Below, one piece after another: positions 1-64,000 of a stretch of DNA of 64,000 nucleotides; positions within the stretch are counted from its first letter, which is position 1, and every line of letters starts with the position of its first letter. The stretch is from an uncultured Candidatus Binatia bacterium. Lineage in GTDB: Bacteria > Desulfobacterota > Binatia > HRBIN30. Below the pieces are notes generated by a model. That model saw only the letters and a program-made list of their open reading frames with translations, was not told the origin of the DNA and searched no databases. The translations under genes and the position numbers were made by a program. Location of the stretch: contig CAZHQG010000010.1 of assembly GCA_964534275.1 (NCBI GenBank), forward strand, positions 6,744 through 70,743, in the 5' to 3' direction.

Positions 1-366
1 TACCCCTGCCCCGCAGCTGCCCCCACACCGCCCGGTCCCACGCTCCGACAAGCACGAGCCAGCCGAAGCCCACCAGTAGCGACGGTAGCCACAACACCCA
101 GCTTCGTAGTGCGTGCGCCACCACCCTGCGGAACCTACGTAACCCTTGCCGCAAATCCTTCCGAACTTCGCGGAGGCGCTCGGGCGAATCCTCTTCCACC
201 GCGTATGCCTGCACCGCCTCTAAACTGGCGAGCGCAACACACTGCGCGCTTGACGAGTCCGTGGCAGCCCCTGCCCATCCTACGGCCAGAAACAGGATGG
301 CCCAAAAGAACGCTAGCGAGTGCGTCCGGCCGCGGCACTCAGCCGTTCTCACTTAAGCACACCTCG

Positions 367-759
367 CTAGCGCTGGGGTCTTCCGTGCTCCAACAGCCGC
401 TCGAGCTTCTGCCGAACTACCTCCGCATCCGTAATCGGCTTGGCAATGTAATCGTCGCACCCTGCAGCCAGTGCGCGTTGCTCGTCCCCTGCCATGGCCT
501 GCGCGGTCAACGCGATAATCGGAATACTCCGCCCTACTTCCGTTTGGCGAAGACGCCTCGTCGCTTCCCAGCCATCGAGGACCGGCATTTTGAGGTCCAT
601 GAAAATCAAGTCGGGAGGTTTTTCCGCCACCAAGCGCAACGCCTCTTCCCCGTTGTTCGCCTCGATAATCTCGTAATCGCCGAAGCGCTTCAGCCGATAA
701 ACCAAGATGCGCCGGTTGTCGACATTGTCCTCGGCAACCAGAATTCTCTTCCTGCTCAT
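367..759 (-). CDS. Stand-alone response regulator, single CheY-like receiver domain (about 131 aa). True start is MSRKRILVAEDN inside the longer ORF 367..1005.
   Basis: Translation MSRKRILVAEDNVDNRRILV...DLIFMDLKMPVLDGWEA...IIALTAQAMAGDEQRALAAGCDDYIAKPI carries the canonical receiver acidic pocket, phospho-Asp and Lys. The in-frame ATG at 757-759 is preceded by a purine-rich stretch. It lies downstream of, and on the same strand as, the paralog array. Confidence 0.8.
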   Translation of the reverse strand: MSRKRILVAEDNVDNRRILVYRLKRFGDYEIIEANNGEEALRLVAEKPPDLIFMDLKMPVLDGWEATRRLRQTEVGRSIPIIALTAQAMAGDEQRALAAGCDDYIAKPITDAEVVRQKLERLLEHGRPQR

Positions 760-862
760 GGGCCCAAGCTTACTAAGATTCCGTGCCGCATGCCAACCAA
801 AAAAAGGCCGCTGCCCTCGAACAGGCAGCGGCCCCTTGCAACCCAGCGTCAGCGAAGGCGCC

Positions 863-2083
863 TCAGTAAGCGACCGTATCCGCCTGAGCCTTGTCACCGC
901 GCAAATGGATGTTGAACGCGGCGGAACGAACAGCGTTGTTGTTCGGGTTCCGATGAAATTCCTCCACGATCGCGAGGATTCCGCTTCCGGGGTTCCCGTC
1001 TCCACTCAGCACCGGCCGGATCACCGTCTGTCCGGCTAGTGTTCCCTGCACACCAACATTGAACACCGAGAACGCCTCTTGTCCCGGCCGGCGGTCCAGC
1101 TGCGACAACTGAACCTCTCGGAAACACCGGAACCGTGTGCTCGCGGACATCCTTTGCTCGAACTCGTTAAACACTACGAATTGAAGCGTGTGCACGGCGG
1201 GGTTGTCGTCCACCTCTAACCGCTCGCTGCATGGAACCAACGTAATTTCGCTCGTCACCTCTCGCGCCGCGCTCAGGAGCGCATTGTCGAAGAAGTGATC
1301 CACGATGACCTGGGCGGAACATCCCGCATACTCACGATTTCCTCCCCCGAGTACCAGCGTTGTGTCATTTTGCGTGCTGCCGTCACTCAACACAGCCTGC
1401 ACACCCACGGCATTGTACGTTTGCACGTCCACTATTGCATTGTTCACACGGTAGATTGACGCATTCCCAACAAGGTCGTTGCGATTCACCGGAATGTTTG
1501 GATCGTTCCCGCTACCTACAACCTGCACACACTTCAGCTCTCCTTGGAAAATTCCCGGTGACAAAGGCGGTACGCGCCCAATGTCCTGATCTTGGCACAG
1601 CCCACCACCCGCACAGTCGTTATTGGCGCTGCAGGGAAACCCGGGCGAGGTTCCGCCCACGCAAAATCCGGTAGTCACCACACCCTCGCTCGCCCGCCAT
1701 CCAACCGGCTGATTCGCGGTCAGATTCAAATCGAAGTTGATCGCCTGGCAACTACTGAGCGTACAAATGCCACCGCCAGCGCAATCATCATTTGTCCGGC
1801 AAGCTCCGTCTCCGTCCAAGCCTCGCCCAATCGTACACCGCGGCGTCCCATCTACGTAGAAGCAATGAACAGAGGTGGCGTCGCGGCTGGTGTTTGTAAT
1901 CCGGATTACGGTGTCCATCGGTACCCCGTTGAGAGCGCCGCTCGGATCTACCACGACCTTTGGAAACACCAGGTAGCCGGCCGCCTCTTCCGTCGATACC
2001 TTCTGCCCAACAGCCGTGCTAGCCAGTAGCCCGCACGCAAGCAACGCAACCGGTAATCGAATGGCCATTCTCGCGTTCTTCAT
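863..2083 (-). CDS. Secreted protein, paralog A of an uncharacterised tandem family. Has a signal peptide and two CxxxDDCAGGG cysteine-rich inserts.
   Basis: ORF 863..2113, with start refined to MKNARMAIRLPVALLACGLLASTAVG (signal peptide, GAGGGTG RBS upstream). Shares motifs FPKVV, HCFY, NF(D/E)LxLTxxQP, PP(V/L)xPGxFxGxLxC, YNA, LVPCS, NEFEQ and AAFN with three neighbouring ORFs. Confidence 0.7.
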   Translation of the reverse strand: MKNARMAIRLPVALLACGLLASTAVGQKVSTEEAAGYLVFPKVVVDPSGALNGVPMDTVIRITNTSRDATSVHCFYVDGTPRCTIGRGLDGDGACRTNDDCAGGGICTLSSCQAINFDLNLTANQPVGWRASEGVVTTGFCVGGTSPGFPCSANNDCAGGGLCQDQDIGRVPPLSPGIFQGELKCVQVVGSGNDPNIPVNRNDLVGNASIYRVNNAIVDVQTYNAVGVQAVLSDGSTQNDTTLVLGGGNREYAGCSAQVIVDHFFDNALLSAAREVTSEITLVPCSERLEVDDNPAVHTLQFVVFNEFEQRMSASTRFRCFREVQLSQLDRRPGQEAFSVFNVGVQGTLAGQTVIRPVLSGDGNPGSGILAIVEEFHRNPNNNAVRSAAFNIHLRGDKAQADTVAY

Positions 2084-2125
2084 ATCACCCTCGCTTCGTT
2101 TGCACCGCCACATGGCACTCCCTCC

Positions 2126-3160
2126 CTAAGGCAAGCGAATCGTGGCGGACGTAGCCCCGCCAGTATGGAGGTTACTCGCTGCGCTGCCTGTCACTCCGGC
2201 TTGGTCAATGTGGAAGGACTCCGCCACGCCCACCAACCCGGTCGGTAGCCTTAGTTGCGCCTGAGCAAAGATGGTCGCGATCGCTCCACCCGTCAGCAAC
2301 GTCGACCGAAACTGCCCGGTTGTTTGCGGCGTATTCCCGAGGTCGATTGTCGTCCAGCACTGATGGGGAAATGATCCACTAAAGGGGGATTCAAATTCGT
2401 CGTACACGATGTACGACACCGTTCCGTTGCTCCGCACTCCAGCGGCAAGGTCCAGATTGCACGACAACAGCGTCAGGTTCGTCGCGATGAACGAATTCAG
2501 ATTCGCGTTGCCCAGGTCTTCGATGACCGGGTCCAGCGAGCCACGCGGACTGAAATTTAGGGTCAGCGAGCCTGGGCAGGTCTCGTATTCGCTGCCATCT
2601 AATGCCAGCGGGTTGCTGAGGCTCTGCGACACTGCAGCCACGGCGAACGCATTGTATTTGCTCACGTCGCCGGTGTTGTCATCCATGATGGTCACTTCCC
2701 CCTTGAGCCGGTTTTGACCCCGGGGATCGCCATTGGCGTCAACTTCTACACACACAAGCGCCCCTTGGAATCCGGGTGGAACAGGCGGAATCAACCCAGG
2801 GTCGAAGCCCGCGCCGGCGCTACCAAACGAATCTGTCGGGTCCACCCGGCGGCCTTGCGACACCCTCCATTGCGTAGGCTGCTGCCGAGTGAGCACAAGC
2901 TCGAAATCCACCGCGCCACAGTACCCACTGCCGTCTGGGGCCGACAGGTAAAAGCAGTGAACCCAGTTGATGGAGTTCCCGGTATTCGTGATTTGCACGA
3001 TCGTGTCGCGCTGGCCCGTGCGGACGACCTTCGGGAACATCAAGATCGAGCCCGGCCGATCCGTTCCAGATCTCGTCTGCTGCGCCTGGGAGCCGGCAGC
3101 GCCCGCGAAGACGCACAGCATTCCGATCCCCAAAAGCCAGCTCCTGTACAGTGCCCTCAT
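2126..3160 (-). CDS. Secreted protein, paralog B of the same uncharacterised family. It is the shortest member and lacks the Cys-rich inserts.
   Basis: ORF 2126..3190, with start refined to MRALYRSWLLGIGMLCVFAGAAGSQA (AAGGAGG RBS immediately upstream). Contains FPKVV, HCFY, DFELVLTRQQPTQW, IPPVPPGFQGALVCVEV, YNAF and YDEFES motifs. Confidence 0.7.
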   Translation of the reverse strand: MRALYRSWLLGIGMLCVFAGAAGSQAQQTRSGTDRPGSILMFPKVVRTGQRDTIVQITNTGNSINWVHCFYLSAPDGSGYCGAVDFELVLTRQQPTQWRVSQGRRVDPTDSFGSAGAGFDPGLIPPVPPGFQGALVCVEVDANGDPRGQNRLKGEVTIMDDNTGDVSKYNAFAVAAVSQSLSNPLALDGSEYETCPGSLTLNFSPRGSLDPVIEDLGNANLNSFIATNLTLLSCNLDLAAGVRSNGTVSYIVYDEFESPFSGSFPHQCWTTIDLGNTPQTTGQFRSTLLTGGAIATIFAQAQLRLPTGLVGVAESFHIDQAGVTGSAASNLHTGGATSATIRLP

Positions 3161-3235
3161 GGCTATCCTCCTTGCGGTCCGTCCCCGCATTGTTGACTCC
3201 TTTTTAAGTTCGCCTGGCTACTCATCGGCGCTGGC

Positions 3236-4444
3236 CTACGGCAAGATCATCAAGTCGCTCCGGCCATTCCCCTGCTGATGCAGGTCGTACGCCGCACTGC
3301 TCAGCGTCCCAGTGGGGAAATTCGCCTGCGCTACCCCGAGAAGCCCCGATCCGAGAGGCGAAACGCCACCCACCCCGCGGATTCGGGTTTGCCCCCCAAG
3401 CGTACCAGCGACGCCAGCACTGAAAATCGAGCGCGCAGGGTTGCGCGTGTCGATGCGCGATAGCTGCGTGGCGTGGAAGAGGCAATCCACAGTGCGGCTC
3501 GTCGAGAAGCGCTGCTCGAACTCGTTGAACACCAGAAACTGCGCTACCGAGCGGCCAGGTGTTTGGGTCGAGAAGTCGTTCGAGCACGGAACCAAGGTCA
3601 AGTCCGATATGTACTGAATCGCAACATTGTTCGTGATGGGATCTACTGCGCCGTCGAACATGTGGCTGAGAATCAGCACCCCGGGGCAGGATGCATAGTT
3701 GCCGCCGTCGGCTAGAACGAGCTGGCCGTTGGAAACGGGATTGCCGGTCGCCTCGAGGCCAACTGCATTATAACGAGCTGGATTTAGACCGGTTAGAATG
3801 GTGGCGTCGCCGTAAAGCTTGTCTCGGGTAGCCGTCTGGTCGGGGACACTCTGGCTGCCTCCGGTAAACTGGATGCACACCAACGCACCAATGAACGGAT
3901 CTTCTGGAACCGGGGGAATCGCGCTGCCCAGGTTGCTTTGACCGGTGTTGCAGCCGACGTTGTTTGGGCATTGCGCATCAGAGAAGCACTGGAGGTTGAC
4001 AAACGGGGCATTGCACCGAAACGGGCCTTCGAGCGGAAACTGCCCGCGCGCAAGCCCGTCGCTCGCATACCATGCCAGCGGCTGCTCTTGCGTGAGTACA
4101 ACATCGAAGTCGGTTTCGTTCCAGCTCGGCACGCACTCCCCGCGGCCGCCACAGTCCGTCGCATCGCGGCAACCAGCTCCATCGTTCGAACAGTGGCCGG
4201 TAGCGTTGATGTAAAAACAGTGCGCCTGTTTAATACCGCTCGCGTTTGTGCTGCTCAGCATCAGGCGCGTATCCGTCGGCGCTACCAACCAACGAGCGCT
4301 TGTGTCTACCACTATTTTGGGCCAAACCACGATGGACGCCGGTCGGTTCGTCGTGCTTCGGGCATTTGCAATACCAGCCATGGCCACCAATGCCACGCCC
4401 GCGCCTACTCCCATGCGGGCAGCCGCTTGCCACATCTTCTTCAT
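3236..4444 (-). CDS. Secreted protein, paralog C of the same uncharacterised family.
   Basis: ORF 3236..4606, with start refined to MKKMWQAAARMGVGAGVALVAMAGIANA (signal peptide, AAGGAG RBS). Motifs WPKIVV, HCFYINATGHC, CRDATDCGGRGEC, DFDVVLTQEQPLAW, LVPCS and FNEFEQ. Confidence 0.7.
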   Translation of the reverse strand: MKKMWQAAARMGVGAGVALVAMAGIANARSTTNRPASIVVWPKIVVDTSARWLVAPTDTRLMLSSTNASGIKQAHCFYINATGHCSNDGAGCRDATDCGGRGECVPSWNETDFDVVLTQEQPLAWYASDGLARGQFPLEGPFRCNAPFVNLQCFSDAQCPNNVGCNTGQSNLGSAIPPVPEDPFIGALVCIQFTGGSQSVPDQTATRDKLYGDATILTGLNPARYNAVGLEATGNPVSNGQLVLADGGNYASCPGVLILSHMFDGAVDPITNNVAIQYISDLTLVPCSNDFSTQTPGRSVAQFLVFNEFEQRFSTSRTVDCLFHATQLSRIDTRNPARSIFSAGVAGTLGGQTRIRGVGGVSPLGSGLLGVAQANFPTGTLSSAAYDLHQQGNGRSDLMILP

Positions 4445-4523
4445 CGCCGTACTCCTTTCGCTGCTCAACCGAGCTCGCTGCGATCTCGTCCGAATCGTCA
4501 CCATTTGCGCACCTCCGCCGCTT

Positions 4524-5795
4524 TTATGGCAACGTGATAATGTCGCCGAATCCCGAACGGCTACCCTCGTGGCGCAAGTTAAAGGCAGCGGTGCCAACCG
4601 AACCACCCAAGCTGTAGAATTCTTCCGCCACGCCCAAAACGCCCGAGGCAGGCAGGCAGCCTAGCACAGTGCCCCCAGGGCCGGTCTGCACGTTGGTGCC
4701 GCAGTCACTATGCTGGGTGCAGGAACTGCCCCTGTTCGAACCGGAATAACAAACGTTGATGGGACGAGGCGAAATGCGGATCTTCCAGAGGTCCTGGTTG
4801 CCGTTCACGAAGACCCCGCCGCCCGAAACCGGGAGGTCGGCGAGTCGGCGATTGAGGAAACAATCGAACGAGAAGGCCTCGATACTGAGCGGCTGCTCGA
4901 ACTCGTTGTATCCCACGAAACGAACACGCACAGGTGCGGGAAGGTCCTCTTCGATCAGTTCACTACAGGGAACCAACGTGAGCTCCGTGCTAATGGTGGC
5001 ACCCGTAAACGCGTCTGTGACACCCTCTGCGTTTGCCGTAAATACCAAGCTTGCTGGACAATAATTCAACTCTCCGGCACCCGTGCCGGTCCAGTTGAGC
5101 CGCAGCTCTTTATCCGTATTGAGGCCACCGCCTCCTACATCCGCATTCGCGGCTACGGTCAGGGCATTGTACTCGCTAATCTGCGCCGAACTAAGGTCCT
5201 CGATTGTCGCAGTGCCCTTCAGAGCATTCCCCGGAAACGGATCACCATCAGAGTTCATTTGGTAGCACTTGAGCTCGCCTACGAACTGGCTCCCCACCGG
5301 CGGAACGAAGGACGCCTGGTTCTGCCCAATCAACAGTCCAGGACACACGAGCTGTCCGGACGTGTCCACGGTACATTGGCAGTTCTGACCCGGGCGGCAT
5401 GGAGCCGAGGGAATGGTTGTGAGCCTCCCAGTGGACACCCGCCATTGCACAGGCTGCTGCGCGGTCAGAGCGAGTTCAAAATTCGTTGCATTGCACACGC
5501 GAATGCACTGCTCGTTCGTAGGACAGTCCGCATCGATCTCACAGCTCTCGTCTGTTGTCAGGCTGCAAGTCCCTGAGGCGTTGATGTAAAAACAGTGCAC
5601 CTGAACGAAAGAGTTTGTCCGGTTGCTCAGTTGGATAAGGGTATCGCGCACCCCATCGGACACTACCTTCGGAAAGATGATCAACGTGCCGGACTCATCC
5701 GACGTCACGTCTCCCCGTGCACCTGGCGCCGTCACCAGCCCCGCCAGCAGCACGCCTAGGCCCATCAGCCAAGGACTCCGCTTCACCAATCGCAT
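4524..5795 (-). CDS. Secreted protein, paralog D of the same uncharacterised family.
   Basis: ORF 4524..5948, with start refined to MRLVKRSPWLMGLGVLLAGLVTAPGARG (GGAGGCG RBS). Motifs FPKVV, HCFYINASGTC, CEIDADCPTNEQC, NFELALTAQQPVQW, LVPCSE and YNEFEQ. The C-terminus ends ...ITLP, like paralogs B and C. Confidence 0.7.
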   Translation of the reverse strand: MRLVKRSPWLMGLGVLLAGLVTAPGARGDVTSDESGTLIIFPKVVSDGVRDTLIQLSNRTNSFVQVHCFYINASGTCSLTTDESCEIDADCPTNEQCIRVCNATNFELALTAQQPVQWRVSTGRLTTIPSAPCRPGQNCQCTVDTSGQLVCPGLLIGQNQASFVPPVGSQFVGELKCYQMNSDGDPFPGNALKGTATIEDLSSAQISEYNALTVAANADVGGGGLNTDKELRLNWTGTGAGELNYCPASLVFTANAEGVTDAFTGATISTELTLVPCSELIEEDLPAPVRVRFVGYNEFEQPLSIEAFSFDCFLNRRLADLPVSGGGVFVNGNQDLWKIRISPRPINVCYSGSNRGSSCTQHSDCGTNVQTGPGGTVLGCLPASGVLGVAEEFYSLGGSVGTAAFNLRHEGSRSGFGDIITLP

Positions 5796-5944
5796 CGTAC
5801 GCCTCCTTTCGGTCATTCCAGCGTATGGCAAACGCCAGGATCTTTTCACCGACCCCAGCACAAACGCACGCGATGTATGCCCCAAAGGAGCACAAGAGTC
5901 AAGCCGAAATTGAAAATTTGTTCCTTGATGGCGTGGTGCGACGC

Positions 5945-8419
5945 TCACGGCGAGCGTCGCACCACGATTTCCGTCACAGGCCCTGGTCGCCCGCTCGTAT
6001 CGAGTACGCGTGCAGTCAACACCGTGTCTCCCACCGCGAACTCCAAGTTTCTACTGACCACAGCGCAGAATTGCCTTCCGCTACTCGGCAGGTTCGGCGT
6101 GATCGTAGCCTCGAGGCCGTCTGGCCCAAGAGTACAGGGTTCGCTCGGGAGTTTCGGGTCGAACCGGCAAGCAAAATCCACCAGCGCATCGATTTTGTCC
6201 GGCGCAAAATCCGCAACGCTCACGCCCGGCACCCCGCCTCCACCTTGAGCTACTGGCTGCGTGTCGCAAATCGTAGTGGAACCGTTCCCTAAGTCTCGGT
6301 TGCTCAGGATTTGCAAGCTCGGGTAGATCCCCAAGCCCGGGGTCGGGGGAGGCACGCTGGTGCCAACCGTTCCTCCCCCACTTCCAGGCCGGGCTTCCAA
6401 AACGAGATAGAAACCGGAGGAACTCCCGATGCGAAAAACTCGCCGGCCGGATCCGTCGAACTCTGGAGTTGGCGTCGGCGTGCTGCCGCAGAGGCAGCTC
6501 GGCTCGTTGCACCAGTAGCAGCCGTTCGCGCGGACCACTCCGAAGAAGGTGACGATCGGGCCGGCAGCAGCACTGGTGGCCGTCGGTGTGGCGGTGATTG
6601 TCGGCGTGGCAGTGATCGTGCGCGTGAGGGTGATGGTCGGGGTGGCGGTCGGGAGCGGCGTATTCGTCGGTGTGCGCGTGGCCGTACCTGTCGGAGTACT
6701 CGTCGGGGTGGCAGTGAACGAGCGCGTTGGTGTCGGAGTACGAGTCGAAGTCGGCGACCAAGTGTTGGTGGGTGTCAGCGTCAGAGTCGGCGTGCGTGTG
6801 GCTGTAGCCGTGCTCGTCTCGGTTCGCGTAGGAGTAGCCGTGCGCGAAGGAGTCGGCGACCACGTGCTCGTCGGCGTCCACGTAACCGTCGGCGTGCGTG
6901 TGGCTGTGGCTGTGCTCGTCTCAGTTTGAGTAGGAGTAGCCGTGCGCGAAGAAGTCGGCGACCACGTGCTCGTCGCCGTCCACGTGCCAGTGGGAGTTCC
7001 GGTTGCCGTGGCGCTACTCGTCGCGGTTCGTGTAGGCGTCGCTGTAGGCGACGCGGTGGGGGACCAGCTTGGCGTGGCCGAGGCCGTTGGAGTTCCCGTG
7101 AATGTAACCGTCGCGGGTGGGCTGGCAGTTCGGGTTGCCGATGGAGACGCCGTGCCCGACGAGGTGGTCGTGGAAGTCGGCGAAGCGCTCGCCGATGGTG
7201 TGTTCGTCGCGCTCGGTAAGGGAGTTCCCGAGGGCGAAAGGGTCGGAGACGGCGTAGCCGAAGAAGATCGCGTCGGAGTCGCGGTGTTGGACCCTGTGAG
7301 CGTTGGCTCCGGCGACGGCGTCATCGAGGGATTGGGGGTATCTGACGGTGTGCTGGTCGCCGAAGCCGTGCTCGACGGGCTGGGCGGGTTCGCCGTAGCC
7401 GTGGGAGAAGGTGTAGGCGTCTCGCTCCTCGTGGCACTTGGCGTTGCCGAGGGCGTTCGCGTGCGCGTGGGCGGGATCGTCCAAGTCGGAGTCGGTGTCG
7501 CTGTGTTAGACACCGTTGCCGTTGGCGTGCGTGTGGTCGTTGCCGAGCGCGACGGCGTGACGCTGGCCGTTCCTGTAACCGTTGCAGTCGCCGACAACGT
7601 TGGTAGGGGCGACTGCGTGGACGTGGCGGTGCCCGTGGGGCTCGCTGTCGCCAAGGGCTCTACTGGAGAGGGGCTCATCGAAGGCGTAGGACTCCCCGTC
7701 GGCGTAGGTTCTGCCGGTGTATCGGTAGGTTGTGGGGGCGGGGTCACCGAGGGCAACGGGGATTCGGTCGGAGACGCCAAGCCGGTTGCTGTCGGAGTTG
7801 GACTGAGCGACGGCACCGTAGTAAACATGGGTGTCGGTGTCCGGGAAGACGTCGCGGCCGGCGTCACGCTGACGGTCGGCGACGCTGAGTGGGTCGGACT
7901 GGGAGTTGGCGTCGACGAAGGTAATTCGTTGGCCGATCGCGTGGGCGATGGTGTGGATGTGGGCGATGCGGTTGGCGTTCCAGTGGCCGACCGAGTGCCT
8001 GTCGGAGTCGAACTGCGCGTTCGTGTCGGAAGCGCGGTGACCGTACCTGTTCCGGTTGGCGTTGCAGTTGCAACGGCACTCGCTGTTCGCGTGGGAGTTG
8101 GGGTAGAGGTGTCGGTTGGAAGGGACGTTGCGGTTGCGGACGCCGATGGACTCGGCGTACCGGTCGAGACCGGTGACGGGGTTTCAGAAGGAGGAGGCAA
8201 CACCAACAACCCAGCAAACCCAATGATGTCCGCAGCCGTCGCCCGCCCGTCGCCGTTCACGTCCGCCTGCGGACAATACGGATCCTCGAAGAGCGAGGCA
8301 GCAATCGCCGCGACTTCGGCGTCGGGTATGCTATCGCAGTTCACGTCGATGCTGACCGCGCTGGCAGTACTGGCCACCAGCCACAGCGTCAGCAGTCGCC
8401 CAACCCAACTTCTTACCAT
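5945..8419 (-). CDS. Large secreted protein (824 aa). It has a signal peptide, a dockerin-like double Ca-binding module, a roughly 500-aa Thr/Pro/Ser low-complexity linker, and a roughly 200-aa Cys-containing C-terminal domain.
   Basis: N-terminus [21 protein letters not shown] is a signal peptide. It is followed by [20 protein letters not shown] and [20 protein letters not shown], which are dockerin/EF-hand-like duplicated loops. The long TPTxTPS repeat region explains the junk ORFs in the other frames. It is the first gene of the minus-strand operon and its stop overlaps the frame of paralog D. Confidence 0.7.
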
Positions 8420-8596
8420 CTTATCCCTTGTGCCCCGCGCAGTGTCCTTTCCCGTGAACCTCCGTTGATGCCTACATGCTCCAGCATTTGCAAGAAACCT
8501 CTTTTGGCGTCCGGCGGGAAACAGTCGGGGATGGTTCGCTTACGAATGCGTGGCGCTGTTGACTCGAACTGTCGCGTAGGTTCTGATGCGCGAGTG

Positions 8597-9553
8597 ATGC
8601 GGTCGGTGCAAACAGTTCTTGGTCCGGTGCCGGTGGACCAACTCGGTCTCACGTTGATGCACGAACACCTACTGATTGGCTGGCCTGGGTGGCAGTACGA
8701 CGTTGCAGCGCCACGGAAGTCCCAAAGCGAGATCGCGAAGATTTGCACCGACCGCATGCTGGAACTCAAAGCGTACGGCGTGCAAACGCTCGTGGATCCT
8801 TGCCCGATGGACCTCGGGCGCGACGTAGAGCTGATGGCGCGCGTATCCCAGGATACCGGCGTGCATATCATTTGCGCTACCGGGCTGTACAAGGAGGACC
8901 AAGGCACGCCGCCGTATTTCAAGTTCCGCGCCCAGTTTGCCGACGCCACCCATGAAATCCGCGACGCATTCGTGCGGGAGCTGACCGAAGGTGTTGGCGA
9001 CACGGGCATCAAGCCCGGCCTCATCAAGGCTGCAACTGGTGCGCATCAAGTGACCCCTTACGAGGAGATGGTCTTGCGAGCGGCAGCACAAGCTTCGTGC
9101 GCCACTGGAGTGCCGATCTTGACCCACACCGACGAAGGGACCATGGGCCGCGAGCAGCTCGACATTTTCGCTGCCGAAGGAGTGGAACTTCGCCATGTGG
9201 TCATCGGCCATAGTTGCGGAAGTTCGGACCTCAGGTATCACACCGACCTGCTCGACCGCGGGTGTTTTCTCGGCTTCGATCGCTTCGGTCTCGAGCTGTT
9301 ACAGCCAGACCGCTTGCGCCTCGCTGCTCTCATCGGCTTGATCGGCGTTGGGTTCGCAAAACAGTTGATGCTTTCGCACGACAGCGTTTGGTGTTGGCTT
9401 GGCCGCCCTCTTCCCGTACCGGAAACCGTGCTCCCGCATTGGCGACCAACGTATATTTTCACCGACATCTTGCCGCGGCTTCGCGAAGCAGGCGTGAGCG
9501 ACGCAAAGATCGAAACCATGCTCGTGGCAAATCCGCGGCGGTTTTTTAGCTGA
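8597..9553 (+). CDS. Phosphotriesterase-family (PTE/PHP-like) metal-dependent hydrolase.
   Basis: N-terminus MRSVQTVLGPVPVDQLGLTLMHEHLL matches the PTE-family consensus (G.I....LG.TL.HEH), with further His/Asp ligands downstream. The ORF opens at 8465, and the internal start at 8597 is preferred. Confidence 0.65.
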   Translation: MRSVQTVLGPVPVDQLGLTLMHEHLLIGWPGWQYDVAAPRKSQSEIAKICTDRMLELKAYGVQTLVDPCPMDLGRDVELMARVSQDTGVHIICATGLYKEDQGTPPYFKFRAQFADATHEIRDAFVRELTEGVGDTGIKPGLIKAATGAHQVTPYEEMVLRAAAQASCATGVPILTHTDEGTMGREQLDIFAAEGVELRHVVIGHSCGSSDLRYHTDLLDRGCFLGFDRFGLELLQPDRLRLAALIGLIGVGFAKQLMLSHDSVWCWLGRPLPVPETVLPHWRPTYIFTDILPRLREAGVSDAKIETMLVANPRRFFS

Positions 9554-9600
9554 GCACTCTGTGTTGCCCACGCGGTAAGGGGCGCGGCTCACGGGCTTCG

Positions 9601-10443
9601 TCAACGCTGGTGCAGCCCCCAAGCGTACACTTCACGGCGTGAAAGCCCGTACTCGCGGGCAATGAGTTTTGCAGCGTCGCGAAGCGACACCCCGCTCGCG
9701 AGCAGCTCAGTCAGTTTCTCCTGCCACGGTCGTGCGGGGGTTGCTTGGGCAGGAGGCTCCGGGCAGCCTTCAGCCACGAGCGTTACCTCGCCACGCACAG
9801 GGGCTGGGCGGCGGCTCAGTTCGGCAAGCAGTTCCGCTGGCGTTCCGCGCAAAAACTCTTCGTAAAGCTTGGTCAGCTCGCGCGCGACCACTACGGTCCG
9901 CGCCCCCCAAACAGCTTCCATGTCCTGCAAGCATGCCGGCAGCCGCCGTGCCGTTTCGAACATCACGAGCGTGCGAGTCTCTCGAGCAAGTTCCTGCAGC
10001 CGAGCACGGCGCGCACTCGCCCGCGCAGGCAAAAAGCCCTCGAAGACGAAGCGTTGCGCTGGCAGACCGGCAGCAGAGAGCGCTGCCACGATGGCCGAAG
10101 GTCCCGGCACCGGGACAACCCGGATGCCAGCCGCGAGTGCACTCCGCACCAAATGGAAACCTGGATCGCTCAGCACCGGCGTGCCCGCATCGGAGACGAG
10201 GGCGCCATTCTCTCCCTGCAACAAATGTTCGACCAGCCGAGGCGCCTGTTTTCGCTCGATCCAATCGTAATACGGCGTCAATCGCGTGGTGATTCCGTAG
10301 TGCCGGAGAAGTTTTGCGGTCTCGCGCGTATCCTCGGCGGCAATCCAGTGAACCTCCTTCAGCACGCGGAGTGCCCGAAGCGTAATGTCCTCGAGGTTCC
10401 CGAGTGGGGTCGCGACCACATACAACACGCCCGGGTGCGGCAT
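9601..10443 (-). CDS. rsmI: 16S rRNA (cytidine1402-2'-O)-methyltransferase RsmI.
   Basis: MPHPGVLYVVATPLGNLEDITLRALRVLKEVHWIAAEDTRETAKLL... is the typical RsmI (tetrapyrrole methylase-fold) N-terminus. Length is 280 aa. Confidence 0.85.
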   Translation of the reverse strand: MPHPGVLYVVATPLGNLEDITLRALRVLKEVHWIAAEDTRETAKLLRHYGITTRLTPYYDWIERKQAPRLVEHLLQGENGALVSDAGTPVLSDPGFHLVRSALAAGIRVVPVPGPSAIVAALSAAGLPAQRFVFEGFLPARASARRARLQELARETRTLVMFETARRLPACLQDMEAVWGARTVVVARELTKLYEEFLRGTPAELLAELSRRPAPVRGEVTLVAEGCPEPPAQATPARPWQEKLTELLASGVSLRDAAKLIAREYGLSRREVYAWGLHQR

Positions 10444-10462
10444 GGCACTGCGAGCAGCCCGC

Positions 10463-11407
10463 TCACCGCCCCCAGTCGCGGGCGTAGCGGAAATCCCTGT
10501 CGATGGTGCGCTGAGACACTTTGGCGATAATGGGCAAGCGCCGTTTGAATTGAGAGTTGCGCACCATCTCGCTCACTCTGCGAACGAACGCCTCGGGAAA
10601 GCCTGCCGCCAGTAGCTCGGCGCGCGAGTAACGTAAATCGACCATGCAGTACAGGAGCTGGTCGACCTCCCGGTAGCCAAACCCTAACTCGGCCTCGTCG
10701 GTTTGTCCGGCCCACAAATCGGCCGTTGGCTGCTTGTGAACGATCTCGGGTGGAACACCCACGTGCGCCGCCAATGCCCACACCTGGGTCTTGTACAAAT
10801 CCCCAAGCGGATTCACCGCCGACGCCATGTCGCCGTGCAGTGTACCGTAACCCAGCAACAACTCTGTCTTGTTGCTCGTTCCCAACACGAGGGCCTGCCA
10901 GCGAGCCGAGTGGTCGTACAGAATGCTCATTCGCTCGCGAGCCATTTTGTTGCCCTGCCGAACGCGGTCGGCATCGGGAAAGCGCGCGAAATACGCGTCG
11001 ATTTGCGGCGTGATCTCTATCTCGAGAGAAGCGACGCCAGCTTTGGCAATCACCAGATCCGCGTGAGCCCGACTCTCAGGGCTCGAAGTCCGATACGGCA
11101 TTTTGATCGCCAACACGTTGTTGGGCCCGAGCGCCTCGGCTGCAAGCATGCAACTCAAAGCTGAGTCGACCCCGCCAGACAGCCCTACGACCACACGCTC
11201 CACGCCGACCTTGCGCACCTCGTTGGCGATGAATGCTGTCAGGATCCGCCGCAGCAACGGCGGATTCGTGGGGATGGGCGGACAACGCCAACGGCGGCTC
11301 GGTCCGAAGCTTTCCGGCGAAGACGGCTCCGGCACTTGCGCGCTAGCGTCGGGAGAGGGTGTTGGATTCTGGCTGGGCATCCTGCACCTCGGACTTTTCA
11401 GCTCCAA
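10463..11407 (-). CDS. nadE: NAD+ synthetase (NadE, synthetase domain). Start uncertain.
   Basis: Contains the [12 protein letters not shown]-loop and extensive NadE similarity. The ORF N-terminus is low complexity and overlaps the upstream CN-hydrolase gene in another frame. No convincing ATG is seen near the domain start (around 11262). Confidence 0.7.
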
Positions 11408-12269
11408 GGACGCCGCCGCTGTCGCGAATGCGCAGCAGCTCTCGAAGCGTCAAATCCAAATTTTCGTCGCGCAGCAACGGTGCGGCCACGCGCTGTCGTC
11501 GGGGCTCTTTCAGCGAGACCTCCGCAACGATCAAGTCCTCTTCGTAGTATTTCGCTTTCGCCAGACGCTGGCCGGCTGGCGACACGATTTCCGAACCACC
11601 CCAGAAGCCAACTCCATCTTCAAAGCCTACTCGGTTGGCATACACGACAAACAGGCCGAACGTCTGCGCATACATGGCGTTCAGCAGTTCCCAATAGGCC
11701 GCGTTGTCGTCGTGGTCGCGCCCATCGGAAATTCCGCGCAAGGGGCTGCTCGACGGGCAAATCACCGCTAGCGCACCGTCCAAGGCAGCAATGTACACGG
11801 TGGACGGATGCCAGAGGTCTTCGCAAATCAAGAGGGCCGCCCGCCCAAGGCCCGAAGCGTAACAACGGATGCGGTCGCCGCGGGCTAAGTAGCGGGCCTC
11901 GTCGAACAACCCATAGGTTGGCAGATACACTTTGCGGTGCACGTGGGCCAACTGGCCATCGCGGAACACAAAGGCGCTGTTGAAAAAACGGTAATCTTCA
12001 CTTTCCTCCACACAGCCCACGATCAGCTCGAGCCCGCGACTCCACTCTGCAAGGCGGGCCACTTCCGGGCTGTCGTGACGTAAGGCCACCGTGGACACCA
12101 TGTCTTTCAGAAAGTAACCGGTCAGCGACAGCTCAGGAAACACAACCAATTCCGCACCGGCAGCGCGAGCTTTCGCGAGCCACTCTTCGTGGATCGCAAG
12201 ATTGTAGCTCACATCACCCAAACGCGGGGCGATTTGCGCAATGGCAACACGGCGAAACAAGTCGGCCAT
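11343..12269 (-). CDS. Carbon-nitrogen hydrolase (nitrilase superfamily), the glutaminase-type partner of NAD synthetase.
   Basis: [31 protein letters not shown]...[15 protein letters not shown] has the nitrilase-family catalytic Glu motif. It lies immediately upstream of nadE on the same strand. Start refined within ORF 11343..12392. Confidence 0.75.
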
Positions 12270-12776
12270 GGCTCGAGTATCGACACGTCCGCCAAAAAAC
12301 ACAATGGCACCGCAGCGCGAGACTGCCCCCCACGATTGCCCCAGACCACAGGCGGCACACTGCAGCGATCTTGCTTCGCCGGCCGTGAACATGGACTTGC
12401 CAAGTCTCGGCGCATGTCGTCGGTGGGCACCGAGCAGCGGAATCCATTAGGCAGGCGCAATTTGGTTGCGAAACGCGCTAATGGGTGATAGGGGCAGCAA
12501 CGGCGATGCACGAGTTGCGGACGAGATGGTGGTGGTTGGTGCAACATCGCGCCCTAGCTGTTTTTGTTCTTCCTCCACACGGCTTCAACGATGCACGCGC
12601 GCTTTGGAAGCGCGCCGATGTGCTCCAGGAATTCGTCATTGGCACACCTGGGGTTGACCTGTATACTTGTAGGCACGTTTGCAAGTGCGGTGTAGCGAGT
12701 GGAGCGATGACGTAGCGGGACGAACAACGAAAACGGCGTGGGGCATCACCGGCGGCAGACGCCAAGGAGCTCAAAG

Positions 12777-14720
12777 GTTATGGTGGACATCGACAAGGCT
12801 CAGTTTCAACGGCTGATCGAAGAAGATCGGGCCGCCCGGGGTGCGAGAGAGTGGCGGGGAACTTTTCTCGATTACCTCGAGCGGGTCAAACAAGATCCGT
12901 CGATCCCCAAGCTTGCCCATGCCCGGATCTACGACATGATCCTGCAAGCCGGCGTGCGGGATGTGCTCGACACCGACGACCCCCGCACGAAGCGGCTATT
13001 CAAAGACGAGCCGCTCAAAATTTACAACTTCTTCGCGGATTCGTTCTTTGGCATCGAGCGCGTGATCGCGCAAATTGTGCGGTACTTCCACGCGGCTGCC
13101 CTCAAGGGCGAGGAAAGCCGGCAGGTCTTGTACCTGATGGGGCCGGTCGGTTCAGGAAAGAGTTCGCTGGTCGAGCACATCCAACGGGGTCTCGAACAAA
13201 GCCCCCCGTTTTATGCGATCGAGGGCTGCCCCATGTTCGAGGAACCGTTGCACTTACTCCCTCGCCACTTGCGGCGCGAGTTCGAAAAAATGCTTGGGGT
13301 GCACATCGAAGGCGACCTCTGCCCGGTGTGTCGTTTTCGCCTGAAAGAGGAGTACCGCGGAAAGTACGAGGAAGTTCCGGTCGTGTTGCGGTCGTTCTCC
13401 AAGCGTAACCGGGTTGGCATCGGAGTGGTGCCGCCGGTGGACCCGAACAACCAAGACACCTCGGTGCTCATCGGGTCGGAAGACATCTCCAAGCTCGACC
13501 TATACTCCGAAGGGGATCCGCGGGTGTTGGATCTCAACGGGGCGCTGAACGTCGGCAACCGCGGCATCGTCGAGTTCATCGAGGTCTTCAAAAACGAAAC
13601 GGAATACCTGCATGCAATGATCACCGCCACGCAAGAGAAGGTGATTCCCGCGCCGGGACGCCACGGAATGGTGTACGTAGACGAGGTGATCATCGCGCAT
13701 TCCAACGAGGCGGAGTGGCAAAAGTTCAAGTCTGACCACACCAACGAGGCCATCCTCGACCGCATCGTGGTGGTCAAGGTTCCCTACAACCTGCGGCTCT
13801 CGGAAGAAGTGAAAATCTACGAAAAAATCCTGCGCAACTCGGACTTCCGTGCCCACATCGCCCCGCACACGTTGGAGATCGCCTCGATGTTCGCAATTCT
13901 GACGCGGCTCGAACCGACGAGCAAATGCGACCTGATGACCAAGCTCAAGCTCTACAACGGGGAAGAGGTGATCGAAAAAGGCCGGACAAAGAAAATCGAT
14001 GTGCGAGAGTTGCGCGAGGACGCAAAGCGGGAAGGCATGTTCGGCATCTCCACGCGCTTCATCATGAAGGCGTTGGACAACGCTTTGTCGGACAATATCG
14101 AAGGCAACTGCATCAACCCGATCAGCGTCCGCGAGGCTTTGATCCAAATGACGAAAGAAGCCGACCTGCCCGACGATACCCGCAAGCAATACCTCGAGTT
14201 CTTGCAAGACACCCTGCACAAGGAATACCTGGACATCCTCGAACGCGAGATCACCAAGGCCTTCGTGTACTCTTACCAAGAGCAAGCCGAAGCATTGTTC
14301 CAAAACTACCTCGACCATGCGGAAGCATTCGTGAACCGCACGAAGGTACGCGACCGGAACACCAAGGAAGAACTTCAACCCGACGAGGCTTTCTTGAAAT
14401 CGATCGAGGAACAAATCGCCATCATCGGTTCTGCGGCCGAAGGCTTCCGGCAAGAAGTCATTGCGTACCTGTGGGCGGCAAGCCGCCGCGGGGAAAAGGT
14501 GACGTACCAGAGCTACGAGCCCCTGAAGGAGGCGATCGAGAAGAAACTGATGACCTCGGTGCGCGACATTAGCCGCATCATCACCAAGGCGCGCACGCGA
14601 GACGAAGAGCAAACGGAAAAGTACAATGCCATGGTGCGCAACCTGCTCACGCAAGGATATTGCCACAGTTGCGTGGACGTGGTGCTCAAATACGCCGCAA
14701 ACAACTTGTGGAAGGATTGA
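12777..14720 (+). CDS. prkA: PrkA family serine protein kinase (YeaG-like).
   Basis: Long colinear similarity to PrkA/YeaG, including the AAA-type GPVGSGKSSL Walker A motif. It is followed by yeaH-like and spoVR-like genes. Confidence 0.85.
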   Translation, partial: VMVDIDKAQFQRLIEEDRAARGAREWRGTFLDYLERVKQDPSIPKLAHARIYDMILQAGVRDVLDTDDPRTKRLFKDEPLKIYNFFADSFFGIERVIAQIVRYFHAAALKGEESRQVLYLMGPVGSGKSSLVEHIQRGLEQSPPFYAIEGCPMFEEPLHLLPRHLRREFEKMLGVHIEGDLCPVCRFRLKEEYRGKYEEVPVVLRSFSKRNRVGIGVVPPVDPNNQDTSVLIGSEDISKLDLYSEGDPRVLDLNGALNVGNRGIVEFIEVFKNETEYLHAMITATQEKVIPAPGRHGMVYVDEVIIAHSNEAEWQKFKSDHTNEAILDRIVVVKVPYNLRLSEEVKIYEKILRNSDFRAHIAPHTLEIASMFAILTRLEPTSKCDLMTKLKLYNGEEVIEKGRTKKIDVRELREDAKREGMFGISTRFIMKALDNALSDNIEGNCINPISVREALIQMTKEADLPDDTRKQYLEFLQDTLHKEYLDILEREITKAFVYSYQEQAEALFQNYLDHAEAFVNRTKVRDRNTKEELQPDEAFLKSIEEQIAIIGSAAEGFRQEVIAYLWAASRRGEKVTYQSYEPLKEAIEKKLMTSVRDISRIITKARTRDEEQTEKYNAMVRNLLTQGYCHSCVDVVLKYAANNLWKD

Positions 14721-14794
14721 ACCTGGCCATGAGCACGGTGTGGTAACTGCGCTGGCCTGGGCATCGTGGTCCTAGGCCAAGGAGCTGAAGACAC

Positions 14795-15976
14795 ATGCCC
14801 ATTCCCGAGTCGATTTTCAGGCCGTTCAATCCGTCCGATGCCGAGCGGAGCGACCGAGCCGCCGGGGATCGTCAGCGACACCGAGAAAAGGTACGCCAGT
14901 CGATCCGCGAAAACATCGCGGACATCATCGCCGAGGAGGCGATTATCGGCAAAGATGGCAGCCGGATCATCAAGGTGCCCATCCGAGGCATCAAAGAGTA
15001 CCGGTTTGTGTACGGCGAAAATACACCCGGAGTGGGACAGGGTGAAGGCGAGCTGGAGCCCGGGCAAGTCTTACGCAGCGGGGAAGGAGAGGGAGAAGGG
15101 CCAGCCGAGCGACCGGGGGATCGACCCGGCGTGGATTACTACGAAACCGACGTCACCCTGGATGAACTCGTCGAAATCATGTTCGAGGATCTCGAACTCC
15201 CGGACCTCGAGCGGCGCAAACTGCGAGAGCTACCAGCGCTGCGAATCCTCAAGCGCAAAGGGTACCGCAGTGCGGGCCTGCGGGTGCGCTTGGACAAGCG
15301 GCGCACGGTGAAGTCCAAGGTGCGCCGGCGTTTAGCGTCGCAGCGGCGGACCGAACTGGGCACGGGCGAACGGTTCCCGTTCCACGAAGACGATTTGACT
15401 TACCGCCACATGGTGCCGGACGTAAAAGAGGAATCCAACGCCGTGGTGCTGTGCATGATGGACACCTCTGGCTCCATGGACACGATGAAGAAATACCTCG
15501 CCCGCAGCTTCTTCTTTCTCCTCTTCCAGTTCGTCCGGGCCAAGTACCGGAACGTCGAACTCGTCTTTATTGCCCACCACACGGAAGCTCGGGAAGTTTC
15601 GGAAGAAGAATTTTTCCACAAAGGAGAATCCGGGGGCACGTTCATTTCTTCCGCGTACCAAAAGGCGTTGGAGATCATTCAGGAACGGTACCATCCTTCG
15701 CTTTGGAACATCTACGCGTTTCACTGTTCCGACGGCGATAATTTCGAGTCCGACAATCCCACGGCACTCAAGTTGGCCGAAGAACTTTGCCAAGTCGCCA
15801 ACCTGTTCGGATACGGAGAAATCAAGCCCCTCGGGTCGCGATATTACGAAAATTCCATGCTTCAACTGTTCCGCCGCATCGAGGCGGACAATTTCCATAC
15901 GGTTTTAATCGAGCGGAAAGAAGACGTGTGGCCGAGCTTTAAAGCATTTCTCGCCCGCGACCGCGTTCGGGAGTGA
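14795..15976 (+). CDS. YeaH/YhbH family protein (DUF444, vWA-like).
   Basis: ETDVTLDELVEIMFEDLELPDLERRKLRE and the C-terminal vWA-like region match UPF0229. It occupies the conserved position between prkA and spoVR. Confidence 0.8.
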   Translation: MPIPESIFRPFNPSDAERSDRAAGDRQRHREKVRQSIRENIADIIAEEAIIGKDGSRIIKVPIRGIKEYRFVYGENTPGVGQGEGELEPGQVLRSGEGEGEGPAERPGDRPGVDYYETDVTLDELVEIMFEDLELPDLERRKLRELPALRILKRKGYRSAGLRVRLDKRRTVKSKVRRRLASQRRTELGTGERFPFHEDDLTYRHMVPDVKEESNAVVLCMMDTSGSMDTMKKYLARSFFFLLFQFVRAKYRNVELVFIAHHTEAREVSEEEFFHKGESGGTFISSAYQKALEIIQERYHPSLWNIYAFHCSDGDNFESDNPTALKLAEELCQVANLFGYGEIKPLGSRYYENSMLQLFRRIEADNFHTVLIERKEDVWPSFKAFLARDRVRE

Positions 15977-15977
15977 C

Positions 15978-17411
15978 ATGCGTTCCTACGACCTTCACGA
16001 CCTGATCGAGTGGGACAAGCGCATCCGCGACAAAGTGGCTGCGTTCGGGCTCGACTGTTTCCCTCAGGAGTTCGAACTTTGCGACCACAATCAAATGCTG
16101 GGCTACATGGCGTACTCTGGAATGCCTTCCCACTACCCGCATTGGTCGTACGGCAAAGCGTACGAGAAACTGAAAACCCTGTACGATCACGGTGTTGCCG
16201 GGCTGCCTTACGAAATGGTGATCAATTCCAATCCTGCACTTGCCTATCTCATGCGCGACAACACGCTTGCCCTACAAATCCTGACCATCGCGCACGTGTA
16301 CGCGCACAACGACTTTTTCAAAAACAACTTCACGTTCCAAAGCACGCACCCGGAGTACGTCATTGGGACGATGAAAAGCCATGGTCAGCGGGTGCGCTCC
16401 TACATCGAGTCGCCCAGCATCGGGATCGATGAGGTCGAGCGGGTCCTCGACGCCGCTCATGCCCTTGCGCTGCAGTGCCGACGCAATCTCGCCGTACGCA
16501 AGCTCAGCGAGGAGGAACAACGGCAACGCAAGCTGGAAGCCGCCAACCCTCGGGAAGATCCGTTCGCCAAGGTGCACAAACGGCAGCCAATCTCCACCCC
16601 AGATCTACACAAGGTGCCGCTCGAACCCGAAGAAGACTTGTTGCTCTTCATCCGCGACCACAATCCGTACCTCGAAGAATGGCAGCGCGACCTGCTGACG
16701 ATCGTGCACGAGGAAGCACAGTACTTCATCCCGCAAATCGAAACGAAGATCATGAACGAGGGCTGGGCCACGTTCTGGCACAAGCGCATCCTCGAGAGTC
16801 TGGAGCTGCCCCAGGATTTGCACTTGGAGTTTCTCGTGCGTCACAACCAGGTGGTGCGCCCGATCCCAGGAGGGCTCAACCCTTACCACATCGGGTGGAA
16901 GATCTGGGAAGATCTTTACCGGCGCTACGAACACCCCGAGCCGGATGAAGAAGAAAGCTTGGAATCCGGGGTTCGTTCTGGCCTGGAAAAAATCTTCTCT
17001 GTGCGGGCAGCCGATCGCGACGCTTCGTTCCTGCGCCGCCACCTAACCGAGAAGCTCGTTCGCGAGTTGCGTTTGTTCGAGTACCGCGTTCGAGGAGGAG
17101 ATTGGGTAGTCACGGAAGTTGCCGATGACGAGGGGTGGCGGCAAATCAAGGAAACACTGATCCGCTCCGTGGGCATGAACAGCGTGCCGGTCATCAAGGT
17201 GGAGGATGCAGACTTCGGACACCAACGGACATTGCTGCTCGTGCACGAACACGATGGGCGCGACCTACACCTGGAATACGCAGAAAAAACTCTCGCCTAC
17301 GTTCACCAACTGTGGGGCCGGGACGTTGCCCTGCAAACGATCGTGAACGGGAAAAAAGTTCTCCTGCAGTACGGCGAACGTGGGTTCACCACGAGGCAAC
17401 TGACCCGTTAA
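15978..17411 (+). CDS. spoVR: SpoVR family protein (YcgB-like).
   Basis: MRSYDLHDLIEWDKRIRDKVAAFGLDCFPQEFELCDHNQMLGYMAYSGMPSHYPHWSYGK is the canonical SpoVR N-terminus. Confidence 0.85.
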   Translation: MRSYDLHDLIEWDKRIRDKVAAFGLDCFPQEFELCDHNQMLGYMAYSGMPSHYPHWSYGKAYEKLKTLYDHGVAGLPYEMVINSNPALAYLMRDNTLALQILTIAHVYAHNDFFKNNFTFQSTHPEYVIGTMKSHGQRVRSYIESPSIGIDEVERVLDAAHALALQCRRNLAVRKLSEEEQRQRKLEAANPREDPFAKVHKRQPISTPDLHKVPLEPEEDLLLFIRDHNPYLEEWQRDLLTIVHEEAQYFIPQIETKIMNEGWATFWHKRILESLELPQDLHLEFLVRHNQVVRPIPGGLNPYHIGWKIWEDLYRRYEHPEPDEEESLESGVRSGLEKIFSVRAADRDASFLRRHLTEKLVRELRLFEYRVRGGDWVVTEVADDEGWRQIKETLIRSVGMNSVPVIKVEDADFGHQRTLLLVHEHDGRDLHLEYAEKTLAYVHQLWGRDVALQTIVNGKKVLLQYGERGFTTRQLTR

Positions 17412-17508
17412 ATCGACCCCACCGAGACTCTTCGGTTCGGGGCCGGACTTCGCCTTGGCAGTGGCGCAGGCCGGCAGAGCGAGGCGGGACACACGTAGGG
17501 GCTAAGCC

Positions 17509-18507
17509 TTATGCCGCCATCGTCCGCAGCAGCTGTTCCGTGACTTCGTAGGGCACACCGGTCGGTAAGTTCATCAAAAAGGTGCCAACACCTTCTCTCT
17601 GCCATTCCCGCATTTGCTCGCGGCAGTACGCTGGTGGGCCGCAAATCGCGATGGCATCGATCAGATCGTCGCTCACCGCAGCAGTGGCTTCCTGGCGCTT
17701 ACCCTGGCTATAAAGGTCGCGAACATACGTGGCGTTCTCGGCAAAGCCAAACCGGCAAAACATTTCGTAATAGTACGTCCCCATGCCGCCAATGTAAAAT
17801 GCAACCGTCGGTTTCAGCATCGCCCGTGCTGCTGCTCGATCTTCGAGCGGAACAATACCCACAAACGGCGCCAGCTCGATGTTACCGGCATCGCGACCAG
17901 CCTCGCGCGCACCCGCAGCAATCCATTCGAGCCCCGTGCGGAAGTGGCGATACGGCCAAAACGTCGGCACCCAGCCATCAGCCAAGGCCCCAATTTGGCG
18001 AATCGCCTTTTCCTGCAAAGCAGCAATGTAAATGGGGATGTTGGATCGGACCGGGGTCATCTCCAGTTTGAAATGACGCACGGGGAAGAGAGTGCTGATT
18101 TCGGAGCTCAAACGCTCACCGCGCCACAATGTACGCAAGATCTGGATGGTTTCTTTCATGCGGGTCAGAGGCTTACGGTATTCTACGCCGTGGAGATTCT
18201 CGACGACCAGTTTCCCGCTAGTGCCCAACCCGAGAATCACCCGCCCCTCAGAGATCTCGTCCAGAGTGGCTGCACTCATGGCAATCAGCGCGGCAGAGCG
18301 ACTGAAGATATTCACGATGCCCGTGGCGACCTTGAGGTTCCGCGTGTGCAAGGCAATTTCTGCGAGCAACTGAAATTGCTCGTACGCCCACGCCTCCGGC
18401 ATCCAAATCGAGTGATAGCCTAAGTCGTCGGCCAACTGCGCGGCTCGCAGCACGAGCTTGCGGTCGTAGTTCTTCCAAAACGGGACAATCCCTATCCGAA
18501 ACTCCAT
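17509..18507 (-). CDS. LLM-class (luciferase-like) flavin/F420-dependent oxidoreductase.
   Basis: MEFRIGIVPFWKNY...GYHSIWMPEAWAYEQ...GRVILGLGTSG are bacterial luciferase family motifs. Confidence 0.7.
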   Translation of the reverse strand: MEFRIGIVPFWKNYDRKLVLRAAQLADDLGYHSIWMPEAWAYEQFQLLAEIALHTRNLKVATGIVNIFSRSAALIAMSAATLDEISEGRVILGLGTSGKLVVENLHGVEYRKPLTRMKETIQILRTLWRGERLSSEISTLFPVRHFKLEMTPVRSNIPIYIAALQEKAIRQIGALADGWVPTFWPYRHFRTGLEWIAAGAREAGRDAGNIELAPFVGIVPLEDRAAARAMLKPTVAFYIGGMGTYYYEMFCRFGFAENATYVRDLYSQGKRQEATAAVSDDLIDAIAICGPPAYCREQMREWQREGVGTFLMNLPTGVPYEVTEQLLRTMAA

Positions 18508-18541
18508 TCTGTGGCCTCCTTGAAAGCGTCTAAGCCTGTCG

Positions 18542-19720
18542 TCACCGCAAAAACAACGGATGTTCGATGTCGCCAGGCTGGCAATCAGCCGGAGCGCTTA
18601 CGGGGTTGCAGCGCGCCGGCATGCCTCCTGGGATCTTCGCGACGTAGCCGTGACCCCAGCGCGTGTCCGGAACTGGGTAATCGGTGCTCACCCACTGGGC
18701 ACCGCTTGCCAAGGCGTGATCGCGCCGCTCGGTGCTCCCACTACGCGCTTCCACAGTGTCGGCATCGGCCCGCGTTCGCACCACGAAGCCGCGCGCCACG
18801 GCGTCCCGAATCGTATCAAAGTCGGCAATGGAATCGTTGAGCTTCCAAAATGCGGCAACGTCTTCGTCCGGCCCAGCGCTGACAAACATCACCCGCCCAC
18901 GCAGCAATGGATGTTGCGCCAGATAAGCAGCCCGCACCGCACCTCCGTTATCCAGACAAAACATCACTTTCCCCCGGGTGTCCGCCAGGGTTGGCCAGCC
19001 GACGTTTTGCACTGCGTCGCGGAGCGTCGCTCGATCTCTTCGCACGTCGTCCGGCGTAATCAGCCGTTCTGAAGGAAACACGGAGCGAATCTCCTCATCC
19101 AGGGCGTCCAGCTCTGCTTCACCAATAGGAATCGGCACCGCCGACCCAGCCACGGGAATCCACTCGTCTTTTGCCTCGATCAGGATCATCAGAGGCATGT
19201 GGCGAGGATTGGCATCGGACCAACGTTTCACCTCGGTCAAGCACTGCACCAGCGTCCAGCAGGTACTTTCGAAATCGATGTCCTGCACATGCAACACCTT
19301 GAAGCCGGGCTGCTCCAACTCGGGGATGCCTGCGTCGGGGTTCTGCCGGATCAGAGCCAAGCCAGCACGGTGGGCGAACAAGCCGCCTTGCGGATCGGCG
19401 AACACATCGAGCTCGATTTGCCGTACGCCTTGCCGTTCAAACTGTTCGGCAAGCGGAACGTGGCTGTACTGGAATCCTTCCGCAAGCGAGCCAAGGCGGC
19501 GCAGCAAGTAGTCCATCAATTCCGGGCGCGGTTCGATGTGGTAGCTGTTGTGCGTACCGATCACTTGGAAGTGATTCAGCCTAAGTTCCCGGTCGCGCGG
19601 GTAAGCTGACCAGCTTCCTTCACCATCGTCTCCACAACCTGCCAGCACGCCGAGAAGGAGCAAGCCGAAAACAACGTAGGCACCACAAAGCCCCCGCCTT
19701 CCACATGAAGAAGACACCAT
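18542..19720 (-). CDS. Lipoprotein with a PI-PLC X-domain-like (PLC-like phosphodiesterase) fold.
   Basis: The LLLLGVLAGCGDDG lipobox is followed by HFQVIGTHNSYH, the characteristic PI-PLC catalytic His region. The ORF opens at 19924, but the start at 19720 is preferred. Confidence 0.55.
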   Translation of the reverse strand: MVSSSCGRRGLCGAYVVFGLLLLGVLAGCGDDGEGSWSAYPRDRELRLNHFQVIGTHNSYHIEPRPELMDYLLRRLGSLAEGFQYSHVPLAEQFERQGVRQIELDVFADPQGGLFAHRAGLALIRQNPDAGIPELEQPGFKVLHVQDIDFESTCWTLVQCLTEVKRWSDANPRHMPLMILIEAKDEWIPVAGSAVPIPIGEAELDALDEEIRSVFPSERLITPDDVRRDRATLRDAVQNVGWPTLADTRGKVMFCLDNGGAVRAAYLAQHPLLRGRVMFVSAGPDEDVAAFWKLNDSIADFDTIRDAVARGFVVRTRADADTVEARSGSTERRDHALASGAQWVSTDYPVPDTRWGHGYVAKIPGGMPARCNPVSAPADCQPGDIEHPLFLR

Positions 19721-20033
19721 GCCCTTGCGAATTACCGCAAGGGCAAACTCCGACACAAGCACCCACCAAGCGAGCGTTCCAAGCGCCGCGCGACTTTCGG
19801 GCTGCGCCGAGCACTCCCCGCGTAGTGGCCCCGGCAACGGGAGCCGGGGCAGCGCGGGCAGCGGTAACGGGCCACCCGCCACCCGCGCCACACGACCTAC
19901 GGAGCATTTCAGGCCGGGGGGCAACGGCCAAGGAGGCGCTCCGCAGGCCGCCCTGCGGGACTACCCGCAGTCACCGGCACAACCGCTCTAGACGCTCGGA
20001 CTACAGTGCATATTCAGGCAGCAGCAAAACAGC

Positions 20034-20651
20034 TCAGTACCGCCTCGGAATGAGGCCCCTCACCGCATCCGCAAAGCGCTTTTCGACGACCGCCCAGTTC
20101 ACGTTTCGCCAGAACGCTTGCATGTACTGTGGGCGGCCGGTTGCTCCGTAATCGACCATGTATGCGTGCTCCCACACGTCCATGACCAGCAAGGGCACGA
20201 AACCAGCAACGTTTCCTTCCTCGTGTACCTGGACGAAGTGATTGTTTACCACGCCGGCTTGTGGATCGAAAGCCAAGATAGCCCAACCAATCGAACGAGA
20301 ACCGCCGCAAGCGATAAAGTCGTCACGGAATTGCTCCACGCTACCAAATTGGGCCGCAAGCAACTTCGACAATTCACCACCCGAAGGAAGCTCACCAGCG
20401 TCGGCCTTCAAGTTGCCGAAGTAGTACTCGTGCAACACCATGCCGTTGTATTCGAAGCCAAAGCGGCGTCGACGATCGGCGTACAACGGGGTGTTGCCCT
20501 TGCCTTCCTTGCGCATGGCCTCGAGTTCGCTGCGCAAGGCGTTCACTTGGGCAACATATCCTTCATACAACTTCCAATGCTGAGCGATTTGCTCTTCTGA
20601 AATTCCATGCAAATCACGCGGACGCAAACCGACTTGTACTTCGTACGCCAT
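20034..20651 (-). CDS. Fe/Mn-family superoxide dismutase.
   Basis: HEYYFGNL...DVWEHAYMVDY shows the metal ligands and SOD signature. Length is 205 aa. Confidence 0.85.
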   Translation of the reverse strand: MAYEVQVGLRPRDLHGISEEQIAQHWKLYEGYVAQVNALRSELEAMRKEGKGNTPLYADRRRRFGFEYNGMVLHEYYFGNLKADAGELPSGGELSKLLAAQFGSVEQFRDDFIACGGSRSIGWAILAFDPQAGVVNNHFVQVHEEGNVAGFVPLLVMDVWEHAYMVDYGATGRPQYMQAFWRNVNWAVVEKRFADAVRGLIPRRY

Positions 20652-20854
20652 AACCTCACTCCTTTCTCCCGGGAAAAAGTACCGATGGAACAGCGATTTG
20701 GAAGACGGGCGGAGGCAAATTCTTTTGCCAAGTCGGTTAAGCGGCTTTCATCAACGCACGCCTAGCCAAGCGAGTCACGATGAGCCAAAGGGCAAATTCC
20801 TCGCTGCTGCCACGCGGTCACGACCCGCAACAGCAGCAACGGTTGCCGAAATCC

Positions 20855-21730
20855 TCAAATCTTTGCTTCGAGCAACTGCAGCAGGTATTGGCCATAGGAG
20901 CTATCGGCCATGGATTCGCCGATCGAACGCAACTCTTCCTCCCCGATGTAGCCCATCCGGTAGGCGATTTCTTCAAGGCAGGCTACTTTGAGTCCCTGAC
21001 GCTCCTCGAGCGTTTGAATGAAGTTCGCCGCCTGCAACAGCGCCTCGTGAGTACCGGTATCGAGCCACGCAATCCCGCGGCCGAGCCGCTCCACGCGCAA
21101 TCGACCGGCGCGCAGGTATGCCAGGTTCACGTCCGTGATTTCCAATTCGCCGCGTGCAGAAGGACGCAACCCCTTTGCGATCTCCACGGCGTCGGCATCG
21201 TAAAAGTACAACCCGGTCACTGCGTAATGGCTGCGCGGCTGTGCCGGCTTTTCCTCGATCGAGATGGCGCGACCCGCAGCATCGAACTCTACGACGCCAT
21301 ATCGGGTAGGATCGCGTACCCAATAGGCGAAGACCGTGGCTCCGTCTGTCTCCACAGCAGCGCGCCGCAAAAGGTCGGGCAACCCGTGCCCGTAGAAAAT
21401 GTTGTCTCCCAGAGCCAGGGCAACCGGTGCTCCTGCCAAAAATTCCTCAGCGATGAGCAACGCTTGCGCTATTCCCTCAGGGCGCGGCTGACGCGCGTAC
21501 GCCAAGCGCAAGCCAAAGCGCTCTCCGTTGCCTAGGAGTCGCTCGTACAGCGGCAAATCCTCCGGGGTGGTGATCAGCAGCACCTCCCGCACTCCCGCGA
21601 ACATGAGGGTAGAAAGCGGGTAATACACCAACGGTTTATCGTACACGGGCACAAGCTGTTTGCTGATTGCCCGTGTCACCGGGTACAAGCGCCGACCGCT
21701 ACCGCCCGCTAACACGATCCCTTTGCGCAC
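20855..21730 (-). CDS. rfbA: Glucose-1-phosphate thymidylyltransferase.
   Basis: [53 protein letters not shown] is essentially the RmlA consensus. Confidence 0.9.
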
Positions 21731-21733
21731 ACC

Positions 21734-22834
21734 TCACTCCTGTCGCGGCCGCTGGCGCGAGAACAGTCCCAAACGCTCACGGTTGTACCGACCCGCGAGC
21801 ACGGCAGCACACCAATCGCGATTGGCCGCATACCAGCGGACCGTAGCGCGAAGGCCGGACAAAAAGTCATGCTGCGGGCACCACCCGAGTTCCTGCCGGA
21901 GACGTTCTGCATCGAGCGCGTATCGTCGGTCGTGCCCCGGGCGATCGTCCACGAACCGCTTGAGTTCCAAGTAAGACCCCAACCCGCGCCGGCTCATGGC
22001 TTCGTTGTGCCTCGCGGGAACAAGTTCCTCCACCAACGCGCAAATCGCGTCGACAACTTCCAGATTTGTCTTTTCGTTGCTTGCGCCGATGTTGTACCGC
22101 GCACCCACCACCCCTCGCTCGAGCACCAGGAGCAACGCGGAGCAGTGGTCCTCGACGTACAACCAGTCGCGAACGTTCCCGCCGTCCCCGTAAATCGGCA
22201 ACTCACGAGCATCGAGCGCGTTGAGAACCATGAGCGGAATCAGTTTCTCAGGGTACTGGTAAGGCCCGAAATTGTTGGAACAGTGCGTCAACAGCACAGG
22301 AAGGCCGTACGTTGTGTGGTAGGCGCGGACGAAATGGTCGCCGGCAGCCTTGCTTGCCGCGTAGGGGGAAGTGGGGCGGTAGGGGCTGGTTTCAGTGGCG
22401 CGCTCGCCCGCGGGGATGCTTCCGTAAACTTCGTCGGTCGAGACCTGTAAAAAACGAAACGCTGCACGTCGCGCCGCGGTAAGTCTCTCCCAATAGTTCC
22501 GCACAGCTTCTAGCAGGCGGAACGTTCCCACCGTGTTCGTTTGGAGAAACGGCTCGGGACCATCGATCGAACGATCCACATGCGTTTCTGCAGCAAGGTT
22601 GACCACCCATGCTGGCTGATGGCGTTCGAGAAGGCCGCTGACCAACGCACTATCCGCAATGTCTCCCTGGACGAACGTTACGCGGGGGTCCTCAGGAAGA
22701 TTTTGCCGGTGCCCGGCATAGGTCAGTTTGTCGAGCACGATGACAGGCCAGCCGCGCTGCTGAAGCAAAAATCTAACGAAATTCGAGCCGATGAACCCAG
22801 CGCCACCGCAAACGAGCACCGCGCGATCTGCCAT
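21734..22834 (-). CDS. rfbB: dTDP-glucose 4,6-dehydratase.
   Basis: MADRAVLVCGGAGFIGSNFV... has the GxxGxxG Rossmann motif and RmlB similarity. It lies immediately downstream of rfbA. Start refined within ORF 21734..23017. Confidence 0.85.
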   Translation of the reverse strand: MADRAVLVCGGAGFIGSNFVRFLLQQRGWPVIVLDKLTYAGHRQNLPEDPRVTFVQGDIADSALVSGLLERHQPAWVVNLAAETHVDRSIDGPEPFLQTNTVGTFRLLEAVRNYWERLTAARRAAFRFLQVSTDEVYGSIPAGERATETSPYRPTSPYAASKAAGDHFVRAYHTTYGLPVLLTHCSNNFGPYQYPEKLIPLMVLNALDARELPIYGDGGNVRDWLYVEDHCSALLLVLERGVVGARYNIGASNEKTNLEVVDAICALVEELVPARHNEAMSRRGLGSYLELKRFVDDRPGHDRRYALDAERLRQELGWCPQHDFLSGLRATVRWYAANRDWCAAVLAGRYNRERLGLFSRQRPRQE

Positions 22835-23234
22835 TGGTCCTGAACTTCGATGGTTTCGACGCATAGTGCAAGCAGCGGACGCAGAAAAGCAAGGCCCAAG
22901 TTCCGCTCCGCTCACCCACGGTGAACAACACGCAACAACAGACGGTATTCTTGGCAGGAAGTGGAGAGCAAACTGAGGGACGGGCAAAGTGATCCACGCG
23001 GCCACCCTGCAAGGCATCTGGGTACGGGAGCATAGCTAGCGCCGCGGTTGCTTGCGGTTCGGTTCGGTTTGGTACTGTCCACGTTTTCCGGCCTTGCCCT
23101 CCCTTTTGCCATCAGGGACCAGCACTCGACGAAGCACCCTTCCAGCGAGCATGGGTCGGCCAAGGCAGCTCCGATGACCGGGTTCTCCCGCCATCCACCC
23201 TGCTTCCGAAACTGGTTCTCGCCGATCCCCGTGC

Positions 23235-23740
23235 AGATTCTGGACAGGCAGATTCTGGACACACACGTTTCGCAGCCGAATCAGAGTCTGGACGCACAAA
23301 TTCGATTCTGGACACACATATTTCGCAGCGGCCGACAACAATTTCGCGACACGCACAGGCTCAGGACATGAGCTTTCGATCAGGCGCTGTCCTGGCCTCA
23401 CATTGGTGCTGGGGGTCTTAAACACCTGATCACAGCCCTCGGAAATGTTTTTGGGTCCCGGGGCTACAGCGTTGAACTTCTTGAGCTGCTGCCGACCCGA
23501 GGCCGCTCAGCATCCGCAAAGACTGGAAGCCTGGGATACGGCCGCGAAATGGGCGGACGTCGGGCTCCCCGGTTTCGGTGTGTGACCGCAAATTTGCGTG
23601 TGTCCACAAATTTGCGTCCACGCATTTGCGCTAGTTCGTGGAGGCTACCGGCCCCGCGAATTTCGTGCGTGTCGAACAGTTGATGGGAGAAACCGGGTAT
23701 CTGGAAACTTTTTCTGGAAAGTTTGTGTGTGTCCAGAAAT
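23235..23740. repeat. Cluster of at least seven degenerate copies of a GGACACAC / GTGTGTCC-core motif (for example gattctggacacacacgtttcgcagc, gtgtgtccacaaatttgcg) in a roughly 1-kb non-coding region upstream of the SAM-synthetase gene.
   Basis: Read directly from the sequence: tctggacaggca, tctggacacacacg, tctggacgcacaaa, tctggacacacata (23241-23320), then gtgtgtgaccgcaaatttgcgtgtgtccacaaatttgcgtccacgcatttgcg (23577-23630) and gtttgtgtgtgtccagaaat (23721-23740). The same core recurs at 38.0-38.9 kb. Confidence 0.6.
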
Positions 23741-23864
23741 AAATGGGCAGTCCTGGTTGTCACTCTCGCGCGCGGAGGTGCCACGGATCGATCGTCGGCG
23801 GTCTCCCCTGACGCCGAAACGATCCGCTCGTGCGTATTTTGCTCACACTACTATAAGGGCCGTC

Positions 23865-25061
23865 ATGCGCCTGACGATCGAGGCTCTCCCTGGCAACCCA
23901 GTGCACGAACGCCGAAACGAATACGTCGAGTGCAAAGGCATTGGGCACCCTGACACCATTTGCGATGCGCTCGTGGAAGCGGTCTCCACGGCACTTGCCC
24001 AGATGTACAATCGCGAGCTGGGCGCCATTGCCCACTTCAACGTCGATAAGGCCCTTCTGGCAGCTGGCCAATGCGTGAAAGGCTTCCTCGAGGGCGAATT
24101 GAAACAGCCCATGCGCTTTTTCCTTGGCGACCGCGCGACGTTTGCGGTCGGCGCTCGAGCCTTGCCAGTGCTGGAAACGGTAGAAGAAGCGATCTCTTTG
24201 TGGCTCGGGCGACATTTGCCGAGAGTCCGTCTCGGCCAACAGCTCGTGCTCGAGCCTGTGCTCGCACCGGGCTCAGCGCCTCTACGCAGCATTTATGAAG
24301 CCGCCCAGGCAACCGCCTCCAACGATACCTCCGGCGCGGTGGGGTTCGCGCCTCGCACCCCCACGGAGGAATTAGTGCTCGCGACCACTCGCTACCTCAA
24401 TAGCCGCGATTTCAAGGCGCTATTCCCGGATACCGGGCAAGACGTGAAGGTTTTCGCTGTGCGCACCGACGACAAGGTAGAGCTGACCATTGCGATGCCC
24501 TTTTTTTGCGACGCCATCGATTCCGAAGCGACCTACTTCCGGCGAAAGGACGAGGTACTCCATGCCTTGCATCAACACCTGGCCTCGACCTCCTCGCTCA
24601 CAATTGAGCTCACTCTCAACGCGCTCGACCAAAGAGGGCGCGGGGCGGATGGACTGTACTTGACCCTGACGGGAACCTCAGCGGAGGATGCCGATTCCGG
24701 TCAAGTTGGGCGTGGAAATCGGACCTACGGCTTCATCGCGTTCGCCCGCCCCCTAGGCGGTGAGGCCGCCCCTGGCAAAAACCCCATCGCTCACGTGGGC
24801 AAGATTTACAGTGCCGCCAGCCAATCTTTAGCGGAGGGAATCCACAAGCGATTCCCGCACTTGCTGGAAGTGTACGTGTATCTTGCCGTAAGAATCGGAG
24901 AGCCAATCCTCCGCCCCTGGGTGAGCATTCAAGTCGTGCTGCCCCAAGGCCACACCTTGGATTCCATCGAATCGCAACTGCGCGCCTTCGTATCCGAAGA
25001 ACTCGAGCACCTCCCTGAGTTTTGCCAGCGGCTGGTGCGTGGTGAGGTGCCACTGTACTAG
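23865..25061 (+). CDS. Archaeal-type S-adenosylmethionine synthetase (methionine adenosyltransferase, Mat family).
   Basis: ERRNEYVECKGIGHPDTICDALVEAVSTALAQMY and YLTLTGTSAEDADSGQVGRGNRTYGF...GKNPIAHVGKIY align motif-for-motif with archaeal MAT (xERKGxGHPDSICD; TGTSAExGDDGxVGRGNR; GKNPVNHVGKIY). Length is 398 aa. Confidence 0.8.
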   Translation: MRLTIEALPGNPVHERRNEYVECKGIGHPDTICDALVEAVSTALAQMYNRELGAIAHFNVDKALLAAGQCVKGFLEGELKQPMRFFLGDRATFAVGARALPVLETVEEAISLWLGRHLPRVRLGQQLVLEPVLAPGSAPLRSIYEAAQATASNDTSGAVGFAPRTPTEELVLATTRYLNSRDFKALFPDTGQDVKVFAVRTDDKVELTIAMPFFCDAIDSEATYFRRKDEVLHALHQHLASTSSLTIELTLNALDQRGRGADGLYLTLTGTSAEDADSGQVGRGNRTYGFIAFARPLGGEAAPGKNPIAHVGKIYSAASQSLAEGIHKRFPHLLEVYVYLAVRIGEPILRPWVSIQVVLPQGHTLDSIESQLRAFVSEELEHLPEFCQRLVRGEVPLY

Positions 25062-25120
25062 GTAGCCTATCGGCTTCGGGGCCTCGGATTCTCGAACTGC
25101 GCAGCGGCAGCCGGCCTACT

Positions 25121-25903
25121 TCAAGTCCCGCGTAGTACATCCGGCTGCTTGAAGGCAGTCCATCCACGGTCGCAAGGTAACACCGCACCGGTGAAGCTCC
25201 GCCCCGCTTCGGATGCCAAGAACACCACGACCTCGGCAATTTCCTCCGGGGTCTGCAACCCCAGGGCATGCCCACGTGCAAACGCTTGTTTGAGTTCTTC
25301 GTTCTGCCAGATGACCGCGTTCATCGGCGTGTCCACATAGCCCGGACAAATCGCATTGACGCGGATCCCCAAGGCAGCGCAACCTGGAGCCATGGATTTT
25401 GTCAGCGCGGCGACGCCACCCTTGGAAGCCGCGTACGCATCCAGCCCGCCCAACGGGAGCAAGGCCATCGACGAGGCTGCGTTGATGATCGCTCCCCCGC
25501 CAGCTTTGGCAATCTCAGGGATGGCGTAGTGCGAGCAGTAAAAGGTGCCGGACAGATTGATCCGAATCACTCGGTCCCAAACTTCGGGATCGATGGCCGG
25601 CGTGAAACCGTCCTGAAATGGCAGTGCGATTCCCGCGTTGTTGTAAAGGATGTGGAGGGCTCCAAACGTGGACACGGTCTCGCGCACCAGCCGTTCACAC
25701 TCCTCTGGTTTGGAAACGTCCGTTGCAATGAACCGCGCAACCCCCCGCTGGCGTCGTACCAAACTGGCCGTGCCCTCCCCAGCCATGGAGTCCACATCCG
25801 CAACCACGATTGCGGCACCTTCGCGTGCCAGCGCAAGGCATGCCGCCCGACCAATCCCTGAACCAGCACCGGTAACAATGGCGACCTTTCCTTCAAGCAT
25901 CAT
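25121..25903 (-). CDS. SDR-family oxidoreductase.
   Basis: The TGAGSGIG cofactor motif and YAASKGGV catalytic Tyr/Lys are present. Length is 260 aa. Confidence 0.8.
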   Translation of the reverse strand: MMLEGKVAIVTGAGSGIGRAACLALAREGAAIVVADVDSMAGEGTASLVRRQRGVARFIATDVSKPEECERLVRETVSTFGALHILYNNAGIALPFQDGFTPAIDPEVWDRVIRINLSGTFYCSHYAIPEIAKAGGGAIINAASSMALLPLGGLDAYAASKGGVAALTKSMAPGCAALGIRVNAICPGYVDTPMNAVIWQNEELKQAFARGHALGLQTPEEIAEVVVFLASEAGRSFTGAVLPCDRGWTAFKQPDVLRGT

Positions 25904-25979
25904 GGTTGGGCCTCAGGCGAACTGAGCTCCTTCCACAGGCGCCCTGCTGAGGCAAGCACTCCGCTGCTGCCCAGGTTTC

Positions 25980-26726
25980 CTAGCTCCCCTCGCCAGCAGA
26001 CGCGGATCTACCCCCGATCAATGTGCGAAAACGAAGCGCATCGTCCCACATGCGTTGGTTGTTGAAAAATACCCAAGCCTGCTCGTACTTCTTCGCCCAT
26101 GCCCCAAGCTGCTGTAACTCCTCGTCAAAGTAACGGTACCGGAAGCCGCCCCGACCATGCAGGCGAAAGTAGGCAACCGACTGGTTCGCCGGCTCCGGTG
26201 GGCCAGAAGCAAATGGATCCCCACCGCGAAGCCAGCCTAGGCGGCGACACACGCGGTCGGTGAGTCCCGCGTCCCACGCAGGGCCCCGCGGCTCGAACAC
26301 GATCTGGATGTCGGAACACGATTCCCACTGGGCAAATGCCTCCAGACGGCGCAAATGGTCGGCGCTCGGGACAAATCGTGCCGGCGTCTGCACCAACACA
26401 ATGGGAGCACGGAGTACACGCGCGCAACGCAGCGTTTCTCGCCACGCTGCGCGCACCACCGGATTGTCGCGGAAGTGGCCCACTTCGACCCCATCGGGCA
26501 ACGGTCGACGCAGTCGGCGATAGGTCGGGCTACTGCGCTCGTGGGTCACCACTTGGAAACATTTCAGCGTAAACGCGAACGTCGTTGGAAGCTCTGCTCG
26601 CCAGCGTCGCAGCGTTTCTTCGCGCGGCGGATCGTAAAATGTTTGCTGGATCTCCACCGCGTCGAGCTCCTTCGCGTACTTCTCGCGGGCAACGGCCCAG
26701 CCACAACAGCCAACCCGTATTTGCAT
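25980..26726 (-). CDS. DUF72 (YecE-like) family protein.
   Basis: MQIRVGCCGWAVAREKY...QQTFYDPP matches the DUF72 N-terminal signature. Confidence 0.7.
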   Translation of the reverse strand: MQIRVGCCGWAVAREKYAKELDAVEIQQTFYDPPREETLRRWRAELPTTFAFTLKCFQVVTHERSSPTYRRLRRPLPDGVEVGHFRDNPVVRAAWRETLRCARVLRAPIVLVQTPARFVPSADHLRRLEAFAQWESCSDIQIVFEPRGPAWDAGLTDRVCRRLGWLRGGDPFASGPPEPANQSVAYFRLHGRGGFRYRYFDEELQQLGAWAKKYEQAWVFFNNQRMWDDALRFRTLIGGRSASAGEGS

Positions 26727-26830
26727 GGAGCCAGTTCCTCGCTCACAGGAACACTACGGGGTTCATTGGGAATCGCCTAGCCCACCTCGGGCGATCATCA
26801 CTGGGGGGCAGCGGGCTCAGCCTGAATCGC

Positions 26831-28339
26831 TCACGGAAAGAAACTTTTGGCTGAAACCGGGGTAGCAGCAGCCCCGACCGCAAACTGGCTCAGATAGCGC
26901 TGTTGTACCCAAAGGGTCGCCACCCTATCACGGTACACGGCATGCCAATCAGGCTCGCGTTCGATCGGGTGCACCAGCCCCGCCGGAAGCAAGACTGCCT
27001 GCGTCGGATACCCTTCGAGCAACCGGCGCCACGAACCCTCGGCCCGAAAAAAAGCAAAGTTGTCGGCGACAACCTGCTGCGGATACACGGTGGCAAACCT
27101 GCCGTCGAGTGACGGCCGGACCCGCGGAGCCAAGTGCCACAACACATAGCCTCCCCAATCCAACGGTACAGCCAAATTCCCTTGTGCGCCTCCAGCCTGC
27201 AGGGCGGACACAGCTCCGACGGGATACTCTTCGGTGCGGAAAACCAGCCGGCCGCGCGACTCTAAAAGGTGAGCCCCCGCCAACACCACTTGGACCGTTG
27301 CAACAAGAGCAACTCCGATCGTCAAGAATCGCTGCGCACCGATACTGAAGTGCACTCCACGGTCCTGCAACCACCAGACGAGCCGTTGCCATTGCACAAC
27401 CAATAACGGAGCTGCACACAGGACAAACACTGGGGTGTGGCGCTGGTGTTGCCCCGCGAAGTACAGCACAGCAAGTGCGACAACTGCCCGCCAGCCGTTG
27501 GACCACGTCCAGGGCAGGCACGGTAAGGTTGCTAGCACTGCGCCGGCAAAAAAAAGAAACGGCCCGTGCTCCCAGTCGAACGTTACCGGTTGCCATTCCG
27601 TAATCGGATGGGGGCGGCCAAGCTCGTCAGCCAAATAAAGGTATAGGCCGGGTCCGTACGGGTTCACCCAAGTGGCAGCCAAGCAAAGAACCACCAAGCC
27701 GCACCTTCGTACGAACTCTTCCCGCCCGAGGCCAAGGCCACCCGCAGCGAAGGGCAGGAGCACGGCCACGCCCAAGACGAAACCACCATGAAGGTTGGCC
27801 CAACAGGCAAAGGTTATCGGCAACAACGTCCACACCAGCATGCGACGACCGCCAAGCTCCCAACGAGCCAACGCCCAAAACAGAGCCGGTAACAATAAGT
27901 AAGAAACGAGCTGGGGGCGCACTGCCCAACCCCGCCCAAGCACCGGAATTGCAACCAGCAGGACAAAGCCCAGGACCCAAGGTGAAAGGGACTTTAGTTG
28001 CCGGGTCCTGCAAGCCGGCTGAAGCTCCCACAAAGCCTGGGCACCACGTGCAAGAAATGCCACCGAGCCAGCGACCAAACCGAGCTTGAGCAGGAGCAAC
28101 AGAGAGCTGCCCCCTAAACGGAAGCCCGTAAATGCCAGCACTTGCCAGAGCCACTCGTGGTCTACCCAGGGTGCACCGGCAACGGTGTAGCTCAGTGTGT
28201 CGACACCTGGGATCGCCGCATGTTCGAGGATCCATCGTCCCACGAACAAGTGCATCCACAAGTCGTTATCGGCTTCGGGGACGGCGCCAAAGTACACGGT
28301 CGCCGCGGCGATCACCGCCAACCAAAGGCGCCCGTTCAT
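26831..28339 (-). CDS. Polytopic integral membrane protein, possibly a glycosyltransferase-like (GT39/DUF2029-type) enzyme.
   Basis: Many hydrophobic segments rich in W, G and L, with a C-terminal soluble region. No specific family is recognised. The ORF opens at 28465. Confidence 0.45.
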   Translation of the reverse strand: MNGRLWLAVIAAATVYFGAVPEADNDLWMHLFVGRWILEHAAIPGVDTLSYTVAGAPWVDHEWLWQVLAFTGFRLGGSSLLLLLKLGLVAGSVAFLARGAQALWELQPACRTRQLKSLSPWVLGFVLLVAIPVLGRGWAVRPQLVSYLLLPALFWALARWELGGRRMLVWTLLPITFACWANLHGGFVLGVAVLLPFAAGGLGLGREEFVRRCGLVVLCLAATWVNPYGPGLYLYLADELGRPHPITEWQPVTFDWEHGPFLFFAGAVLATLPCLPWTWSNGWRAVVALAVLYFAGQHQRHTPVFVLCAAPLLVVQWQRLVWWLQDRGVHFSIGAQRFLTIGVALVATVQVVLAGAHLLESRGRLVFRTEEYPVGAVSALQAGGAQGNLAVPLDWGGYVLWHLAPRVRPSLDGRFATVYPQQVVADNFAFFRAEGSWRRLLEGYPTQAVLLPAGLVHPIEREPDWHAVYRDRVATLWVQQRYLSQFAVGAAATPVSAKSFFP

Positions 28340-28344
28340 CCGGC

Positions 28345-29340
28345 TTAGGGGTTCTCCTCGACTGCGCCAAATCGTGCCTGTCCAGGCATCCACAGGTACC
28401 AAAACTGAGGCCCCATCGAAACCGCGCCGACTTCGCCCAAGAACAGCTCCGCAAGCACCGACCAAAGGCTTGCTGGCGAGTAGATATTCTCGGCTTGTTG
28501 CGACGGTCGCTGATACACTACGACGGTTGCTTCCTCGAGATTCGCTAGCTCCCGTGCACGACGAATTGCGTCATCGAGGTAACCGATGCGGTCTACCAGA
28601 CCGAGCGCCCGAGCTTCTTCGGCATACAGCACTCGTCCGTCTCGGATCGTCTGAAGGCTCTCCCCAGTGATGGCCGGTCGCCGCTCTTGCACGAGAGCGA
28701 GGAAACGCTCGTGCATTGCCGTGAGGATACGCTGCAACACGGCCTCGTCTTCCGAGGTCATCGGACGCAGTGGAGAACCGGCGTCTTTGAGCGCTCCGGA
28801 CTTGAGCGTTTGATTTTTCACTCCGAGCTTATCCATGAGACCGCTCATGTTGATGCCCGCCAACACCACGCCAATACTGCCCGTCACCGTGGTCGGACTG
28901 GCAACAATCTCGTCTGCAGCAAGAGCGACATAGTATGCTCCCGAGGTCCCGACATCGAGCAAGTGCGCGACCATGGGACGGCCTGTCTTGGTACGAAACT
29001 CCCGCAATTCGCGGTACAACGTGTCGCTTGCGGTGACCGTACCACCTGGGCTGTTAATCCTAACCACCACAGCCCGCACCCGATCATCCTTCTCCGCCCG
29101 CTTGAGTTCCTCCCGCACGCGGGCCAAGAGGCTTGGCCGCGGCGACCCCAAAAGGCCGGGACGTTCTGCGGACACGATCACGCGAGAAACGTCGATCAGC
29201 AGAACCTTCTGCTTGCCGGATCCTTCAAGCCGTCGTTCCACCAGAGGCTCGGGGCGCGTTCGAAACGGGTTCAAATCCGCCTGAATGAACACACACCCAG
29301 GAATCCACGCTCCGACTGCGCCCACAAGGAATAAGCGCAT
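28345..29340 (-). CDS. sppA: Signal peptide peptidase SppA, 36K type (S49).
   Basis: VRINSPGGTVTASD...TTVTGSIGVV, with the catalytic Ser/Lys region typical of S49. Start refined to MRLFLVGAVGAW. Confidence 0.8.
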   Translation of the reverse strand: MRLFLVGAVGAWIPGCVFIQADLNPFRTRPEPLVERRLEGSGKQKVLLIDVSRVIVSAERPGLLGSPRPSLLARVREELKRAEKDDRVRAVVVRINSPGGTVTASDTLYRELREFRTKTGRPMVAHLLDVGTSGAYYVALAADEIVASPTTVTGSIGVVLAGINMSGLMDKLGVKNQTLKSGALKDAGSPLRPMTSEDEAVLQRILTAMHERFLALVQERRPAITGESLQTIRDGRVLYAEEARALGLVDRIGYLDDAIRRARELANLEEATVVVYQRPSQQAENIYSPASLWSVLAELFLGEVGAVSMGPQFWYLWMPGQARFGAVEENP

Positions 29341-29407
29341 CCACCGCGCGCAACGCTCCAGACGTCTCGATGGGAAGACTCGCCTACGAGTCACTGGATC
29401 CCTCGTT

Positions 29408-30346
29408 TTACGCAAAAGCTGGTAACACACGCTCCGCAAAAAGCCGGGCCGGCTCGCGTGTGTCGCGCCCAAAAAATTCCATGATGAACATCGTACAACC
29501 AAGTTCCACGTGCGCGTGGATTCGGTCGATCAGCCTCTCTGGACTCCCAACTAACGTTAACGGACCCGGCGCCCCCATGTGCCCACCGTAAATTGCCTGC
29601 GCTTTTTGCAGCTTCGCATTGGCGTCTGCCTCGTCGGTACCAATGACCACCAAACACTGCTGTGAGATGGTTAGACTTTCCCAGGGGCGATCGATTTGCG
29701 CACAGTGCTCCCGCAAGCGAGCGACCTTGTGGGCGAGTTCGTTTTGGTTGACCGCCAAGTTGTTCCAAATGTCCGCGTGAGCCGCGACCAAGTGCAACAG
29801 AACGCGTTCTCCTCCACCGCCAATCAGCAGCGGCGGGTGCGGCTGCTGCGCTGGCTTTGGTTCGCAATAAGCAGCGTGGGCAGTGAAGTGGCGCCCCTCG
29901 AAGGTCACCTGGGGCTCGGTCCACAGCCGCTTCATCAACACCGCACCTTCTTCGAGCTGTTCCAACCGTCGTCGAAGCGGAGGGAACGGGTAACCGTAAC
30001 CTTCGAATTCCATTTGGAACCACCCACAGCCTAAACCCACAATGACTCGGCCATCACTGATGTGGTCCAAGGTGGCAGCCATTTTTGCCAACAAAGCGGG
30101 ATTGCGAAATCCCACCGGACTCACCAGCGTTCCCAGGCGCACACGCTGCGTCGCCGCCGCCACCGCCGAAAGCGTTGTCCACGCTTCCAAAATGGGTAGG
30201 TTCGGCATCGGAACACCAAACAGGTGATCGTTCAACCATACCGAATCGAATCCGAGCGCCTCGAACGTCTCAGCTGCGGCTCGGGTTTCCCGCCAAGTTC
30301 GTTTGATTTGTGGTAGAGTCACGCCAAAGTGCAGCTTCGCCACCAT
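29408..30346 (-). CDS. LLM-class flavin/F420-dependent oxidoreductase.
   Basis: GFDSVWLNDHLFG...NPALLAKMAATLDHISDGRVIVGLGCGW is the luciferase-like family signature. Confidence 0.75.
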   Translation of the reverse strand: MVAKLHFGVTLPQIKRTWRETRAAAETFEALGFDSVWLNDHLFGVPMPNLPILEAWTTLSAVAAATQRVRLGTLVSPVGFRNPALLAKMAATLDHISDGRVIVGLGCGWFQMEFEGYGYPFPPLRRRLEQLEEGAVLMKRLWTEPQVTFEGRHFTAHAAYCEPKPAQQPHPPLLIGGGGERVLLHLVAAHADIWNNLAVNQNELAHKVARLREHCAQIDRPWESLTISQQCLVVIGTDEADANAKLQKAQAIYGGHMGAPGPLTLVGSPERLIDRIHAHVELGCTMFIMEFFGRDTREPARLFAERVLPAFA

Positions 30347-30463
30347 CGCCTCCTTCGGCCCCGCGAGTTAGCACAGAAGCCTGTTGCAACGAAACCACAC
30401 TGCACGCGAGGACTGGGCTACGCTGCTTGACGAGCAAGATCGCGAAAGCAAGCCTCCAACGAA

Positions 30464-33316
30464 GTGCGCTTTATGGAACAGGACATCGTCATTCGCGGTG
30501 CCCGTCAACACAATTTGAAAAACATCGACGTGCGAATCCCACGCAATCGGCTCGTGGTGCTCACTGGGCCATCGGGTTCCGGAAAATCTTCGCTTGCGTT
30601 CGATACGTTGTACGCCGAAGGGCAACGCCGCTACGTCGAATCGCTCTCTACGTATGCGCGGCAATTCCTCGAACAATTGGAGAAACCGGATGTCGATGCG
30701 ATCGAGGGACTCTCCCCAGCGATCGCCATCGAACAAGCCACTTGGGGGCACAATCCCCGATCTACCGTCGGCACGGTTACGGAGATTTACGACTACTTGA
30801 GGCTTCTCTTTGCGCGGGTCGGGCTGCCGCATTGTCCACACTGCAATTTGCCCATCCAAGCCCAAACCGTGCAACAAGTGGTCGATCAACTCTTGGCACA
30901 CCCGGCTGGAACGCGACTGCAAATCCTCGCACCCGTGGTGCGTGGTCGCAAAGGAGTGCATCGCCACGAGTTGGACGAACTGCGCAAGGCTGGTTTTGTC
31001 CGAGCGCGCATCGACGGAAAACTTTACGACCTTGCCGCGGACGTTCCTCTTGCACGCAACCGCAGCCACGACATCGCGGTCGTCATCGACCGTGTGGTGG
31101 TACGCGACGGAATCACCAGCCGCCTGGCCGACTCCCTGGAACTCGCGTTCCGCTGGGGGAATGGCTTGGCACTGGTCGAAGCGGTTGGAGACACGCCGGA
31201 GGACGCACGCACCTCCTGGGTGTTTAGCCAACATCACGCCTGCACCCAGTGTGGGTTCTCGCTTCCGGAGGTCAGTCCACGGCTGTTTTCCTTCAACAGC
31301 CCTTATGGTGCCTGCCCGGAGTGCAAAGGGGTCGGGGCAGTCGCCTACTTCGATCCCGACTTGCTGGTTCCGGATCCAGCTCGATCGCTTGCCGACGGCG
31401 CCGTCGCCCTGTGGGGACGCATCGACCTTGGCAGCACGCTTGGCAAGCTGCTTACCGCCCTTTCGGAGCAGTTAGGGTTTACTCTCGACACGCCTTGGCA
31501 GGAACTGCCACCCACGGTGCAGCATGCGGTTCTCTTTGGGTCCGACGTCCCACTTACACCGCCACGCAACGGGGCGTCGACTTCGCGCCGGTTGCCGACA
31601 CGCTTCCCGGGATTGATCCCGCAACTTACGCATCGGGTTGAACGGGTTGCGCGCCCCCAGGAACGGGAGTTGTTGCAGCGGTACCAAAACACACGCGCTT
31701 GCGCGTCGTGTCATGGCACCCGACTCCGACGGGAAGCCCTCTGCGTGCGGATCGGGGGAAGGTCCATCGCAGAGGTCGCAGCACTGACGATTCCCTCTGC
31801 TCTCGAATTCCTTTCAAATTTGGAACTGACGGAGCGCCAACGCCAGATCGCCGAGCCAATCTTGAGAGAAGCCACAGCCCGCCTGCAGTTCCTCGAAGAA
31901 GTCGGGCTCGCGTATCTGTCGCTCGACCGTGCCGCAGATACGCTCTCGGGTGGCGAGGCCCAACGGATCCGCCTGGCGAGTCAGGTCGGGGCAGCTCTCG
32001 CCGGTGTCCTTTACGTGCTCGACGAACCGTCCGTCGGCTTGCACCCGCGCGATACCCATCGGTTGCTCGCCCTCCTGACCCGACTCCGGGATTACGGGAA
32101 CACCGTCGTGGTGGTCGAGCACGACCGAGACACCATTCTTGCCGCTGATTACGTGATCGACCTCGGCCCGGGAGCGGGCGCTCGCGGGGGGCATGTCGTG
32201 GCGGCTGGTAGCCCAAAAGAAATTTGCGCGGTAACCGCATCACTGACCGGGCAGTACCTCTCCGGTGCTCAGCGAATTCCCGTGCCGCCGCGACGACGTT
32301 CCGGGAATGGGGCGTTTTTACGCCTGACCGGAGCGAGCCTCCATAACTTGCGCGACGTCGATCTTGTCGTTCCTCTCGGAACGATCACTTGTGTCACAGG
32401 GGTATCGGGCGCCGGGAAAAGCACGCTCATTCTCGATACGTTGTATCCAGCAGTTGCTGCGCGGCTCGGACAAGGGAATCTCCGACCCGGCCCGTTTCGA
32501 GAACTCAGCGGGTGGCAGTTCCTCGACAAAGTCATTCAAGTCGACCAAAACCCGATCGGACGCACGCCTCGCTCGAACCCAGCAACCTACACTGGTGTGT
32601 TCGAAGATATTCGGAGCTGGTTCGCCCAGCTGCCGGAAGCGCGCGCTCGCGGCTTCGGTGCTGGGCGCTTTTCCTTCAATGTGCGCGGAGGCCGATGCGA
32701 GGCTTGCCGCGGAGAAGGATTGGTACGCGTTTCGATGCACTTCCTACCTGACGTCTACGTCGCCTGCGACGTTTGCGGGGGGCGCAGGTACGAGCGCGAA
32801 ACCTTGGAGGTTCGATACAAGGGCAAGCACATTGCTGACGTGCTCTCCCTGACCGTCGCCGAGGCGCTGGAGTTTTTCTCCTCTGTGCCACACCTCCAGC
32901 AGAAGCTCCGCACGCTCTACGAAGTGGGCCTGGAATATCTCACCCTTGGCCAGCCTGCGACCACCCTTTCTGGCGGCGAAGCGCAACGTCTAAAACTCGC
33001 CAAAGAACTTGCACGCAAGTCGACCGGCAAGACGCTTTATGTCCTGGATGAACCAACGACCGGTCTGCATTTCGAGGACATCCGGCGGTTGCTCGATGTG
33101 CTCCATCGCCTCGTCGATGCGGGAAATACGGTGATCATCATCGAACACAACCTCGATGTGATCAAAGTGGCTGACTACGTGATCGACATGGGCCCGGAGG
33201 GCGGTGCCGAAGGCGGACGCATCGTCGCCCAAGGCACGCCGGAACAAATTGCCTGCGCGGAAGGATCCTACACGGGGCGATTTTTGCGACCGTACCTACA
33301 GCTCTCCGCGCGCTGA
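30464..33316 (+). CDS. uvrA: Excinuclease ABC subunit A.
   Basis: Two ABC ATPase modules ([10 protein letters not shown] and [10 protein letters not shown]) and zinc-finger Cys clusters. Colinear with UvrA over about 940 aa. Confidence 0.95.
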
Positions 33317-33455
33317 CCACCTTCGCCACAACGAACGCCTTGGGCCTGCATTGCCGCAGGATACACGGCCAAGTTCCTCAGCGCGGTCTGTTCGTGCTAC
33401 TGGCAGCCGCGAGCTACAAGCCTAACTTCAACCCCACTCTTTCTGAGGCCAGGAG

Positions 33456-34661
33456 GTGCGTATGACGTCGCTTCGCCGGGTATACATGGATCACCACGCA
33501 ACCACACCAGTGGACCCTCGAGTGCTCGAGTCCATGCTGCCCTACTTCGGAGAGAAATTCGGCAACCCGGCAAGCCGCCACCACCAGTACGGCTGGGAAG
33601 CTGCCGAAGCCGTGGAGCAAGCACGCGCGCAAGTAGCGATGCTGATCGGCGCCAGTCCAAACGAGATTGTGTTCACCAGCGGGGCCACGGAAGCCAACAA
33701 TCTGGCCATCAAAGGAGTGGTGGAGTTTTATGCCTCGCGGGGGAATCACATCATCACGGTCACCACAGAACACAAGGCGGTGTTGGACCCGTGCCGTGCA
33801 CTGCAACGCGCTGGGAAGGTTGATGTCACGTACTTGCAGGTCGACCGTTTTGGCTGCTTGGATCCCGACGAACTTCGGCGAGCCATCACCGACCGAACCG
33901 TTTTGATCTCTGTCATGCACGCCAATAACGAGATCGGGACCATCCATCCAATTGCCGAAATTGGCCGCATTGCCAAGGAACGCGGTGTGCTGTTTCATAC
34001 CGATGCTACGCAAACCGTCGGCAAGCTGCCCATCGACGTCGATTCGATGGGTATCGACTTGCTGTCGATGAGCGCACACAAGCTGTACGGCCCGAAAGGT
34101 TGTGGCGCCCTGTACGTGCGCGGGAAGTCTCCCCGTGTCCGCCTCGCCGCGCAACTGCATGGCGGAGGTCACGAACGAGGGCTTCGATCCGGAACTTTGA
34201 ACGTTCCGGGAATTGTCGGTTTCGGCCGGGCCTGCGAGCTTGCGGGTTCCGAAATGCTCGAAGAAGGTCGGCGGTTGCTGGCTTTACGAGAACAGTTGTA
34301 CCTGGGCCTTACTCGTGAACTCGACGACGTGGTGCTGCACGGTCATCCGACGGAGCGCTTGCCCGGAAACCTCAACGTAAGTTTCGCGCACATCGAGGGC
34401 GAGTCACTGCTGATGGCGCTCACCGACGTTGCCGTTTCTTCGGGAGCGGCGTGCACGTCGGCCACGCTAGAAACTTCCCACGTTCTGCGGGCAATCGGCG
34501 TGGAGGAAGGTCTGGCTCAAGCATCCATTCGCTTTGGCCTCGGCCGTTTCAACACTGCTGAAGAAGTCGATTACGTGATTGCCCGGGTGGCAAGCGAAGT
34601 CCGGAGACTTCGACGCCTTTCGCCGCTTTACGAAGCCAGCCGGCGATCCCATTCAGCTTGA
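33456..34661 (+). CDS. iscS: Cysteine desulfurase (IscS/NifS class).
   Basis: [21 protein letters not shown]... has the PLP-lysine region and the SSGAACTS active-site Cys loop. Confidence 0.9.
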
Positions 34662-35032
34662 TCGTTTATTGTGGGTGGGCACAAGCTAGGTCTCCTCGCC
34701 CATTCCCCAGGTTCACGCCCGACGAGCCCAAGGGCGAGCAAGAAACACCGCCCAACTTTGGCGTCACGAGCAACGGCAACGCACGTCCAGAACGGCGCGG
34801 AGCCCTTTCCGTGCCGCGTTGCTTTTCAACTTGGATGGCGACCCGGAATCGACGTGGGTGTGGGCCTTCCCACCGGTCGAGTGTCCAACCGAGGCCAGGG
34901 GCTGAAGTGACTTTGGGTGTGTCATCCGAGGACCAAGAAATCCCTGATGACCCCTTGCGGCCCATGAGTGCCGAACATTAGGGAGAATCACCCACTAGAG
35001 TTAGAAGCCGCTCTCAGGGAAGGAGGCCCGCC

Positions 35033-35356
35033 ATGGCAATCAGTATCTCGGAACGTGCCGCGCAAAGAATCCGCGAGCTGGTGCAGCAAGCTGGCCGGCA
35101 AGAACTTGGCCTCCGGATCAAAGTCGTTGGCGGGGGATGCTCGGGCCTTCAGTACAAGATGGATCTCGACACTGAGCGACCGGGGGACAAGGTTTTTGGT
35201 ACGGACGACGCACGCGTGATCGTAGATCGCAAAAGCTTTTTGTACCTGAACGGGACCGAGCTCGACTACAATGACGGTTTGATGAATGCGGGGTTCACGC
35301 TGCGCAACCCCAACGTGAAACGCACGTGTGGATGCGGAGCGTCGTTTGCGGTGTGA
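35033..35356 (+). CDS. erpA: Iron-sulfur cluster insertion protein (ErpA/IscA, HesB family).
   Basis: 107 aa with the C-terminal CGCGASF motif and the RIKVVGGGCSGLQY Cys ligand. These are the three A-type carrier cysteines. Confidence 0.85.
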   Translation: MAISISERAAQRIRELVQQAGRQELGLRIKVVGGGCSGLQYKMDLDTERPGDKVFGTDDARVIVDRKSFLYLNGTELDYNDGLMNAGFTLRNPNVKRTCGCGASFAV

Positions 35357-35573
35357 TTGTGGCCAGGAGGCATCATGCGCGGTGCCGAGTTTCCGCAGGT
35401 GCCCGCAGTGGGCAAGGACGGGGGCGTCGATCTCGGCGCAAACCCTTTGCGCGGGCGTGAGTTTCGCGCTCGCAAGGTCGTCGGAGGACCTTCCATCCGA
35501 CCGGGTGCGCCGTTGATCGCGCGTTTCGGCTCGCAAGTTCTAAACTTGCCGTTTTTTCACGGGAGGGCGTTCC

Positions 35574-36002
35574 ATGGCCGAAACGAAAAATCAAACTGAC
35601 GGTTTTGTCCATTTGCTGCAGCCAAATACGCTCCTTCCTTCGCAGCACTTCGCCGCGCTCAGACGCCGCGCGGAGCAGGAACCGGAGCGGCGGCTGGTGG
35701 TGGCATTACTGCAAGACGCGGTAGAGTGTTTCCAAAAGCATCTCTTTGCGCGAGACCGCAAAAAGCGGCAGTTATTCCGCGACGCCGAAGAATGGATTTG
35801 TTCGACCGATCGTACCTGGCCCTTTTCGTTCGAGAACGTGTGTGAAGTGCTGCAGCTCGATCCTGACTACGTACGCCAAGGATTGCTCGCGTGGAAGGCC
35901 GCGCAGCTTGCGCAGCGTGCCAACGCGGAGCACTCTCCCTCTGCGCCGCTCCCGTCTTCGCAAGCGGGGCCAGGCTGCCCACGCAAAGCAGCTCACGGCT
36001 AG
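35574..36002 (+). CDS. Hypothetical protein. Member of a two-copy family in this window (paralog at 57110..57649).
   Basis: Shares LLPSQ(H/Y)F, A(L/I)LxDAV, RDAE(E/R)W and W(P/W)FSFEN(V/I)C(E/A)VL(Q/G)L(D/E) blocks with ORF 57110..57649. No family recognised. Confidence 0.55.
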   Translation: MAETKNQTDGFVHLLQPNTLLPSQHFAALRRRAEQEPERRLVVALLQDAVECFQKHLFARDRKKRQLFRDAEEWICSTDRTWPFSFENVCEVLQLDPDYVRQGLLAWKAAQLAQRANAEHSPSAPLPSSQAGPGCPRKAAHG

Positions 36003-36087
36003 ACTCGCCGTCGCCTTTGGAGCGCCGCTTTTGACGAGTAAGTAATTTGTCGTCGTGCATTGCACGCGGATTTGCTAAGCGCATCCC

Positions 36088-37749
36088 ATGGTTTGGCGGC
36101 TGTGGCTGGGGATTCGCCTCGCCCTTCACTACGTGGGCGAGGTGGTGCAGTGGCTGACGGGACGCAAGCGGCCGTACGCAGTGGTACAACTCACTCTGCG
36201 GGGCCCCCTGTCGGAAGGGCCGAGCTCAGGATTTTGGAGTGTGCGCCGGCCGCAGTCGTTTTTCGAACTCATCACCACGTTGCAGTGGGCACGCGAAGAC
36301 AACCGCGTAAAGGGAGTGTTCGTCCACTGCGATCAAGCCGAGCTAGGTTGGGCTCAAGTGCTCGAACTGCACCGCAGCTTGCTCGCGCTTCGGAAAGCGG
36401 GCAAGCGTGTGCATGTGGCTCTCGGGCAGGCGACCCTTGCGGAGTACGTCGTTGCGAGTGCCGCCGAAAAGATCGTCCTGTCGCCGGCAGGTGGACTGGA
36501 CATTGCAGGTCTCTCCACCGAAGTTTGGTTTCTCGCCCGCGCGTTGGAGAAGCTCGGCATCCGCCCCGAGTTCGTCCAAGTGGGCGAGTACAAAAGCGCG
36601 GCCGAGATCTTCACCCGTACGGAAATGTCCGCGGCGCATCGCGAGGCGATCCAAGCGATTGTGAATGACCTACTGCGGCAGCTTGCCGAAGCAGTAGCAC
36701 AGGGACGCGGCTGGAATGTGGAGCAGGCGGTCGAGATGATCGAAGGCGGGCCGTACGACCCGGAATCTGCGGTCACGGCAGGGCTGGTCGATGCCTTGGC
36801 GGATCCAGTCATCGCGGAGCGCGAACTGCATCAAGAGCTCGAACTCGACTCGAGTCTTGCCATTGACTTTCAAACGTACAACCGCCGCAAGAGTCGCGCA
36901 TTGCGTCCGGCTTCATGGCGATTCGGAGGGGAGCATATCGCGGTGGTCCATGTCGTGGGCGCTTTGTTCGACGGGCCGGCCCCGCCTGGCGCGCCGGTTC
37001 CACCCCCGGTGTGGCTGCTGCGCGACCTCCAACAACTTGCCGAAGATCCGCGCGCGAAAGCTGTGGTCCTGCGGGTGGTCAGTCCCGGCGGTTCGGCACT
37101 TTGGTCCGATCGCCTCTGGCAGGCAGCAACTCTTGTAGCGACCCGAAAACCAGTGGTCGCATCGTGTGGCGATGTCGCCGCTAGTGGAGGGTACTACCTC
37201 GCGCTTGCTGGCCGGCCGTTGTTCGCCGAGGCAAGTACACTGACTGGCTCGATTGGCGTCGTCGCAGGGAAGTTCGTACTTCGAGGCTTGTTGGAACACC
37301 TTGGCATCGACACGGATCGGGTCGCTCGCGGCAAGTACACGGGCTTAAGTTCGAGCTCGATGCACCTCACCGAGGAGGAACGGGCGCTTTTGCAGCGCAA
37401 CGCCGAGCGGTTCTACGCCCGCTTTCTCGAGCTCGTCAGTGCCGCGCGGGACCTGGACACGACCGCAGCGAGAGAGGTGGCGCGCGGCCGTGTCTGGAGC
37501 GGTGCAGCCGCTGCCCAGAATGGTTTGGTAGACGGGTTAGGCGGTTTGGAAGAAGCGCTGGCGAGCGCGAAGCTTCTGGCTGGATGGGAGCCGCTCGAGC
37601 ACGTGCCAGTGGTTCACTACCCGCGGCCCCGACCATTGTGGCAAACGCTCGCCGAACAACTACGCCCGGAACGTCCCATCCCTTTGCCACCCACCACCGG
37701 TGTTGCAGGCGTGTGGGCTTGGCTCCCGATCCCATACAAATTTCGCTGA
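36088..37749 (+). CDS. sppA: Signal peptide peptidase SppA, 67K type (tandem S49 domains; protease IV).
   Basis: Two S49 repeats are present (VHCDQAEL...HVALGQATLAEYVVA and VVSPGGSALWSD...SCGDVAASGGYYLA...LTGSIGVV). Confidence 0.8.
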   Translation: MVWRLWLGIRLALHYVGEVVQWLTGRKRPYAVVQLTLRGPLSEGPSSGFWSVRRPQSFFELITTLQWAREDNRVKGVFVHCDQAELGWAQVLELHRSLLALRKAGKRVHVALGQATLAEYVVASAAEKIVLSPAGGLDIAGLSTEVWFLARALEKLGIRPEFVQVGEYKSAAEIFTRTEMSAAHREAIQAIVNDLLRQLAEAVAQGRGWNVEQAVEMIEGGPYDPESAVTAGLVDALADPVIAERELHQELELDSSLAIDFQTYNRRKSRALRPASWRFGGEHIAVVHVVGALFDGPAPPGAPVPPPVWLLRDLQQLAEDPRAKAVVLRVVSPGGSALWSDRLWQAATLVATRKPVVASCGDVAASGGYYLALAGRPLFAEASTLTGSIGVVAGKFVLRGLLEHLGIDTDRVARGKYTGLSSSSMHLTEEERALLQRNAERFYARFLELVSAARDLDTTAAREVARGRVWSGAAAAQNGLVDGLGGLEEALASAKLLAGWEPLEHVPVVHYPRPRPLWQTLAEQLRPERPIPLPPTTGVAGVWAWLPIPYKFR

Positions 37750-38020
37750 AGCTCCGCCCCGTGTGGGACGGGCTCCTCGACAAACGCGGCAAGAACCGTG
37801 GGATGTGAGCCTCAAAACGGCGCGCACCGAAGACCTGGAGGCATGCCCCCTCCCTACAAGCCGCAGCCGTACAAAACCGCAGAGCTCCTCCGTCAGGGGG
37901 TAAGCGGAGAAGCGACCCCCAGGGGGGTAGGTGCCAACTTCTCCCCCCGACTCCACCGAGACCAATCGATTGCTCCGATCGACGTGCGAAGCCCGTACGG
38001 GCCAACCCCGGATTTGCCCC

Positions 38021-38880
38021 GGATTTGGACACGCACAGAAGCGAACTGCGAACCTCTAAAATTTGGACACGCACGAAACCTGCGGCGGCCCACCGCCGCG
38101 CAGACTCCCCTCACTGGGCTCTCGCGGGCAGCTGCGGCAGAGGCACCCAACCCCACGTTCGAGCAAAGATTTGGACACACACCAAACGACGAGCGGGTTA
38201 GTCCGGAGGCACTCGAGAACACCGCCCCAACAGCACCGCGATTGGGGCCGGGGCCCGCCCCCCCGGCCCTCTTTCCGGAGCTTTCAACCTTCCTTACTTA
38301 TTGCCTCCGGTTCCGCCCTGGAGACCCAGTAGCCGCCAGCCAAACAATCCGGCCTTGGCCCGGGCGGACCCCACGGCACCAAAAACGGCCGCTCAAAATC
38401 GATCCCGTGCGTCGCCTCCGAGCGGCACGTCGCAAATCGTGTGTGTCCATAAACGAGGCCCCAGGGTGCAGCTCCCCGCAACTCGCCACAAATCAGGGGG
38501 TTGAGCGCGCGTACCAAATTTTGGTGTGTGTCCTCAAATTCTCTCACGTACCAAATTTTGGTGTGTGTCCTCAAATTCTCTCACGTACCAAATTTTGGTG
38601 TGTGTCCTCAAATTCTTCAGGTCCCAAAATCCCAAGTGCCTGGCTGGCCGCTGACCTAAGGTCGCCGTTTGATGTGTGTCCTGAATTGCATCCCTCCTAA
38701 TCAGTCCTCCGACGGCCATCGTTTGGTGTGTGTCCTGAATCTTCTCGGCGGGCGGCTGACGTACGGTCAAGGATTGGTGTGTGTCCTGAATTTTTCTCTC
38801 TGGCCGGGAGGGGACGAGTTACGGTCGTTCTTTCGTGTGTGTCCTGAATCTTCCCTGAATCTTCCTGTGAATTTTCCTTC
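38021..38880. repeat. Second cluster of the GGACACAC/GTGTGTCC-core repeat, with at least 11 copies. The first three (38.03-38.19 kb) are in one orientation and the rest in the opposite orientation.
   Basis: aaatttggacacgcac x2 and gatttggacacacaccaaacg, then tgtgtgtccataaacg, 3x accaaattttggtgtgtgtcctcaaattctctca, gatgtgtgtcctgaattgc, tttggtgtgtgtcctgaatcttc, gattggtgtgtgtcctgaattttt and tttcgtgtgtgtcctgaatcttc. It lies in the 1.37-kb non-coding gap upstream of the mevalonate genes. Confidence 0.65.
38509..38619. repeat. Perfect 37-bp tandem direct repeat, about 2.9 copies (cgtaccaaattttggtgtgtgtcctcaaattctctca).
   Basis: Copies at 38509-38545 and 38546-38582 are identical. The third copy (38583-38619) diverges only in its last roughly 6 nt. 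The units are contiguous with no spacers. Confidence 0.85.
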
Positions 38881-39019
38881 TGATGAATTTTCGTTGGTTT
38901 CTCTACGGTTTACGGCCGTCTTGAGGGGGCAGTCGGAAAGTAGCCGGAGGTCGTAGTCTCCTACTTCGGGCCGCTTGATTGACTGGTCAGGCTCGTGTAT
39001 GGGTTGCCCTTGACCACGA

Positions 39020-39069
39020 GGTTTATAGGATGCGGTTGATAGGGTCTGGTTTATATGGTTCGGTTTATA
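39020..39069 (+). promoter_or_regulatory. AT-rich element with three direct GGTTTATA repeats, about 50-100 nt upstream of the mevalonate operon. Candidate promoter or operator.
   Basis: ggtttataggatgcggttgatagggtctggtttatatggttcggtttatacc is markedly AT-rich against the GC-rich background, and it immediately precedes the start of the diphosphomevalonate decarboxylase gene. Confidence 0.25.
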
Positions 39070-39118
39070 CCTCTAGGTCAGTAACTCCCTGCGGGACAAG
39101 GCCCCGATCGGTGCTTCA

Positions 39119-40165
39119 TTGCGCGTACCGTCGGAGCAAGGAATGACGATGGCAGAGCGGAAACCGATAGCCCCCGGAAACCGCCTCGTGTGTGCCGAAG
39201 CACATCCGAACGTCGCCTTGGTGAAATATTGGGGAAAGCGTGACCGCCGGCTGAATCTGCCTTCCGTGGGCAGCATATCGCTTACACTCGACACGCTCTG
39301 TACCCGTGTCTCGGTACGTTCCGCGAATCGCGAAGCCGATGAGTTTTCCACGAACGGTAAGGTTGCCCCGCCTGGTGCTTTCGAGCAGCTCCAGGAGTAC
39401 CTGCAGTTCGTCCGCACACTAGCGGGTCGAAGCGAGCCGCTCGTCATCGAAACCCACAGCAACTTCCCGGTCGCCGCCGGTTTAGCGTCGTCTGCCTCGA
39501 TGTTTGCCGCGTTGGCCGTCGCTCTGAACGAGTTTTACGGCTTGGCACTCGCGCCTCGCGAGCTCACGGCCCTGGCTCGAAGAGGTTCAGGGTCAGCAGC
39601 TCGGTCCATCTTTGGAGGATTTGTCGAGTGGCACCGCGGCACGGCATCGGATGGCAGCGACTCCGTGGCAGAACCACTCGCTCCTGCCGAGGCTTGGCCA
39701 CTAGGAGTCGTCGTGGCCATTACCGACGTCCAGCCCAAATCGGTGTCCTCTCGCAACGGGATGGAGCATGCAGCGACGTCGCCCTTTTTCCCCCTTTGGG
39801 TTTCAGGACAAGAAGCCGACCTTGCTTCCGCGCGTGCCGCAATCGCCAACCGCGACCTCGAGGCTTTGGGACACATCGCCGAGCGGAATTGCCTAAAAAT
39901 GCACGCCGTTGCCTGGACCAGCACGCCGCCGCTGCTGTACTGGCGCCCCGCGACACTAGCGGCCATCGAGACGGTTCGCGCACTGCGCTCCGCTGGTGTC
40001 CCCGCATATTTCACCATCGATGCTGGCCCTCAGGTGAAAGTCCTCTGTCCTTTGGAACACCGCGAACGTGTCGCCGCTGCACTGCAAGAAACGCCCGGCA
40101 TCGTCCAGGTACTCCTTTCCCGACCGGGTTCCGGGGCCCGCCTGCTTTCGGAGGCTGGGACATGA
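39119..40165 (+). CDS. mvaD: Diphosphomevalonate decarboxylase.
   Basis: NVALVKYWGKRD...SLTLD, with GHMP-kinase-fold motifs typical of MVD. The start could be 39119 or the downstream ATG at about 39143 (MTMAERK). Confidence 0.8.
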   Translation: MRVPSEQGMTMAERKPIAPGNRLVCAEAHPNVALVKYWGKRDRRLNLPSVGSISLTLDTLCTRVSVRSANREADEFSTNGKVAPPGAFEQLQEYLQFVRTLAGRSEPLVIETHSNFPVAAGLASSASMFAALAVALNEFYGLALAPRELTALARRGSGSAARSIFGGFVEWHRGTASDGSDSVAEPLAPAEAWPLGVVVAITDVQPKSVSSRNGMEHAATSPFFPLWVSGQEADLASARAAIANRDLEALGHIAERNCLKMHAVAWTSTPPLLYWRPATLAAIETVRALRSAGVPAYFTIDAGPQVKVLCPLEHRERVAAALQETPGIVQVLLSRPGSGARLLSEAGT

Positions 40166-41184
40166 CCAGCCAATATTGCGCAGAAGCACCGGGCAAACTC
40201 TTCCTCCTCGGAGAGTACGCTGTGCTCGACGGTTCTCCCGCGATCGTCGCCGCAGTCGAGCCAAAGGTGCGGGTTGTCGCAGGATACAAAGGCACCCGTC
40301 AGAAACTGTCCATCGCAATACCCAGTTCTGGGGTTCACTTCACCGCGGACGTCCGGTCGCTGCCGCCCACCGGCCCCGGCCCCGTCGCGTTTGTGCTTGC
40401 GTGTTGCGCAAGCTGCCCAGAGGAAGAACGCCGCACCGTTCTGCCGGGACTCAACCTCGTCATCGAGTTCCCCCGAACCCAAGGGGTCCATGCAAAGCTA
40501 GGGCTTGGGGGCAGTGCAGCTTTGGTAGCCTCGGTCAGTGCTCTCCTCTTCGAGCTTGCTCATGGGCGTGGTCGCGCACAACAGCACAAGACGGAAGTGT
40601 TCCACCGCGCCCTCGCGGCGCACCGAGCTGCGCAGCAGGGGCGCGGCAGCGGGGCGGACGTGGCTGCGAGTGTGTTCGGCGGCCTGATCTTGTTTGAGAC
40701 CTCCAACGGGTCGGCCCCTCGCGTGGAACCGTTGCCGTGGCCCGAAAACCTTGCGCTCGCCACGTCGTGGAGTGGCCAGCCAGCTTCCACTGCCGAACTC
40801 ATCGGAACTTACTACAACAGTGTGCGCGATCACGCAGCTCTGCATCGCCAATTCCTGCGCAGTTCCGCGCTCGCCGTCGAAACATTCGCAACGGCAATCC
40901 GCTCCTGCAGCGATGCCGAGTCGGCCTGGCGTGCGGCCGCACCGGTGCTTCTCGAGTTCGCCCCAAAGCTCCGGCTTCCTTATCTCACCCCGGCACTCGC
41001 ACGCATCCTCGCCCTCGCCCAGTCACAGAACATCGTCGCAAAACCGTCTGGCGCCGGCGGTGGCGACTCGGCCGTCGCCCTCTGCCGCCCGGACCAGAAA
41101 GCTGCCTTGATCGAACTTTGGGAACGCAGCGGCTTTCCGTGTCCGGCGGTGTCGCCGGCAAAGGAAGGAGTTGTCTGTGGGTAA
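40162..41184 (+). CDS. mvaK2: Phosphomevalonate kinase (GHMP kinase).
   Basis: APGKLFLLGEYAVLDGSPAIV plus a GLGGSAALVASV ATP-binding loop. There is a 4-nt ATGA overlap with the MVD stop. Confidence 0.7.
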   Translation: MTSQYCAEAPGKLFLLGEYAVLDGSPAIVAAVEPKVRVVAGYKGTRQKLSIAIPSSGVHFTADVRSLPPTGPGPVAFVLACCASCPEEERRTVLPGLNLVIEFPRTQGVHAKLGLGGSAALVASVSALLFELAHGRGRAQQHKTEVFHRALAAHRAAQQGRGSGADVAASVFGGLILFETSNGSAPRVEPLPWPENLALATSWSGQPASTAELIGTYYNSVRDHAALHRQFLRSSALAVETFATAIRSCSDAESAWRAAAPVLLEFAPKLRLPYLTPALARILALAQSQNIVAKPSGAGGGDSAVALCRPDQKAALIELWERSGFPCPAVSPAKEGVVCG

Positions 41185-42271
41185 GCCACGCACGCACGTC
41201 TCCCCAACCGAACAAATCGCAGAGCGCAAGCGGTCGCACCTGGACTTGTGTGCGAACGCAGCCGTGGAACACCCAGAGAAGACAACCTTGTTTGAAGAAG
41301 TGGACTTCATCCACAACGCCTTGCCCGAGTTGGCTTTGGACGAAATCGATCTTTCCACCGAGTTCCTCGGCAAACGGCTTGCGGCACCATTTCTGATTAC
41401 GGGCATGACGGGCGGCACTGCGGACGCTTTCGCGATCAATCGCGATTTGGCTGCTCTCGCAGAACGCTGCCAAATTGCTTTCGGACTTGGAAGCCAGCGC
41501 GCGATGCAGCGCGACCCGAGTCTGGCATGGACGTACCAAGTCCGTGAGTTTGCACCCACAACGGTCGTTCTCGCGAACATCGGCCTCACGCAGGCGGCAA
41601 CGCAGCCCACGGAAGCACTGCGCGAGCTGTTGCAGCTCGTTGGCGCCGATGCGTTGTGCATTCACCTAAACCCGGCCCAGGAATTGATTCAACCGGAGGG
41701 CGACCGCGATTTCCGCAACGGTTACTCCGCGATCGAACGGGTGGTCCGCGAACTTGGCGCACCGGTGATCGTCAAGGAAACTGGCTGCGGCATTTCGACG
41801 GCCGTGGCCGCGAGGCTTCACGCCCTCGGCGTCGAGTACATCGACTTTTCAGGCGCTGGCGGGACTTCTTGGGTACGGGTGGAAAGCCTGCGCACTCAAG
41901 GCCGCGCCCACCGTCTGGGAGAGCTGTTTGCCTCTTGGGGCATCCCCACAGCTGCAGCCCTCGCAGCCGCACGACATTTGCCGCTCAAGCGCATCGCAAG
42001 CGGAGGACTCCGGAACGGACTCGACGCGGCCAAAGCCATCGCACTCGGCGCGGATCTGTGTGGCATGGCGCTGCCTGTGTTCCGCGCGTACCAGCAAGGC
42101 GGTCGCGAGGGGGCGGTTTCGTTCCTGCAGCAATGTACCGACGCCCTGCGCACGGCCATGCTGCTCACCGGTTCGGCATCGTTACGCGACTTGCAATCCC
42201 AGCCTGTCGTATTGGGGCCGCGACTCCAAACGTGGCTGAACACGTTGAACCAACTGCAGGGGAGGAAGTGA
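41171..42271 (+). CDS. fni: Isopentenyl-diphosphate delta-isomerase, type 2 (FMN-dependent).
   Basis: RKRSHLDLC...FEEVDFIHNALPELALDEIDLSTEFLGKRLAAPFLITGMTGG and a TIM-barrel FMN-binding C-terminus. Confidence 0.85.
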   Translation: MSVGKPRTHVSPTEQIAERKRSHLDLCANAAVEHPEKTTLFEEVDFIHNALPELALDEIDLSTEFLGKRLAAPFLITGMTGGTADAFAINRDLAALAERCQIAFGLGSQRAMQRDPSLAWTYQVREFAPTTVVLANIGLTQAATQPTEALRELLQLVGADALCIHLNPAQELIQPEGDRDFRNGYSAIERVVRELGAPVIVKETGCGISTAVAARLHALGVEYIDFSGAGGTSWVRVESLRTQGRAHRLGELFASWGIPTAAALAAARHLPLKRIASGGLRNGLDAAKAIALGADLCGMALPVFRAYQQGGREGAVSFLQQCTDALRTAMLLTGSASLRDLQSQPVVLGPRLQTWLNTLNQLQGRK

Positions 42272-42275
42272 CGCC

Positions 42276-43571
42276 ATGGAACCAAGAAACACAAACTCGC
42301 GCATCGAAGGATTTTACAAGCTGCCGCGAAAAGAACGGCTGGTCACCTTAGCCCGCATGGGTGGCCTGGAGGAAAACGAGGTGGCAGAACTGCTCAACCC
42401 CACGCCGCTACCGTTCGAAGTCGCTGAGCACATGATCGAGAACGCCATCGGAGTGCTCGGCTTGCCACTCGGGGTAGGGCTGAACTTTCTCATCAACGGC
42501 CGCGAGCGGCTCGTTCCGATGGCAATCGAGGAACCTTCTGTCGTAGCCGCCGCTAGCTTCGCCGCTCGGCTGGTCCGCGAAGCTGGCGGATTTTTTGCGG
42601 AAGCGGATCCTTCGCTGATGATCGGTCAAGTGCAGCTCCTGGGTATCCAAGACCTCACCGCTGCATGCGAACGACTGCAAGCTGCCACGGGGCGCATTTT
42701 GGCGCTGGCCAACTCGGTCCATCCGAACATGCTCAAACGCGGCGGAGGCGCGCGCAAGCTCGAGTTTCGCCCCTTGCCCGACACGCCCTGCGGGCCCATG
42801 CTCGTGGTGCACATTCTCGTGGACGTAGGCGATGCCATGGGGGCCAATGCCATCAACAGCATCGCCGAAACCGTGGCCCCTTTGCTGGAGGAAATCAGTG
42901 GCGGCGAAGCGCGCTTGCGGATTCTTTCCAACCTCGCCGACCAGCGCCTTGCCCGCGCCACGGCGCGCATCCCCTTTCATATCCTCGAGACCGAAAAATT
43001 CTCCGGCGAGCAGGTTGCTCGCCGAATCGAAGAAGCTTGGGCGTTCGCCTACGCCGACCCCTATCGTGCTGCGACTCATAACAAAGGTATCATGAATGGA
43101 ATCGACGCGGTTGCCCTTGCCACAGGGCAAGACTGGCGCGGGATCGAAGCAGGCGCCCACGCCTACGCAGCGCGCGACGGGCAGTATCGGCCGCTGAGCG
43201 AGTGGCGGGTCCACAACGGCGCGCTCGTGGGCACCATCGAGTTACCGCTCGCGGTGGGCACGGTGGGCGGCAACCTGGAATGCAACCCGCGAGCGAATTT
43301 CGGCCTCCGGCTCTTGCGCGCACGATCTGCACGCGACCTTGCAGCCGTCATGGCTGCGGTCGGCCTTGCCCAAAACCTGGCCGCTGTCCGCGCTCTCGCC
43401 ACCGACGGGATCCAACGCGGGCACATGGCTCTGCACGCTCGGGGGCTGGCTGTGGCGGCTGGGGCATCTGATGACATCGTCGATCAAGTGGTCGAGGAAC
43501 TCATCGCCAGCGGCGAGATCAAACTGAGCAAGGCCCGAGAAATTGTTGCCGCGCGCAAGCGTGCCGCATGA
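42276..43571 (+). CDS. mvaA: Hydroxymethylglutaryl-CoA reductase (class II-like).
   Basis: GFYKLPRKERL...ENAIGVLGLPLGVGLNFLINGRE...EEPSVVAAAS are conserved HMGR catalytic-domain blocks. Confidence 0.85.
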   Translation: MEPRNTNSRIEGFYKLPRKERLVTLARMGGLEENEVAELLNPTPLPFEVAEHMIENAIGVLGLPLGVGLNFLINGRERLVPMAIEEPSVVAAASFAARLVREAGGFFAEADPSLMIGQVQLLGIQDLTAACERLQAATGRILALANSVHPNMLKRGGGARKLEFRPLPDTPCGPMLVVHILVDVGDAMGANAINSIAETVAPLLEEISGGEARLRILSNLADQRLARATARIPFHILETEKFSGEQVARRIEEAWAFAYADPYRAATHNKGIMNGIDAVALATGQDWRGIEAGAHAYAARDGQYRPLSEWRVHNGALVGTIELPLAVGTVGGNLECNPRANFGLRLLRARSARDLAAVMAAVGLAQNLAAVRALATDGIQRGHMALHARGLAVAAGASDDIVDQVVEELIASGEIKLSKAREIVAARKRAA

Positions 43572-44563
43572 GGGAGTGCAGCGTGGCAGAGTCTCGCCGA
43601 GGCCGGGGGACTGCTTCCGGCAAAGTGATTTTGCTCGGAGAGCACGCGGTCGTGTACGGGTTTCCCGCGATCGCGCTGCCGATCCCACGTCAGGTAACGG
43701 TCGAGCTCTCCTTCCGTTCCGAACCCTCCGGGTGTGTCGGGTACGGCACACCGCCAGCTCCTCCTGAAGCTGCCACCATCACACTACCCGACCTCCTGCT
43801 CCACGCGGGCACTCGCCTCGGTGTCGACCCGTGCGACCTCGAAGCCTCTGTCGCCTCCGACATTCCGCCTGGCATGGGCCTCGGAAGTTCCGCTGCACTC
43901 AGCGTCGCACTGCTGCGAGCGCTGGCTGATCTCACCGGCGTGCACCTTGGTCTCGCCAACCTCAACGCGCACGCCTACGCCCTCGAGTGTCTTTTCCATG
44001 GCGAACCCTCGGGCGTGGACAATACGACCGTCACTTACGGCACACTGTTGCGGTTCGTGCGGGGCGCCTCTCCGGAGCCACTCGAGGCAGCCGCTCCCCT
44101 GCATCTTGCCGTGGTGCTCGGAAAGCAACCCCGTCGCACACGCGCAGTCGTGGCGCGCTTGAACGCACAGCGCCAGGCAACGCCCGCGGCGGTGGACCGT
44201 GCGTTTGCCGCGATCGGCGAGCTCGCGAACCATGCTGTAGAAGCGCTCCGTTCTGGCGATCATGCCCTGCTCGGCGCCTGCATGAACGAAAATCACGAAC
44301 TCTTGGGCGCACTGGGCGTGTCGACCGACGAGCTTGATGCGCTCGTGGCCGAAGCTCGGCGCGCAGGCGCATGGGGCGCAAAACTCACTGGGGGCGGCCG
44401 CGGGGGGGCCATCGTGTGCCTGTGCCCGACGAACCGACCTCAACTCCTACAACACTTTGAACGGAAGGGCGTGCAAGCGTTTGCTGTCGACTGGACCCCT
44501 TCTTCAAGAGGTGCGTATGAACGACATGTTGCAGAACTCCCCACTCCCGACCGCAACGCTTGA
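43568..44563 (+). CDS. mvk: Mevalonate kinase.
   Basis: SGKVILLGEHAVVYGFPAIALPI and GMGLGSSAALSVAL. There is a 4-nt overlap with the HMGR stop. Confidence 0.8.
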   Translation: MRECSVAESRRGRGTASGKVILLGEHAVVYGFPAIALPIPRQVTVELSFRSEPSGCVGYGTPPAPPEAATITLPDLLLHAGTRLGVDPCDLEASVASDIPPGMGLGSSAALSVALLRALADLTGVHLGLANLNAHAYALECLFHGEPSGVDNTTVTYGTLLRFVRGASPEPLEAAAPLHLAVVLGKQPRRTRAVVARLNAQRQATPAAVDRAFAAIGELANHAVEALRSGDHALLGACMNENHELLGALGVSTDELDALVAEARRAGAWGAKLTGGGRGGAIVCLCPTNRPQLLQHFERKGVQAFAVDWTPSSRGAYERHVAELPTPDRNA

Positions 44564-46523
44564 GGAATCTTCGGCGGGTTGGGAGACCAAGCTCGACGAA
44601 GCGATCCGGCGGACCCAAGCATTCCTCCTGCGCCGCCAACAGGCCGACGGTTACTGGCACTTTCCGCTGGAAGCCAACGTCACCATGGATGCGGAATATA
44701 TCTTCTTCAACCGTTTCATGGGTCGTGACGCGAGACGTCAAGAGGTGCGGGTCGTCGACCATATGTTTTCGACCCAAGCGTCGGACGGTTCGTGGTCGCT
44801 CTACCCCGGCGCCCCCGGTCATGTCAGCCTTACAATCGAAGCGTACTTCGCCCTGAAACTCGCCGGCATTTCTCCGCAAGAGGAGCGCTTGCAGCAGGCT
44901 GCACGCTTCATTCGCGCCCATGGAGGTCTGGCAAAGGCAGGTGTGTTCACACGCTGCTTTCTCGCCTACTTCGGACAGTTTCCGTGGTACGGGCTGCCGG
45001 CGATGCCGGTCGAGCTCATTCTCCTGCCCCCGTGGTTTCCGATCAACATTTACGCGTTTTCGAGCTGGGCACGGGAAACCGTCGTGCCGTTGACAATTCT
45101 CATGGCCTTGAAACCTCAGGTTCCGCTGGCTCCAGGCGAGGGAGTCGACGAGTTGTGGCTCTCTCCGCCTACGCCCCAGGCGCTTGCCTTTCCCGGCAGT
45201 CGCGAGTGGATCAGCTGGAAGAACTTTTTCCTCGCCGTCGATTCCACCTTGAAGTTTCTTAGCCGCACGATCCCGTGGGCGCCTTTGCGACAGCGCGCGC
45301 TCCGGCGAGCAGAGCAGTGGATCTTGGAGCGCCAAGACCGCAACGGTGGCTGGGGCGGCATCCAACCACCCATGCTGAACTGCGTGATGGCGCTCAAAAC
45401 CCTCGGTTATCCCGATGACCATCCGGTGATTCGCAAAGGCATTCAGGCAATCGACGACTTCCTCATTGCCGACGGCGACTCTTTGATGATGCAGCCCTGC
45501 GTCTCTCCCACGTGGGATACCGCGCTCGGCGCAAAAGCCCTGCTCGACTCTGGCCTCAGCCCCGATCACCCTGCGCTGGCACGCGCTGCGGAGTGGCTCA
45601 TTCGCAATCAGATCTTCAAACCTGGCGACTGGAGCGTGTACAACCCGGATTTAGATCCCGGTGGCTGGGCGTTCGAATTTGCCAACGACTGGTATCCCGA
45701 CGTGGATGACACCGCGGTCATCCTCATGCAGTTGCAACGCATCGCCATCAAGGACCGCCACGCTCGACAACGTGCCATTGCGTACGGCCTGCAGTGGGCC
45801 CTTGGCATGCAAAGCCGCAACGGCGGGTGGGCCGCCTTCGATACCAACAACGACAGCGAGTTTCTCAACCAGATCCCCTTCGCGGACATGGAGGCGATGA
45901 TCGACCCGCCCACGGAAGACCTGACCGGGCGCTTACTGGAACTCATGGGGAACTACGGGTTCGACTTGCAAAGCTCCCGTGCACGCAAGGCACATCGGTT
46001 CTTGCTCCGCACCCAGCGCAGCGACGGCTCTTGGTGGGGGCGCTGGGGTGCCAACTTTATCTACGGCACGTGGTCGGTCCTCGCTGGCCTGCGGGCCATT
46101 CATGACGACTTGCACGCCCCGCACATCCGCCGCGCCGTTGCCTGGCTCAAGCAACACCAAAACTCAGACGGTGGTTGGGGAGAAACCCTCGCCTCTTACG
46201 ACAACGAGGCACTCGCGGGACGAGGAGAATCCACTCCCTCGCAAACGGCTTGGGCAATCCTCGGCTTGCTTGCCGGAGAAGACGGGGTGAGTCGCGAGGT
46301 TCTGCGCGGAGTCGAGTATCTCGTGCGGACACAAAACCCCGACGGCAGTTGGGACGAGCGATTGTGGACCGGCACCGGTTTCCCTCGGCACTTTTACCTT
46401 CGTTACGATGGCTACCGCATTTACTTCCCCCTGATGGCGCTGGGGCAAGTCCGCCAGCGCTTGCGGGAACTTCGCGGGGCACGCGCCCGAACTGCCGCGG
46501 AGTCGGCTGTCCACTCGCGTTAG
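44517..46523 (+). CDS. shc: Squalene-hopene cyclase.
   Basis: Multiple QW motifs (QxxDGxW / GGW) and the DxDDTA catalytic motif (WYPDVDDTAV). Start refined to MNDMLQNS within ORF 44334..46523. Confidence 0.9.
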   Translation: MNDMLQNSPLPTATLEESSAGWETKLDEAIRRTQAFLLRRQQADGYWHFPLEANVTMDAEYIFFNRFMGRDARRQEVRVVDHMFSTQASDGSWSLYPGAPGHVSLTIEAYFALKLAGISPQEERLQQAARFIRAHGGLAKAGVFTRCFLAYFGQFPWYGLPAMPVELILLPPWFPINIYAFSSWARETVVPLTILMALKPQVPLAPGEGVDELWLSPPTPQALAFPGSREWISWKNFFLAVDSTLKFLSRTIPWAPLRQRALRRAEQWILERQDRNGGWGGIQPPMLNCVMALKTLGYPDDHPVIRKGIQAIDDFLIADGDSLMMQPCVSPTWDTALGAKALLDSGLSPDHPALARAAEWLIRNQIFKPGDWSVYNPDLDPGGWAFEFANDWYPDVDDTAVILMQLQRIAIKDRHARQRAIAYGLQWALGMQSRNGGWAAFDTNNDSEFLNQIPFADMEAMIDPPTEDLTGRLLELMGNYGFDLQSSRARKAHRFLLRTQRSDGSWWGRWGANFIYGTWSVLAGLRAIHDDLHAPHIRRAVAWLKQHQNSDGGWGETLASYDNEALAGRGESTPSQTAWAILGLLAGEDGVSREVLRGVEYLVRTQNPDGSWDERLWTGTGFPRHFYLRYDGYRIYFPLMALGQVRQRLRELRGARARTAAESAVHSR

Positions 46524-46538
46524 CAGGGAGAGCTCACC

Positions 46539-48293
46539 GTGCCTTCGAGCGCCGAACTGGAAGCCGCGTACGCGCACTGCTGGCAAATCGCCTGCTCGCA
46601 CTACGAGAACTTCCCCATTGGCTCCTGGTTGCTCCCCCGTCATTTGCGGCGAGCGTTGGCAGCAATTTATGCGTTCTCACGCGTGGCGGACGACCTTGCC
46701 GACGAAGGCACGCGTCCCTCGCACGAACGACTGGCTGCCCTCGACGAGTGGGAACGACACCTCGAAGCGTGCTTTGCCGGCACGCCCACCCACCCAGTGT
46801 TTGTGGCGCTCGCCGATACCGTCCGGCAGTTCCAGCTACCCATCGAACCCTTTCGAGCCCTTCTCACGGCGTTCCGCTACGACGCCGACTTCCGGCCGTT
46901 CGCGACCTTTGCAGACTTGCTCGCGTATTGCCGTCACTCCGCAAATCCGGTCGGACATTTGGTGCTGTACTTGTTCGGCTATCGCGACGCGGAACGCCAA
47001 GCCTTGGCGGACGACATCTGCACCGGTCTCCAGCTCGCAAACTTTTGGCAAGACCTGGCGGTGGATGCCGCGAAAGGGCGCGTGTACTTACCGCTCGCGG
47101 ACTTGCAAGAGTGGCACCTCTCGCCCGAGATGCTCCTGGCCGGCAACCCACCACGCGAGCAATTACGGTCGCTCCTCGTCGTCCAGGTGGAGCGGGCGCG
47201 GAGTTTCCTCACGCGTGGCCTGGCCCTCGCCCGCCTCGTGGAACCCTCGCTCGCGCGCGAAGTCCGCTTGTTCGCTCATGGCGGGCTGGCCATTCTGGAT
47301 CGGATTGCTGCTGCGGACTACGATGTCTGGAGCCAGCGCCCTCGGCTTTCCCGGTGGGACAAAGCCCGCCTGCTCCTGCGCTTTGCACGGCCCATGGTCG
47401 GATCCACAACGAGTACGCGGGAGACCACTTCGGGTTCCTTACAACGGGACTATGCGTACTGCGCCGAGGTGACACGCCGCAGCTCGAGCAACTTCTACTA
47501 CGCCTTTCACCTGCTTCCGCCCGAGAAGCGGCAAGCACTTTGTGCCGTGTACGCTTTTTGCCGCTTCGTCGACGACATCGCCGATCGCAGCGACCCGAAC
47601 TGGTCGCCACGGGATGCGATCGCCCGCTGGCGCGAAGAAGTGGCGGCCGTGTATGCAGGGCGCCCCACACACCCCATCAGCCGAGCATTGGCGGACGCCG
47701 TGCAACGCTATCCCCTGCAGCAGCGATACTTCCAAGAACTGATCACCGGTGTGGAAATGGACCTAACGCGCCGCTCGTACCAGACGTGGGCCGACTTGCG
47801 CCAGTACTGCTACCGCGTGGCAAGCACGGTCGGCCTGCTTTGCATCGAAATTTTCGGGTACGAAAATCCTTCTGCCCGCCAATATGCCGTCGATTTGGGC
47901 ATTGCGTTTCAACTGACCAACATTCTCCGCGACGTCCGGGAAGACGCTGAACGCGGTCGCGTGTATCTGCCGCGAGCCGACTTGGAACAATTCGACTGCT
48001 CGGAACGCGACTTACTGAGCGGGCGCTACTCACCCCAGGTGGCTGCGTTGCTCGCCTTCGAGTGTGGCCGGGCACGTGCGTTTTATCTCCGCGCACGCTC
48101 TGCGCTCGCTCCCGAAGATCGCCGCACTTTGGCCCCGGCGGAAGCCATGCGATTGATTTACCAGCGCTTACTGGGCCGCATCGAAGCGCAAAATTTCAAC
48201 GTGTTCGGGCCGCGCGTCACCCTGCCTCGTTACGAAAAACTCTCGCTGGCGCTCGCCGCCTGGGGCCGTTCGCACTTGTCTCGTGCATTCTGA
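46539..48293 (+). CDS. hpnC/hpnD: Squalene/phytoene-synthase-family bidomain protein: an HpnC-like (hydroxysqualene synthase) N-terminal half fused to an HpnD-like (presqualene diphosphate synthase) C-terminal half.
   Basis: Two complete trans-isoprenyl diphosphate synthase head-to-head domains, each with YAFxRxxDDxAD and a second Asp-rich motif (AIYAFSRVADDLADE ... NILRDVREDAERGRVYLP, then CAVYAFCRFVDDIADR ... NILRDVREDAERGRVYLP). The 584-aa frame has no stop between them. Confidence 0.75.
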   Translation: MPSSAELEAAYAHCWQIACSHYENFPIGSWLLPRHLRRALAAIYAFSRVADDLADEGTRPSHERLAALDEWERHLEACFAGTPTHPVFVALADTVRQFQLPIEPFRALLTAFRYDADFRPFATFADLLAYCRHSANPVGHLVLYLFGYRDAERQALADDICTGLQLANFWQDLAVDAAKGRVYLPLADLQEWHLSPEMLLAGNPPREQLRSLLVVQVERARSFLTRGLALARLVEPSLAREVRLFAHGGLAILDRIAAADYDVWSQRPRLSRWDKARLLLRFARPMVGSTTSTRETTSGSLQRDYAYCAEVTRRSSSNFYYAFHLLPPEKRQALCAVYAFCRFVDDIADRSDPNWSPRDAIARWREEVAAVYAGRPTHPISRALADAVQRYPLQQRYFQELITGVEMDLTRRSYQTWADLRQYCYRVASTVGLLCIEIFGYENPSARQYAVDLGIAFQLTNILRDVREDAERGRVYLPRADLEQFDCSERDLLSGRYSPQVAALLAFECGRARAFYLRARSALAPEDRRTLAPAEAMRLIYQRLLGRIEAQNFNVFGPRVTLPRYEKLSLALAAWGRSHLSRAF

Positions 48294-48301
48294 GGAGCGC
48301 C

Positions 48302-49684
48302 GTGTCGAGCAAAACGCTTCCCCACTTGCCGAGGCCAAGGTTGCCTGTCGCCGTGATTGGCGGCGGTTTCGCGGGACTCGCGGCGGCCGTGGAACTGGCG
48401 CAGTCGGGCCTGCCCGTGGTGGTGCTGGAAGCTCGGCGGAAATTGGGCGGTCGGGCTGTTTCGTTTGTCGACGCGGCAACCGGCGACGAAATCGACAACG
48501 GGCAGCATGCCCTGATGGGTTGCTACCACGAAACCTTGCGCTTCCTCGAGCTCATCGGGTCGGGAACGAACCTTGTCCGCCAGGACGTTTTGCGCGTGCC
48601 GTACGTCGACCTTGCCAACGGCCGGCACGCGGTGCTCGAGGCGGGGCGTTGGCCGAGCCCGCTCCACATGGCTTCCGCGATTGCTCGCTTTCCCCTGTTG
48701 GAAGCACGGCAACGGCTAGAAGCCCTGTGGGGAGGGCTCAAATGTATGGCTCTGCGCCAGCGCAACGATCCCGTGTTGGCACACATCACGGTGCAAGAGC
48801 TCCTGGATCTCTGCCGACAGTCGAGCGAAACGCGCGCCAAACTTTGGCATCCGATCGTCATCGCGACGCTCAACGAATTGCCGGCACGTGCTGCCGCTCG
48901 GCCCTTCGTCGAGGTGCTGGCGCGCGCATTTTTTTCCGGCCAGCGCGACTCCCAGTTCGTTTTTGCGCGGGTTCCGTTGAACCGCCTTTACGTGCATCAA
49001 GCTACGCAACACCTGACCAAGTTGGGAGCAGTGGTCCACACAGCCGCCGTCGTCGAACGCATTTTGGTCGACGGCGATCGTGCACTCGGCGTGCGACTCC
49101 GTGATGGCTCGTTCGTGCCTGTCGCAGGGATCGTTTGCGCAGTTCCCGTCGACGTAGCACAGCGACTCCTCGCGCCGATCGGAGTGTCCATTCCCACTGT
49201 ACACTTTAGCCCGATTGTGTCCGTGCACCTGTGGTTCCGGGAGCGCCCACCGCTGCCAGCTTTCGTTGGCTTGCTCGGAAGCCACACGCAGTGGGTGTTC
49301 GACCGCTCCTCACTGTGGCGGGAACCACGCCCGTCGGCCGCTTCAGGGACGTATCTCGCTAGCGCCGTCATCAGCGCCGCCCACGAAGAAGTGCATTGGA
49401 CCGACGAGCGGCTTGTTACGACCGTCACCGAGGAACTGCGGCGTGCGTTTCCTGCCCTTGCTGACGTACGCTTGCACCACGCCAGCGTCGTGCGAGAAAA
49501 GCGCGCCACGCCCTCGCTCACGCCGGAATTCGAGCGGCAGCGCCCCGGAGCTCGCACGCCCATCAAGAACCTCGTGCTCGCGGGCGACTGGACCAATACC
49601 GGCTTGCCAGCCACCATCGAAAGCGCGGTCGCCAGCGCCCGCGAGGCCGTGCGCAACGTTGTCTTGCAACTCGTACACGCGTAG
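48302..49684 (+). CDS. hpnE: Hydroxysqualene dehydroxylase (FAD-dependent amine-oxidase family).
   Basis: VAVIGGGFAGLAAAVELAQSGLPVVVLEARRKLGGRA is the FAD dinucleotide fold. It sits directly after hpnC/hpnD. A GTG start is inferred in the ORF frame. Confidence 0.75.
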   Translation: MSSKTLPHLPRPRLPVAVIGGGFAGLAAAVELAQSGLPVVVLEARRKLGGRAVSFVDAATGDEIDNGQHALMGCYHETLRFLELIGSGTNLVRQDVLRVPYVDLANGRHAVLEAGRWPSPLHMASAIARFPLLEARQRLEALWGGLKCMALRQRNDPVLAHITVQELLDLCRQSSETRAKLWHPIVIATLNELPARAAARPFVEVLARAFFSGQRDSQFVFARVPLNRLYVHQATQHLTKLGAVVHTAAVVERILVDGDRALGVRLRDGSFVPVAGIVCAVPVDVAQRLLAPIGVSIPTVHFSPIVSVHLWFRERPPLPAFVGLLGSHTQWVFDRSSLWREPRPSAASGTYLASAVISAAHEEVHWTDERLVTTVTEELRRAFPALADVRLHHASVVREKRATPSLTPEFERQRPGARTPIKNLVLAGDWTNTGLPATIESAVASAREAVRNVVLQLVHA

Positions 49685-49697
49685 GATGAGGCAACGG

Positions 49698-50525
49698 ATG
49701 AAGACCTTTGCCGTGTTTGCTGCCTTGCCCTGGGAGTGTACGGCAGCGGTACAATGGCTCCAGCAAGTCGAGCGCGGGCGGACGAGCGGGTTCGTTTGGT
49801 GGCAGGGACGCGCCGCAGATCATCGCGTGCGGGTGGTCCGAACTGGCATCGGTGCTGAACGCGCTGCAGCCGCCGTCCGTGACACGTTTTCCCAATTCCC
49901 GTTCGAGCTCGCTGTGAGCACAGGATGTGCCGGTGGGCTCGTTCCCGCTCTGGAACCAGGGGCACTGGTCGTTGCGACGGAAGTCGTTTGCGACCACGAC
50001 GGAACCCGTTACGCGACGGCACCCCTTGACCAAGACGCGCTCCCCCCGAACCACTGGAAACTGTCCCTGCATTTCGGGCGACAACTGTGCGTGCGCTCCG
50101 CGCTCTCGACGGCGGCGGAAAAACAAGCTGCGGGCGTGCGCTTCGAAGCTCTTGCGGTCGACATGGAAAGCGCTGGCGTTGCCCGGAGTTCCACAGAACT
50201 CGGTGTGCCGTTCGTGAGCGTCCGGGCCATTCTCGACCCAACGGCGGCGGCCCTCCCGGGTACGGGCACGCTGCTCGATCCGACGACCGGACAGGTTCGC
50301 CCCTGGCAACTGTTCCGTGCCTTGGCAACGGGCGGCGGCGAGCTCTGGAGCGAACTCCGCGCCCTACAGCACTTCAAGCGCCAAGCACAAACCGCGCTTG
50401 GAATTTTTTTCCGTGTGTATTTTTCGAGCCTCGCGGGCAACACGCAAACCGCTTCCAACCGCGAAGCTCGCCATCATCACGAGGAGGAACCATGCGATTT
50501 CCGTTGCACATCACGACCGACATGA
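49698..50525 (+). CDS. hpnG: Hopanoid-associated phosphorylase/nucleosidase (PNP_UDP_1 family).
   Basis: AVSTGCAGGL...ALAVDMESAGVA...VRAILD is the MTA/SAH-nucleosidase-like signature. Start refined to MKTF within ORF 49215..50525. The 3' end overlaps hpnH. Confidence 0.7.
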   Translation: MKTFAVFAALPWECTAAVQWLQQVERGRTSGFVWWQGRAADHRVRVVRTGIGAERAAAAVRDTFSQFPFELAVSTGCAGGLVPALEPGALVVATEVVCDHDGTRYATAPLDQDALPPNHWKLSLHFGRQLCVRSALSTAAEKQAAGVRFEALAVDMESAGVARSSTELGVPFVSVRAILDPTAAALPGTGTLLDPTTGQVRPWQLFRALATGGGELWSELRALQHFKRQAQTALGIFFRVYFSSLAGNTQTASNREARHHHEEEPCDFRCTSRPT

Positions 50526-51520
50526 TTCGCTGGCAGCTCAAGAACTGGTGGCGCGGCAACAAGCGCTACCCGTATGTGTTGATGCTCGAGCCGCTGCATA
50601 CCTGCAATCTGGCCTGCATTGGCTGCTCGCCGGAACGGTACAACGGCGATCTCAAAGATCGCCTTCCGCTCGAACAGTGCCTTCAAGCTGTGGACGAGTG
50701 CGGCGCTCCGGTGGTTTCGATTTGCGGTGGAGAGCCCACGATCTACCCAGAGCTTCCAGAACTCGTGGAGGGAATCATTGCGCGGAAGCGGCACATTTAC
50801 CTGTGCACGAACGGCATTTTGCTGGAACGCTTCTACCAGCGGTCGCGTCCCCACAAGCGACTATCGATCAATGTCCATCTAGACGGCTTACGAGACACCC
50901 ACGATTTTGTCGTGAATCGCAAAGGGGTGTTCGACAAGGCCATTGCCATGATCCGCGAAGGTAAGCGCCGTGGCTACACAGTGTGCACGAACACGACGAT
51001 TTACCGGGAAACGGACATGGACGAAATCGAGGCCATGTGCGCGTTGCTCGCTGAAATTGGGGTCGACGGCATTCTGCTTTCCCCGGGCTACCACTACGAG
51101 AGCCTGACCGGCGATCATTTCCTTTACAAAAACGAGATCCACGAAAAGTTCCGCCGCGTGCTCGCGCTCGCGGAAAAATACCCGGTGTCGTCCACCCCTT
51201 TATTCCTCCAGTTCGCTGCGGGGCAGCGCGACTACCCGTGTACGCCGTGGGGCAACCCAACCCGCACCCCAAAAGGCTGGAAAGGCCCCTGCTATCTGAT
51301 CGCCGGCGCGTACTATCCGACCTGGAAAGAGTTTTGGCACGGCGTGGACTGGGAGTACTGGGAATCGCGGCGCGACCCGCGGTGCCAAAACTGCCTCATG
51401 CACTCTGGCTTCGAACCGTCGGTCATTCGCAAACTCGGGGAAAATCCGCGGGACGTGTGGACGATGATCAAATGGAACTTCTCCAATCCGCCGAAGCCCG
51501 CGCCAGCTGCAGGGCGCTAA
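50492..51520 (+). CDS. hpnH: Adenosylhopane synthase, a radical SAM enzyme.
   Basis: The CNLACIGC radical-SAM cluster motif (C-x3-C-x2-C) lies within MRFPLHITTDMIRWQLKNWW...YVLMLEPLHTCNLACIGCS, and a GAGGAGG RBS is 6 nt upstream. Confidence 0.85.
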   Translation: MRFPLHITTDMIRWQLKNWWRGNKRYPYVLMLEPLHTCNLACIGCSPERYNGDLKDRLPLEQCLQAVDECGAPVVSICGGEPTIYPELPELVEGIIARKRHIYLCTNGILLERFYQRSRPHKRLSINVHLDGLRDTHDFVVNRKGVFDKAIAMIREGKRRGYTVCTNTTIYRETDMDEIEAMCALLAEIGVDGILLSPGYHYESLTGDHFLYKNEIHEKFRRVLALAEKYPVSSTPLFLQFAAGQRDYPCTPWGNPTRTPKGWKGPCYLIAGAYYPTWKEFWHGVDWEYWESRRDPRCQNCLMHSGFEPSVIRKLGENPRDVWTMIKWNFSNPPKPAPAAGR

Positions 51521-51537
51521 ATCCGTCGCTCCGCCCC

Positions 51538-51578
51538 GGAAGTTTCCGCGTGCAAGCACCAGCGCGTCGGACTTCCGT
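51538..51578. terminator. Imperfect GC-rich hairpin between the convergent hpnH and kup genes. Possible bidirectional terminator.
   Basis: cggaagtttccgcg...cgcgtcggacttccg, arms of about 13 bp with a bulge, no T-tract. Confidence 0.25.
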
Positions 51579-51734
51579 GCTCCGTGCCGCTGGGCAGGTG
51601 CAGCCCTCCCAGCAACACCTCGATCCGGAGGGCGGCGGATCGGCCTTTGTGGCGATCCCAGCAAAACCAGCACTGGAACCGCCGCCCACCGGCGTGTCCT
51701 CTTTTTGGGTGCAAGGGGTTAACAAAACCCGCGG

Positions 51735-53678
51735 TTACAGCTCCAACTGCGTACCGAGTTCCACAACGCGGTTTGCGGGGATCTCGAAAAACGCTGCGGC
51801 ACTGGGGGCGTTTCGGGCCAGGAGGATGTATAGGCGCTTCCGCCATTTGGCCATGGCCGAGCGACCGGTTGGCAGCAACGTCTCCCGACCCAAGAAGAAC
51901 GTCGTTGTCATCATGTCAAACGCCAAGCCCTTCGCCTGACAAAGACGCAGCACGAGGGGGACGCGTGGCTTTTCCATGAACCCGAAACGCGCCACGATGC
52001 GGTAAAATCCCGCACCAAGCTCTTGCACCTCGATTTTTTCCTTGTCCGGCACTTCGGGGCGCTTTTCAGCGAGAATCGAGAGCAACACGACGCGCTTGTG
52101 CAACGTGCGCGTATGCTTGAAGTAGTGCAATAACACCGCTGGAATGCCTCGGGGCGTCGATGTCATCACGATCGCTGTCCCCTCCACGCGCACCACCCGC
52201 TGGTTCTCCACATCCGCCAAAAACGCCCGCTCGTCCACGCTTGCACGTTCCAGCATCGCAGCTACCTCCGCCCGGCCCCGCTTCCACGTCGTGAGAATGG
52301 TGAACACCACCACGCCCACGGTAAGTGCAAACCAGCCCCCGTGAGCGAGCTTGGCCAGGTTGGCAATGAGGAAAGACAAGTCGAACAACAAAAACAGTGC
52401 GGCGATCAGCCCAGCCGCCGGAAGCGACCACGCCCAACGCTCTCGGGTCACCGCATAAAACAAAAGCGTCGTGGCTGTCATCGTTCCCGTCACTGCCAAC
52501 CCGTACGCGCCAGCCAGGGCACTCGACGATCCGAAGCCCACGACCAGAAGCAAGCACAAGGTGCCAAGCGCTACGTTGACTTGGGGGATGTAAATTTGCC
52601 CGGCTTGAGTCTCCGAAGTGTGAATAATGTTGAACCGGGGCAGGTATCCAAGTTGGGACGCTTGGTGAGTGAGGGAAAAGGCCCCCGAGATCAAAGCTTG
52701 CGAGGCAATAATTGTTGCCAAGGTTGCCAGCGCGACCAACGGATAGAGCATCCACGCGGGCGCCAGCTCGAAGAAGGGGTGGTTTACTGTACTTCCTCTG
52801 GCCAGCAACAACGCACCTTGGCCAAAGTAATTGAGCAACAGCGCAGGAAACACGAGCGCATACCAGCCCACGCGAATCGGCCGGGGGCCAAAGTGACCCA
52901 TGTCTGCATACAACGCTTCTCCGCCGGTGATGCACAATACGACCGAACCCAAGATGAGAAACCCGTGCACACCATTGCGAACAAAAAACTCGAGCCCGTA
53001 CCACGGATTCAACGCGTGCCAAACCGAAAGTTCCGCATGCGGTTGCTGCACAATGGCACGCAAGCCAAGCGCCCCGATCACCAGAAACCAAACCAACATG
53101 GTCGGCCCGAATACGGCCCCGAGACCTCCGGTGCCGTGACGCTGGACAGCAAACAGCAACACTAAAATGGCCGCAGAAATCGGCACCACCAGTGACTCGA
53201 ACGCATGCGTAGCCACGTTGAGCCCCTCGACAGCCGAGAGCACGGAGATCGCGGGGGTAATAATGCCATCTCCGTACAACAGCGCAGCACCAAACAAGCC
53301 GCACGAGATCAGAACCAAGCGCGAGAACGGCACGGTGCCCTCCCGAGGCACGACCAATGCCAGCAAAGCCAAAATGCCCCCCTCCCCCTCGTTATCGGCG
53401 CGCATGACAAAGACGAGATATTTGATCGAGATCACCACCGTCAGCGACCAAAACACCAGCGACAACACGCCCACCACGTTCGCGGGGGTGACGGCTACCG
53501 CATGCGGTCCCACGAAGCACTCGCGCACGGCATACAAGGGCGACGTTCCAATGTCGCCAAACACAACCCCCAAGGCAGCTAAGGCCAGTTGCAGGAGAGG
53601 AGATTCGCGGTGCGCTGCCTTCGTGCCTGCAGGCACACCGCCAAAGGTCGCCGAGTCCGCGGTCGTGGGACTGCTCAT
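51735..53678 (-). CDS. kup: KUP/HAK/KT-family potassium uptake transporter.
   Basis: LGVVFGDIGTSPLYA N-terminal motif and 12 predicted TM segments. Start refined to MSSPTTADS within ORF 51735..53807. Confidence 0.85.
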   Translation of the reverse strand: MSSPTTADSATFGGVPAGTKAAHRESPLLQLALAALGVVFGDIGTSPLYAVRECFVGPHAVAVTPANVVGVLSLVFWSLTVVISIKYLVFVMRADNEGEGGILALLALVVPREGTVPFSRLVLISCGLFGAALLYGDGIITPAISVLSAVEGLNVATHAFESLVVPISAAILVLLFAVQRHGTGGLGAVFGPTMLVWFLVIGALGLRAIVQQPHAELSVWHALNPWYGLEFFVRNGVHGFLILGSVVLCITGGEALYADMGHFGPRPIRVGWYALVFPALLLNYFGQGALLLARGSTVNHPFFELAPAWMLYPLVALATLATIIASQALISGAFSLTHQASQLGYLPRFNIIHTSETQAGQIYIPQVNVALGTLCLLLVVGFGSSSALAGAYGLAVTGTMTATTLLFYAVTRERWAWSLPAAGLIAALFLLFDLSFLIANLAKLAHGGWFALTVGVVVFTILTTWKRGRAEVAAMLERASVDERAFLADVENQRVVRVEGTAIVMTSTPRGIPAVLLHYFKHTRTLHKRVVLLSILAEKRPEVPDKEKIEVQELGAGFYRIVARFGFMEKPRVPLVLRLCQAKGLAFDMMTTTFFLGRETLLPTGRSAMAKWRKRLYILLARNAPSAAAFFEIPANRVVELGTQLEL

Positions 53679-53997
53679 CGGTGGAATCCTACCGTTTCCG
53701 GTCCCCGCAAAGTTCCAGTCGTTTTGCCCCCTGTTGGCGTCCGACACTCTTGGTTGCCCGGAGGGAACGTGACCACGTTCGTGCAGTGCCGGCCCCCTGA
53801 CCCGCAACTGGCTCGAAACGCCACTTCTGCTTCTGCATCGCTTTCTTCACGTACAACAATTTCTCGGCGCCCCGCTTCCCTCGCGTGGTGAACAGCCATG
53901 GCCGTACATCGATGAGTCTGTAACCCAAGCACGAGCGCCAAGCGGCGCGCAAGGGCGGGCCAAATCTGCGCCCGCAAAAAAGAAGACAACTTATTTA

Positions 53998-54026
53998 TTG
54001 ACATCGGCACACTACCTGACGTAAAG
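53998..54026 (+). promoter_or_regulatory. Putative sigma70-like promoter (TTGACA -35 with a weak -10) in an AT-rich patch upstream of the 986-aa secreted protein gene.
   Basis: cttatttattgacatcggcacactacctgacgtaaag. The -35 is a perfect hexamer, and the -10 match is weak. Confidence 0.25.
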
Positions 54027-54090
54027 AACCATGCGCGTATGGGAACAAACCCATAGCAAGGAACAAATTTCCGTTTCGGGGGTCGCCGAG

Positions 54091-56991
54091 ATGAGAGAAA
54101 CGATGCGTCACGTGGGGAGGGTCGCCGGCCTATGGGCCATTGTGCTCGTGTGCAGTGCGCTGCCGTTTCGGTCGTTAACTGCACAAAGTTGCACCCAAGG
54201 GCTGTTTGCCAACAAGTGCATTCCCGGTGGAGGCTCGAAAACGACCGACTGCCACCTCGAGTGGCTCGTGCCTTCAATGCTCCTCCCTGAGTCACCTAAA
54301 TTTACGGCCTCGGGCTTCCCGAAAAACAAGTACGTCTGTTACGAAGGGGATCCGCGTTGTGACCTGGACCCCGACTTGAGCAACAAGAGCTGCACGTTTC
54401 CCGTGCGCCTGTGCATCAACAACCAGGACCCGCGCTTTGCCGGAAAATGCGCTCCGTCGAGCCTAAACGCATTCGAAGTCAAAAAGCCTAAGGCAACCAG
54501 CATCGATCCGGCCGATGTGGCAAACTTGGCTGCCTTGGAAACCGCAGCGAGTGCTGGGTTTGGTTTGACCGTGATGCGGCAAAACACCCCCACGACGGCA
54601 GGAAGCTCGAACGCCACGGCAAATCTTTGTAGCGCTCCGGTACCGGTGGTCGTACCTCTCAAGCTAAGCACCACGGGCAAAATCCGGCCAGGAAAACGGG
54701 CCCTCCGAGTGATCGCCCGATCGAGCGGTGGTCTTCTGGACCCTGACTCGCTCGTGCTCCAGTGCTTCCCGAGTACGTGCGGAGATGGTGTCATCCAGAC
54801 CGACCACGAGACATGCGACGACGGGAACCGAACGAACGGTGACGGCTGCGATCAGGGTTGCCAAATCGAGTTGCCGACACCAACACCCACACCGACGGCG
54901 ACAGGGTCTCCGCAACCAACTCCGACACCGACCGAAACCGCAACACCGACCTTCACGGCAACGGACACGCCAACTCGAACACCGACGGTCACGAAGACGT
55001 TCACGCCGACGCGCACCGACACGCCCACCCAAACGCCGACGCCCACTCATACCCCGACCCGTACCGACACGCCGACCAAAACAATGACCCCCACCCGGAC
55101 GGCAACTCCCACCAGAACCCCCACGTCCACCAACACGCCAACGAGAACATCCACGCCAACCCGAACGTTTACTCCGACGCATACATTCACTCCGACGGCA
55201 ACCTTCACACCCACACCGCCGCCCGAAATTTACCTGGACTCGCCAGATCACGGAGTGTTCACCACGGCCAGCACGGCAACTGTGACCGGGCACGTCGTGA
55301 ACCCCGTGCCGGGCCAGGTGGTGAAGATCAACGGCACGACCGTATGCTCCGGGCCGTGCACCAACTTTAGCTTGAACGTCCCCTTGGACGCCGGCGCCAT
55401 CTTCAATCCGGTGCTCGCCGAACTCACCGTACCGGCCACCGGATTCAAGGCACGTGACCGCAGGGTGATCATCCGCGGGCAGTCGGTGGCCGACGGTGCC
55501 TTCTCCATTAACGCCTTAGGCATGCGCATCAACGACTCGGGCTTCGACAAACTCGAACCGGTCATTCAAGGGCTGATTCCGCTTGACCTTGCCCAGCTTT
55601 TGCCTCCAGGCATGTTGATCACCGACGACAATATCTGTGTCGTTAGTTTGTTCGGGGCTTGCGCGGGGGGCATTGATAAAGTTTACGTTTGCAACCCACC
55701 CGGCAGCGGGTGCGCACCAGGCGACCGGCCCTCGATCTCGGGATTCTCGGTCAACATCGATTCGCAAAGCGGCTACGTGCAGCTTGACTTGACACTGTAC
55801 AACGTGCGGCTGCGCCTGTACATTGTCGGGTTTGGGGTGGTCCCCGACTGTGGACTCCGGGTTACATCCAACTCCGCACTCATCCGTAGCAACCACACAT
55901 TGGCTCCTGGCTCTCCCGACCCGAGCTACCTTGACGTGAACCAGCAAGGGGACGTCCAAGTCTCCTTCTCGAATTTCAATGCAACCATCGAAGGTGGTTT
56001 TACGTGTGACATCTTGGACTTCCTCGCCCCCCTGTTCGTCGACCTCGAGCAAACCGCACGTGATCAGTTGGTGAACTACCTCCGCGACCCAGACGGCCCT
56101 GGGCCACAGGACTCCGTGATAGCCGATGCAATGGAAACGGCCCTCGCCAACCTGTCGATCGCCGGAGCCATTGGTGGAGCGCTGGGCGTGCAACTGGATG
56201 CCCCGTTCAACTTTGTCAGCCCGGACAACCAAGGCATCACCTTTGGCGTGAACGCCCGGATCATGTCAACCGACAAACCTCCTTACACCCCGGACTTCAC
56301 AGCCTCGCTGCACGTGCCGGAGGCGTTCCCCTCGTACGGTACCACTACGCCCGTACAAAACCTGCCGTACCACATGGCCATCAGCCTCGGCACTTCGGCC
56401 ATGAACCAGCTCCTCAAGGCACTCACGGAAGAGGGGATCCTGAACATCGACATCACACAGATCGACCTTGGCTCCGGGCCGGTGCAAATCACCTCCGACC
56501 TGCTCGCCTTGTTCTTGCCGGAGTTCGGCAATCTGCCCTCGGGTACGCAGCTACGCATCCGCATCGAGCCCACGATCGCTCCGGTGCTCACGGGCAACCT
56601 CGGTCCGAACCCGGGCGACTTGGCGGAACTGAAGATCGCGCACCTGAAGATCTCGATTCTGTCGCTGGACAACTCGACGCTATACCTCAGCGGCGCAGTG
56701 GATGCCCGGGCTGGCCTGCAGCTCAGTTACGTGGCTGCGACCAACTCGATCAGCTTCGTCATCAGCAACATCAACCCCAGCGACGTGACCACAGTGCTGC
56801 TGCAAAACGCGATCGGCGTGAACGAGAACGACCTCCAATCGCTCGTACCGCAACTGGTGCAGCAGTTCCTGCCGTCGTTGGCCGGCGGTTTGGGGTCCCT
56901 GCCGCTGCCCTCGCTACTTGGCCTACAGCCAGTGGGCGTCGAACTGTCGCGGCTTGGTCAGGTGATTACCATCTTCCTGAACTTCCAGTAA
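54091..56991 (+). CDS. Large secreted protein with a signal peptide, a Cys-rich N-terminal region that includes a Myxococcus-type cysteine-rich repeat ([29 protein letters not shown]), a TPTxTPT linker, and a roughly 600-aa C-terminal domain.
   Basis: [31 protein letters not shown] is a signal peptide. The CGDG(V/I)..(G/D)EECDDGN..NGDGC motif is present. A roughly 110-aa TPT linker is nearly identical in style to the one at 5945..8419. The ORF opens at 54031. Confidence 0.75.
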
Positions 56992-57020
56992 CCGCGAGCA
57001 CGCAACCTGCCGTTCCAGGC

Positions 57021-57053
57021 GGCGGAGAGCCAACGCTCTCCGCCGCTTTTTTT
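57021..57053 (+). terminator. Rho-independent terminator downstream of the 986-aa secreted protein gene.
   Basis: ggcggagag-ccaacg-ctctccgcc forms a 9-bp perfect stem and is followed by gcttttttt. Confidence 0.65.
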
Positions 57054-57109
57054 CACTTCTCGACAAGCGGAGAAATAAACTCGAAGTTTTTTCCGTCTTC
57101 CCCGGCCGC

Positions 57110-57649
57110 ATGACGAGTATGGTTTTCGACGGCACGCAGGGGTGGAACGGCAACCAGCAACCAGACGCTGCAAGCACTCCTGGAAGCGGCGCTAACTCGC
57201 TCGCACTGCTGACCAGCGAGGTGTTACTGCCCTCCCAATACTTCACACCGTTCTCGGAGCGCGTTCTTTCGCCGGAACAGCGCCTCATGTTGGCAATTCT
57301 CGAGGATGCCGTGTACACGGTGTTGAAGTACGCCGGCTCACGCAGCAGGCGAGCCCGCCGGCTGGTGCGCGACGCAGAGCGTTGGATGGCAAGAAGCGAA
57401 CCGTGGTGGCTGTTTTCGTTCGAGAATATCTGTGCGGTGCTGGGTTTGGAGGCCGAGGCTGTTCGCGATCGCCTGCGTCGACTCCAGCTCCGTGCCGAGC
57501 GGGAAGGGTCTACCGGGCTCTCGCGCTTCGCCAATCAGCACCGAGTTGTCGGACGCCAGCACCGCGTCGTACTCTCTCCCGCAGAGCGACGTCGACTCCG
57601 CGCCCGCCAAAAAGCTCGCGAGCAACGGCGCCAACGATCCTCGCCCTGA
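57110..57649 (+). CDS. Hypothetical protein, paralog of 35574..36002.
   Basis: Shared blocks LLPSQYF, AILEDAV, RDAERWM and WLFSFENICAVLGLE. The Arg-rich C-terminal tail is ERRRLRARQKAREQRRQR. Confidence 0.55.
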   Translation: MTSMVFDGTQGWNGNQQPDAASTPGSGANSLALLTSEVLLPSQYFTPFSERVLSPEQRLMLAILEDAVYTVLKYAGSRSRRARRLVRDAERWMARSEPWWLFSFENICAVLGLEAEAVRDRLRRLQLRAEREGSTGLSRFANQHRVVGRQHRVVLSPAERRRLRARQKAREQRRQRSSP

Positions 57650-57722
57650 GCACCCTGTTGGCAAGACCAACAAGGTCCCGGGAAAGACGGGTTGACGTCG
57701 GGGCTGCACTGCGGTTCCATGC

Positions 57723-58841
57723 ATGCGCACAGCCCTTCGGGCTCGAATGCAAGGAGGTGCGCGTATGGCTTCTCACCAGCGCTGCTTCGTTGGCGCCCTG
57801 GCTGTCCTTGGCTGTCTGCTCCTGAGCAGTTGCAGCAGTCGGGCCCCTATGCCGCAAGAACGACCGCCTCACGAGGCATCGGCCATTCGTTTCGGAATCA
57901 TGACCCCCACCGATGGCGCTCGCTACGAGGACATCGTGCGCGCGTGGCAAGAGGCGGAACAGCTCGGGTGGGACAGTGCCTGGCTGAATGATCATTTCAT
58001 GCCGGTGTGGGGGGACACCGACGCGAACCAGTACGAAGCATGGACTCTTCTCGCTGCACTGGCGGCACAAACTCAAAAGATGCGCATTGGAGTGCTCGTA
58101 ACAGGCAACACGTACCGCAACCCGGCACTCCTCGCCAAAATGGCAGCGACCGTGGACGAGCTTTCCCGTGGCCGTCTCGATCTCGGAATCGGCGCCGGCT
58201 GGTACCGCAAGGAACATTTTGCCTACGGCTTTCATTACGGCACTGCACGGGAACGAGCGGAGCGACTCGAAGAGGCATTGCAGGTGTTGCGGAAACTGTG
58301 GGGAGAACCGCACCCTTCTTTTCGCGGGAAGTATTACTCGTTGTACCGAGCGCCCTTTGCCCCACGAGGGGTGCAGCACCCACGCGTCCCGATCGTTGTC
58401 GGCGGGCAAGGGAAGAAACTGATCGTACCCTTGGTCGCTCGCTACGCCGATGCGTGGAACGCCCCGGTGCAAGTCGACGCGAAGGGGTTTGCCGAGCGCG
58501 TCGAGCTCATCCGCAAGGAATGCGTTCGCATCGGGCGTAGCGATTGTCCCACTCGCTTTTCGAAAATGTTTGCCCTGGTGACCATTTCCGACGTCCCCTT
58601 GGTCGGACCGGCCATCCGGACTGCCGCAAGTGTGCTCCCCGGCGTCGATCGCGGCACCGCACGCCATCTCTTAGCTGGTTCGCCTGCTGCAATCGCAGGG
58701 CAAATCGTCCCGTTCATTCACGCTGGATGCAACGAGGTCATCGTGAGCTTTTTGCCACCGTTCGATTCCGAAACCATTCGGCGCTTCACATTCGAGGTGA
58801 TTCCACGGGTGCGTGCAGCAGCACAACAAGCATCGAGCTGA
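57723..58841 (+). CDS. LLM-class flavin/F420-dependent oxidoreductase with an apparent N-terminal lipoprotein/signal sequence.
   Basis: GWDSAWLNDHFMP...NPALLAKMAATVDELSRGRLDLGIGAGW is closely similar to the LLM at 29408..30346. The N-terminus ALAVLGCLLLSSCSS resembles a lipobox. An alternative start at about 57849 (MPQERPP) would remove it. Confidence 0.7.
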   Translation: MRTALRARMQGGARMASHQRCFVGALAVLGCLLLSSCSSRAPMPQERPPHEASAIRFGIMTPTDGARYEDIVRAWQEAEQLGWDSAWLNDHFMPVWGDTDANQYEAWTLLAALAAQTQKMRIGVLVTGNTYRNPALLAKMAATVDELSRGRLDLGIGAGWYRKEHFAYGFHYGTARERAERLEEALQVLRKLWGEPHPSFRGKYYSLYRAPFAPRGVQHPRVPIVVGGQGKKLIVPLVARYADAWNAPVQVDAKGFAERVELIRKECVRIGRSDCPTRFSKMFALVTISDVPLVGPAIRTAASVLPGVDRGTARHLLAGSPAAIAGQIVPFIHAGCNEVIVSFLPPFDSETIRRFTFEVIPRVRAAAQQASS

Positions 58842-58920
58842 ACTGCGGGAGGCACCGTCTTGCGCAAGACCTGGCGCAACGTAAGCTCGCTTCCGAGCAA
58901 AGCTACCAGGAGGAGCACGC

Positions 58921-60102
58921 GTGGACTGGAACCTCGACCCGACGGAACGCATGCTGCGAGACACCTTCCGCACATATTTCCAGGAGCAACTGGAACCGCT
59001 CGTACCTGCCATGGAGCGAGGAGAGGAACTGCCGTATCCGTTCATGCGTCGAATGCATCAAGAGTTGGGGCTCGATTCGTTCATCGGCACAGGGGGCTCC
59101 TCCAAATCGGGGGACCGCTCGCAGCCAGACCTCGCCACCGATGGCCGGTTGAGCCGTTACGCGCGAACGACGTTCTCTGTGGAAATGGCCCGGGTGAGCC
59201 CTTCGTTTGCATTGAGTTATGGCGCAAGTGTCGGGCTGTTCGGAGCAAATGTCGCGCGCCGTGGAACGCCCGAACAAATCGAACGGTTCGCCTTGCCGGT
59301 GTTACGCTGCGAGCGCATCGGTTCGTGGTGCCTTACGGAGCCCCAAGCTGGTAGCGACGCTCTTGGCGGCATGCGCACGCAAGCGCGCTACAACGATGGG
59401 GAGTACATCATCACTGGCCAAAAGACCTTCATTACCAACGCTCCGTACGCCGACGTGTTCCTCGTTTATGCGCGGGTTGTTGGTGGTCCGCTGGACGGCT
59501 CGATTCAACCCTTCATCGTCGAGCGAACCATGCCTGGGGTGGCGACAGGCCCGCCGATGAAAAAAATGGGGATGCGAGGGTCACCCACAGGAGAGGTGTT
59601 TCTCGACGAGGTCCGAGTACCCGCTACCCACTTGCTGGGCGGCGGGGTACGACAGCGCGACCACGTCAAGTCCAGCCTTGCCGAGGAACGGCTCGGGCTC
59701 GCTGCACTTTCGTACGGCATCGCCGAGCGCTGTTTCGAAATCGCGCGCGACTACGCGAAACAACGGCAGCAGTTCGGACAGCCAATCGCGAACTTCCAAA
59801 TGATCCAGCAGCGGCTCGCACGCATGTACGTGGCGCTCAGCAATGCCCGGCGCTTCGTCTATGCCGACACGTACACCGATCGTCCTTTGGCGGAATCGCT
59901 CGCGGAAGTGTGCGCTGGGAAACTGTACTGTGCCGAGGTGGGAACATATGTGGCCTTCGAGGCCATCCACATCCTTGGCGGCTACGGATACATGGAGGAG
60001 TACACGGTAGAGCGCCTGGCTCGCGACGCAAAACTGATCGAGCTTGGGGGCGGAACAACCGAAATGCAAATCCTCACCATCGCGCGGGAGATTCTCCGCT
60101 AA
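58921..60102 (+). CDS. Acyl-CoA dehydrogenase.
   Basis: Has the ACAD N-terminal, middle and C-terminal domain signatures and the TEPQAGSD / catalytic Glu region (GGGTTEMQ). Confidence 0.85.
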   Translation: MDWNLDPTERMLRDTFRTYFQEQLEPLVPAMERGEELPYPFMRRMHQELGLDSFIGTGGSSKSGDRSQPDLATDGRLSRYARTTFSVEMARVSPSFALSYGASVGLFGANVARRGTPEQIERFALPVLRCERIGSWCLTEPQAGSDALGGMRTQARYNDGEYIITGQKTFITNAPYADVFLVYARVVGGPLDGSIQPFIVERTMPGVATGPPMKKMGMRGSPTGEVFLDEVRVPATHLLGGGVRQRDHVKSSLAEERLGLAALSYGIAERCFEIARDYAKQRQQFGQPIANFQMIQQRLARMYVALSNARRFVYADTYTDRPLAESLAEVCAGKLYCAEVGTYVAFEAIHILGGYGYMEEYTVERLARDAKLIELGGGTTEMQILTIAREILR

Positions 60103-60384
60103 CAGCGCACCCCTCGCGACGATGATCCCAAGCGACGGGCCCCACGGCCGCGCGGTCCGTTGCGCCTACGCCGGCGACGCCCTGACGCTTCGACACAGCT
60201 CGTGCGCCGCCTCGGCGCAAACACCGGCAAACACTGGTAGCCAGGCTGGTGGGCAGCTCGCACTGGAGGCGCGGCATACGAAACCGGCTGCCGTAGCAAG
60301 AGCCGCAGCAGTCACTTCACGCACACAGGTCGAAGCCGCTCCTTCGGTCTTTCCAATGCCCGCAGTTCTTGATAGGCGAGGCGC

Positions 60385-61569
60385 ATGGAACTCAACCCGT
60401 TCTCGTACGAGTTCCACGACAATCCCTACCCGGTCTACGCGTGGTTACGTGAGCACGCGCCGCTCTATTACAATCCGCAGCTCGACTTTTACGCCTTGTC
60501 GCGGTTCCACGATGTGTGGACAGCGCTGCAAGACTGGCGCACGTACAGCTCCCGGGAAGGAGTGACTCTCGAGCGCATTGACACGACCCTCTTCGAGGTC
60601 ACTCCCATGATGATTTTCATGGATCCGCCCAAGCACGATCGCCTCCGGCGTTTAGTCAGTGCCGCCTTCACGCCCCGCCGCATTGCCGCGCTGGAGCCGT
60701 TCGTGCGTCAACTGGCGCGGGACTTGGTGCAAAGGCTGGCGCACGCCGGCGGAGGCGACTTCGTCACCGACTTTGCTGCCCCGCTGCCGCGGGAAGTGAT
60801 TTTCAACCTGCTTGGAGTTCCCGCCGAAGATCGCGTACAACTTCGAGAATGGATGGATCGTGCTCTCGAGCGCGACCCAGACACACCGGCCATCCCCTCG
60901 CGGGCCGTCGAAGCCAGCATGCATCTCGTACGCTACTGGTTTCAGCTCATCGAAGCGCTGCGCCAGCGACCCAACGATGGCCTGATCGCTGCCCTCTTAG
61001 AAGCCGAGCTGGAAACGGAAGAAGGCGGCCGCACACGTCTGACCGACGGAGAAATCGCCGGCTTTTGTGCATTGTTGGGCGCGGCTGGCAACGAAACCGT
61101 CACCCGATTGTTGGGAAATGCCGCGGTGTTGTTCCACCGCCATCCCGAGGCGTGGCACTTTCTCTGCGAGCACCCAGAGCAGATTCCCCAAGCGATCGAA
61201 GAAGTTCTCCGGTACTGGCCACCGTCCCAATACCAAGCGCGCACGGTCACCAAATCTGTGGAATGGTACGGGCAAGTGGTGCCGGCTGGCGCGCGGATCC
61301 TCCTGCTGAATGGGGCGGCGACCCGCGACCCTCGTGCCTTTCCGGAGCCGGACCGTTTCGACATCCACCGCCAAATCTCCTTGCACTTGAGCTTCGGCTA
61401 TGGCGTGCATTTTTGCCTCGGAGCGTCGCTCGCGCGCTTGGAAAGTCGCGTCGCGCTCGAAGAATTCGCGCAAGCGTTCCCGCGGTACGTCGTCGACGAG
61501 AGCCGCTGCGTGCGTGCTCACATGAGCAACGTACACGGATTCGATCACGTACCGTTCTCGGCGGTTTGA
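60385..61569 (+). CDS. Cytochrome P450.
   Basis: Heme-binding loop FGYGVHFCLGASLAR, the ExxR motif (EEVLRYWPP) and an I-helix region. Confidence 0.9.
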   Translation: MELNPFSYEFHDNPYPVYAWLREHAPLYYNPQLDFYALSRFHDVWTALQDWRTYSSREGVTLERIDTTLFEVTPMMIFMDPPKHDRLRRLVSAAFTPRRIAALEPFVRQLARDLVQRLAHAGGGDFVTDFAAPLPREVIFNLLGVPAEDRVQLREWMDRALERDPDTPAIPSRAVEASMHLVRYWFQLIEALRQRPNDGLIAALLEAELETEEGGRTRLTDGEIAGFCALLGAAGNETVTRLLGNAAVLFHRHPEAWHFLCEHPEQIPQAIEEVLRYWPPSQYQARTVTKSVEWYGQVVPAGARILLLNGAATRDPRAFPEPDRFDIHRQISLHLSFGYGVHFCLGASLARLESRVALEEFAQAFPRYVVDESRCVRAHMSNVHGFDHVPFSAV

Positions 61570-61751
61570 ATTCCCGCGGTTCCGCGGTTCCGAGGCCCCC
61601 CGTGAGCCGGATCCGCATCCAACACGGGGCCCCTCGCCGCGCTACGCGCGCTACCGCGACGAGCGTAGGTTGTGGGAACACATCCGTCGATTGACTGGCG
61701 GCTGGCCATTGGTATTGTGAAACGGACTAGTCCGTTTCGAAATTTGCAACC

Positions 61752-62387
61752 ATGGCCGGGCGCAAGAAAAGCGAGCACATTCGGGAAGCAATCGTACGCG
61801 GCGCAGCAGAAGTGTTTTCGAGCCGCGAGTTTCACGAGGTCCTCACCGACGACATCGCCGAGCATGTGGGCGTCGGCAAGGGTACGCTGTACCGGTACTT
61901 CCGGTCCAAGGAAGAGCTGTACCTCGCCGCCATTGGGGACAGTTTGCGGGAACTCCACGCGTCGGTCACGGCGGTTCTGGCTGACGACGCACCCTTGGTC
62001 CCGACCATTGAACGGCTGGTCCGCACGCTCATCGCCTATTTTTGGGAGCGGCGCGACTTTTTCGTTCTCATGCATCGCCTCGAGCCGAAACTCAAAGCAA
62101 AGGAGCGCAGCGAGTGGCGCCAACGCCGCGACGAGATTGTCGACTTGCTCCGGCGTCGGATCGACCGTGCCGTGCAGCGTGGCGAAATTGCTCGCGTCCA
62201 TGCGCGCGTGGCAACCGAAGCCTTGCTCGGGATGATTCGTGGTGCCTGCGTGTACCGCCAGCCGAGCGACCGGCGGGAAGACGTCGCGCAGACCATCGTG
62301 CAACTGTTTTTGCACGGCATCGCGAGTACGGCCGCACAGGAACAACCAGCAACTCCACCCAGCCGAGCGTTTGCACGCCGGCGCTGA
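61752..62387 (+). CDS. TetR-family transcriptional regulator.
   Basis: N-terminal HTH FHEVLTDDIAEHVGVGKGTLYRYFRSKEELY. Confidence 0.85.
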   Translation: MAGRKKSEHIREAIVRGAAEVFSSREFHEVLTDDIAEHVGVGKGTLYRYFRSKEELYLAAIGDSLRELHASVTAVLADDAPLVPTIERLVRTLIAYFWERRDFFVLMHRLEPKLKAKERSEWRQRRDEIVDLLRRRIDRAVQRGEIARVHARVATEALLGMIRGACVYRQPSDRREDVAQTIVQLFLHGIASTAAQEQPATPPSRAFARRR

Positions 62388-62400
62388 GGAACCCACGACG

Positions 62401-63492
62401 ATGAAGAGGAAACGTTCCGTTCTTTGGTTTTCCATGGTCTTGGTCTGGCTTGGCTGCGGCCGCGCTGGGGGCACCGAGGGGCCAAGTGCCGCCCGATCGG
62501 ATGCGACAGCAAAGGCCGTCGTCGTGCGCGTAGCCCCTGCAGTGGTGCGTCCGGTAGAACGCACCGTGCAGTTCGTGGGCACGCTTTACGGACAAGAAGA
62601 GGTCACGCTTGCAAGCCAAGTCGAGGGACAAATCGAGCGGCTGCACGCCGATCTCGGAGATCCAGTTGCCGAGGGTGCTGTGCTGGCGGAAATTGACGAC
62701 TCCGCGTGGCGTGCGCGCCTGCGCGAAGCGGAGGCCAACTTAGCCAAGGCGCGGGCCGACGAAGAACGCGCTCGCCAACTGCTCGAAACACATGTGATCT
62801 CGCCGCAAGAATACGAGGCCCGCAAAACGGCTGCGCAAGTAGCAGAAGCGCAACGCGAGCTCTTGCAAGTCACCTTGCGCCACGCCCAGGTCGTGTCTCC
62901 CCTGCGCGGCGCAGTAGCACGGCGGTTTGTGTCCGCCGGGGAATACGTGCGCACGGGGACTCCTTTGTTCACGTTGGTCGTGCAAAATCCGCTCAAGCTC
63001 CGGGGCGACGTTCCCGAGCGATTTGCACCGGAAATTGCTGCTGGCCAGCCCGTGCAAGTGCGGGTCGATGCGTATCCCAATGAAGTCTTCCATGGCACGC
63101 TGGCGCGCATCAGCCCGGCATCGAACCCGCAAAACCGGTCCGTGACCGTCGAGGCGACCGTGGACAATCCGGACCTCAAACTCAAGCCCGGATTTTTTGC
63201 CAATGCGGCGATTGTCACGCGGCGCGACGATCGCGCGGTGTGCATCCCGCAAGAAGCGGTCCTCTCCCTCGCGGGAGTGCAGCGGGTTTACGTGATTACA
63301 GGCAATCGTGCGGAGAGTCGCGAGGTGGAACTGGGGAGGAGGCTTCCGGACGGTTTGATGGAAGTGCTGCGCGGCGTCGAAGCCGGCGAGCTGGTAGCGA
63401 TCACCGGCTTAAGCAAGTTGGACAGCGGCGTGGCCGTCCAGATCGAGTCCGAGCCCGCAACGCCACAAAACACATCGGCGGAGAACTTATGA
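62401..63492 (+). CDS. Efflux RND transporter periplasmic adaptor subunit (membrane fusion protein).
   Basis: A signal/lipoprotein-like N-terminus (MKRKRSVLWFSMVLVWLGCG) is followed by biotinyl/lipoyl-like, coiled-coil and beta-barrel MFP blocks. The 3' end overlaps the start of the downstream RND permease. Confidence 0.8.
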   Translation: MKRKRSVLWFSMVLVWLGCGRAGGTEGPSAARSDATAKAVVVRVAPAVVRPVERTVQFVGTLYGQEEVTLASQVEGQIERLHADLGDPVAEGAVLAEIDDSAWRARLREAEANLAKARADEERARQLLETHVISPQEYEARKTAAQVAEAQRELLQVTLRHAQVVSPLRGAVARRFVSAGEYVRTGTPLFTLVVQNPLKLRGDVPERFAPEIAAGQPVQVRVDAYPNEVFHGTLARISPASNPQNRSVTVEATVDNPDLKLKPGFFANAAIVTRRDDRAVCIPQEAVLSLAGVQRVYVITGNRAESREVELGRRLPDGLMEVLRGVEAGELVAITGLSKLDSGVAVQIESEPATPQNTSAENL

Positions 63493-64000
63493 GGTTAGTC
63501 GAGCTTTGCATTCGTAGGCCGGTTGCGGCCACCATGGGGATCGCCTTCCTCGTGGTGCTCGGGCTGTTTTCCTACCGGCACCTCTCGGTCGACTTATTCC
63601 CCAACATCGATTTTCCCATCGTTGTGGTGAACACCACGCTCAAAGGCGCGAGCGTGGAAGAGATGGAATCGAGCGTCACGAAGGTCATCGAAGAAGCAGT
63701 CAACACCATCGAAGGCATCGAAGAGCTGCGTTCCACCACCAAAGAGGGGCTGTCGCATGTGGTGGTGATCTTCCATCTCGAACGCAACCGCGAAGCAGCG
63801 GTCCAGGACGTACGCGACAAAGTGGCGGCCATCACTTCGCGGCTGCCTGCAGGTACGGACCCGCCGGTGGTCATGAAGTTCGACGTGGAAGCTTCGCCCA
63901 TTGTATCGATTGCGGTCGCCGGCCAACGGAGCTTGCGCGAAATGACCGAGCTTGCGCGCAAACTGATCAAAGAAGATCTCGAAACCTTGCCTGGGGTCGG
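63489..64000 (+). CDS. RND efflux permease (AcrB/HAE1-like), 5' part only (truncated by the window end).
   Basis: MRLVELCIRRPVAATMGIAFLVVLGLFSYRHLSVDLFPNIDFPIVVVNTTLKGAS... is the canonical AcrB-family N-terminus. The frame stays open to the end of the window. Confidence 0.8.
   Translation, partial: MRLVELCIRRPVAATMGIAFLVVLGLFSYRHLSVDLFPNIDFPIVVVNTTLKGASVEEMESSVTKVIEEAVNTIEGIEELRSTTKEGLSHVVVIFHLERNREAAVQDVRDKVAAITSRLPAGTDPPVVMKFDVEASPIVSIAVAGQRSLREMTELARKLIKEDLETLPGV

Follow-up and report, generated by a model that had tools for sequence, protein, structure and literature searches.

The locus raises the question of whether its four adjacent genes, whose products differ from one another by short Cys-rich inserts, are genuine paralogs and, if so, how old the array is, which kind of selection acts on it and what its products might do. 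In the window (the whole 64,000-nucleotide stretch of DNA that was analysed) the array consists of the following genes:

4524..5795, minus strand: paralog D, 423 aa, O class, first gene of pair 1 (ORF with start codon and a GGAGG ribosome-binding site 7 nt upstream).
3236..4444, minus strand: paralog C, 402 aa, E class, second gene of pair 1 (ORF, alignment, class assignment).
2126..3190, minus strand: paralog B, 354 aa, O class, first gene of pair 2 (ORF, alignment, class assignment, AF2 model).
863..2083, minus strand: paralog A, 406 aa, E class, second gene of pair 2 (ORF, alignment, AF2 model).

All four genes are co-oriented in the order D, C, B, A. The likely start of paralog A is the ATG at 2083, inside an ORF spanning 863-2113; public gene calls use 2113, which gives a protein of 416 aa. 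The protein of paralog D is identical to P0001. The initial annotation had taken the four ORFs to be homologous, and alignment of the proteins bore this out, with homology from end to end, 31–36% identity and 48 invariant columns. This full-length alignment indicates that A–D are true paralogs and rules out frame artefacts. As had also been described, paralog B is shorter than A, C and D (by 48–69 aa) and the proteins terminate in ATIRLP, DLMILP and DIITLP (the B, C and D set) or in ADTVAY (A). With this LP the final predicted beta-strand ([DE]-x-I-x-[LIV]-P) comes to its end. A function of LP as a terminal sorting tag was considered and rejected, because other family members carry 0–4 further residues after it. 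A Sec-type signal peptide was recognised by inspection on each of the four proteins.

The Cys-rich inserts were located where they had been placed before, two in A, two in C and also in D, with none in B. A motif scan of the four proteins detected zero copies of C-x5-C-x5-C in paralog B and the following copies in the others:

1763-1801, minus strand: A, motif 1, CRTNDDCAGGGIC.
1595-1633, minus strand: A, motif 2, CSANNDCAGGGLC.
4133-4171, minus strand: C, motif 1, CRDATDCGGRGEC.
3950-3988, minus strand: C, motif 2, CFSDAQCPNNVGC.
5505-5543, minus strand: D, single motif, CEIDADCPTNEQC.

Against these five copies, the motif arose 0.06 times on average and never more than once over 2000 shuffling trials, and elsewhere in the window (ORFs of at least 90 aa scanned) the motif occurred once, in a shadow ORF. 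One upstream Cys belongs to every insert, which gives modules of four Cys with the spacing C-x(6-11)-C-x5-C-x5-C. Two additional four-Cys segments of D had been missed by the initial annotation. The modules and the corresponding loop of B are:

1748..1837, minus strand: A insert 1, four-Cys module plus Cys112, CTIGRGLDGDGACRTNDDCAGGGICTLSSC (pLDDT >94, short helix at the DDC residues).
1595..1663, minus strand: A insert 2, four-Cys module, CVGGTSPGFPCSANNDCAGGGLC.
4133..4192, minus strand: C insert 1, four-Cys module, CSNDGAGCRDATDCGGRGEC.
3950..4015, minus strand: C insert 2, four-Cys module, CNAPFVNLQCFSDAQCPNNVGC.
5493..5567, minus strand: D insert 1, four-Cys module plus the Cys equivalent to A Cys112, CSLTTDESCEIDADCPTNEQCIRVC.
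5343..5399, minus strand: D second-site segment, four Cys with different spacing, CRPGQNCQCTVDTSGQLVC (missed before).
4656..4751, minus strand: D-specific C-terminal insert, four Cys, CYSGSNRGSSCTQHSDCGTNVQTGPGGTVLGC (missed before).
2903..2956, minus strand: B, short loop replacing insert 1, CFYLSAPDGSGYCGAVDF.

The C-terminal insert of D (CYSGSNRGSSCTQHSDCGTNVQTGPGGTVLGC) shows the C-x2-x-x-D-C signature too; it is kept in 16/16 D-type orthologs, and its four Cys columns (9% frequency) co-occur with r = 0.93–1.0. The cysteines of the mature proteins could be fully accounted for: A has 14 (5+1+4+4), B 6 (5+1), C 13 (5+4+4) and D 18 (5+1+4+4+4). Five Cys are invariant family-wide, whereas position 112 is either Cys or Trp. 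Paralog C has Trp at the position equivalent to A Cys112, and this exchange is responsible for its odd Cys count. The presence of exactly four Cys per insert, together with insert-2 counts of 0, 2, 4 or 8 over the family, is the signature of paired disulfides. Judging from the sequences, each four-Cys module most likely forms two disulfides, and the earlier proposal that exported proteins carry loops stapled by disulfides is reasonable, given modular Cys inserts alongside Sec-type signal peptides.

Alternatively, C-x5-C-x5-C and the invariant His-Cys dyad might bind metal (e.g. Cu or Zn) and serve in periplasmic metal handling. His73-Cys74 is conserved in the family, as are the five invariant cysteines, and the odd Cys number in C would also fit. 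Methylotrophy and alkane oxidation can be expected to require metals. The Binatota are predicted methylotrophs and alkane oxidisers (PMC8262859). Metal binding is nevertheless quite improbable: every insert holds four Cys with the paired insert-2 counts given above, B retains the conserved core without the motif, the exchange at position 112 accounts for the odd number in C, and no metal-transport genes were found among the neighbours.

AF2 models of A (pLDDT 91.7, pTM 0.88) and B (pLDDT 82.9) are confident, and the insert regions have pLDDT >92. According to these models the mature proteins are predicted to be all-beta, with two beta-sandwich halves. Loops in the N-terminal sandwich accommodate the modules (sites 1 and 2), and D has one in its C-terminal half as well. 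These inserts are like the Cys-rich repeats TIGR04201 (Myxococcus, DUF4215), DUF7107 and EB in being short C-x(n)-C-x(n)-C elements with Asp/Asn and Gly. They differ from them in being single insertions in sandwich loops and not tandem repeats, and all hits of A were sub-threshold (TIGR04201, 10.6 vs 25 bits; DUF7107, 16.4 vs 24.6; EB, 16.8 vs 24.3). Some family members carry a fused DUF4215 match near the threshold (26.6 bits for a cut-off of 27).

The only confident structural match obtained with Foldseek for both models was TM1070/ASRT (ASRAH superfamily, Pfam DUF1362/ASRT; PDB 1NC7, 2II7), with probability 1.0, TM(target) 0.72–0.77 and, for B, E = 4e-5; this match has an RMSD of ~5 Å and is not assigned to either protein half. 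All whole-chain structural matches were weak (TM <0.2). The likeness to this eight-stranded beta-sandwich is a structural one. ASRT-like/ASRAH domains come as dyads or tetrads, and one face of their sandwich is the predicted site of sugar binding (PMC2739507); the family proteins probably act in multiples as well. ASRAH domains have a conserved Trp where strand 1 begins, and strand 2 provides a His-x3-Cys pocket and, at its end, an Asn (PMC2739507). N64, an almost invariant residue at the end of predicted strand 2 (56–64), may correspond to this Asn. The Trp and His-x3-Cys ligand residues appear to have no equivalents at the same positions, strand 1 lacking Trp and the His-Cys of the family being an adjacent dyad in strand 3. 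A sequence relationship was not detectable: Pfam ASRT gave no match at E up to 1 for any of A–D, a search of PDB sequences with the family profile came back empty at E up to 10, and hhalign of the family alignment against 2II7 and 1NC7 returned a probability of 0.2%. The family also differs from ASRAH in its length (~350–420 aa), two sandwich halves, secretion, richness in disulfides and heterotypic gene pairs. POL, a lectin of Pleurotus ostreatus, has a two-domain beta-jelly-roll architecture. This sugar-binding protein (PDB 6T1D, 6KC2) of ~340 aa, a size near that of the family, was the second-ranked Foldseek match for B (probability 0.69–0.85) and fell outside the top list for A. Its global TM with B is 0.17–0.18 at ~10% identity, and the sugar-binding residues are not mappable.

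CfaB, CfaE, CupB6, Spy0128 and LrpA also appeared among the weak Foldseek matches, and pilus operons typically hold arrays of paralogous secreted beta-sandwich proteins, so that A–D might be major and minor subunits of a pilus- or fimbria-like fibre joined by strand exchange or covalent cross-links. Lys42 in the first strand and Asn224, where the first half ends, hardly vary across the family, and an isopeptide bond is possible in principle. However, those matches have TM <0.2 and low probability, and the models of A and B are complete sandwiches. Chaperone and usher genes were absent both beside the cassette and among the conserved neighbour clusters, no sortase was present among the called neighbours of the cassette, and sortase and secretin-type genes were lacking among the conserved neighbours. 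The proteins end without LPXTG, hydrophobic segment, membrane anchor or charged tail, B, C and D stopping at LP and A at VAY. A pilus-like fibre is thus unlikely.

One important question is whether the array is a recent local duplication. At least 1257 word-indexed matches belong to the family, as do at least 2099 clusters (50% identity), and none of them has a name; no match was found in Pfam, NCBIfam or PDB sequences, and no annotated homolog was found. Of 198 genome loci found, 80 were retained, nearly all of them from MAGs of Binatia, and a genome holds several loci. The family is uncharacterised and essentially restricted to Binatia. Every locus is a co-oriented tandem array. When the genes were assigned to the O and E classes, which are deeply diverged from each other, by sequence clustering blind to gene position (paralog D falls into the O class by a margin of 157 bits), the arrays read O-E (33), O-E-O-E (27), O-E-T (9) and O-E-O-E-O-E (1), with one exception. 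This strict alternation indicates that the array of the window holds an ancient two-gene unit, O followed by E, twice in tandem, namely as D-C and B-A. Distance matrices of O and E proteins from 54 units correlated with r = 0.83 (permutation maximum, 0.14), and single-chain O-E and E-O fusions are present in the family, some of which could be metagenome gene-call artefacts. Gene order, co-divergence and fusions point indirectly to contact between the O and E proteins.

A, B, C and D each have separate orthologs across Binatia, which keep the same set of loops. B-type orthologs never have an insert and D-type orthologs always have three; module 1 is almost always present in the E class, and the O class, B included, mostly has none. 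Duplication followed by modular gain or loss, as previously suggested, holds in that the paralogs differ by self-contained Cys inserts, in a comparison that is unrooted as to gain or loss, but the changes are not recent or strain-level, being fixed by lineage across Binatia.

The strict two-gene organisation, with many paralogous loci per genome, the all-beta fold and a weak Foldseek listing of Cry5B would also be found if the O-E pairs were two-component (binary) toxins or effectors. This is very unlikely given the conserved chromosomal synteny with housekeeping genes, the absence of immunity, secretion-system and mobile-element genes nearby, the lack of PHROG matches and purifying selection at the level of ordinary genes.

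Selection was assessed by comparison with other strains, since the inserts had been attributed to diversifying pressure on surface-exposed proteins. In a fuller form of this reading the selection would be antigenic or phage-driven, with Cys loops rapidly gained and lost after recent duplication. The proteins are indeed exported with inserts in loops, and at larger distances loop residues change at roughly double the rate of the core (dN 0.18–0.24 vs 0.09–0.13), a difference that fits relaxed constraint on exposed loops. Against strain L087 (dS 0.36–0.68), dN/dS by the Nei-Gojobori method (NG86) was 0.08–0.135 in all four genes, inside the range of the flanking genes, with 0.07–0.13 for loop codons and 0.08–0.115 for core codons. 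With large counts at this distance and loops equal to the core, there is no sign of diversifying selection. Higher ratios were obtained with the closest strain, L089 (0.3–0.4; 0.93 for the loop codons of A), where changes are few: they rest on 19–42 non-synonymous changes, and the flanking DUF1232 gene behaves likewise (0.50). The array is also about twice as divergent between strains as its surroundings (nucleotide identity ~88% vs ~95% in the flanks; dS 0.36–0.68 vs 0.13–0.21), but this excess is mostly synonymous, which indicates older alleles or recombination rather than adaptive amino-acid change. Together with the low identity of the paralogs (just 31–36%) and the insert complement shared by orthologs across Binatia, these data make diversifying selection improbable. 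The presence or absence of inserts is fixed in each orthologous lineage and maintained by purifying selection. Ancient O-E pairs carrying lineage-fixed four-Cys modules under purifying selection are highly probable as the evolutionary and structural account of the locus.

With regard to function, the surroundings of the cassette were analysed:

5945..8419, minus strand: upstream co-oriented gene, 824 aa (signal peptide, dockerin-like two-repeat Ca-loop module, Pro/Thr linker, C-terminal domain).
802..837, minus strand: intrinsic-terminator-like hairpin (15-bp stem then T-run, 26 nt past the A stop codon).
367..759, minus strand: stand-alone CheY-like receiver, 130 aa, conserved directly downstream of the D-C-B-A cassette type.

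Cohesin- and dockerin-like modules are reportedly widespread outside cellulosomes. In resemblance to such non-cellulosomal systems, the 824-aa protein starts with two dockerin-like Ca-loop repeats (DVNCDS...), continues with a Pro/Thr-rich linker of ~570 aa and carries at its C-terminus a conserved domain of ~190 aa that contains Cys. Its N-terminal module and C-terminal domain are kept in ~10 loci, and the PT-rich gene precedes the D-C-B-A cassette type in 10–12 loci. The two D-x-N-x-D-type loops are visible and kept in orthologs, although Pfam Dockerin_1 (PF00404) scores 11.9 bits, below the gathering score of 22.9. A dockerin-like protein lies upstream in 22/57 loci having enough flank, and proteins were found upstream of two-gene cassettes in which a cohesin domain (31.3 bits, exceeding the gathering cut-off) is combined with dockerin-like motifs. 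Unlike cohesin-dockerin systems, the cassette of the window has no cohesin, A–D have no dockerin and glycoside hydrolases are not nearby.

A hetero-oligomeric extracellular role in glycan binding or structure can be proposed only tentatively. The O and E partners would act jointly as a hetero-oligomer outside the cytoplasm, with the four-Cys modules as rigid surface protrusions; A–D would be binding or structural components, most plausibly carbohydrate-binding, and the extracellular assembly of the D-C-B-A cassette may take in the upstream dockerin-like Pro/Thr-rich protein. Taken as a whole, with its evolutionary, structural and functional parts, this explanation is given a probability of roughly 0.55. 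A more speculative and doubtful extension is that O-E obligate heterodimers build an extracellular scaffold or surface layer peculiar to Binatia, by polymerisation or by docking through cohesin-dockerin-like partners, with the four-Cys modules as glycan- or partner-binding tips. If true, this would be an undescribed phylum-restricted cell-surface assembly system, with several specialised cassettes (O-E, O-E-T, O-E-O-E) to a genome.

The neighbours of the window cassette are the PT-rich protein, the receiver, DUF1232, a sigma-54 activator, PTE and RsmI. Elsewhere in the family, fusions to beta-propellers, CarboxypepD_reg, DUF4215 and EF-hand-like tails occur, in line with an extracellular setting, and neighbouring secreted proteins bear short Cys motifs resembling the inserts.

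Transcription of the four co-oriented ORFs of the array runs from D through C and B to A; they lie together with their flanking features as follows:

367-759, minus strand: CheY-like receiver, conserved
837-802, minus strand: strong terminator-like hairpin (15-bp GC-rich stem followed by a T-run), 26 nt past the stop codon of A and between A and the receiver
863-2113, minus strand: ORF A (probable start at 2083)
2126-3190, minus strand: ORF B
3236-4444, minus strand: ORF C
4524-5795, minus strand: ORF D, with GGAGG before the start; same as public protein P0001
5945-8419, minus strand: upstream dockerin-like Pro/Thr-rich gene (824 aa), both ends conserved in about 10 genomes

The initial annotation had described A-D as four paralogs, three of them (A, C and D) with Cys-rich inserts, and this was confirmed by alignment and by the positions of the motifs. 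The four proteins can be aligned end to end (32-36% identity, with 48 invariant columns in the multiple alignment), which establishes their homology over the whole length and excludes that the inserts are frame artefacts. The Cys motifs were found at the places previously reported, two in A (CRTNDDCAGGGIC and CSANNDCAGGGLC), two in C (CRDATDCGGRGEC and CFSDAQCPNNVGC) and a single one of the C-x5-C-x5-C form in D (CEIDADCPTNEQC). B has no Cys motif and is 48-69 aa shorter than the other three, and the C-terminal endings of the four proteins also matched the description. Two additional four-Cys segments of D, at nucleotides 5343-5399 and 4656-4751, had been overlooked. The C-x5-C-x5-C spacing occurs five times in A-D against 0.06 expected by residue shuffling (maximum 1 in 2000), and only once in the remaining ORFs of at least 90 aa present in the window.

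Neither Pfam, NCBIfam nor PHROGs gave a match above threshold for A-D, and no PDB sequence was matched by the family profile at E values up to 10. The family is large all the same: at least 1257 matches, none of them named, were retrieved by a word-indexed search, and an exhaustive search (E up to 1e-3) gave 2099 or more clusters at 50% identity. When one genome per species was scanned, 198 loci were found, 80 of which were retained. These come from about 35 genomes, nearly all of them Binatia MAGs or bins labelled Deltaproteobacteria or Myxococcales, and among the matches listed the window is closest to Binatia bins from hot springs, for example HRbin30, N3C12 and KatS3mg077. With several loci per genome, the family makes up a sizeable part of the unannotated exported proteome of Binatia, to our knowledge a globally distributed phylum without a cultured member. 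No title or abstract retrieved in literature searches on Binatia/Binatota describes the family, and neither the family nor its arrangement in pairs seems to have been described.

In every fetched locus the family genes form co-oriented tandem arrays, which contain two genes in 35 loci, three in 15, four in 31 and six in one. Clustering by sequence only separated an E class (which includes C and A), O-class clusters (with D and B) and a third class, T. When arrays were read with class-specific HMMs, the patterns O-E (33 arrays), O-E-O-E (27), O-E-T (9) and O-E-O-E-O-E (1) were obtained; the alternation of classes has a single exception, and eight further arrays are truncated by contig ends. Distances among O proteins correlate with those among their E neighbours (r = 0.83 over 54 units; permutation maximum 0.14), indicating that O-E pairs duplicate and diverge as units. 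O and E copies also occur joined as single polypeptides, in both orders (public proteins P0153, P0122 and P0178). As judged from these relationships, the four-paralog array of the window is a D-C pair plus a B-A pair, both ancient. The T protein, always last in the O-E-T cassettes (L016, L018, L022, L034, L042, L060, L061, L067 and L072), is short (~349 aa), lacks Cys inserts and has a conserved C-terminus, VLPxxF.

The distribution of the Cys inserts was compared among classes and orthogroups.

Insert content by class or orthogroup
E class: module 1 in about 104 of 106
General O class: complete module usually absent; 0-2 extra Cys in 34 of 36
B-type orthologs: no insert; short loop always
T class: no insert
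D-type orthologs: module 1; extra C-terminal four-Cys insert in 16 of 16

The insert content listed tracks class and orthogroup rather than strain. Orthologs of A with 62-94% identity retain both modules, with substitutions and one-residue indels confined to the stretches between the cysteines. The modular gain or loss of disulfide loops after duplication, as proposed initially, therefore holds in a deep-time sense and not among strains, since the content is fixed for each class or orthogroup. The comparison is unrooted and is compatible both with loss in B and with gain in E and D.

The 172-sequence alignment, obtained from the 80 genomic loci, contains five invariant cysteines (74, 185, 255, 285 and 320, A numbering). 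Of these sequences, 25% have Cys at position 112, and most sequences of a 116-sequence alignment have Trp there. Cys112 of A (window nucleotides 1748-1750) corresponds to Cys91 of B and Cys101 of D, an equivalence set by the fixed five-residue distance before an invariant Phe; most E-class proteins, including C, have Trp there. As every insert contributes four cysteines, the totals are 5+1+4+4 = 14 in A, 5+1 = 6 in B, 5+4+4 = 13 in C and 5+1+4+4+4 = 18 in D. Across the family, site 2 (the second insertion site of the N-terminal sandwich) contains 0, 2, 4 or 8 cysteines, as expected from self-contained two-disulfide modules. Co-occurrence of C83 with C101 (r = 0.96) and of C95 with C107 (r = 0.94) hints at a 1-3/2-4 pairing inside the module, although weakly, since all four cysteines usually co-occur. 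The odd number of cysteines in C and in most E-class members arises because Trp replaces Cys at position 112, and presumably one invariant Cys is left unpaired or packed against the Trp in these proteins. An intermolecular O-E disulfide had been considered as an explanation for the odd count; it was dropped as the default, because the Cys/Trp alternation at position 112 explains the parity and the counts of D, B and A are even.

All four proteins begin with a predicted Sec-type signal peptide, as judged by inspection; in the AF2 models of A and B, pLDDT is low (around 45-65) over this stretch. Both models (pLDDT 91.7 and pTM 0.88 for A; 82.9 and 0.82 for B) are all-beta, with two sandwich-like halves. 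In the model of A the two modules have pLDDT >92 and an identical local pattern, consisting of a bridge, a three-residue helix at (D/N)-D-C and then a strand. Foldseek matched the models of A and B, each independently, to TM1070 (1NC7) at a probability of 1.00, with TM(target) of 0.72-0.77. Whole-chain matches in PDB and BFVD (arrestin/VPS26, transglutaminase barrels, pilins and picorna-like capsids) had TM <0.2 and were distrusted. [quoted passage not shown] The likeness is in structure only: homology at the sequence level was rejected, with a probability of 0.2% for the family against 2II7 and 1NC7 (hhalign). ASRT is accordingly taken as the nearest fold and not as the family.

Taken together, A-D most likely form two O-E pairs, the proteins being exported, lectin-like double sandwiches that carry two-disulfide modules fixed by lineage. 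They fall into a known broad kind, namely secreted beta-sandwich proteins with a binding or structural role, of which they would be a new form; their function is inferred. The strict O-E alternation, the co-divergence and the lineage-fixed modules lead to testable predictions (O-E heterodimers, a disulfide map and glycan binding), which replace the vague notion of a variable surface protein.

The D-C-B-A type of cassette is a conserved single-copy locus. A large Pro/Thr/Ser-rich protein gene precedes it on the same strand in 10-12 genomes, and a 130-aa CheY-like receiver (70-93% identity) is located downstream; the hairpin after A makes it probable that the receiver is not co-transcribed with the array. 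A sigma-54 promoter consensus scan, prompted by the sigma-54 activator nearby, gave 29 matches versus 36 expected, none of them upstream of D, and neither tRNA genes nor Rfam families were found in the window. The product of the upstream gene has a signal peptide followed by two dockerin-like Ca-loop repeats, then a Pro/Thr linker of ~570 aa, and at its C-terminus a domain of ~190 aa that contains Cys and shows good conservation among orthologs. Public gene calls across it (7328-9247 in locus L001) are ORFs on the opposite strand, of 508 plus 126 aa or of 637 aa, in L001, L002, L003, L087 and L088. They look like mis-annotation caused by the low-complexity PT region, so that public records of the locus would have the wrong strand called over this dockerin-like partner.

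One or two large secreted proteins are often encoded ahead of the two-gene O-E cassettes (L031 2132-6322, L065 227-4629, L025 1012-4805 and L046 1044-3713), and in three of the loci listed (L065, L025 and L046) a UDP-glucose/GDP-mannose dehydrogenase gene comes next. The upstream proteins of L031 and L065, the two scanned, contain PD40 repeats, dockerin-like loops, C-x5-C-x5-C modules and a cohesin domain (31.3 bits, exceeding the Pfam cut-off). Rare fusions (the set P0196, P0202, P0214 and P0240) include beta-propellers (Lactonase, Vgb_lyase/NHL), CarboxypepD_reg, DUF4215/Dicty_CTDC Cys repeats and EF-hand-like C-terminal tails. Neighbours and fusions point to an extracytoplasmic, multi-protein setting, and the O-E proteins probably act as hetero-oligomers with the dockerin-like partner. 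The recurrent neighbours GlnE, class IV aminotransferase and UDP-glucose dehydrogenase were treated as synteny of orthologous loci and not as functional partners, and likewise the glutathione synthetase, arginine decarboxylase and MsbA-like ABC transporter found near particular cassettes.

Selection was assessed by comparison with public locus L087.

dN/dS (Nei-Gojobori) of the window strain, whose protein D is identical to that of L001, against L087 (dS 0.36-0.68)
D: 0.09
C: 0.10
B: 0.08
A: 0.135
PTE (flank): 0.025
Receiver (flank): 0.03
Sigma-54 activator (flank): 0.12
RsmI (flank): 0.17
DUF1232 (flank): 0.38

The diversifying pressure suggested by the initial annotation was not supported: array values were 0.08-0.135, with 0.07-0.13 for loop codons versus 0.08-0.115 for core codons, which gives no evidence of diversifying selection on A-D. 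At larger distances, where dS is saturated, loop dN is ~2x core dN; constraint on the loops is lower between the cysteines. Comparison with L089, a very close strain, gave dN/dS of 0.3-0.4 from few changes (0.50 for DUF1232). In itself the finding is ordinary: old paralogs, lineage-fixed loop insertions and purifying selection.

Between L001 (9300-16300; window about 1-5950) and L087, the array, the receiver and DUF1232 form a block in which synonymous divergence is ~3x that of the outer flanks (dS 0.36-0.68 vs 0.13-0.21), nucleotide identity is about 88% vs about 95%, and dN/dS stays near 0.1. Rather than positive selection, this suggests an allele block that is older, recombined or maintained over a long time. 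Past the receiver, the DUF1232 protein and a sigma-54-dependent activator (L001 15444-16124 and 17726-19399) lie downstream of the left edge of the window. The DUF1232 protein is fast-evolving, with dN/dS of 0.35-0.5 and 75% identity versus 92-98% for the neighbouring genes.

Follow-up and report, generated by a model that had tools for sequence, protein, structure and literature searches.

The window analyzed here is a 64-kb stretch of DNA from an uncultured Candidatus Binatia (Binatota) bacterium, and all window searches were confined to these 64 kb. Its minus strand carries a complete gene for an 824-aa protein composed of a hydrophobic putative Sec signal peptide, a two-loop dockerin-like (EF-hand-type) module, a long Thr/Pro-rich linker, and a C-terminal domain (Table 1). 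The sequence AAGGGA lies 7-12 nt 5' of its ATG. This gene heads a conserved cluster that also encodes four secreted two-domain paralogs and a response regulator. The order of C-terminal-domain gene(s), four paralogs, Response_reg, and a further gene recurs in L001, L003, L004, and L006, with the response regulator at the same position in each; the upstream context of the cluster differs in L006, and the further gene has a weak match to DUF1232 or none. Paralog 1 likely starts at the ATG at 5795, which follows AAAGGAGG, and the true start of the response regulator is probably internal to its listed ORF. A promoter and terminator scan of 5600-8800 returned no signals exceeding expectation, Rfam and tRNA scans across the window gave no matches, and NCBIfam and PADLOC scans of the 824-aa protein and its neighbors gave noise or no match.

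Table 1. Features of the 824-aa gene and the adjacent cluster (window coordinates).
Feature	Position	Strand	Basis
Complete 824-aa gene (signal peptide, dockerin-like module, TP linker, C-terminal domain)	5945..8419	-	ORF list
Putative Sec signal peptide, aa 1-21	8357..8419	-	By eye from sequence; kept in L004
Dockerin-like/EF-hand-type two-loop module, aa 22-74 (53 aa), conserved Cys C28 and C49	8198..8356	-	Profiles, alignment
Loop 1, aa 25-36, degenerate	8312..8347	-	Alignment; Dockerin_1 HMM without match here
Loop 2, aa 53-64, canonical 12-residue Ca-binding loop pattern	8228..8263	-	Pattern and Dockerin_1 HMM 36-49
Thr/Pro/Ser/Ala-rich linker, aa 75-617 (543 aa)	6569..8197	-	Composition
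Only genuine tandem repeat of the gene DNA, unit of 102 nt (34 aa), 2.8 copies, 81-86% matches	6747..7036		Tandem Repeats Finder
C-terminal domain, aa 618-824 (207 aa), beta-sandwich with one helix, conserved Cys	5948..6568	-	Homologs, AlphaFold model
Downstream paralog 1, secreted family, motifs 'FPKVV...HCFY'	4524..5795	-	ORF list, synteny
Downstream paralog 2, same secreted family; start approximate	3236..4444	-	ORF list
Downstream paralog 3, 354 aa, modeled as two beta-sandwich domains	2126..3190	-	Homologs, model
Downstream paralog 4, 416 aa	863..2113	-	Sequence
Single-domain response regulator (CheY-like), end of conserved cluster	367..1005	-	Response_reg 91 bits, aa 88-197
Phantom ORF, 508 aa, Val/Gly-rich, antisense to linker, not a gene	6942..8468	+	ORF list
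Phantom ORF, 302 aa, Arg-rich, not a gene	6311..7219	+	ORF list
Phantom ORF, 266 aa, His/Asp-rich, on the coding strand but out of frame, not a gene	6081..6881	-	ORF list

An earlier note on this DNA had described the linker-encoding region as near-periodic and had warned that its length might be mis-assembled. Neither concern was supported. Apart from the one short tandem array in Table 1, Tandem Repeats Finder reported trivial 12-18-nt runs in the gene; the longest exact direct repeat within the gene is 23 nt (at 6851 and 6953), and no 31-mer recurs. Self-identity at lags that are multiples of 6 was 0.45-0.49 compared to 0.30 in a control gene, which implies a codon-level composition bias and not a repeat array. 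Moreover, L004, an independently assembled contig from a related strain (92.7% DNA identity across 16 kb), encodes a collinear ortholog of 822 aa, and this collinearity makes mis-assembly of the 824-aa gene unlikely. The linkers of the two proteins are 92.8% identical in amino acid sequence and differ by a sole indel of 6 nt (2 aa), which is in frame. Linker substitutions compared to L004 are distributed 18/21/62 over codon positions 1/2/3. This third-position bias together with the in-frame indel implies that the 824-aa frame is coding, and the substitution pattern indicates that the linker frame is under purifying selection. The same start and reading frame are found in the L004, L001 (885 aa), L007, and L008 orthologs, and the orthologs or homologs at eight independent loci (L001, L002, L004, L005, L006, L007, L008, and L009) each have a single full-length frame with no break between the signal peptide and the C-terminal domain. 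The arrangement of module, linker, and C-terminal domain is kept in relatives as distant as 33% identity.

An artefactual origin of the long ORF, as a mis-assembled low-complexity stretch or as a chance frame fusing two small genes, would account for public gene tables in which the region appears as a short gene for the C-terminal domain plus an ORF on the opposite strand. It would also fit a JGI contig that comes from a strain with 96% identity and stops inside the gene, and the fact that contigs of only 1-3 kb carry many of the homologs. However, such an origin is strongly disfavored, and in our judgment highly improbable, given the unbroken frame at eight independent loci, the codon-position bias and in-frame indel, the near-identical linker length in L004, and the lack of long exact repeats in the gene. 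We conclude that the 824-aa gene is genuine and correctly assembled.

The linker is dominated by T (179 residues, 33%), P (103, 19%), S (90, 17%), and A (62, 11%), with T+P+S making up 69% of its 543 residues, and it has a net positive charge (23 R compared to 12 D+E). The linkers of homologs are roughly 450-850 aa long. These values bear out the earlier description of a TP-rich linker of about 500 aa; a distinct C-terminal domain of 207 aa follows it. Pro/Thr "PT boxes" are interdomain linkers of secreted glycoside hydrolases, such as CenA and Cex of Cellulomonas fimi. The window linker resembles them in its Thr+Pro-dominated composition and in connecting folded modules of an exported protein; like them, it is probably extended and possibly O-glycosylated. 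By contrast, PT boxes are usually 20-100 aa long, whereas the window linker is nearer to the scale of mucin-like or serine-rich-repeat adhesin stalks, and it is further set apart as an imperfect repeat with net positive charge.

The module that precedes the linker contains a conserved Cys pair that, to our knowledge, is not typical of clostridial dockerins. Across the six frames of the window, only its second loop fits the strict pattern D.[ND].[DN]G.{5}D, which occurs there once. In loop 1, D1, N3, D5, and D9 are present, position 12 is a Val instead of an acidic residue, and the loop is two residues shorter than in P0021 in the alignment. Compared to the gathering cut-off of 22.9 bits for Pfam Dockerin_1 (PF00404), the window module scored 16.8-17.6 bits alone and 11.9 bits within the whole protein, and the alignment was limited to HMM positions 36-49, which correspond to the second loop. 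By contrast, the positionally equivalent modules of homologous proteins from L005 and L006 matched Dockerin_1 over its full length and above the cut-off (31.9, 27.6, and 23.7 bits); P0251 and P0261 scored 39.7 and 37.8 bits. The family profile A2 matched solved cellulosomal dockerins at E-values of 2e-6 to 1e-3 [4fl4_A, 2e-6; 2mte_A, 1.6e-5; 1daq_A, 1.7e-5; 5lxv_B, full length, 8.6e-4; also 6kg9_A]. The same profile matched EF-hand proteins at 1.7e-7, with Entamoeba Ca-binding proteins as its best PDB matches. Because EF-hand proteins match as well as or better than dockerins, the similarity is not dockerin-specific. The Pfam families EF-hand_1, EF-hand_5, EF-hand_6, and EF-hand_7 gave no match to the window module at E<=1, and EF-hand_5 matched four of six module family members (best E-value, 0.0036). 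A word-indexed search with the 57-aa module alone returned no matches; a profile search of the representative library, used instead, matched 5934 proteins, the best of which have 7-12 Dockerin_1 domains.

These results modify the earlier assignment of the duplicated segments to the type I dockerin Ca-loop pattern. The assignment stands for loop 2, for the profile matches to solved dockerins, and for the homologous modules that pass the cut-off; it does not stand for loop 1 or for a distinction from EF-hands, and the dockerin HMM comparison is marginal for the window module itself. On these alignments, the window module is best described as a degenerate relative of widespread non-cellulosomal dockerin-like (EF-hand-type) modules. 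Compared to type I dockerins (PF00404; Cel48S/CelS of Clostridium thermocellum, 2mte and 1daq; GH9 dockerin, 4fl4), the window module is similar in its size of ~55 aa with two putative Ca-loop-plus-helix segments ~27 residues apart and in a loop 2 of the canonical form D-x-N-x-D-G-x-x-x-x-x-D. It differs in its Pfam score and its loop 1 and in its location, since type I dockerins occupy the C-terminus of an enzyme and the window module the mature N-terminus.

The C-terminal domain has 152 homologs at E<=1e-3 (best, 7e-109), none with a Pfam domain, and their named sources are Candidatus Binatia, bacterium HR30, and "Deltaproteobacteria" MAGs. From these matches, the domain appears to define an unnamed family, seen so far in this work only in Binatia-type genomes. 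A locus search with a single protein as query returned three loci. The family alignment contains four conserved Cys residues and invariant E58, G94, GG111-112, D131, C134, R135, Q166, and G196. An AlphaFold model of the domain (pLDDT 92.2; pTM 0.89) had no Foldseek match in the PDB and BFVD at E<=1e-3; the best query-normalized TM-score was 0.40, to a PorU domain, and the domain profile had no match among PDB sequences. Kinship to the p53 core and to GH123 was rejected as a generic beta-sandwich resemblance (rmsd 9-14 Å). The neighboring paralog family is also unrelated to the domain (profile-profile probability, 0.2%).

We propose that the 824-aa protein is a genuine exported "anchor-stalk-head" protein, and envelope-tethered display is its most likely role, which we put forward with moderate confidence. 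Once the protein has been exported by Sec and its signal peptide removed, the N-terminal module would fold around Ca2+, with C28 and C49 probably joined in a disulfide, and would serve as a non-covalent tether to some partner in the cell envelope. The Thr/Pro stretch would then form a long flexible stalk, possibly O-glycosylated, that displays the C-terminal domain as a binding head. Since this domain has no recognizable relative, the term "binding head" is an argument from architecture only. The proposed anchor function draws in part on the lipoprotein lipid anchor that occupies the same N-terminal position in many paralogs. Among the 120 listed C-terminal-domain proteins, 19 have a lipobox-Cys signal followed by a short Pro/Thr linker and the C-terminal domain, and 4 others have the two-loop module as their N-terminus; conversely, the C-terminal domain is carried by 4 of the best 150 module matches. 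This alternation of module and lipobox anchor supports the anchor function. A similar arrangement occurs in LpoB of E. coli, a lipoprotein that reaches its target via a long disordered linker. The 19 lipobox-containing family members follow the same anchor-linker-head logic, whereas the window protein has a Ca-loop module in place of a lipobox and a linker that is 5-10 times longer.

Several observations count against envelope display. In a diderm cell, a Sec signal alone delivers a protein only to the periplasm. In addition, the module scores below the cut-off, the HMM recognizes its second loop alone, and its loop 1 lacks the position-12 acid; the module profile also cannot separate dockerins from generic EF-hands. 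Nor was a cohesin found in the window ORFs or among the listed fold matches of the neighboring paralog. These points on the module and on cohesins favor a different reading, in which the module is a mere Ca2+-stabilized cap, that is, a generic EF-hand pair with no docking partner, and the protein is free in the periplasm or secreted, with the C-terminal domain providing its whole function. This reading gains further from both tandem L002 genes, in which loop 1 is wholly absent. However, a stabilizing cap would have no obvious use when remote from the only folded domain, and the module is always located at the extreme mature N-terminus, separated from the head by a very long linker. The swapping of lipid anchors with the module in paralogs and the conservation of the module across 33% to 90% identity also argue for a function of its own. 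We therefore regard a simple cap as possible but rather unlikely and retain envelope-tethered display as the preferred role.

The module could alternatively be a bona fide dockerin of a cellulosome-like assembly, in which both this module and its counterparts in the paralogs are bound by a cohesin-bearing scaffold protein whose gene lies at another place in the genome. In support of this idea, the homologous modules exceed the Dockerin_1 cut-off over their full length, L005 and L006 hold several tandem genes with the same module, and non-cellulosomal cohesin-dockerin pairs have been documented in other prokaryotes (PMC9012536). By contrast, the scanned ORFs of the 64-kb window contained neither a Cohesin family match nor a glycoside hydrolase, in agreement with the earlier description of the protein as non-cellulosomal. 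The nearby genes likewise included no scaffoldin or other carbohydrate-active enzyme context, unlike those of cellulosomal systems. Paralog 3, for which at least 408 homologs were retrieved, all of them lacking Pfam domains, gave a model (pLDDT 89.4) whose best PDB match was TM1070 (1nc7; E 3e-5), and the cohesin fold was absent among its 50 listed PDB matches; a profile of the neighboring paralog family had no match among PDB sequences. A literature search gave no paper naming both Binatota and dockerin. A true cellulosome-like dockerin is consequently improbable in our estimation.

The window module resembles the non-cellulosomal dockerin-like modules reported from diverse bacteria and archaea (Peer et al., 2009, as cited in PMC9012536; ANME archaea, PMC9012536), whose function is generally unknown (PMC9012536). 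As in those cases, the module occurs singly on a secreted protein that has no link to cellulose breakdown, and no scaffoldin is apparent. The window family differs from them in its 450-850-aa Thr/Pro linker, in a C-terminal domain that this work encountered only in Binatia-type genomes, and in paralogs that swap the module for a lipoprotein anchor. We can only speculate, with little weight attached, that the modules might bind, with no cohesin involved, to the four two-beta-sandwich paralogs of the cluster, which would act as functional analogs of cohesins, and so build a Binatia-specific extracellular layer of Thr/Pro stalks tipped by fast-diverging heads. If so, the cluster would constitute a new system of the envelope or of adhesion, with the neighboring response regulator as its controller. 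The published Binatota genome paper does not mention secretion or the envelope. The cluster is a conserved, lineage-restricted, and apparently fast-diverging set of exported proteins in an uncultured phylum, and excess divergence was observed for its five genes. It could be used to ask whether dockerin-like modules serve more generally to anchor proteins to the envelope in settings other than cellulosomes, a question that dates from the cataloguing of these modules.

Overall, the observation in the earlier note was partly confirmed and its interpretation partly supported. Its remark that the linker DNA generates Arg-, Val/Gly-, and His/Asp-rich phantom ORFs proved correct (302, 508, and 266 aa, respectively), and the gene tables of relatives list such ORFs as genes. 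The tables of L001 and L004 enter antisense counterparts of the 508-aa phantom ORF as genes, of 680 and 637 aa, respectively, and a comparable wrong-frame ORF of 416 aa is entered in the L002 gene table. The incorrectness of public records for this Thr/Pro-linker gene family is the main practical significance of these results, since such gene tables imply that proteome-based analyses of Binatota overlook an entire class of large exported proteins while including spurious entries. Mis-annotation was found at all five related public loci for which the full frame was compared to the gene table (L001, L002, L004, L005, and L006), and true genes of 700-1070 aa are shrunk to C-terminal fragments of 140-216 aa in public gene tables.

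The coordinates and anatomy that the earlier note gave the 824-aa gene are right: the ORF and its parts (listed in the table) were found, and across all six frames of the 64-kb window the stringent loop motif D.[ND].[DN]G.{5}D matches once, at aa 53 of the protein. An AAGGGA motif occupies the positions 7-12 nt before the ATG. Both gene and frame are genuine. L004, an independently assembled ENA contig of a related strain, aligns to positions 362-16375 of the window at 92.7% DNA identity and encodes an 822-aa ortholog whose start is the same, and the two linkers show 92.8% amino acid identity over 541 aligned positions, with one 2-aa (6-nt) indel. The two linkers differ at 18/21/62 nucleotides in codon positions 1/2/3 of the 824-aa frame, so it is this frame that is under purifying selection. 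We consider it extremely improbable that the 824-aa ORF is an artefact.

Features of the 824-aa gene, of its surroundings in the window and of related public loci (L001-L009)
Feature	Location	Position	Strand	Description
824-aa gene	window	5945..8419	-	uninterrupted ORF, ATG start
N-terminus	824-aa protein	aa 1-21		hydrophobic, ending A-S-A; putative Sec signal peptide (by inspection)
Two-loop module	824-aa protein	aa 22-74		loop 1, aa 25-36; loop 2, aa 53-64
Linker	824-aa protein	aa 75-617		543 aa; T 179, P 103, S 90, A 62, R 23, D+E 12
C-terminal domain	824-aa protein	aa 618-824		207 aa
Phantom ORF	window	6942-8468	+	508 aa, Val/Gly-rich
Phantom ORF	window	6311-7219	+	302 aa, Arg-rich
Phantom ORF	window	6081-6881	-	266 aa, His/Asp-rich
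Four downstream paralogs	window	4524-5795, 3236-4444, 2126-3190, 863-2113	-	same strand as 824-aa gene
CheY-like response regulator	window	367-1005		after the four paralogs
PrkA kinase, DUF444, SpoVR triad	window	12738-17411	+	synteny conserved with L001 and L004
Flanking genes	window			phosphotriesterase-family protein, RsmI, NAD synthase, CN hydrolase, PrkA-DUF444-SpoVR; syntenic with Binatia MAG L001
Full-length frames, same layout	L001, L007 (HR30), L008, L009			885 aa in L001
Three tandem genes	L005	2-8651		each: signal peptide, two-loop dockerin-like module, Thr/Pro linker, C-terminal domain
Three tandem genes	L006	519-8510		as in L005
Spurious listed ORF	L001	7945-9987	-	
Spurious listed ORF	L004	7906-9819	-	
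Spurious listed ORFs	L002	9016-9966	-	
	L002	11022-12272	+	
	L002	13472-14269	-	
Spurious listed ORFs	L005, L006	upstream regions		

Full-length frames of the same layout recur in related loci, with a C-terminal domain as distant as 33% identity in L009, and stand in tandem in L002 (two genes), L005 and L006 (three each). Their linkers span roughly 450-850 aa across L001, L002 and L005-L009 (about 600-850 aa, estimated by eye, in the L005 and L006 tandem genes), so the great length of the linker is conserved and not an assembly product. The suspicion that the linker is near-periodic DNA of mis-assembled length was thus not borne out: the L004 ortholog is collinear apart from its indel, long linkers are common to the relatives, and Tandem Repeats Finder reported one substantial array (102-nt, or 34-aa, unit x 2.8 at 6747-7036, 81-86% matches). 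Exact direct repeats in the gene reach at most 23 nt and none of its 31-mers occurs twice, so there is little inside it to mislead an assembler at k>=31. For lags divisible by 6, self-identity of the gene is 0.45-0.49, with a peak at 102, compared to 0.30 for uvrA; this increase reflects codon-composition bias. Despite the lack of long exact internal repeats in the window gene, these genes seem to be sites of breakage in short-read assemblies. JGI contig Ga0598072_003062, from a 96%-identical strain, stops within the C-terminal-domain gene (position 1 of L003), and many C-terminal-domain homologs lie on 1-3 kb contigs. K-mers common to paralogous linkers are a plausible cause of these breaks.

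The most actionable outcome, and the most useful in practice, is the systematic mis-annotation of these genes. All three phantom ORFs anticipated in the earlier note occur in the window, and gene tables were wrong in all five loci where they were compared with the full frame (L001, L002, L004, L005 and L006), with antisense or wrong-frame ORFs over the Thr/Pro linkers, up to 680 aa long, listed as proteins and only 140-216 aa left of real genes of 700-1070 aa. In L001 the 885-aa gene is replaced by a 680-aa antisense "protein" plus 203 aa of its C-terminal domain, for L004 an antisense ORF of 637 aa and a fragment of 140 aa are listed, and like errors were found in L002 (including a wrong-frame 416-aa call), L005 and L006. 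HRbin30_02149 (P0004) is apparently a further truncation; compared by eye across differently sized contigs, its 164 residues match the C-terminal part of the 895-codon frame in L007, an HR30 contig.

The proposed dockerin-like module stood as to homology, by profile and through homologous modules that pass Pfam, but its own score falls below the Dockerin_1 cut-off of 22.9 bits (whole protein, 11.9 bits; module alone, 16.8-17.6 bits; match limited to aa 52-65, HMM positions 36-49). Modules from the window, L004 and L001 scored 17.5-19.5 bits, and N-terminal modules of the L005/L006 tandem genes passed over full length (31.9, 27.6 and 23.7 bits). A profile built from six modules of proteins sharing the C-terminal domain matched solved dockerins (4fl4_A, 2e-6; CelS 2mte_A, 1.6e-5; 1daq_A; 6kg9_A; 5lxv_B over full length, 8.6e-4) and also EF-hand Ca-binding proteins (1.7e-7). 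Searching 1.84 billion representatives with a five-sequence profile gave 5934 proteins at E<=1e-3; the top matches scanned carry 7-12 Dockerin_1 domains each (164-343 bits), joined to Peptidase_S8 or PG_binding_1. The single-module matches P0251 and P0261 passed Dockerin_1 over full length, and in these and other single-module matches the sequence runs roughly GD(V/A)..., as read by eye without a computed consensus. In loop 1 of the window module, Gly-6 and the acidic residue at position 12 have been lost, and the loop is two residues shorter than in P0021; in L002 loop 1 is wholly absent. Two Cys are conserved, one as the fourth residue of loop 1 and the other four residues ahead of loop 2, which suggests a disulfide staple. 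From these profile matches the module is homologous to dockerin-like modules, and in our reading it is a degenerate member of the non-cellulosomal group, which cannot be separated from EF-hand pairs on sequence alone.

According to PMC9012536, which cites Peer et al. 2009, bacteria and archaea have long been known to carry non-cellulosomal dockerin-like modules whose function is unclear, so such a module on a non-cellulolytic protein is unsurprising in itself. What sets this case apart is the module's place at the mature N-terminus, its conserved Cys pair and its decayed first loop, a linker 5-10 times the usual length, a head domain lacking any structural relative, and a conserved cluster around the gene that is found in Binatia-type genomes only.

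The C-terminal domain is a novel, uncharacterised family, since it has no Pfam, structural or PDB sequence match, and its function cannot be read from similarity. None of its 152 homologs (E<=1e-3) contains a Pfam domain, and their source names are all Binatia, HR30 or "Deltaproteobacteria" MAGs, the closest being "Candidatus Binatia bacterium" and "bacterium HR30"; a one-genome-per-species scan found relatives in three genomes only, of these same kinds. E58, G94, G111-G112, D131, C134, R135, Q166 and G196 are invariant in a 72-sequence alignment, and four Cys are conserved. The AlphaFold model is confident (pLDDT 92.2, pTM 0.89) and shows a beta-sandwich plus one helix; Foldseek returned nothing for it from PDB or BFVD at E<=1e-3 (best TM-score 0.40 or less); the domain profile had zero matches to PDB sequences.

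Architecture and gene cluster are both conserved. When the N-termini of 120 listed members of the C-terminal-domain family were classed, 19 had a lipoprotein signal (lipobox plus Cys) and a short Pro/Thr/Ala linker before the domain, 4 began with the two-loop module, and 57 were domain-only gene calls, many of them truncations. In P0119 the order is inverted, and one loop lies at the C-terminus. The module thus sits where paralogs have a lipid anchor, and this is our chief reason for regarding it as an anchoring device. It could instead be a mere Ca-stabilised cap that has no partner, which we regard as rather unlikely. We lean slightly towards an arrangement in which the module anchors, the Thr/Pro stretch is a stalk and the C-terminal domain is the head. 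The anchored protein would be exported by Sec, its module would fold Ca2+-dependently with a disulfide and tether it non-covalently to an envelope partner, the stalk would be extended and possibly glycosylated, and the head would bind a ligand or partner.

Gene order in L001, L003, L004 and L006 is stalk gene(s), four paralogs, response regulator and a further gene that matches DUF1232 weakly or not at all. This recurrence, also in L006 with its different upstream context, supports the cluster as a functional unit. In L006 three tandem stalk genes precede the paralogs and the regulator. The four paralogs, secreted proteins encoded in tandem, align as one family (28-31% identity in three pairs compared; at least 408 members, none with a Pfam domain), and each has a hydrophobic N-terminus, common motifs such as FPKVV...TNT...HCFY, and Cys-rich inserts. 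A relationship of this family to the C-terminal domain was rejected, the two being unrelated by comparison; among the best 150 module matches, 4 carry the C-terminal domain and 0 belong to the paralog family. The confident model of the 354-aa paralog contains two beta-sandwich domains (pLDDT 89.4), and its best and sole notable structural match among those listed is TM1070, an uncharacterised protein of Thermotoga (1nc7; E 3e-5, target-normalised TM-score 0.74). No cohesin occurs among its 50 listed structural matches, and the scanned ORFs of the 64-kb window gave no Cohesin family match. A genuine cohesin-dockerin system, with its scaffold encoded elsewhere in the genome, is improbable in our estimate.

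Compared to L004, the secreted-protein cluster (window 500-6500) shows 82-92% DNA identity and the C-terminal-domain segment 81.8%, versus 94-98% for the flanking housekeeping genes (8500-16400). The excess differences in the C-terminal domain are mostly at third codon positions (17/13/67), which suggests allele exchange or old polymorphism over simple positive selection.

Elsewhere in the window, an apparently non-coding region (38430-38740) holds a 37-nt unit x 3.2 at 96% identity (38510-38628), with further copies of its core, GGTGTGTGTCCT(C/G)AA, at about 38440, 38670 and 38713; it may be a cluster of binding sites. A mevalonate-pathway and hopanoid gene set (39628-51520) comprises two GHMP kinases, an FMN-dependent dehydrogenase, HMG-CoA reductase, squalene-hopene cyclase, an amine-oxidase-type flavoprotein and a radical-SAM protein with DUF3463. 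The 591-aa ORF at 46175-47950 (+) overlaps the end of the cyclase gene, has zero Pfam matches and an unusually low third-position GC of 0.49 (0.64-0.77 in its neighbours), and may be spurious or foreign. The 986-aa protein encoded at 54031-56991 (+) has a single DUF4215 (Cys-rich repeat) as its sole Pfam match (29.5 bits), and the adjoining ORFs at 56923-57534 and 57510-58667 have zero.

Follow-up and report, generated by a model that had tools for sequence, protein, structure and literature searches.

The two clusters of short repeats found in the window (the whole 64-kb stretch of DNA analysed here) are, with a probability that we put at roughly 0.68, gene-less 'TIRtron-like' clusters of REP-like units, the recognition of which would be due to a Y1 enzyme whose gene lies at another place in the genome. 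The clusters lie upstream of genes for SAM synthesis and for the mevalonate/hopanoid pathway, and an earlier note on this DNA had proposed arrays of operator sites as one of three explanations. Because such repeats bracket REP-type transposase genes in many bacteria, the arrays are most likely selfish or domesticated repeat DNA and not switches of SAM or isoprenoid genes. They provide no evidence for a regulon joining the two sets of genes, which removes a tempting false lead. What they do is extend Y1-transposase-associated repeats to a little-studied, previously unsurveyed phylum, and this should not be taken for a new regulatory system.

The copies define a non-palindromic unit of ~22 nt, aATTyN-GGACACACAC-sAAA. 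The short shared motif noticed previously is genuine, but the real unit is longer than the 8-mer GGACACAC. Of this 8-mer the window contains 15 copies where 2.35 would be expected, a count reached by none of 100 shuffled sequences, and 13 of the 15 copies are located within two spacer regions. Exact copies in coding DNA are found at 5341 and 17487 only; both lack the flanks of the unit, score below the profile threshold and are chance matches. We made a 22-nt profile from the window copies and, with a match threshold of at least 10 bits, obtained 19 matches in the window, while shuffled sequences gave an average of 0.8 and never more than 2. Eight matches fall at 23242-23727 and 11 at 38027-38837, in agreement with the earlier counts of at least seven copies between 23.2 and 23.7 kb and at least 11 between 38.0 and 38.9 kb. 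Outside the two spacers the profile had no match in the window, either in coding or in non-coding DNA, and we conclude that the repeat family is real. The window units read (C/T/A)(T/A/G)GGACAC / ATTC[A/T]GGACACACAC, with the GGGG prefix missing. The window-type unit is ATTCNGGACACACAC, its counterpart in relatives being GGACACCCAC; GGCACAACAC denotes, by definition only, a permuted 10-mer counterpart of the core GGACACACAC.

Both clusters occupy long non-coding spacers of 1030 and 1369 bp (Table 1). As had been claimed, these are exceptional, because long ORFs fill the other apparent gaps of the window, which come from a crude gene call. Cluster 1 has a dTDP-glucose-dehydratase-like gene on one side and the gene for an archaeal-type AdoMet synthetase (metK) on the other, both diverging from the cluster. 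Cluster 2 is bordered by an S49 peptidase gene and by the gene for diphosphomevalonate decarboxylase (MVD), which is the first of the mevalonate/hopanoid block (MVD, GHMP kinase and HMG-CoA reductase). The identities given in the earlier note for the AdoMet synthetase and for the mevalonate genes were thus confirmed.

The two clusters share the same layout: a block of '+' units, about 210-245 bp of unique DNA (the facing blocks being about 230-270 bp apart), and then a block of '-' units, so that both arrays face inward. Each block has a single orientation, with three to five '+' units followed by five to eight '-' units and a within-block spacing of 15 to 129 bp. The switch of orientation described for the second cluster is indeed present there, but it is not a property of that cluster alone, since cluster 1 has one too. 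No similarity was detected between the centres of clusters 1 and 2, and neither has a further copy in the window. Because the centres share nothing and neither recurs, the clusters are not two copies of one MITE. With respect to length, the centres of three gene-less facing arrays (23362-23572 and 38188-38433 in the window, and ~3144-3333 in L139, a syntenic relative described below) are alike, ~190-245 bp, with unrelated sequences.

Table 1. Position of the spacers, arrays and associated repeats in the window
Feature	Position	Strand	Details
Spacer 1	22835-23864		boundary from 366-aa gene call
Cluster 1 left array	23235-23361	+	4 units and 1 degenerate, GGAC(A/G)C(A/G)C on top strand
Cluster 1 left cores	23242, 23257, 23290, 23310	+	degenerate CGACACGC at 23347
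Cluster 1 unique centre	23362-23572		~210 bp; no motif, no Y1 remnant
Cluster 1 right array	23573-23741	-	cores 23580, 23598, 23727; degenerate 23612, 23667
Spacer 2	37750-39118
11-bp duplication CCCCGGATTTG	38006-38027		precedes cluster 2 left array
Cluster 2 left array	38020-38187	+	3 units, cores 38027, 38065, 38173
Cluster 2 unique centre	38188-38433		~245 bp, G+C-rich, GC 0.67
Cluster 2 right array	38434-38851	-	8 units
Cluster 2 right cores	38441, 38526, 38563, 38600, 38674, 38728, 38779, 38837	-
37-bp tandem triplication	38510-38620		inside cluster 2 right array
Tail of partial units	38844-38892		CTGAATCTTCC-like repeats of the unit's outer half
Four direct repeats GGTTTATAG / GGTTGATAG / GGTTTATAT / GGTTTATAC	39011-39072		14-bp period, TGACC before, just upstream of MVD start

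High-GC genomes yield spurious ORFs, and a metagenome gene caller made a 236-aa ORF here, so it might be argued that the clusters are degraded coding sequence, a compositional artefact or an ordinary MITE copy. We consider that there is hardly any chance of this: 19 matches were found against 0.8 expected, the centres of the clusters are unrelated, the ORFs that overlap the spacers have no Pfam match, and the arrays lack a coding signal. A similar density of the motif in coding DNA, which the earlier note had regarded as the mark of an artefact, does not exist in the window, where none of the 19 profile matches is coding. Nor are the two regions degraded coding sequence, the other outcome by which the note would have been refuted.

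The possibility that the spacers produce structured ncRNAs or long structured 5' leaders, in which GUGUGUCC/GGACACAC repeats would bind an RNA-binding protein, is very unlikely. With promoters upstream, transcripts of the right arrays would carry GUGUGUCC repeats in the metK and MVD leaders, and the right-hand array of cluster 1, folded as RNA, gave a z of -2.5; for cluster 2, however, z was only -1.2. Rfam 15 had no match over the spacers at the gathering thresholds, and relaxing the search to E values of up to 10 added only chance-level miRNA and snoRNA matches. Of 13 units folded as single-stranded DNA, 12 fell within 2 sd of shuffled sequences, so consistent hairpins are absent. Promoter and terminator scans of the spacers were at chance level, no tRNAs were found in the regions, units are present on both strands, and the spacer sequence is not conserved between species. 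A six-frame hmmsearch of the 64-kb window for a Y1 gene or remnant was also negative.

Several other candidates were considered and rejected. A sigma-54 promoter (GGACACACAC-TTGCA) has, on inspection, a GG-to-GC spacing that fits lineage L010 and neither the other lineages nor the window. An origin with DnaA boxes or iterons was rejected because, although one unit is similar to TGTGGA, the bases following TCC vary, the clusters are 15 kb apart and replication genes are absent nearby. A CsrA-type GGA sponge RNA or Shine-Dalgarno-like sites would not explain the absence of hairpin loops and the presence of units on both strands. In Tn7/Mu-type transposon ends a terminal TG faces outward, whereas here CACAC faces inward, and there is no transposase gene between the arrays. 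A literature search with the motif string returned primer noise only.

Comparison with related genomes bears directly on the operator explanation, according to which the units would be binding sites, original or co-opted, of a regulator acting on the mevalonate/hopanoid operon and on the gene for SAM synthetase. The nearest named relatives are 'Candidatus Binatia' MAGs, with 65-68% identity in AdoMet synthetase and 60-61% in MVD, and there are also several metagenomic strains near-identical to the window. In the fully syntenic L139 (GCA_026415395.1) the AdoMet synthetase gene is preceded by a motif-free spacer of 340 bp, and arrays upstream of metK were found in none of the three relatives compared (L139 and two others). 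L139 carries its array elsewhere, at 2443-4065: its SpoVR and luciferase-like genes are separated by a spacer of 2.2 kb, which measures just 97 bp in the window (17412-17508). This array contains ~15 '+' and then ~6 '-' units of GGACACCCAC, facing inward and without a Y1 gene. Upstream of MVD, arrays are present in three of six genomes, namely the window and two of five relatives: L142, from the same MAG as L139, has GTGGGTGTCC and GTGTGTCC units, and L144 has nine '-' units of AAAGTGGGTGTCCCAGATTGCC. No arrays precede MVD in L148 and L149, nor are there any in that part of the L143 spacer that is visible. In all three array-bearing genomes the '-' units are those proximal to MVD. The core variant is specific to each genome, with CCAC at both the L139 and L142 loci and ACAC in both clusters of the window. 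Outside the units the spacers cannot be aligned between species, with the exception of the GGTTTATAG element. The arrays are thus lineage-specific in position and genome-specific in their core. A search for a Y1 gene with tblastn in 181,603 bases of Binatia-like loci found none, and a species-specific two-copy pattern run against a metagenome collection yielded, for this species, the two window loci in strains and no others, along with loci of other taxa.

Non-orthologous sites combined with a genome-specific core are what would be expected of repeats that evolve in step with one trans-acting protein, and not of gene-specific operators. Both clusters do precede the start of a gene, three Binatia-like genomes have arrays in the S49-peptidase/MVD spacer with the same strand next to MVD, and the uniformity of the core within a genome fits a single trans-acting protein. 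Against this, the cluster of the SAM synthetase gene is missing in three relatives, including the closest syntenic one, the largest array of L139 is between the unrelated SpoVR and luciferase-like genes, the MVD spacers of two relatives and the visible part of that of a third have no array, the number of units differs between strains, and in unrelated phyla Y1 genes are bracketed by this core. The operator proposal of the earlier note is thus mostly contradicted, and we judge it unlikely. Some host function is nonetheless possible, because arrays recur upstream of MVD in three genomes with the '-' units proximal to the operon.

The spacer upstream of MVD contains a second repeated element, GGTTTATAG x4, whose position and sequence are conserved in each of the six Binatia-like genomes that we compared; elsewhere in this spacer no alignment is possible. 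Judged by this conservation, GGTTTATAG x4 is likely an operator or promoter element of the mevalonate/hopanoid operon, and as a candidate operator for that operon it is better than the arrays.

Strains that are 96-99% identical in unique DNA differ in cluster 2 by indels that are nearly all whole units. The 37-bp unit is present in one copy in strains L129 and L134 and in three in the window. An insertion of 80 bp adds one unit to the left array of cluster 2 in L134; individual strains carry extra units of 21 and 35 bp in cluster 2, and L001/L004 have one extra unit of 15 bp in the left array of cluster 1.

We scanned DNA alone, in 185,579 genomes (one per species), for the pattern GGACACACAC-N20-50-GGACACACAC, which gave at least 120 loci. 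About a fifth of the 120 loci listed are unrelated simple tandem repeats, and most of the others are intergenic arrays with a constant core and lineage-specific flanks, although the 'conservation' of the core across phyla is in part ascertainment because the search pattern fixed it. The hosts of arrays among the listed loci include Vibrio, Alteromonas, many marine Pseudomonadales, Phycisphaerae, Pirellulaceae, Thermoanaerobaculia and others. Using tblastn on loci of up to 8 kb, we found a Y1 HUH transposase-like gene, of the kind of RAYT/TIRYT relatives, in 33 of the 120 listed loci. The frequency of Y1 genes has been given as below 3% of strains for subclass 2.3 and ~15% for subclass 2.1, with two to four copies each (PMC6006769), and by chance ~0.1 of 120 8-kb loci would be expected to contain one, a baseline that derives from literature frequencies and not from a control scan. 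One locus of Phycisphaerae (L031) has a 224-aa gene between four '+' and four '-' units, and its product matches Pfam Y1_Tnp and, below the cut-off, NCBIfam REP_Tyr_transpos.

The orientation of the units with respect to these genes is very regular. Among units at up to 700 bp from a Y1 gene, 121 of 136 point inward, on the top strand at the left and on the bottom strand at the right (binomial p = 9e-22), and they do so independently of the strand of the Y1 gene. We also performed the reverse test, with loci free of DNA ascertainment (L145-L147): all three subclass-2.3-like genes, picked by protein similarity alone, are flanked by inward GGACACAC units. Counted together, subclass 2.3-like proteins accompanied by inward GGACACAC arrays in other phyla (L007-L126, L145-L147) were seen at 30 DNA-selected loci and at the three of three that were protein-selected. 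In some lineages the unit also forms perfect head-to-head palindromes (GGACACACACGTGTGTGTCC) or pairs that converge at a distance of 21 bp (L125 at 315-334 and 997-1064; L059 and L070 from Vibrio), and such paired units are REPIN-like dimers of the same core.

Most of the Y1 proteins beside arrays (30 of 33) have ~300-330 aa with NH[FY]H and YVDLNP motifs and match subclass 2.3; the remaining three have ~200-230 aa with NH[IV]H and YVELNP motifs and match the TIRYT/subclass 2.1 type. In 10 of 10 sequences N70-H71-x-H73 and Y184-V-D-L-N188 are invariant, so that the histidines of the HUH motif and the catalytic tyrosine are kept. Pfam Y1_Tnp recognised two of the five proteins scanned with 25.7-37.8 bits (cut-off 23); a Vibrio-type protein scored 18.3 bits, under the cut-off, and the Pirellulaceae-type protein of L017 had no Pfam match. 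With NCBIfam NF047646 (REP_Tyr_transpos) the scores were 34.6-62.5 bits, under the curated cut-off of 80, which places the array-associated Y1 proteins, by sequence score, as distant relatives of RAYTs and not as equivalogs. An AlphaFold (AF2) model with a pLDDT of 92.4 had as its best PDB match 4er8_A, the REP-associated tyrosine transposase of E. coli, followed in the fold search by IS608, ISDra2 and IS200 TnpA, all with probability 1.00. A search of PDB sequences with the Y1 profile found nothing where this fold search succeeded. From the motifs and the predicted fold, the proteins beside the arrays are Y1 HUH enzymes. The subclass 2.3-like family is large, with at least 6,000 proteins at E <= 1e-10 in a profile search. 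A search with the class B profile for the organism's own Y1 protein gave only gammaproteobacterial-type proteins among the matches listed. The best two class B profile matches (P0121 and P0122) have 600-616 aa, about twice the usual length, with ~69% of the query aligned, and may be tandem-duplicated or fused Y1 proteins.

We compared the window repeats with the known families of Y1-associated elements. The canonical REP carries a 5' GT[AG]G tag at the foot of an imperfect palindrome of 20-40 nt. In BIMEs the units are regularly spaced and alternate in orientation, a REPIN is formed by two inverted REPs with a short spacer that make one long hairpin, and REP, BIME and REPIN occur together with RAYT (TnpA-REP), for example in E. 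coli and Pseudomonas. In a REPtron, a Y1 gene present in single copy is flanked by repeats of its own, and the best-understood Y1 mechanism needs hairpins. The window repeats resemble these families in being short and intergenic, in their presence in both orientations, in their genome-specific sequence and in their persistence with turnover, and the associated Y1 protein has E. coli TnpA-REP (4er8) as its best structural match. However, the window units have neither a GTAG/GTGG tag nor a hairpin, their orientation does not alternate, and the facing arrays are separated by the unique centres instead of forming one hairpin as in a REPIN. The clusters also resemble PATEs and MITEs derived from IS200/IS605, in that these are non-autonomous DNA relying on a Y1 transposase encoded elsewhere, but PATE copies share a body and subterminal hairpins, while the window clusters share the 22-nt unit only. 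The suggestion of miniature repeat elements in the earlier note is therefore sustained for REP-like or TIR-type units linked to Y1 (RAYT/TIRYT-like) genes, and not for a MITE with a conserved body.

The closest likeness is to TIRtrons, TIRYT genes flanked by inverted, non-GTAG-REP repeats that share GGGGWSAS (Di Nocera et al. 2013, PMC3733652). Their repeats form moderately abundant families and are found as singles, dimers or clusters (PMC3733652), and TIRYTs have been equated with TnpA-Y1 subclass 2.1 (Quentin et al. 2018, PMC6006769). As in TIRtrons, the window units are non-palindromic, unrelated to GTAG REPs and have a short G-rich/ACAC-type motif, all 19 are intergenic and clustered, and in other genomes (33 of the 120 listed loci) the same core flanks Y1 genes in inverted, inward orientation. 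GGGGACAC, from the class A loci L031, L116 and L125, fits GGGGWSAS, whereas the window units keep the WSAS part (ACAC) and lack the first two G. The window differs from TIRtrons in other respects too: the clusters have the same orientation without a Y1 gene, the units are stacked in same-orientation blocks of up to eight that face each other, and the Binatia-like host lineage is outside the TIRtron and Y1 surveys. Subclass 2.3 has been described as proteins of ~325 aa with NHYH and YVDLNP motifs from Alteromonadales and Chromatiales, and no identifiable REP-like structures were reported for it or for subclass 2.1, hairpins being what was searched (PMC6006769). The 30 of 33 array-adjacent genes share the length and motifs of subclass 2.3 but are flanked by GGACACAC arrays, whose units are hairpin-less. 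Among the known families, those of the TIR type accommodate the window repeats best.

According to the preferred reading, a Y1 HUH enzyme encoded elsewhere in the genome, beyond the window and the 181,603 bases of relatives searched, would recognise the units, and its specificity would keep all the copies within one genome alike. By analogy with IS200/IS605 and TnpA-REP, it may act by cleavage and rejoining of single-stranded DNA. The units would be seeded and amplified in dispensable intergenic DNA, and each cluster would constitute a gene-less TIRtron-like structure. If the SAM-synthetase or mevalonate/hopanoid genes are affected at all, this would be a secondary consequence of promoter spacing, insulation or co-option.

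A less likely origin of the clusters is that they were left after the loss of a Y1 gene, and in its strict form, in which each cluster would be the inert scar of a complete TIRtron with the gene between its arrays deleted, we find it quite improbable. The architecture is identical to that of the gene-containing loci, and the centres (~210 and ~245 bp in the window and ~190 bp in L139) are comparable to the summed gene-to-unit distances of intact loci. Yet no protein remnant is detectable in the window, the centres are mutually unrelated, and two scars within 15 kb plus a third in a relative would need several independent gene losses. The perfect 37-bp tandem copies and the strain-specific gains of units indicate ongoing turnover, which also argues against a scar.

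The Y1 subfamily motif and GGTTTATAG x4, although by-products of this analysis, are of more interest than the window arrays themselves. A large Y1 subfamily described as lacking cognate repeats has a simple and strongly oriented flanking motif, and this motif offers a concrete substrate on which to test hairpin-less DNA recognition by enzymes presumed to be domesticated. A wider proposal, which we put forward tentatively and regard as doubtful, is that GGACAC(A/C)CAC represents a third, hairpin-less tag class of Y1 repeats beside the GTAG and CGTC REPs. Its core of 8-10 nt would be kept from Gammaproteobacteria to Planctomycetota and the Binatia-like lineage and would be read by enzymes of subclasses 2.3 and 2.1. 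The Binatia-like arrays retained upstream of the mevalonate/hopanoid operon, rewritten according to the enzyme of each genome, would then be a domesticated protein-binding platform with a host function.

Two other regions of the window may be mentioned. At 6747-7036 there is a 102-bp tandem repeat of 2.3-2.8 copies with 81-86% matches and a nested 18-bp periodicity of the GTCGGCGT type, and this region has ORFs on both strands with unusual codon-position GC. Finally, the window can be assigned to the Binatia lineage by the block at 12738-17411, which contains the PrkA, DUF444 and SpoVR trio followed by the genes for a luciferase-like monooxygenase, PI-PLC and Fe/Mn-SOD, and which is syntenic in its entirety with Binatia MAGs.

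Follow-up and report, generated by a model that had tools for sequence, protein, structure and literature searches.

A ten-gene, operon-like mevalonate–hopanoid block in an uncultured Candidatus Binatia bacterium

Within a 64-kb stretch of DNA from an uncultured Candidatus Binatia bacterium (assembly GCA_964534275.1, contig CAZHQG010000010.1, positions 6,744–70,743), which as a whole is referred to here as the window, ten intact plus-strand genes at 39143–51520 encode mevalonate (MVA) pathway enzymes followed directly by hopanoid biosynthesis enzymes. We consider it fairly probable that this block is a single vertically inherited, operon-like isoprenoid-hopanoid unit of HRBin30-like Binatia, in which the MVA pathway serves as the general route to C5 units. 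That the layout reflects more than chance is indicated by the recurrence of the same order in ~25 species-level genomes and by purifying selection on all ten genes.

Composition and integrity of the block

The identities of the genes were assigned by Pfam and NCBIfam profile searches, applying the curated NCBIfam cut-offs, which were passed by eight of the ten; the PMK-like and HpnG-like proteins scored below them. These searches bore out the original prediction of ten plus-strand genes and their order, the genes being assigned here as mvaD, PMK-like kinase, fni, class II HMG-CoA reductase (HMGR), mvk, shc, fused hpnC-hpnD, hpnE, hpnG-like and hpnH. The block and its flanking regions comprise the following features:

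38975–39142, plus strand: conserved promoter-proximal region upstream of mvaD, near-invariant in six strains
39143–40165, plus strand: mvaD, diphosphomevalonate decarboxylase, 340 aa; TIGR01240, 266.6 bits (cut-off 171); Pfam MVD-like_N and MDD_C
40162–41184, plus strand: PMK-like GHMP kinase, 340 aa; GHMP N and C domains; top NCBIfam match TIGR01220 (PMK)
41177–42271, plus strand: fni, type 2 IPP:DMAPP isomerase (IDI-2), 364 aa; TIGR02151, 385.8 bits (cut-off 281.3)
42276–43571, plus strand: class II HMG-CoA reductase, 431 aa; TIGR00532, 415.5 bits (cut-off 260); Pfam HMG-CoA_red, 1.2e-107
43568–44563, plus strand: mvk, mevalonate kinase, 331 aa; TIGR00549, 242.7 bits (cut-off 163)
44517–46523, plus strand: shc, squalene-hopene cyclase (SHC), 668 aa; TIGR01507, 778 bits (cut-off 431)
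46539–48293, plus strand: fused hpnC-hpnD, 584 aa; HpnC half at residues ~1–285, HpnD half at ~300–584
48302–49684, plus strand: hpnE, hydroxysqualene dehydroxylase, 460 aa; TIGR03467, 395 bits (cut-off 283); Pfam Amino_oxidase
49698–50525, plus strand: hpnG-like purine nucleosidase/phosphorylase, 275 aa; Pfam PNP_UDP_1; top NCBIfam match TIGR03468 (HpnG)
50492–51520, plus strand: hpnH, radical-SAM adenosylhopane synthase, 342 aa; TIGR03470, 384.5 bits (cut-off 225); Radical_SAM and DUF3463
51521–51734, no strand assigned: structured spacer between hpnH and kup; RNA fold of -99.1 kcal/mol, z = -2.6 relative to shuffles

Gene starts were refined with the help of Shine-Dalgarno-like sequences, which precede nine of the ten starts, and the refined models were matched by genes called independently on six metagenome contigs that carry this cluster. 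The block had previously been taken to begin at 39119, which is indeed the first TTG of the open reading frame, but the ATG at 39143, with GGAG before it, is the likelier start. From mvaD to hpnH, the junctions measure -4, -8, +4, -4, -47, +15, +8, +13 and -34 nt (negative values denoting overlap), in line with the predicted overlaps of 4–47 nt or gaps of at most 16 nt. Both the mvaD/pmk and the hmgr/mvk overlaps are 4-nt ATGA sequences, while fni starts with GTG and carries the Shine-Dalgarno-like sequence GGAAGGAG 6 nt upstream. The 47-nt mvk/shc overlap is supported by the SHC N-terminus, which aligns from residue 1 in relatives. At the distal end, hpnG-like and hpnH overlap by 34 nt, and an hpnG homologue adjoins hpnH in many relatives.

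Inspection of the sequences showed that the catalytic motifs of the enzymes are intact. SHC contains a DVDDTA (DxDD) motif at residue 395 as well as QW-type motifs, HpnH carries the cluster motif CNLACIGC (CX3CX2C) at residue 38, and each half of the hpnC-hpnD fusion has two Asp-rich motifs. The HpnC (hydroxysqualene synthase) half matched TIGR03464 with 504.5 bits (cut-off 250; residues 20–281) and the HpnD (presqualene diphosphate synthase) half matched TIGR03465 with 517.4 bits (cut-off 279; residues 312–575). In addition, the N-terminal half of the fusion matched PDB entry 4hd1, 'squalene synthase HpnC', at 1.7e-57. The best solved structure for MvaD was the diphosphomevalonate decarboxylase (MDD) 6n0z (4.5e-75), and MDD structures overall matched at 1e-60 to 1e-75. 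The phosphomevalonate and bisphosphomevalonate decarboxylases of the alternative routes were rejected as assignments of MvaD, as the phosphomevalonate decarboxylase model NF040704 gave 163 bits (cut-off 475) and a second alternative-route model 38 bits (cut-off 560), both far short of the threshold.

The two proteins below their cut-offs were assigned by a combination of similarity and position. The PMK-like protein, a GHMP kinase that differs from mvk, reached 113 bits with TIGR01220 (cut-off 165.7) and matched 3k17 (Lin0012) over its full length at 2.8e-14 and the Streptococcus pneumoniae PMK 1k47 at 8e-5. A GHMP kinase between mvaD and fni is kept in relatives, even in the most divergent clade, and the protein is probably a phosphomevalonate kinase. 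Likewise, the HpnG-like protein, which scored 111 bits with TIGR03468 (cut-off 187) and has MTA/SAH nucleosidases as its nearest PDB relatives (~3e-11), is probably an adenosylhopane nucleosidase.

Purifying selection acts on each of the ten genes. When the block was compared with six strains, its genes showed overall pN/pS values of 0.08–0.15 and no indels, and both HMGR and HpnH had zero nonsynonymous changes. HMGR is 89% identical to that of the next species, and the assembly collection lists the exact HMGR protein in 55 of its blocks. The GC content of the block (0.61–0.64) is similar to that of the flanks, which argues against recent import. Membership of Candidatus Binatia is reflected in SHC, which is 79–80% identical to the SHC of Binatia MAGs, HR30 among them. 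The host is a hot-spring-type bacterium of an HRBin30-like lineage.

As had been predicted, HMG-CoA synthase (HMGS) and thiolase are missing from the block. A scan of ~48 major ORFs in the 64-kb window detected no HMGS, thiolase, polyprenyl synthase or MEP genes, and tblastn with a Binatia HMGS query gave zero matches in the window. Further searches for the HMGS of this organism likewise did not locate the gene. Nor did the block or the major ORFs of the window contain an FPP synthase, which is required to link IPP/DMAPP to HpnD; the original prediction had not raised this point.

Transcription and flanking regions

The region immediately upstream of mvaD is near-invariant among the six aligned strains, and the DNA further upstream is full of indels. 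Inside this conserved region, four GGTT(T/G)ATA units with a 14-nt period are located at 39020–39069, and the motif has no other occurrence in the 64-kb window. Three GGTTTATA units with the same 14-nt period were found ~75–100 nt upstream of mvaD in two of the compared loci (L007 and L009), of which the mvaD proteins are only ~60% identical. At the opposite end, hpnH is followed by the structured spacer, which contains a weak terminator-like hairpin and T-run at 51680–51694, and then by the convergent kup gene (K+ transporter Kup; 51735–53807, opposite strand). The spacer is likely the end of the transcription unit.

A terminator scan yielded ten weak sites, compared with a chance expectation of 16, and no strong or convincing internal terminator. 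The overlapping stop and start codons together with the Shine-Dalgarno-like sequences, this lack of a strong internal terminator, the conserved element upstream of mvaD, and an order that is conserved across a bacterial class all point to co-transcription of the ten genes. Joint expression of precursor supply and hopanoid synthesis would thus be the natural reading of the arrangement. Since a consensus scan of 37700–52200 detected no sigma-70-like promoter, the promoter is to be regarded as putative, and internal promoters are possible.

Conservation in relatives and the competing readings

Of 80 species-representative SHC loci, ~25 share the gene order, with SHC identities as low as 57%. Between shc and hpnC(D) lies a slot that is empty in the clade of the window and that holds HMGS in 20 related loci and dxr in 27–28 loci (TIGR00243, 505 bits; cut-off 316). 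MVA genes were absent within 10 kb of each of these dxr loci, and none of the MVA-type loci has dxr. In 11-gene versions of the cluster, hmgs is placed between shc and hpnC(D), and in two of these loci (L157 and L164) the genes mostly overlap or nearly abut. As hmgs sits inside the cluster in these sister lineages, the MVA and hopanoid pathways are interleaved and not merely abutted. The clade of the window itself has lost or relocated hmgs. The original prediction that the upper pathway must be encoded elsewhere is in agreement with the major ORFs of the window, among which none of its genes was found, but as regards HMGS it does not hold for the sister lineages, which carry hmgs inside the cluster. 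The dxr loci fall into two sister clades, surrounded by clades of the MVA type, in a neighbour-joining tree of SHC; this tree carries no support values and does not represent the species phylogeny. With regard to the fusion, 23 loci have hpnC and hpnD in a single open frame and 28 have them as two genes, a few outgroups being included among the latter. Among the Binatia-type loci, which account for 22 of the 23 fused hpnCD genes (the six strain copies of this cluster included), the fusion is confined to part of the tree. Judged from these sequence comparisons, the arrangement is old and conserved in Binatia, with the hopanoid genes physically tied to the C5 pathway of the lineage, that is MVA genes plus hmgs in some and dxr in others.

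Conceivably, the MVA set could be a dedicated auxiliary supply that boosts the flux into hopanoids, as in Streptomyces, while MEP provides the housekeeping isoprenoids. The MVA genes directly adjoin the genes of one end product, and without HMGS the block is not self-sufficient. In streptomycetes, MVA clusters are known to adjoin terpenoid or meroterpenoid clusters, an example being the nap cluster with its 'mev pathway' (PMC4650096), and bacteria with both pathways do exist, making up ~2.4% of surveyed species (PMC13001223). However, the arrangement is kept across much of a class under strong purifying selection, unlike patchy accessory clusters, and at this locus none of the 80 genomes combines MVA genes with dxr. 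The conservation of HMGR among strains and towards the next species and the native base composition likewise speak against an auxiliary set, which we consider unlikely. Most likely, the MVA genes represent the general C5 route of the lineage and not an extra copy dedicated to hopanoids.

The adjacency could also exist without a single transcript, mvaD–mvk and shc–hpnH being separate units served by internal promoters within coding sequence. Relatives do break at the mvk/shc seam, some having only hmgr, fni or mvaD–fni before shc, and many relatives have shc-hpn genes without MVA genes; moreover, the consensus scan recognised no promoter at all. Nevertheless, the 47-nt overlap of mvk and shc has counterparts in relatives, where the two genes overlap or abut, the position of hmgs downstream of shc in sister lineages places MVA genes on both sides of shc, and the few weak terminator sites stayed below chance expectation, so that two separate units seem quite improbable. 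It is more improbable by far that the pathway ends in something other than a bacteriohopanepolyol, either because synthesis stops at C30 hopene or because the HpnG-like protein and HpnH act on a different substrate. The sub-threshold score of the HpnG-like protein would fit such a product, as would the fact that hpnI, J, K, O, P, R and N were not seen in the scanned ORFs of the window. HpnH, however, passes its equivalog cut-off and contains the radical-SAM motif, its gene stays adjacent to hpnE or hpnG across relatives, and side-chain extension is known to begin with the two steps of HpnH and HpnG (PMC5462960).

Proposed pathway and comparison with known systems

If the block acts as one isoprenoid-hopanoid unit, the promoter region just upstream of mvaD would drive all ten genes, with partial translational coupling. 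HMG-CoA, supplied by a synthase and a thiolase encoded elsewhere, would be reduced to mevalonate by HMGR, phosphorylated twice by Mvk and the PMK-like kinase, and decarboxylated to IPP by MvaD, upon which IDI-2 would equilibrate IPP and DMAPP. FPP would be made by an FPP synthase that is also encoded elsewhere, and would then be converted via presqualene diphosphate and hydroxysqualene to squalene by the HpnC-HpnD fusion and HpnE. SHC would cyclize squalene to C30 hopene or hopanol, HpnH would add the 5′-deoxyadenosyl group of SAM to give adenosylhopane, and the HpnG-like nucleosidase would remove adenine, yielding ribosylhopane as the bacteriohopanepolyol precursor. More tentatively, hopanoid synthesis in Binatia may be hard-wired to the only C5 pathway of the cell through one ancestral supra-operon, in which the pathway was exchanged in place, as suggested by the slot holding either hmgs or dxr; we regard this as possible, although somewhat short of probable. 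If true, the cluster in the window would be the sole isoprenoid source in a Gram-negative-type bacterium, and the locus would preserve the traces of a natural replacement of MVA by MEP, or the reverse.

Both the hpnCD fusion and hopanoid clusters carrying MEP genes are already known, and the literature searched yielded no description of a hopanoid cluster interleaved with MVA genes. The hop cluster of Streptomyces coelicolor contains dxs and an ispG-like gene, and the hpn clusters of Zymomonas and Rhodopseudomonas contain ispH. Subdivision 1 Acidobacteria have an ispA-shc-hpnH cluster B and a shc-hpnH-ispH linkage (PMC5462960). The present block resembles the known hpn/hop clusters in that hpnCDE, shc, hpnH and hpnG (here an hpnG-like gene) are clustered with pathway-feeding genes. 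Whereas MEP genes or ispA are linked in the known clusters, the feeding genes here are five MVA genes, or six with hmgs in relatives; these flank shc on both sides in relatives, and ispA is not present in the block.

The MVA cluster of Streptomyces strain CL190 has the order mk-mdpd-pmk-idi2-hmgr-hmgs. With the six-gene MVA clusters of Streptomyces (PMC4650096), the Binatia arrangement shares the enzyme set, including a type 2 IDI and a class II HMGR, the core order mvaD-pmk-fni-hmgr, and the presence of terpenoid product genes alongside. It differs from them in that mvk comes after hmgr and in that hmgs, which relatives carry behind an inserted shc, is missing from the present block. Furthermore, the predicted product is a membrane lipid instead of a secondary metabolite, and the arrangement is kept across a class instead of being patchy.

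Fused HpnCD proteins are known from subdivision 2 Acidobacteria, some Actinobacteria and Alphaproteobacteria (PMC5462960), and one Acidobacteria gp2 locus in the compared set (L082) also has a fused hpnCD. As in those fusions, HpnC forms the N-terminal and HpnD the C-terminal part of one polypeptide about twice as long as usual, the difference being that Binatia belong to another phylum. Lastly, the three-enzyme HpnC/HpnD/HpnE route to squalene (Pan et al., 2015, as cited in PMC5462960) is matched in that all three predicted activities are encoded, each above its NCBIfam equivalog cut-off, although two of the three are fused here.

Gene content and boundaries of the mevalonate-hopanoid unit

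Ten plus-strand genes at 39.1-51.5 kb of the window were identified with Pfam and NCBIfam.

Genes of the unit in order, with top NCBIfam model and score in bits versus curated cut-off
mvaD: diphosphomevalonate decarboxylase; TIGR01240, 266.6 versus 171
pmk: GHMP kinase, top model phosphomevalonate kinase; TIGR01220, 113, under the cut-off of 165.7
fni: type 2 IPP isomerase; TIGR02151, 385.8 versus 281
hmgr: class II HMG-CoA reductase; TIGR00532, 415.5 versus 260
mvk: mevalonate kinase; TIGR00549, 242.7 versus 163
shc: squalene-hopene cyclase; TIGR01507, 778 versus 431
hpnCD, N-terminal half: HpnC; TIGR03464, 504.5 versus 250
hpnCD, C-terminal half: HpnD; TIGR03465, 517.4 versus 279
hpnE: hydroxysqualene dehydroxylase; TIGR03467, 395 versus 283
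hpnG-like: PNP/UDP-family nucleosidase, top model HpnG; TIGR03468, 111, under the cut-off of 187
hpnH: radical-SAM adenosylhopane synthase; TIGR03470, 384.5 versus 225

The HpnC and HpnD halves form a single 584-aa protein with two intact Asp-rich motifs in each half, and the catalytic signatures DVDDTA of SHC and CNLACIGC of HpnH are likewise intact. Matches to solved structures agree with these assignments: MvaD matched the decarboxylase MDD 6n0z (4.5e-75), the PMK-like protein matched 3k17 (2.8e-14) and PMK 1k47 (8e-5), the N-terminal half of HpnCD matched HpnC 4hd1 (1.7e-57), and the HpnG-like protein matched MTA/SAH nucleosidases (~3e-11). Start codons were picked by Shine-Dalgarno-like sequences, and the picked starts agree with those called independently for six metagenome contigs with the same cluster. 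From mvaD to hpnH the resulting junctions measure -4, -8, +4, -4, -47, +15, +8, +13 and -34 nt. The original prediction, which described ten contiguous genes with short overlaps or gaps, was accurate in genes, order and junctions (-47 to +15 nt).

Upstream of the block, an S49 peptidase gene (36088-37749, plus strand) is followed by a 1.4-kb spacer. An ORF within this spacer (37798-38700, 300 aa) was considered as an eleventh gene or upstream regulator and was rejected: it has no Pfam match and represents non-coding repeat DNA, since indels of repeat units among strains break its frame. The ~170 nt directly 5′ of mvaD are nearly invariant across strains. They include four GGTT(T/G)ATA units with a 14-nt period (the GGTTTATA x4 element) at 39020-39069, ~75-120 nt 5′ of mvaD. 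This tandem occurs at a single site in the 64-kb window and is also found 5′ of mvaD in the related loci L007 (4557-4592; genome CALAMI01) and L009 (4554-4589; BEIG01, HRbin30); its period and its distance to mvaD are kept in the three species, with no variation among strains. The tandem is a candidate regulatory element of the unit, either an operator or part of a promoter. At the other end, a 214-nt structured spacer separates hpnH from the convergent kup gene. Consensus scans around the block found no sigma-70-like promoter, and the terminator-like sites that they returned were weak and rarer than in shuffled sequence. Together, the conserved upstream element, the structured spacer and the convergent kup gene make it most likely that the unit starts just 5′ of mvaD and ends after hpnH. 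At the level of sequence, this supports the idea that precursor supply would be co-transcribed with hopanoid synthesis.

Repeat arrays and other features of the window

Thirteen copies of the short motif GTGYGTGTCCWNAAW lie in the window (0.11 expected), all confined to two intergenic clusters, one upstream of the unit (38020-38849) and one between a dTDP-glucose-dehydratase-like gene and a SAM synthetase gene (23252-23739). Minus-oriented copies lie to the left and plus-oriented copies to the right, and the copy number differs among strains that are otherwise 99% identical. The motif was also present in L088, L097, L104, L108, L112, L118, L124, L142, L152, L153 and L155, and a metagenome scan revealed many more arrays on contigs from this or related genomes, mostly 100-400 nt 5′ of ORF starts and facing them (~17/23, with rough ORF calls). 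Because the same arrays precede many genes, we rejected the idea that the GTGTGTGTCC arrays regulate the hopanoid operon (and the SAM synthetase gene) specifically. The GTGYGTGTCCWNAAW arrays look like a dispersed, promoter-proximal repeat family.

The SAM synthetase (23598-25061, plus strand) is of the archaeal type in a bacterial genome (Pfam PF01941, 1.9e-119; NCBIfam NF003363, 439 bits, under the cut-off of 557). The repeat copies at 23596-23739 probably precede its true start, and the window showed no classical bacterial MetK. Five successive long minus-strand ORFs at 863-8419 (416, 354, 456, 474 and 824 aa) gave no Pfam matches, and the 41-kb metagenome contig Ga0209276_100637, which adjoins the left end of the window, bears more repeat arrays. 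A PrkA-DUF444-SpoVR triad (12738-17411, plus strand), which is the conserved stress module of the yeaG-yeaH-ycgB type, is intact and looks ordinary. Scans for Rfam families and tRNAs gave no matches in the window.

Conservation of the unit and alternation of hmgs and dxr

Scanning the SHC protein against one genome per GTDB species yielded 80 loci, onto which the window proteins were mapped. The closest SHC relatives (79-80% identical) belong to a Candidatus Binatia MAG and to 'Bacterium HR30', which gave its name to HRBin30, an order with genomes from thermal springs (PMC8262859); the remaining matches were mostly Binatia MAGs under assorted older names. Approximately 25 loci keep the order mvaD-pmk-fni-hmgr-mvk-shc-hpnC/D-hpnE-(hpnG)-hpnH at SHC identities as low as 57%, and the pmk position is still held by a GHMP kinase in the most divergent clade. 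Outgroup loci from Chloroflexi, Acidobacteria and Cyanobacteria contain shc and hpn genes without mevalonate (MVA) genes. This distribution argues that the MVA-hopanoid linkage is a trait conserved across much of the class and not an accident of one genome.

Reduced variants were also observed, namely hmgr-shc-hmgs-hpnD-hpnE-hpnH without the kinases or decarboxylase nearby (L018, L020, L021, L023, L068 and L076), hpnG-mvaD-fni-shc (L080 and L084) and fni-shc (L074 and L083). Different lineages seem to have taken the cluster apart, or built it up, step by step. In L080, a seeming fni-shc-hpnCD 'fusion' of 1660 aa was dismissed because the frames differ; the artefact comes from a long alternative frame that lacks stops in this high-GC DNA.

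Could the block be pseudogenised, or a recent horizontal island? The assembly collection lists the exact HMGR protein in 55 blocks (22 contigs read), and all six fetched contigs carrying it contained the same cluster. Over the ten genes, the window differed from these six strains at 0.2-0.8% of bases with zero indels, and pN/pS was 0.08-0.15; HMGR and HpnH showed no nonsynonymous changes and HpnCD at most one. Purifying selection acts on all ten genes. A non-functional block, which the original prediction had named as a possible refutation, is excluded by the pN/pS of ~0.1, the absence of frameshifts and the intact motifs, while a recent horizontal island is ruled out by the flank-like GC content and the class-wide conservation of gene order.

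Among the ~48 major ORFs of the window we found no HMGS, thiolase, FPP synthase or MEP gene, and no later hopanoid-tailoring genes. A homologue search for the organism's own HMGS, including the context of P0004, P0101 and P0117, gave only other organisms, in two of which hmgs lies within the cluster; the metagenome loci adjoining the window likewise contained no HMGS. In the window's clade hpnCD directly follows shc. In 20 loci, the slot between shc and hpnC holds a gene for a 400-420-aa HMG-CoA synthase, with Pfam N and C domains above thresholds and a full-length TIGR01835 match of 340 bits, just under the 360 cut-off. Independent gene calls for L157/L158 gave eleven genes, mvaD-pmk-fni-hmgr-mvk-shc-hmgs-hpnCD-hpnE-hpnH-hpnG; those for L164 gave the same order up to hpnE, but with separate hpnC and hpnD. 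In these loci, neighbouring genes mostly overlap slightly or lie a few nt apart.

A further 27-28 loci carry dxr in the slot (TIGR00243, 505 bits versus cut-off 316), which encodes the committed enzyme of the MEP pathway. None of these loci had an MVA gene in the 10 kb available, and none of the MVA-type loci among the 80 had dxr. In a neighbour-joining tree of SHC, a gene tree without support values, the dxr loci group as two sister clades with MVA-type clades around them. By order, HRBin30 is MVA-type with a slot lacking hmgs, Candidatus Binatus/Binatales is MVA-type with hmgs, and UTPRO1 (MWST01, locus L044) is dxr-type; L060 (CAVXIU010000006) is another dxr-type locus. Our reading is that the hopanoid genes of the class would be tied to whichever C5 pathway the lineage uses, and that this pathway may have been exchanged at the slot at least once; as a corollary, MVA would be the only C5 route in the window's organism. 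The alternation of hmgs and dxr at one conserved slot offers a clean natural case in which to study how MVA and MEP pathways are exchanged in bacteria. One dxr-type clade (L040, L043, L046-L051, L053, L055, L070 and L071) has shc-dxr and one HpnD-like gene, with hpnC and hpnE undetectable nearby; this suggests that those lineages make squalene with a single enzyme or have a degenerate HpnCDE set.

Implications and comparison with known systems

Binatia are widespread in soil, sediment and hot-spring habitats. The clusters predict that they make hopanoids, extended C35 forms among them, and are a source that has gone unrecognised; this would bear on the reading of hopane biomarkers. The 10-11-gene versions are compact natural modules leading from HMG-CoA (or acetoacetyl-CoA) to hopanoids and could serve engineering. 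All Binatota orders, HRBin30 included, were inferred to make lycopene or neurosporene (PMC8262859). Within 46539-49684, HpnCD also matches a cyanobacterial phytoene synthase model (382 bits, under the cut-off of 550), and HpnE a phytoene desaturase model (89 bits, under the cut-off of 569). Because of these sub-threshold matches, KEGG-style annotation could label the two proteins crtB and crtI. We hypothesise that some 'crtB/crtI' calls in the phylum may be squalene-synthesis genes, and the published inference may rest partly on them.

Streptomyces and Zymomonas have hopanoid clusters with MEP-type or ispA precursor genes. Other known hopanoid clusters with precursor genes also carry MEP genes or ispA (PMC5462960); in contrast, mevalonate genes are linked in the window's block. 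The core order mvaD-pmk-fni-hmgr matches that of the Streptomyces MVA cluster. In streptomycetes, MVA clusters joined to terpenoid product clusters have been described (PMC4650096). HpnCD fusions were described in subdivision 2 Acidobacteria, Actinobacteria and Alphaproteobacteria (PMC5462960); of the loci compared here, 23 have a fused HpnCD and 28 have two separate genes. The literature searched contained no paper tying mevalonate genes to a hopanoid cluster and none on mevalonate or hopanoids in Binatota, and isoprenoid precursors, squalene and hopanoids all go unmentioned in the phylum's main genomic survey (PMC8262859). Our analysis adds the taxonomic placement, the depth of conservation, the interleaving of hmgs and the hmgs/dxr alternation. 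To hopanoid and isoprenoid specialists, the MVA linkage and the slot alternation should be noteworthy, though not revolutionary.
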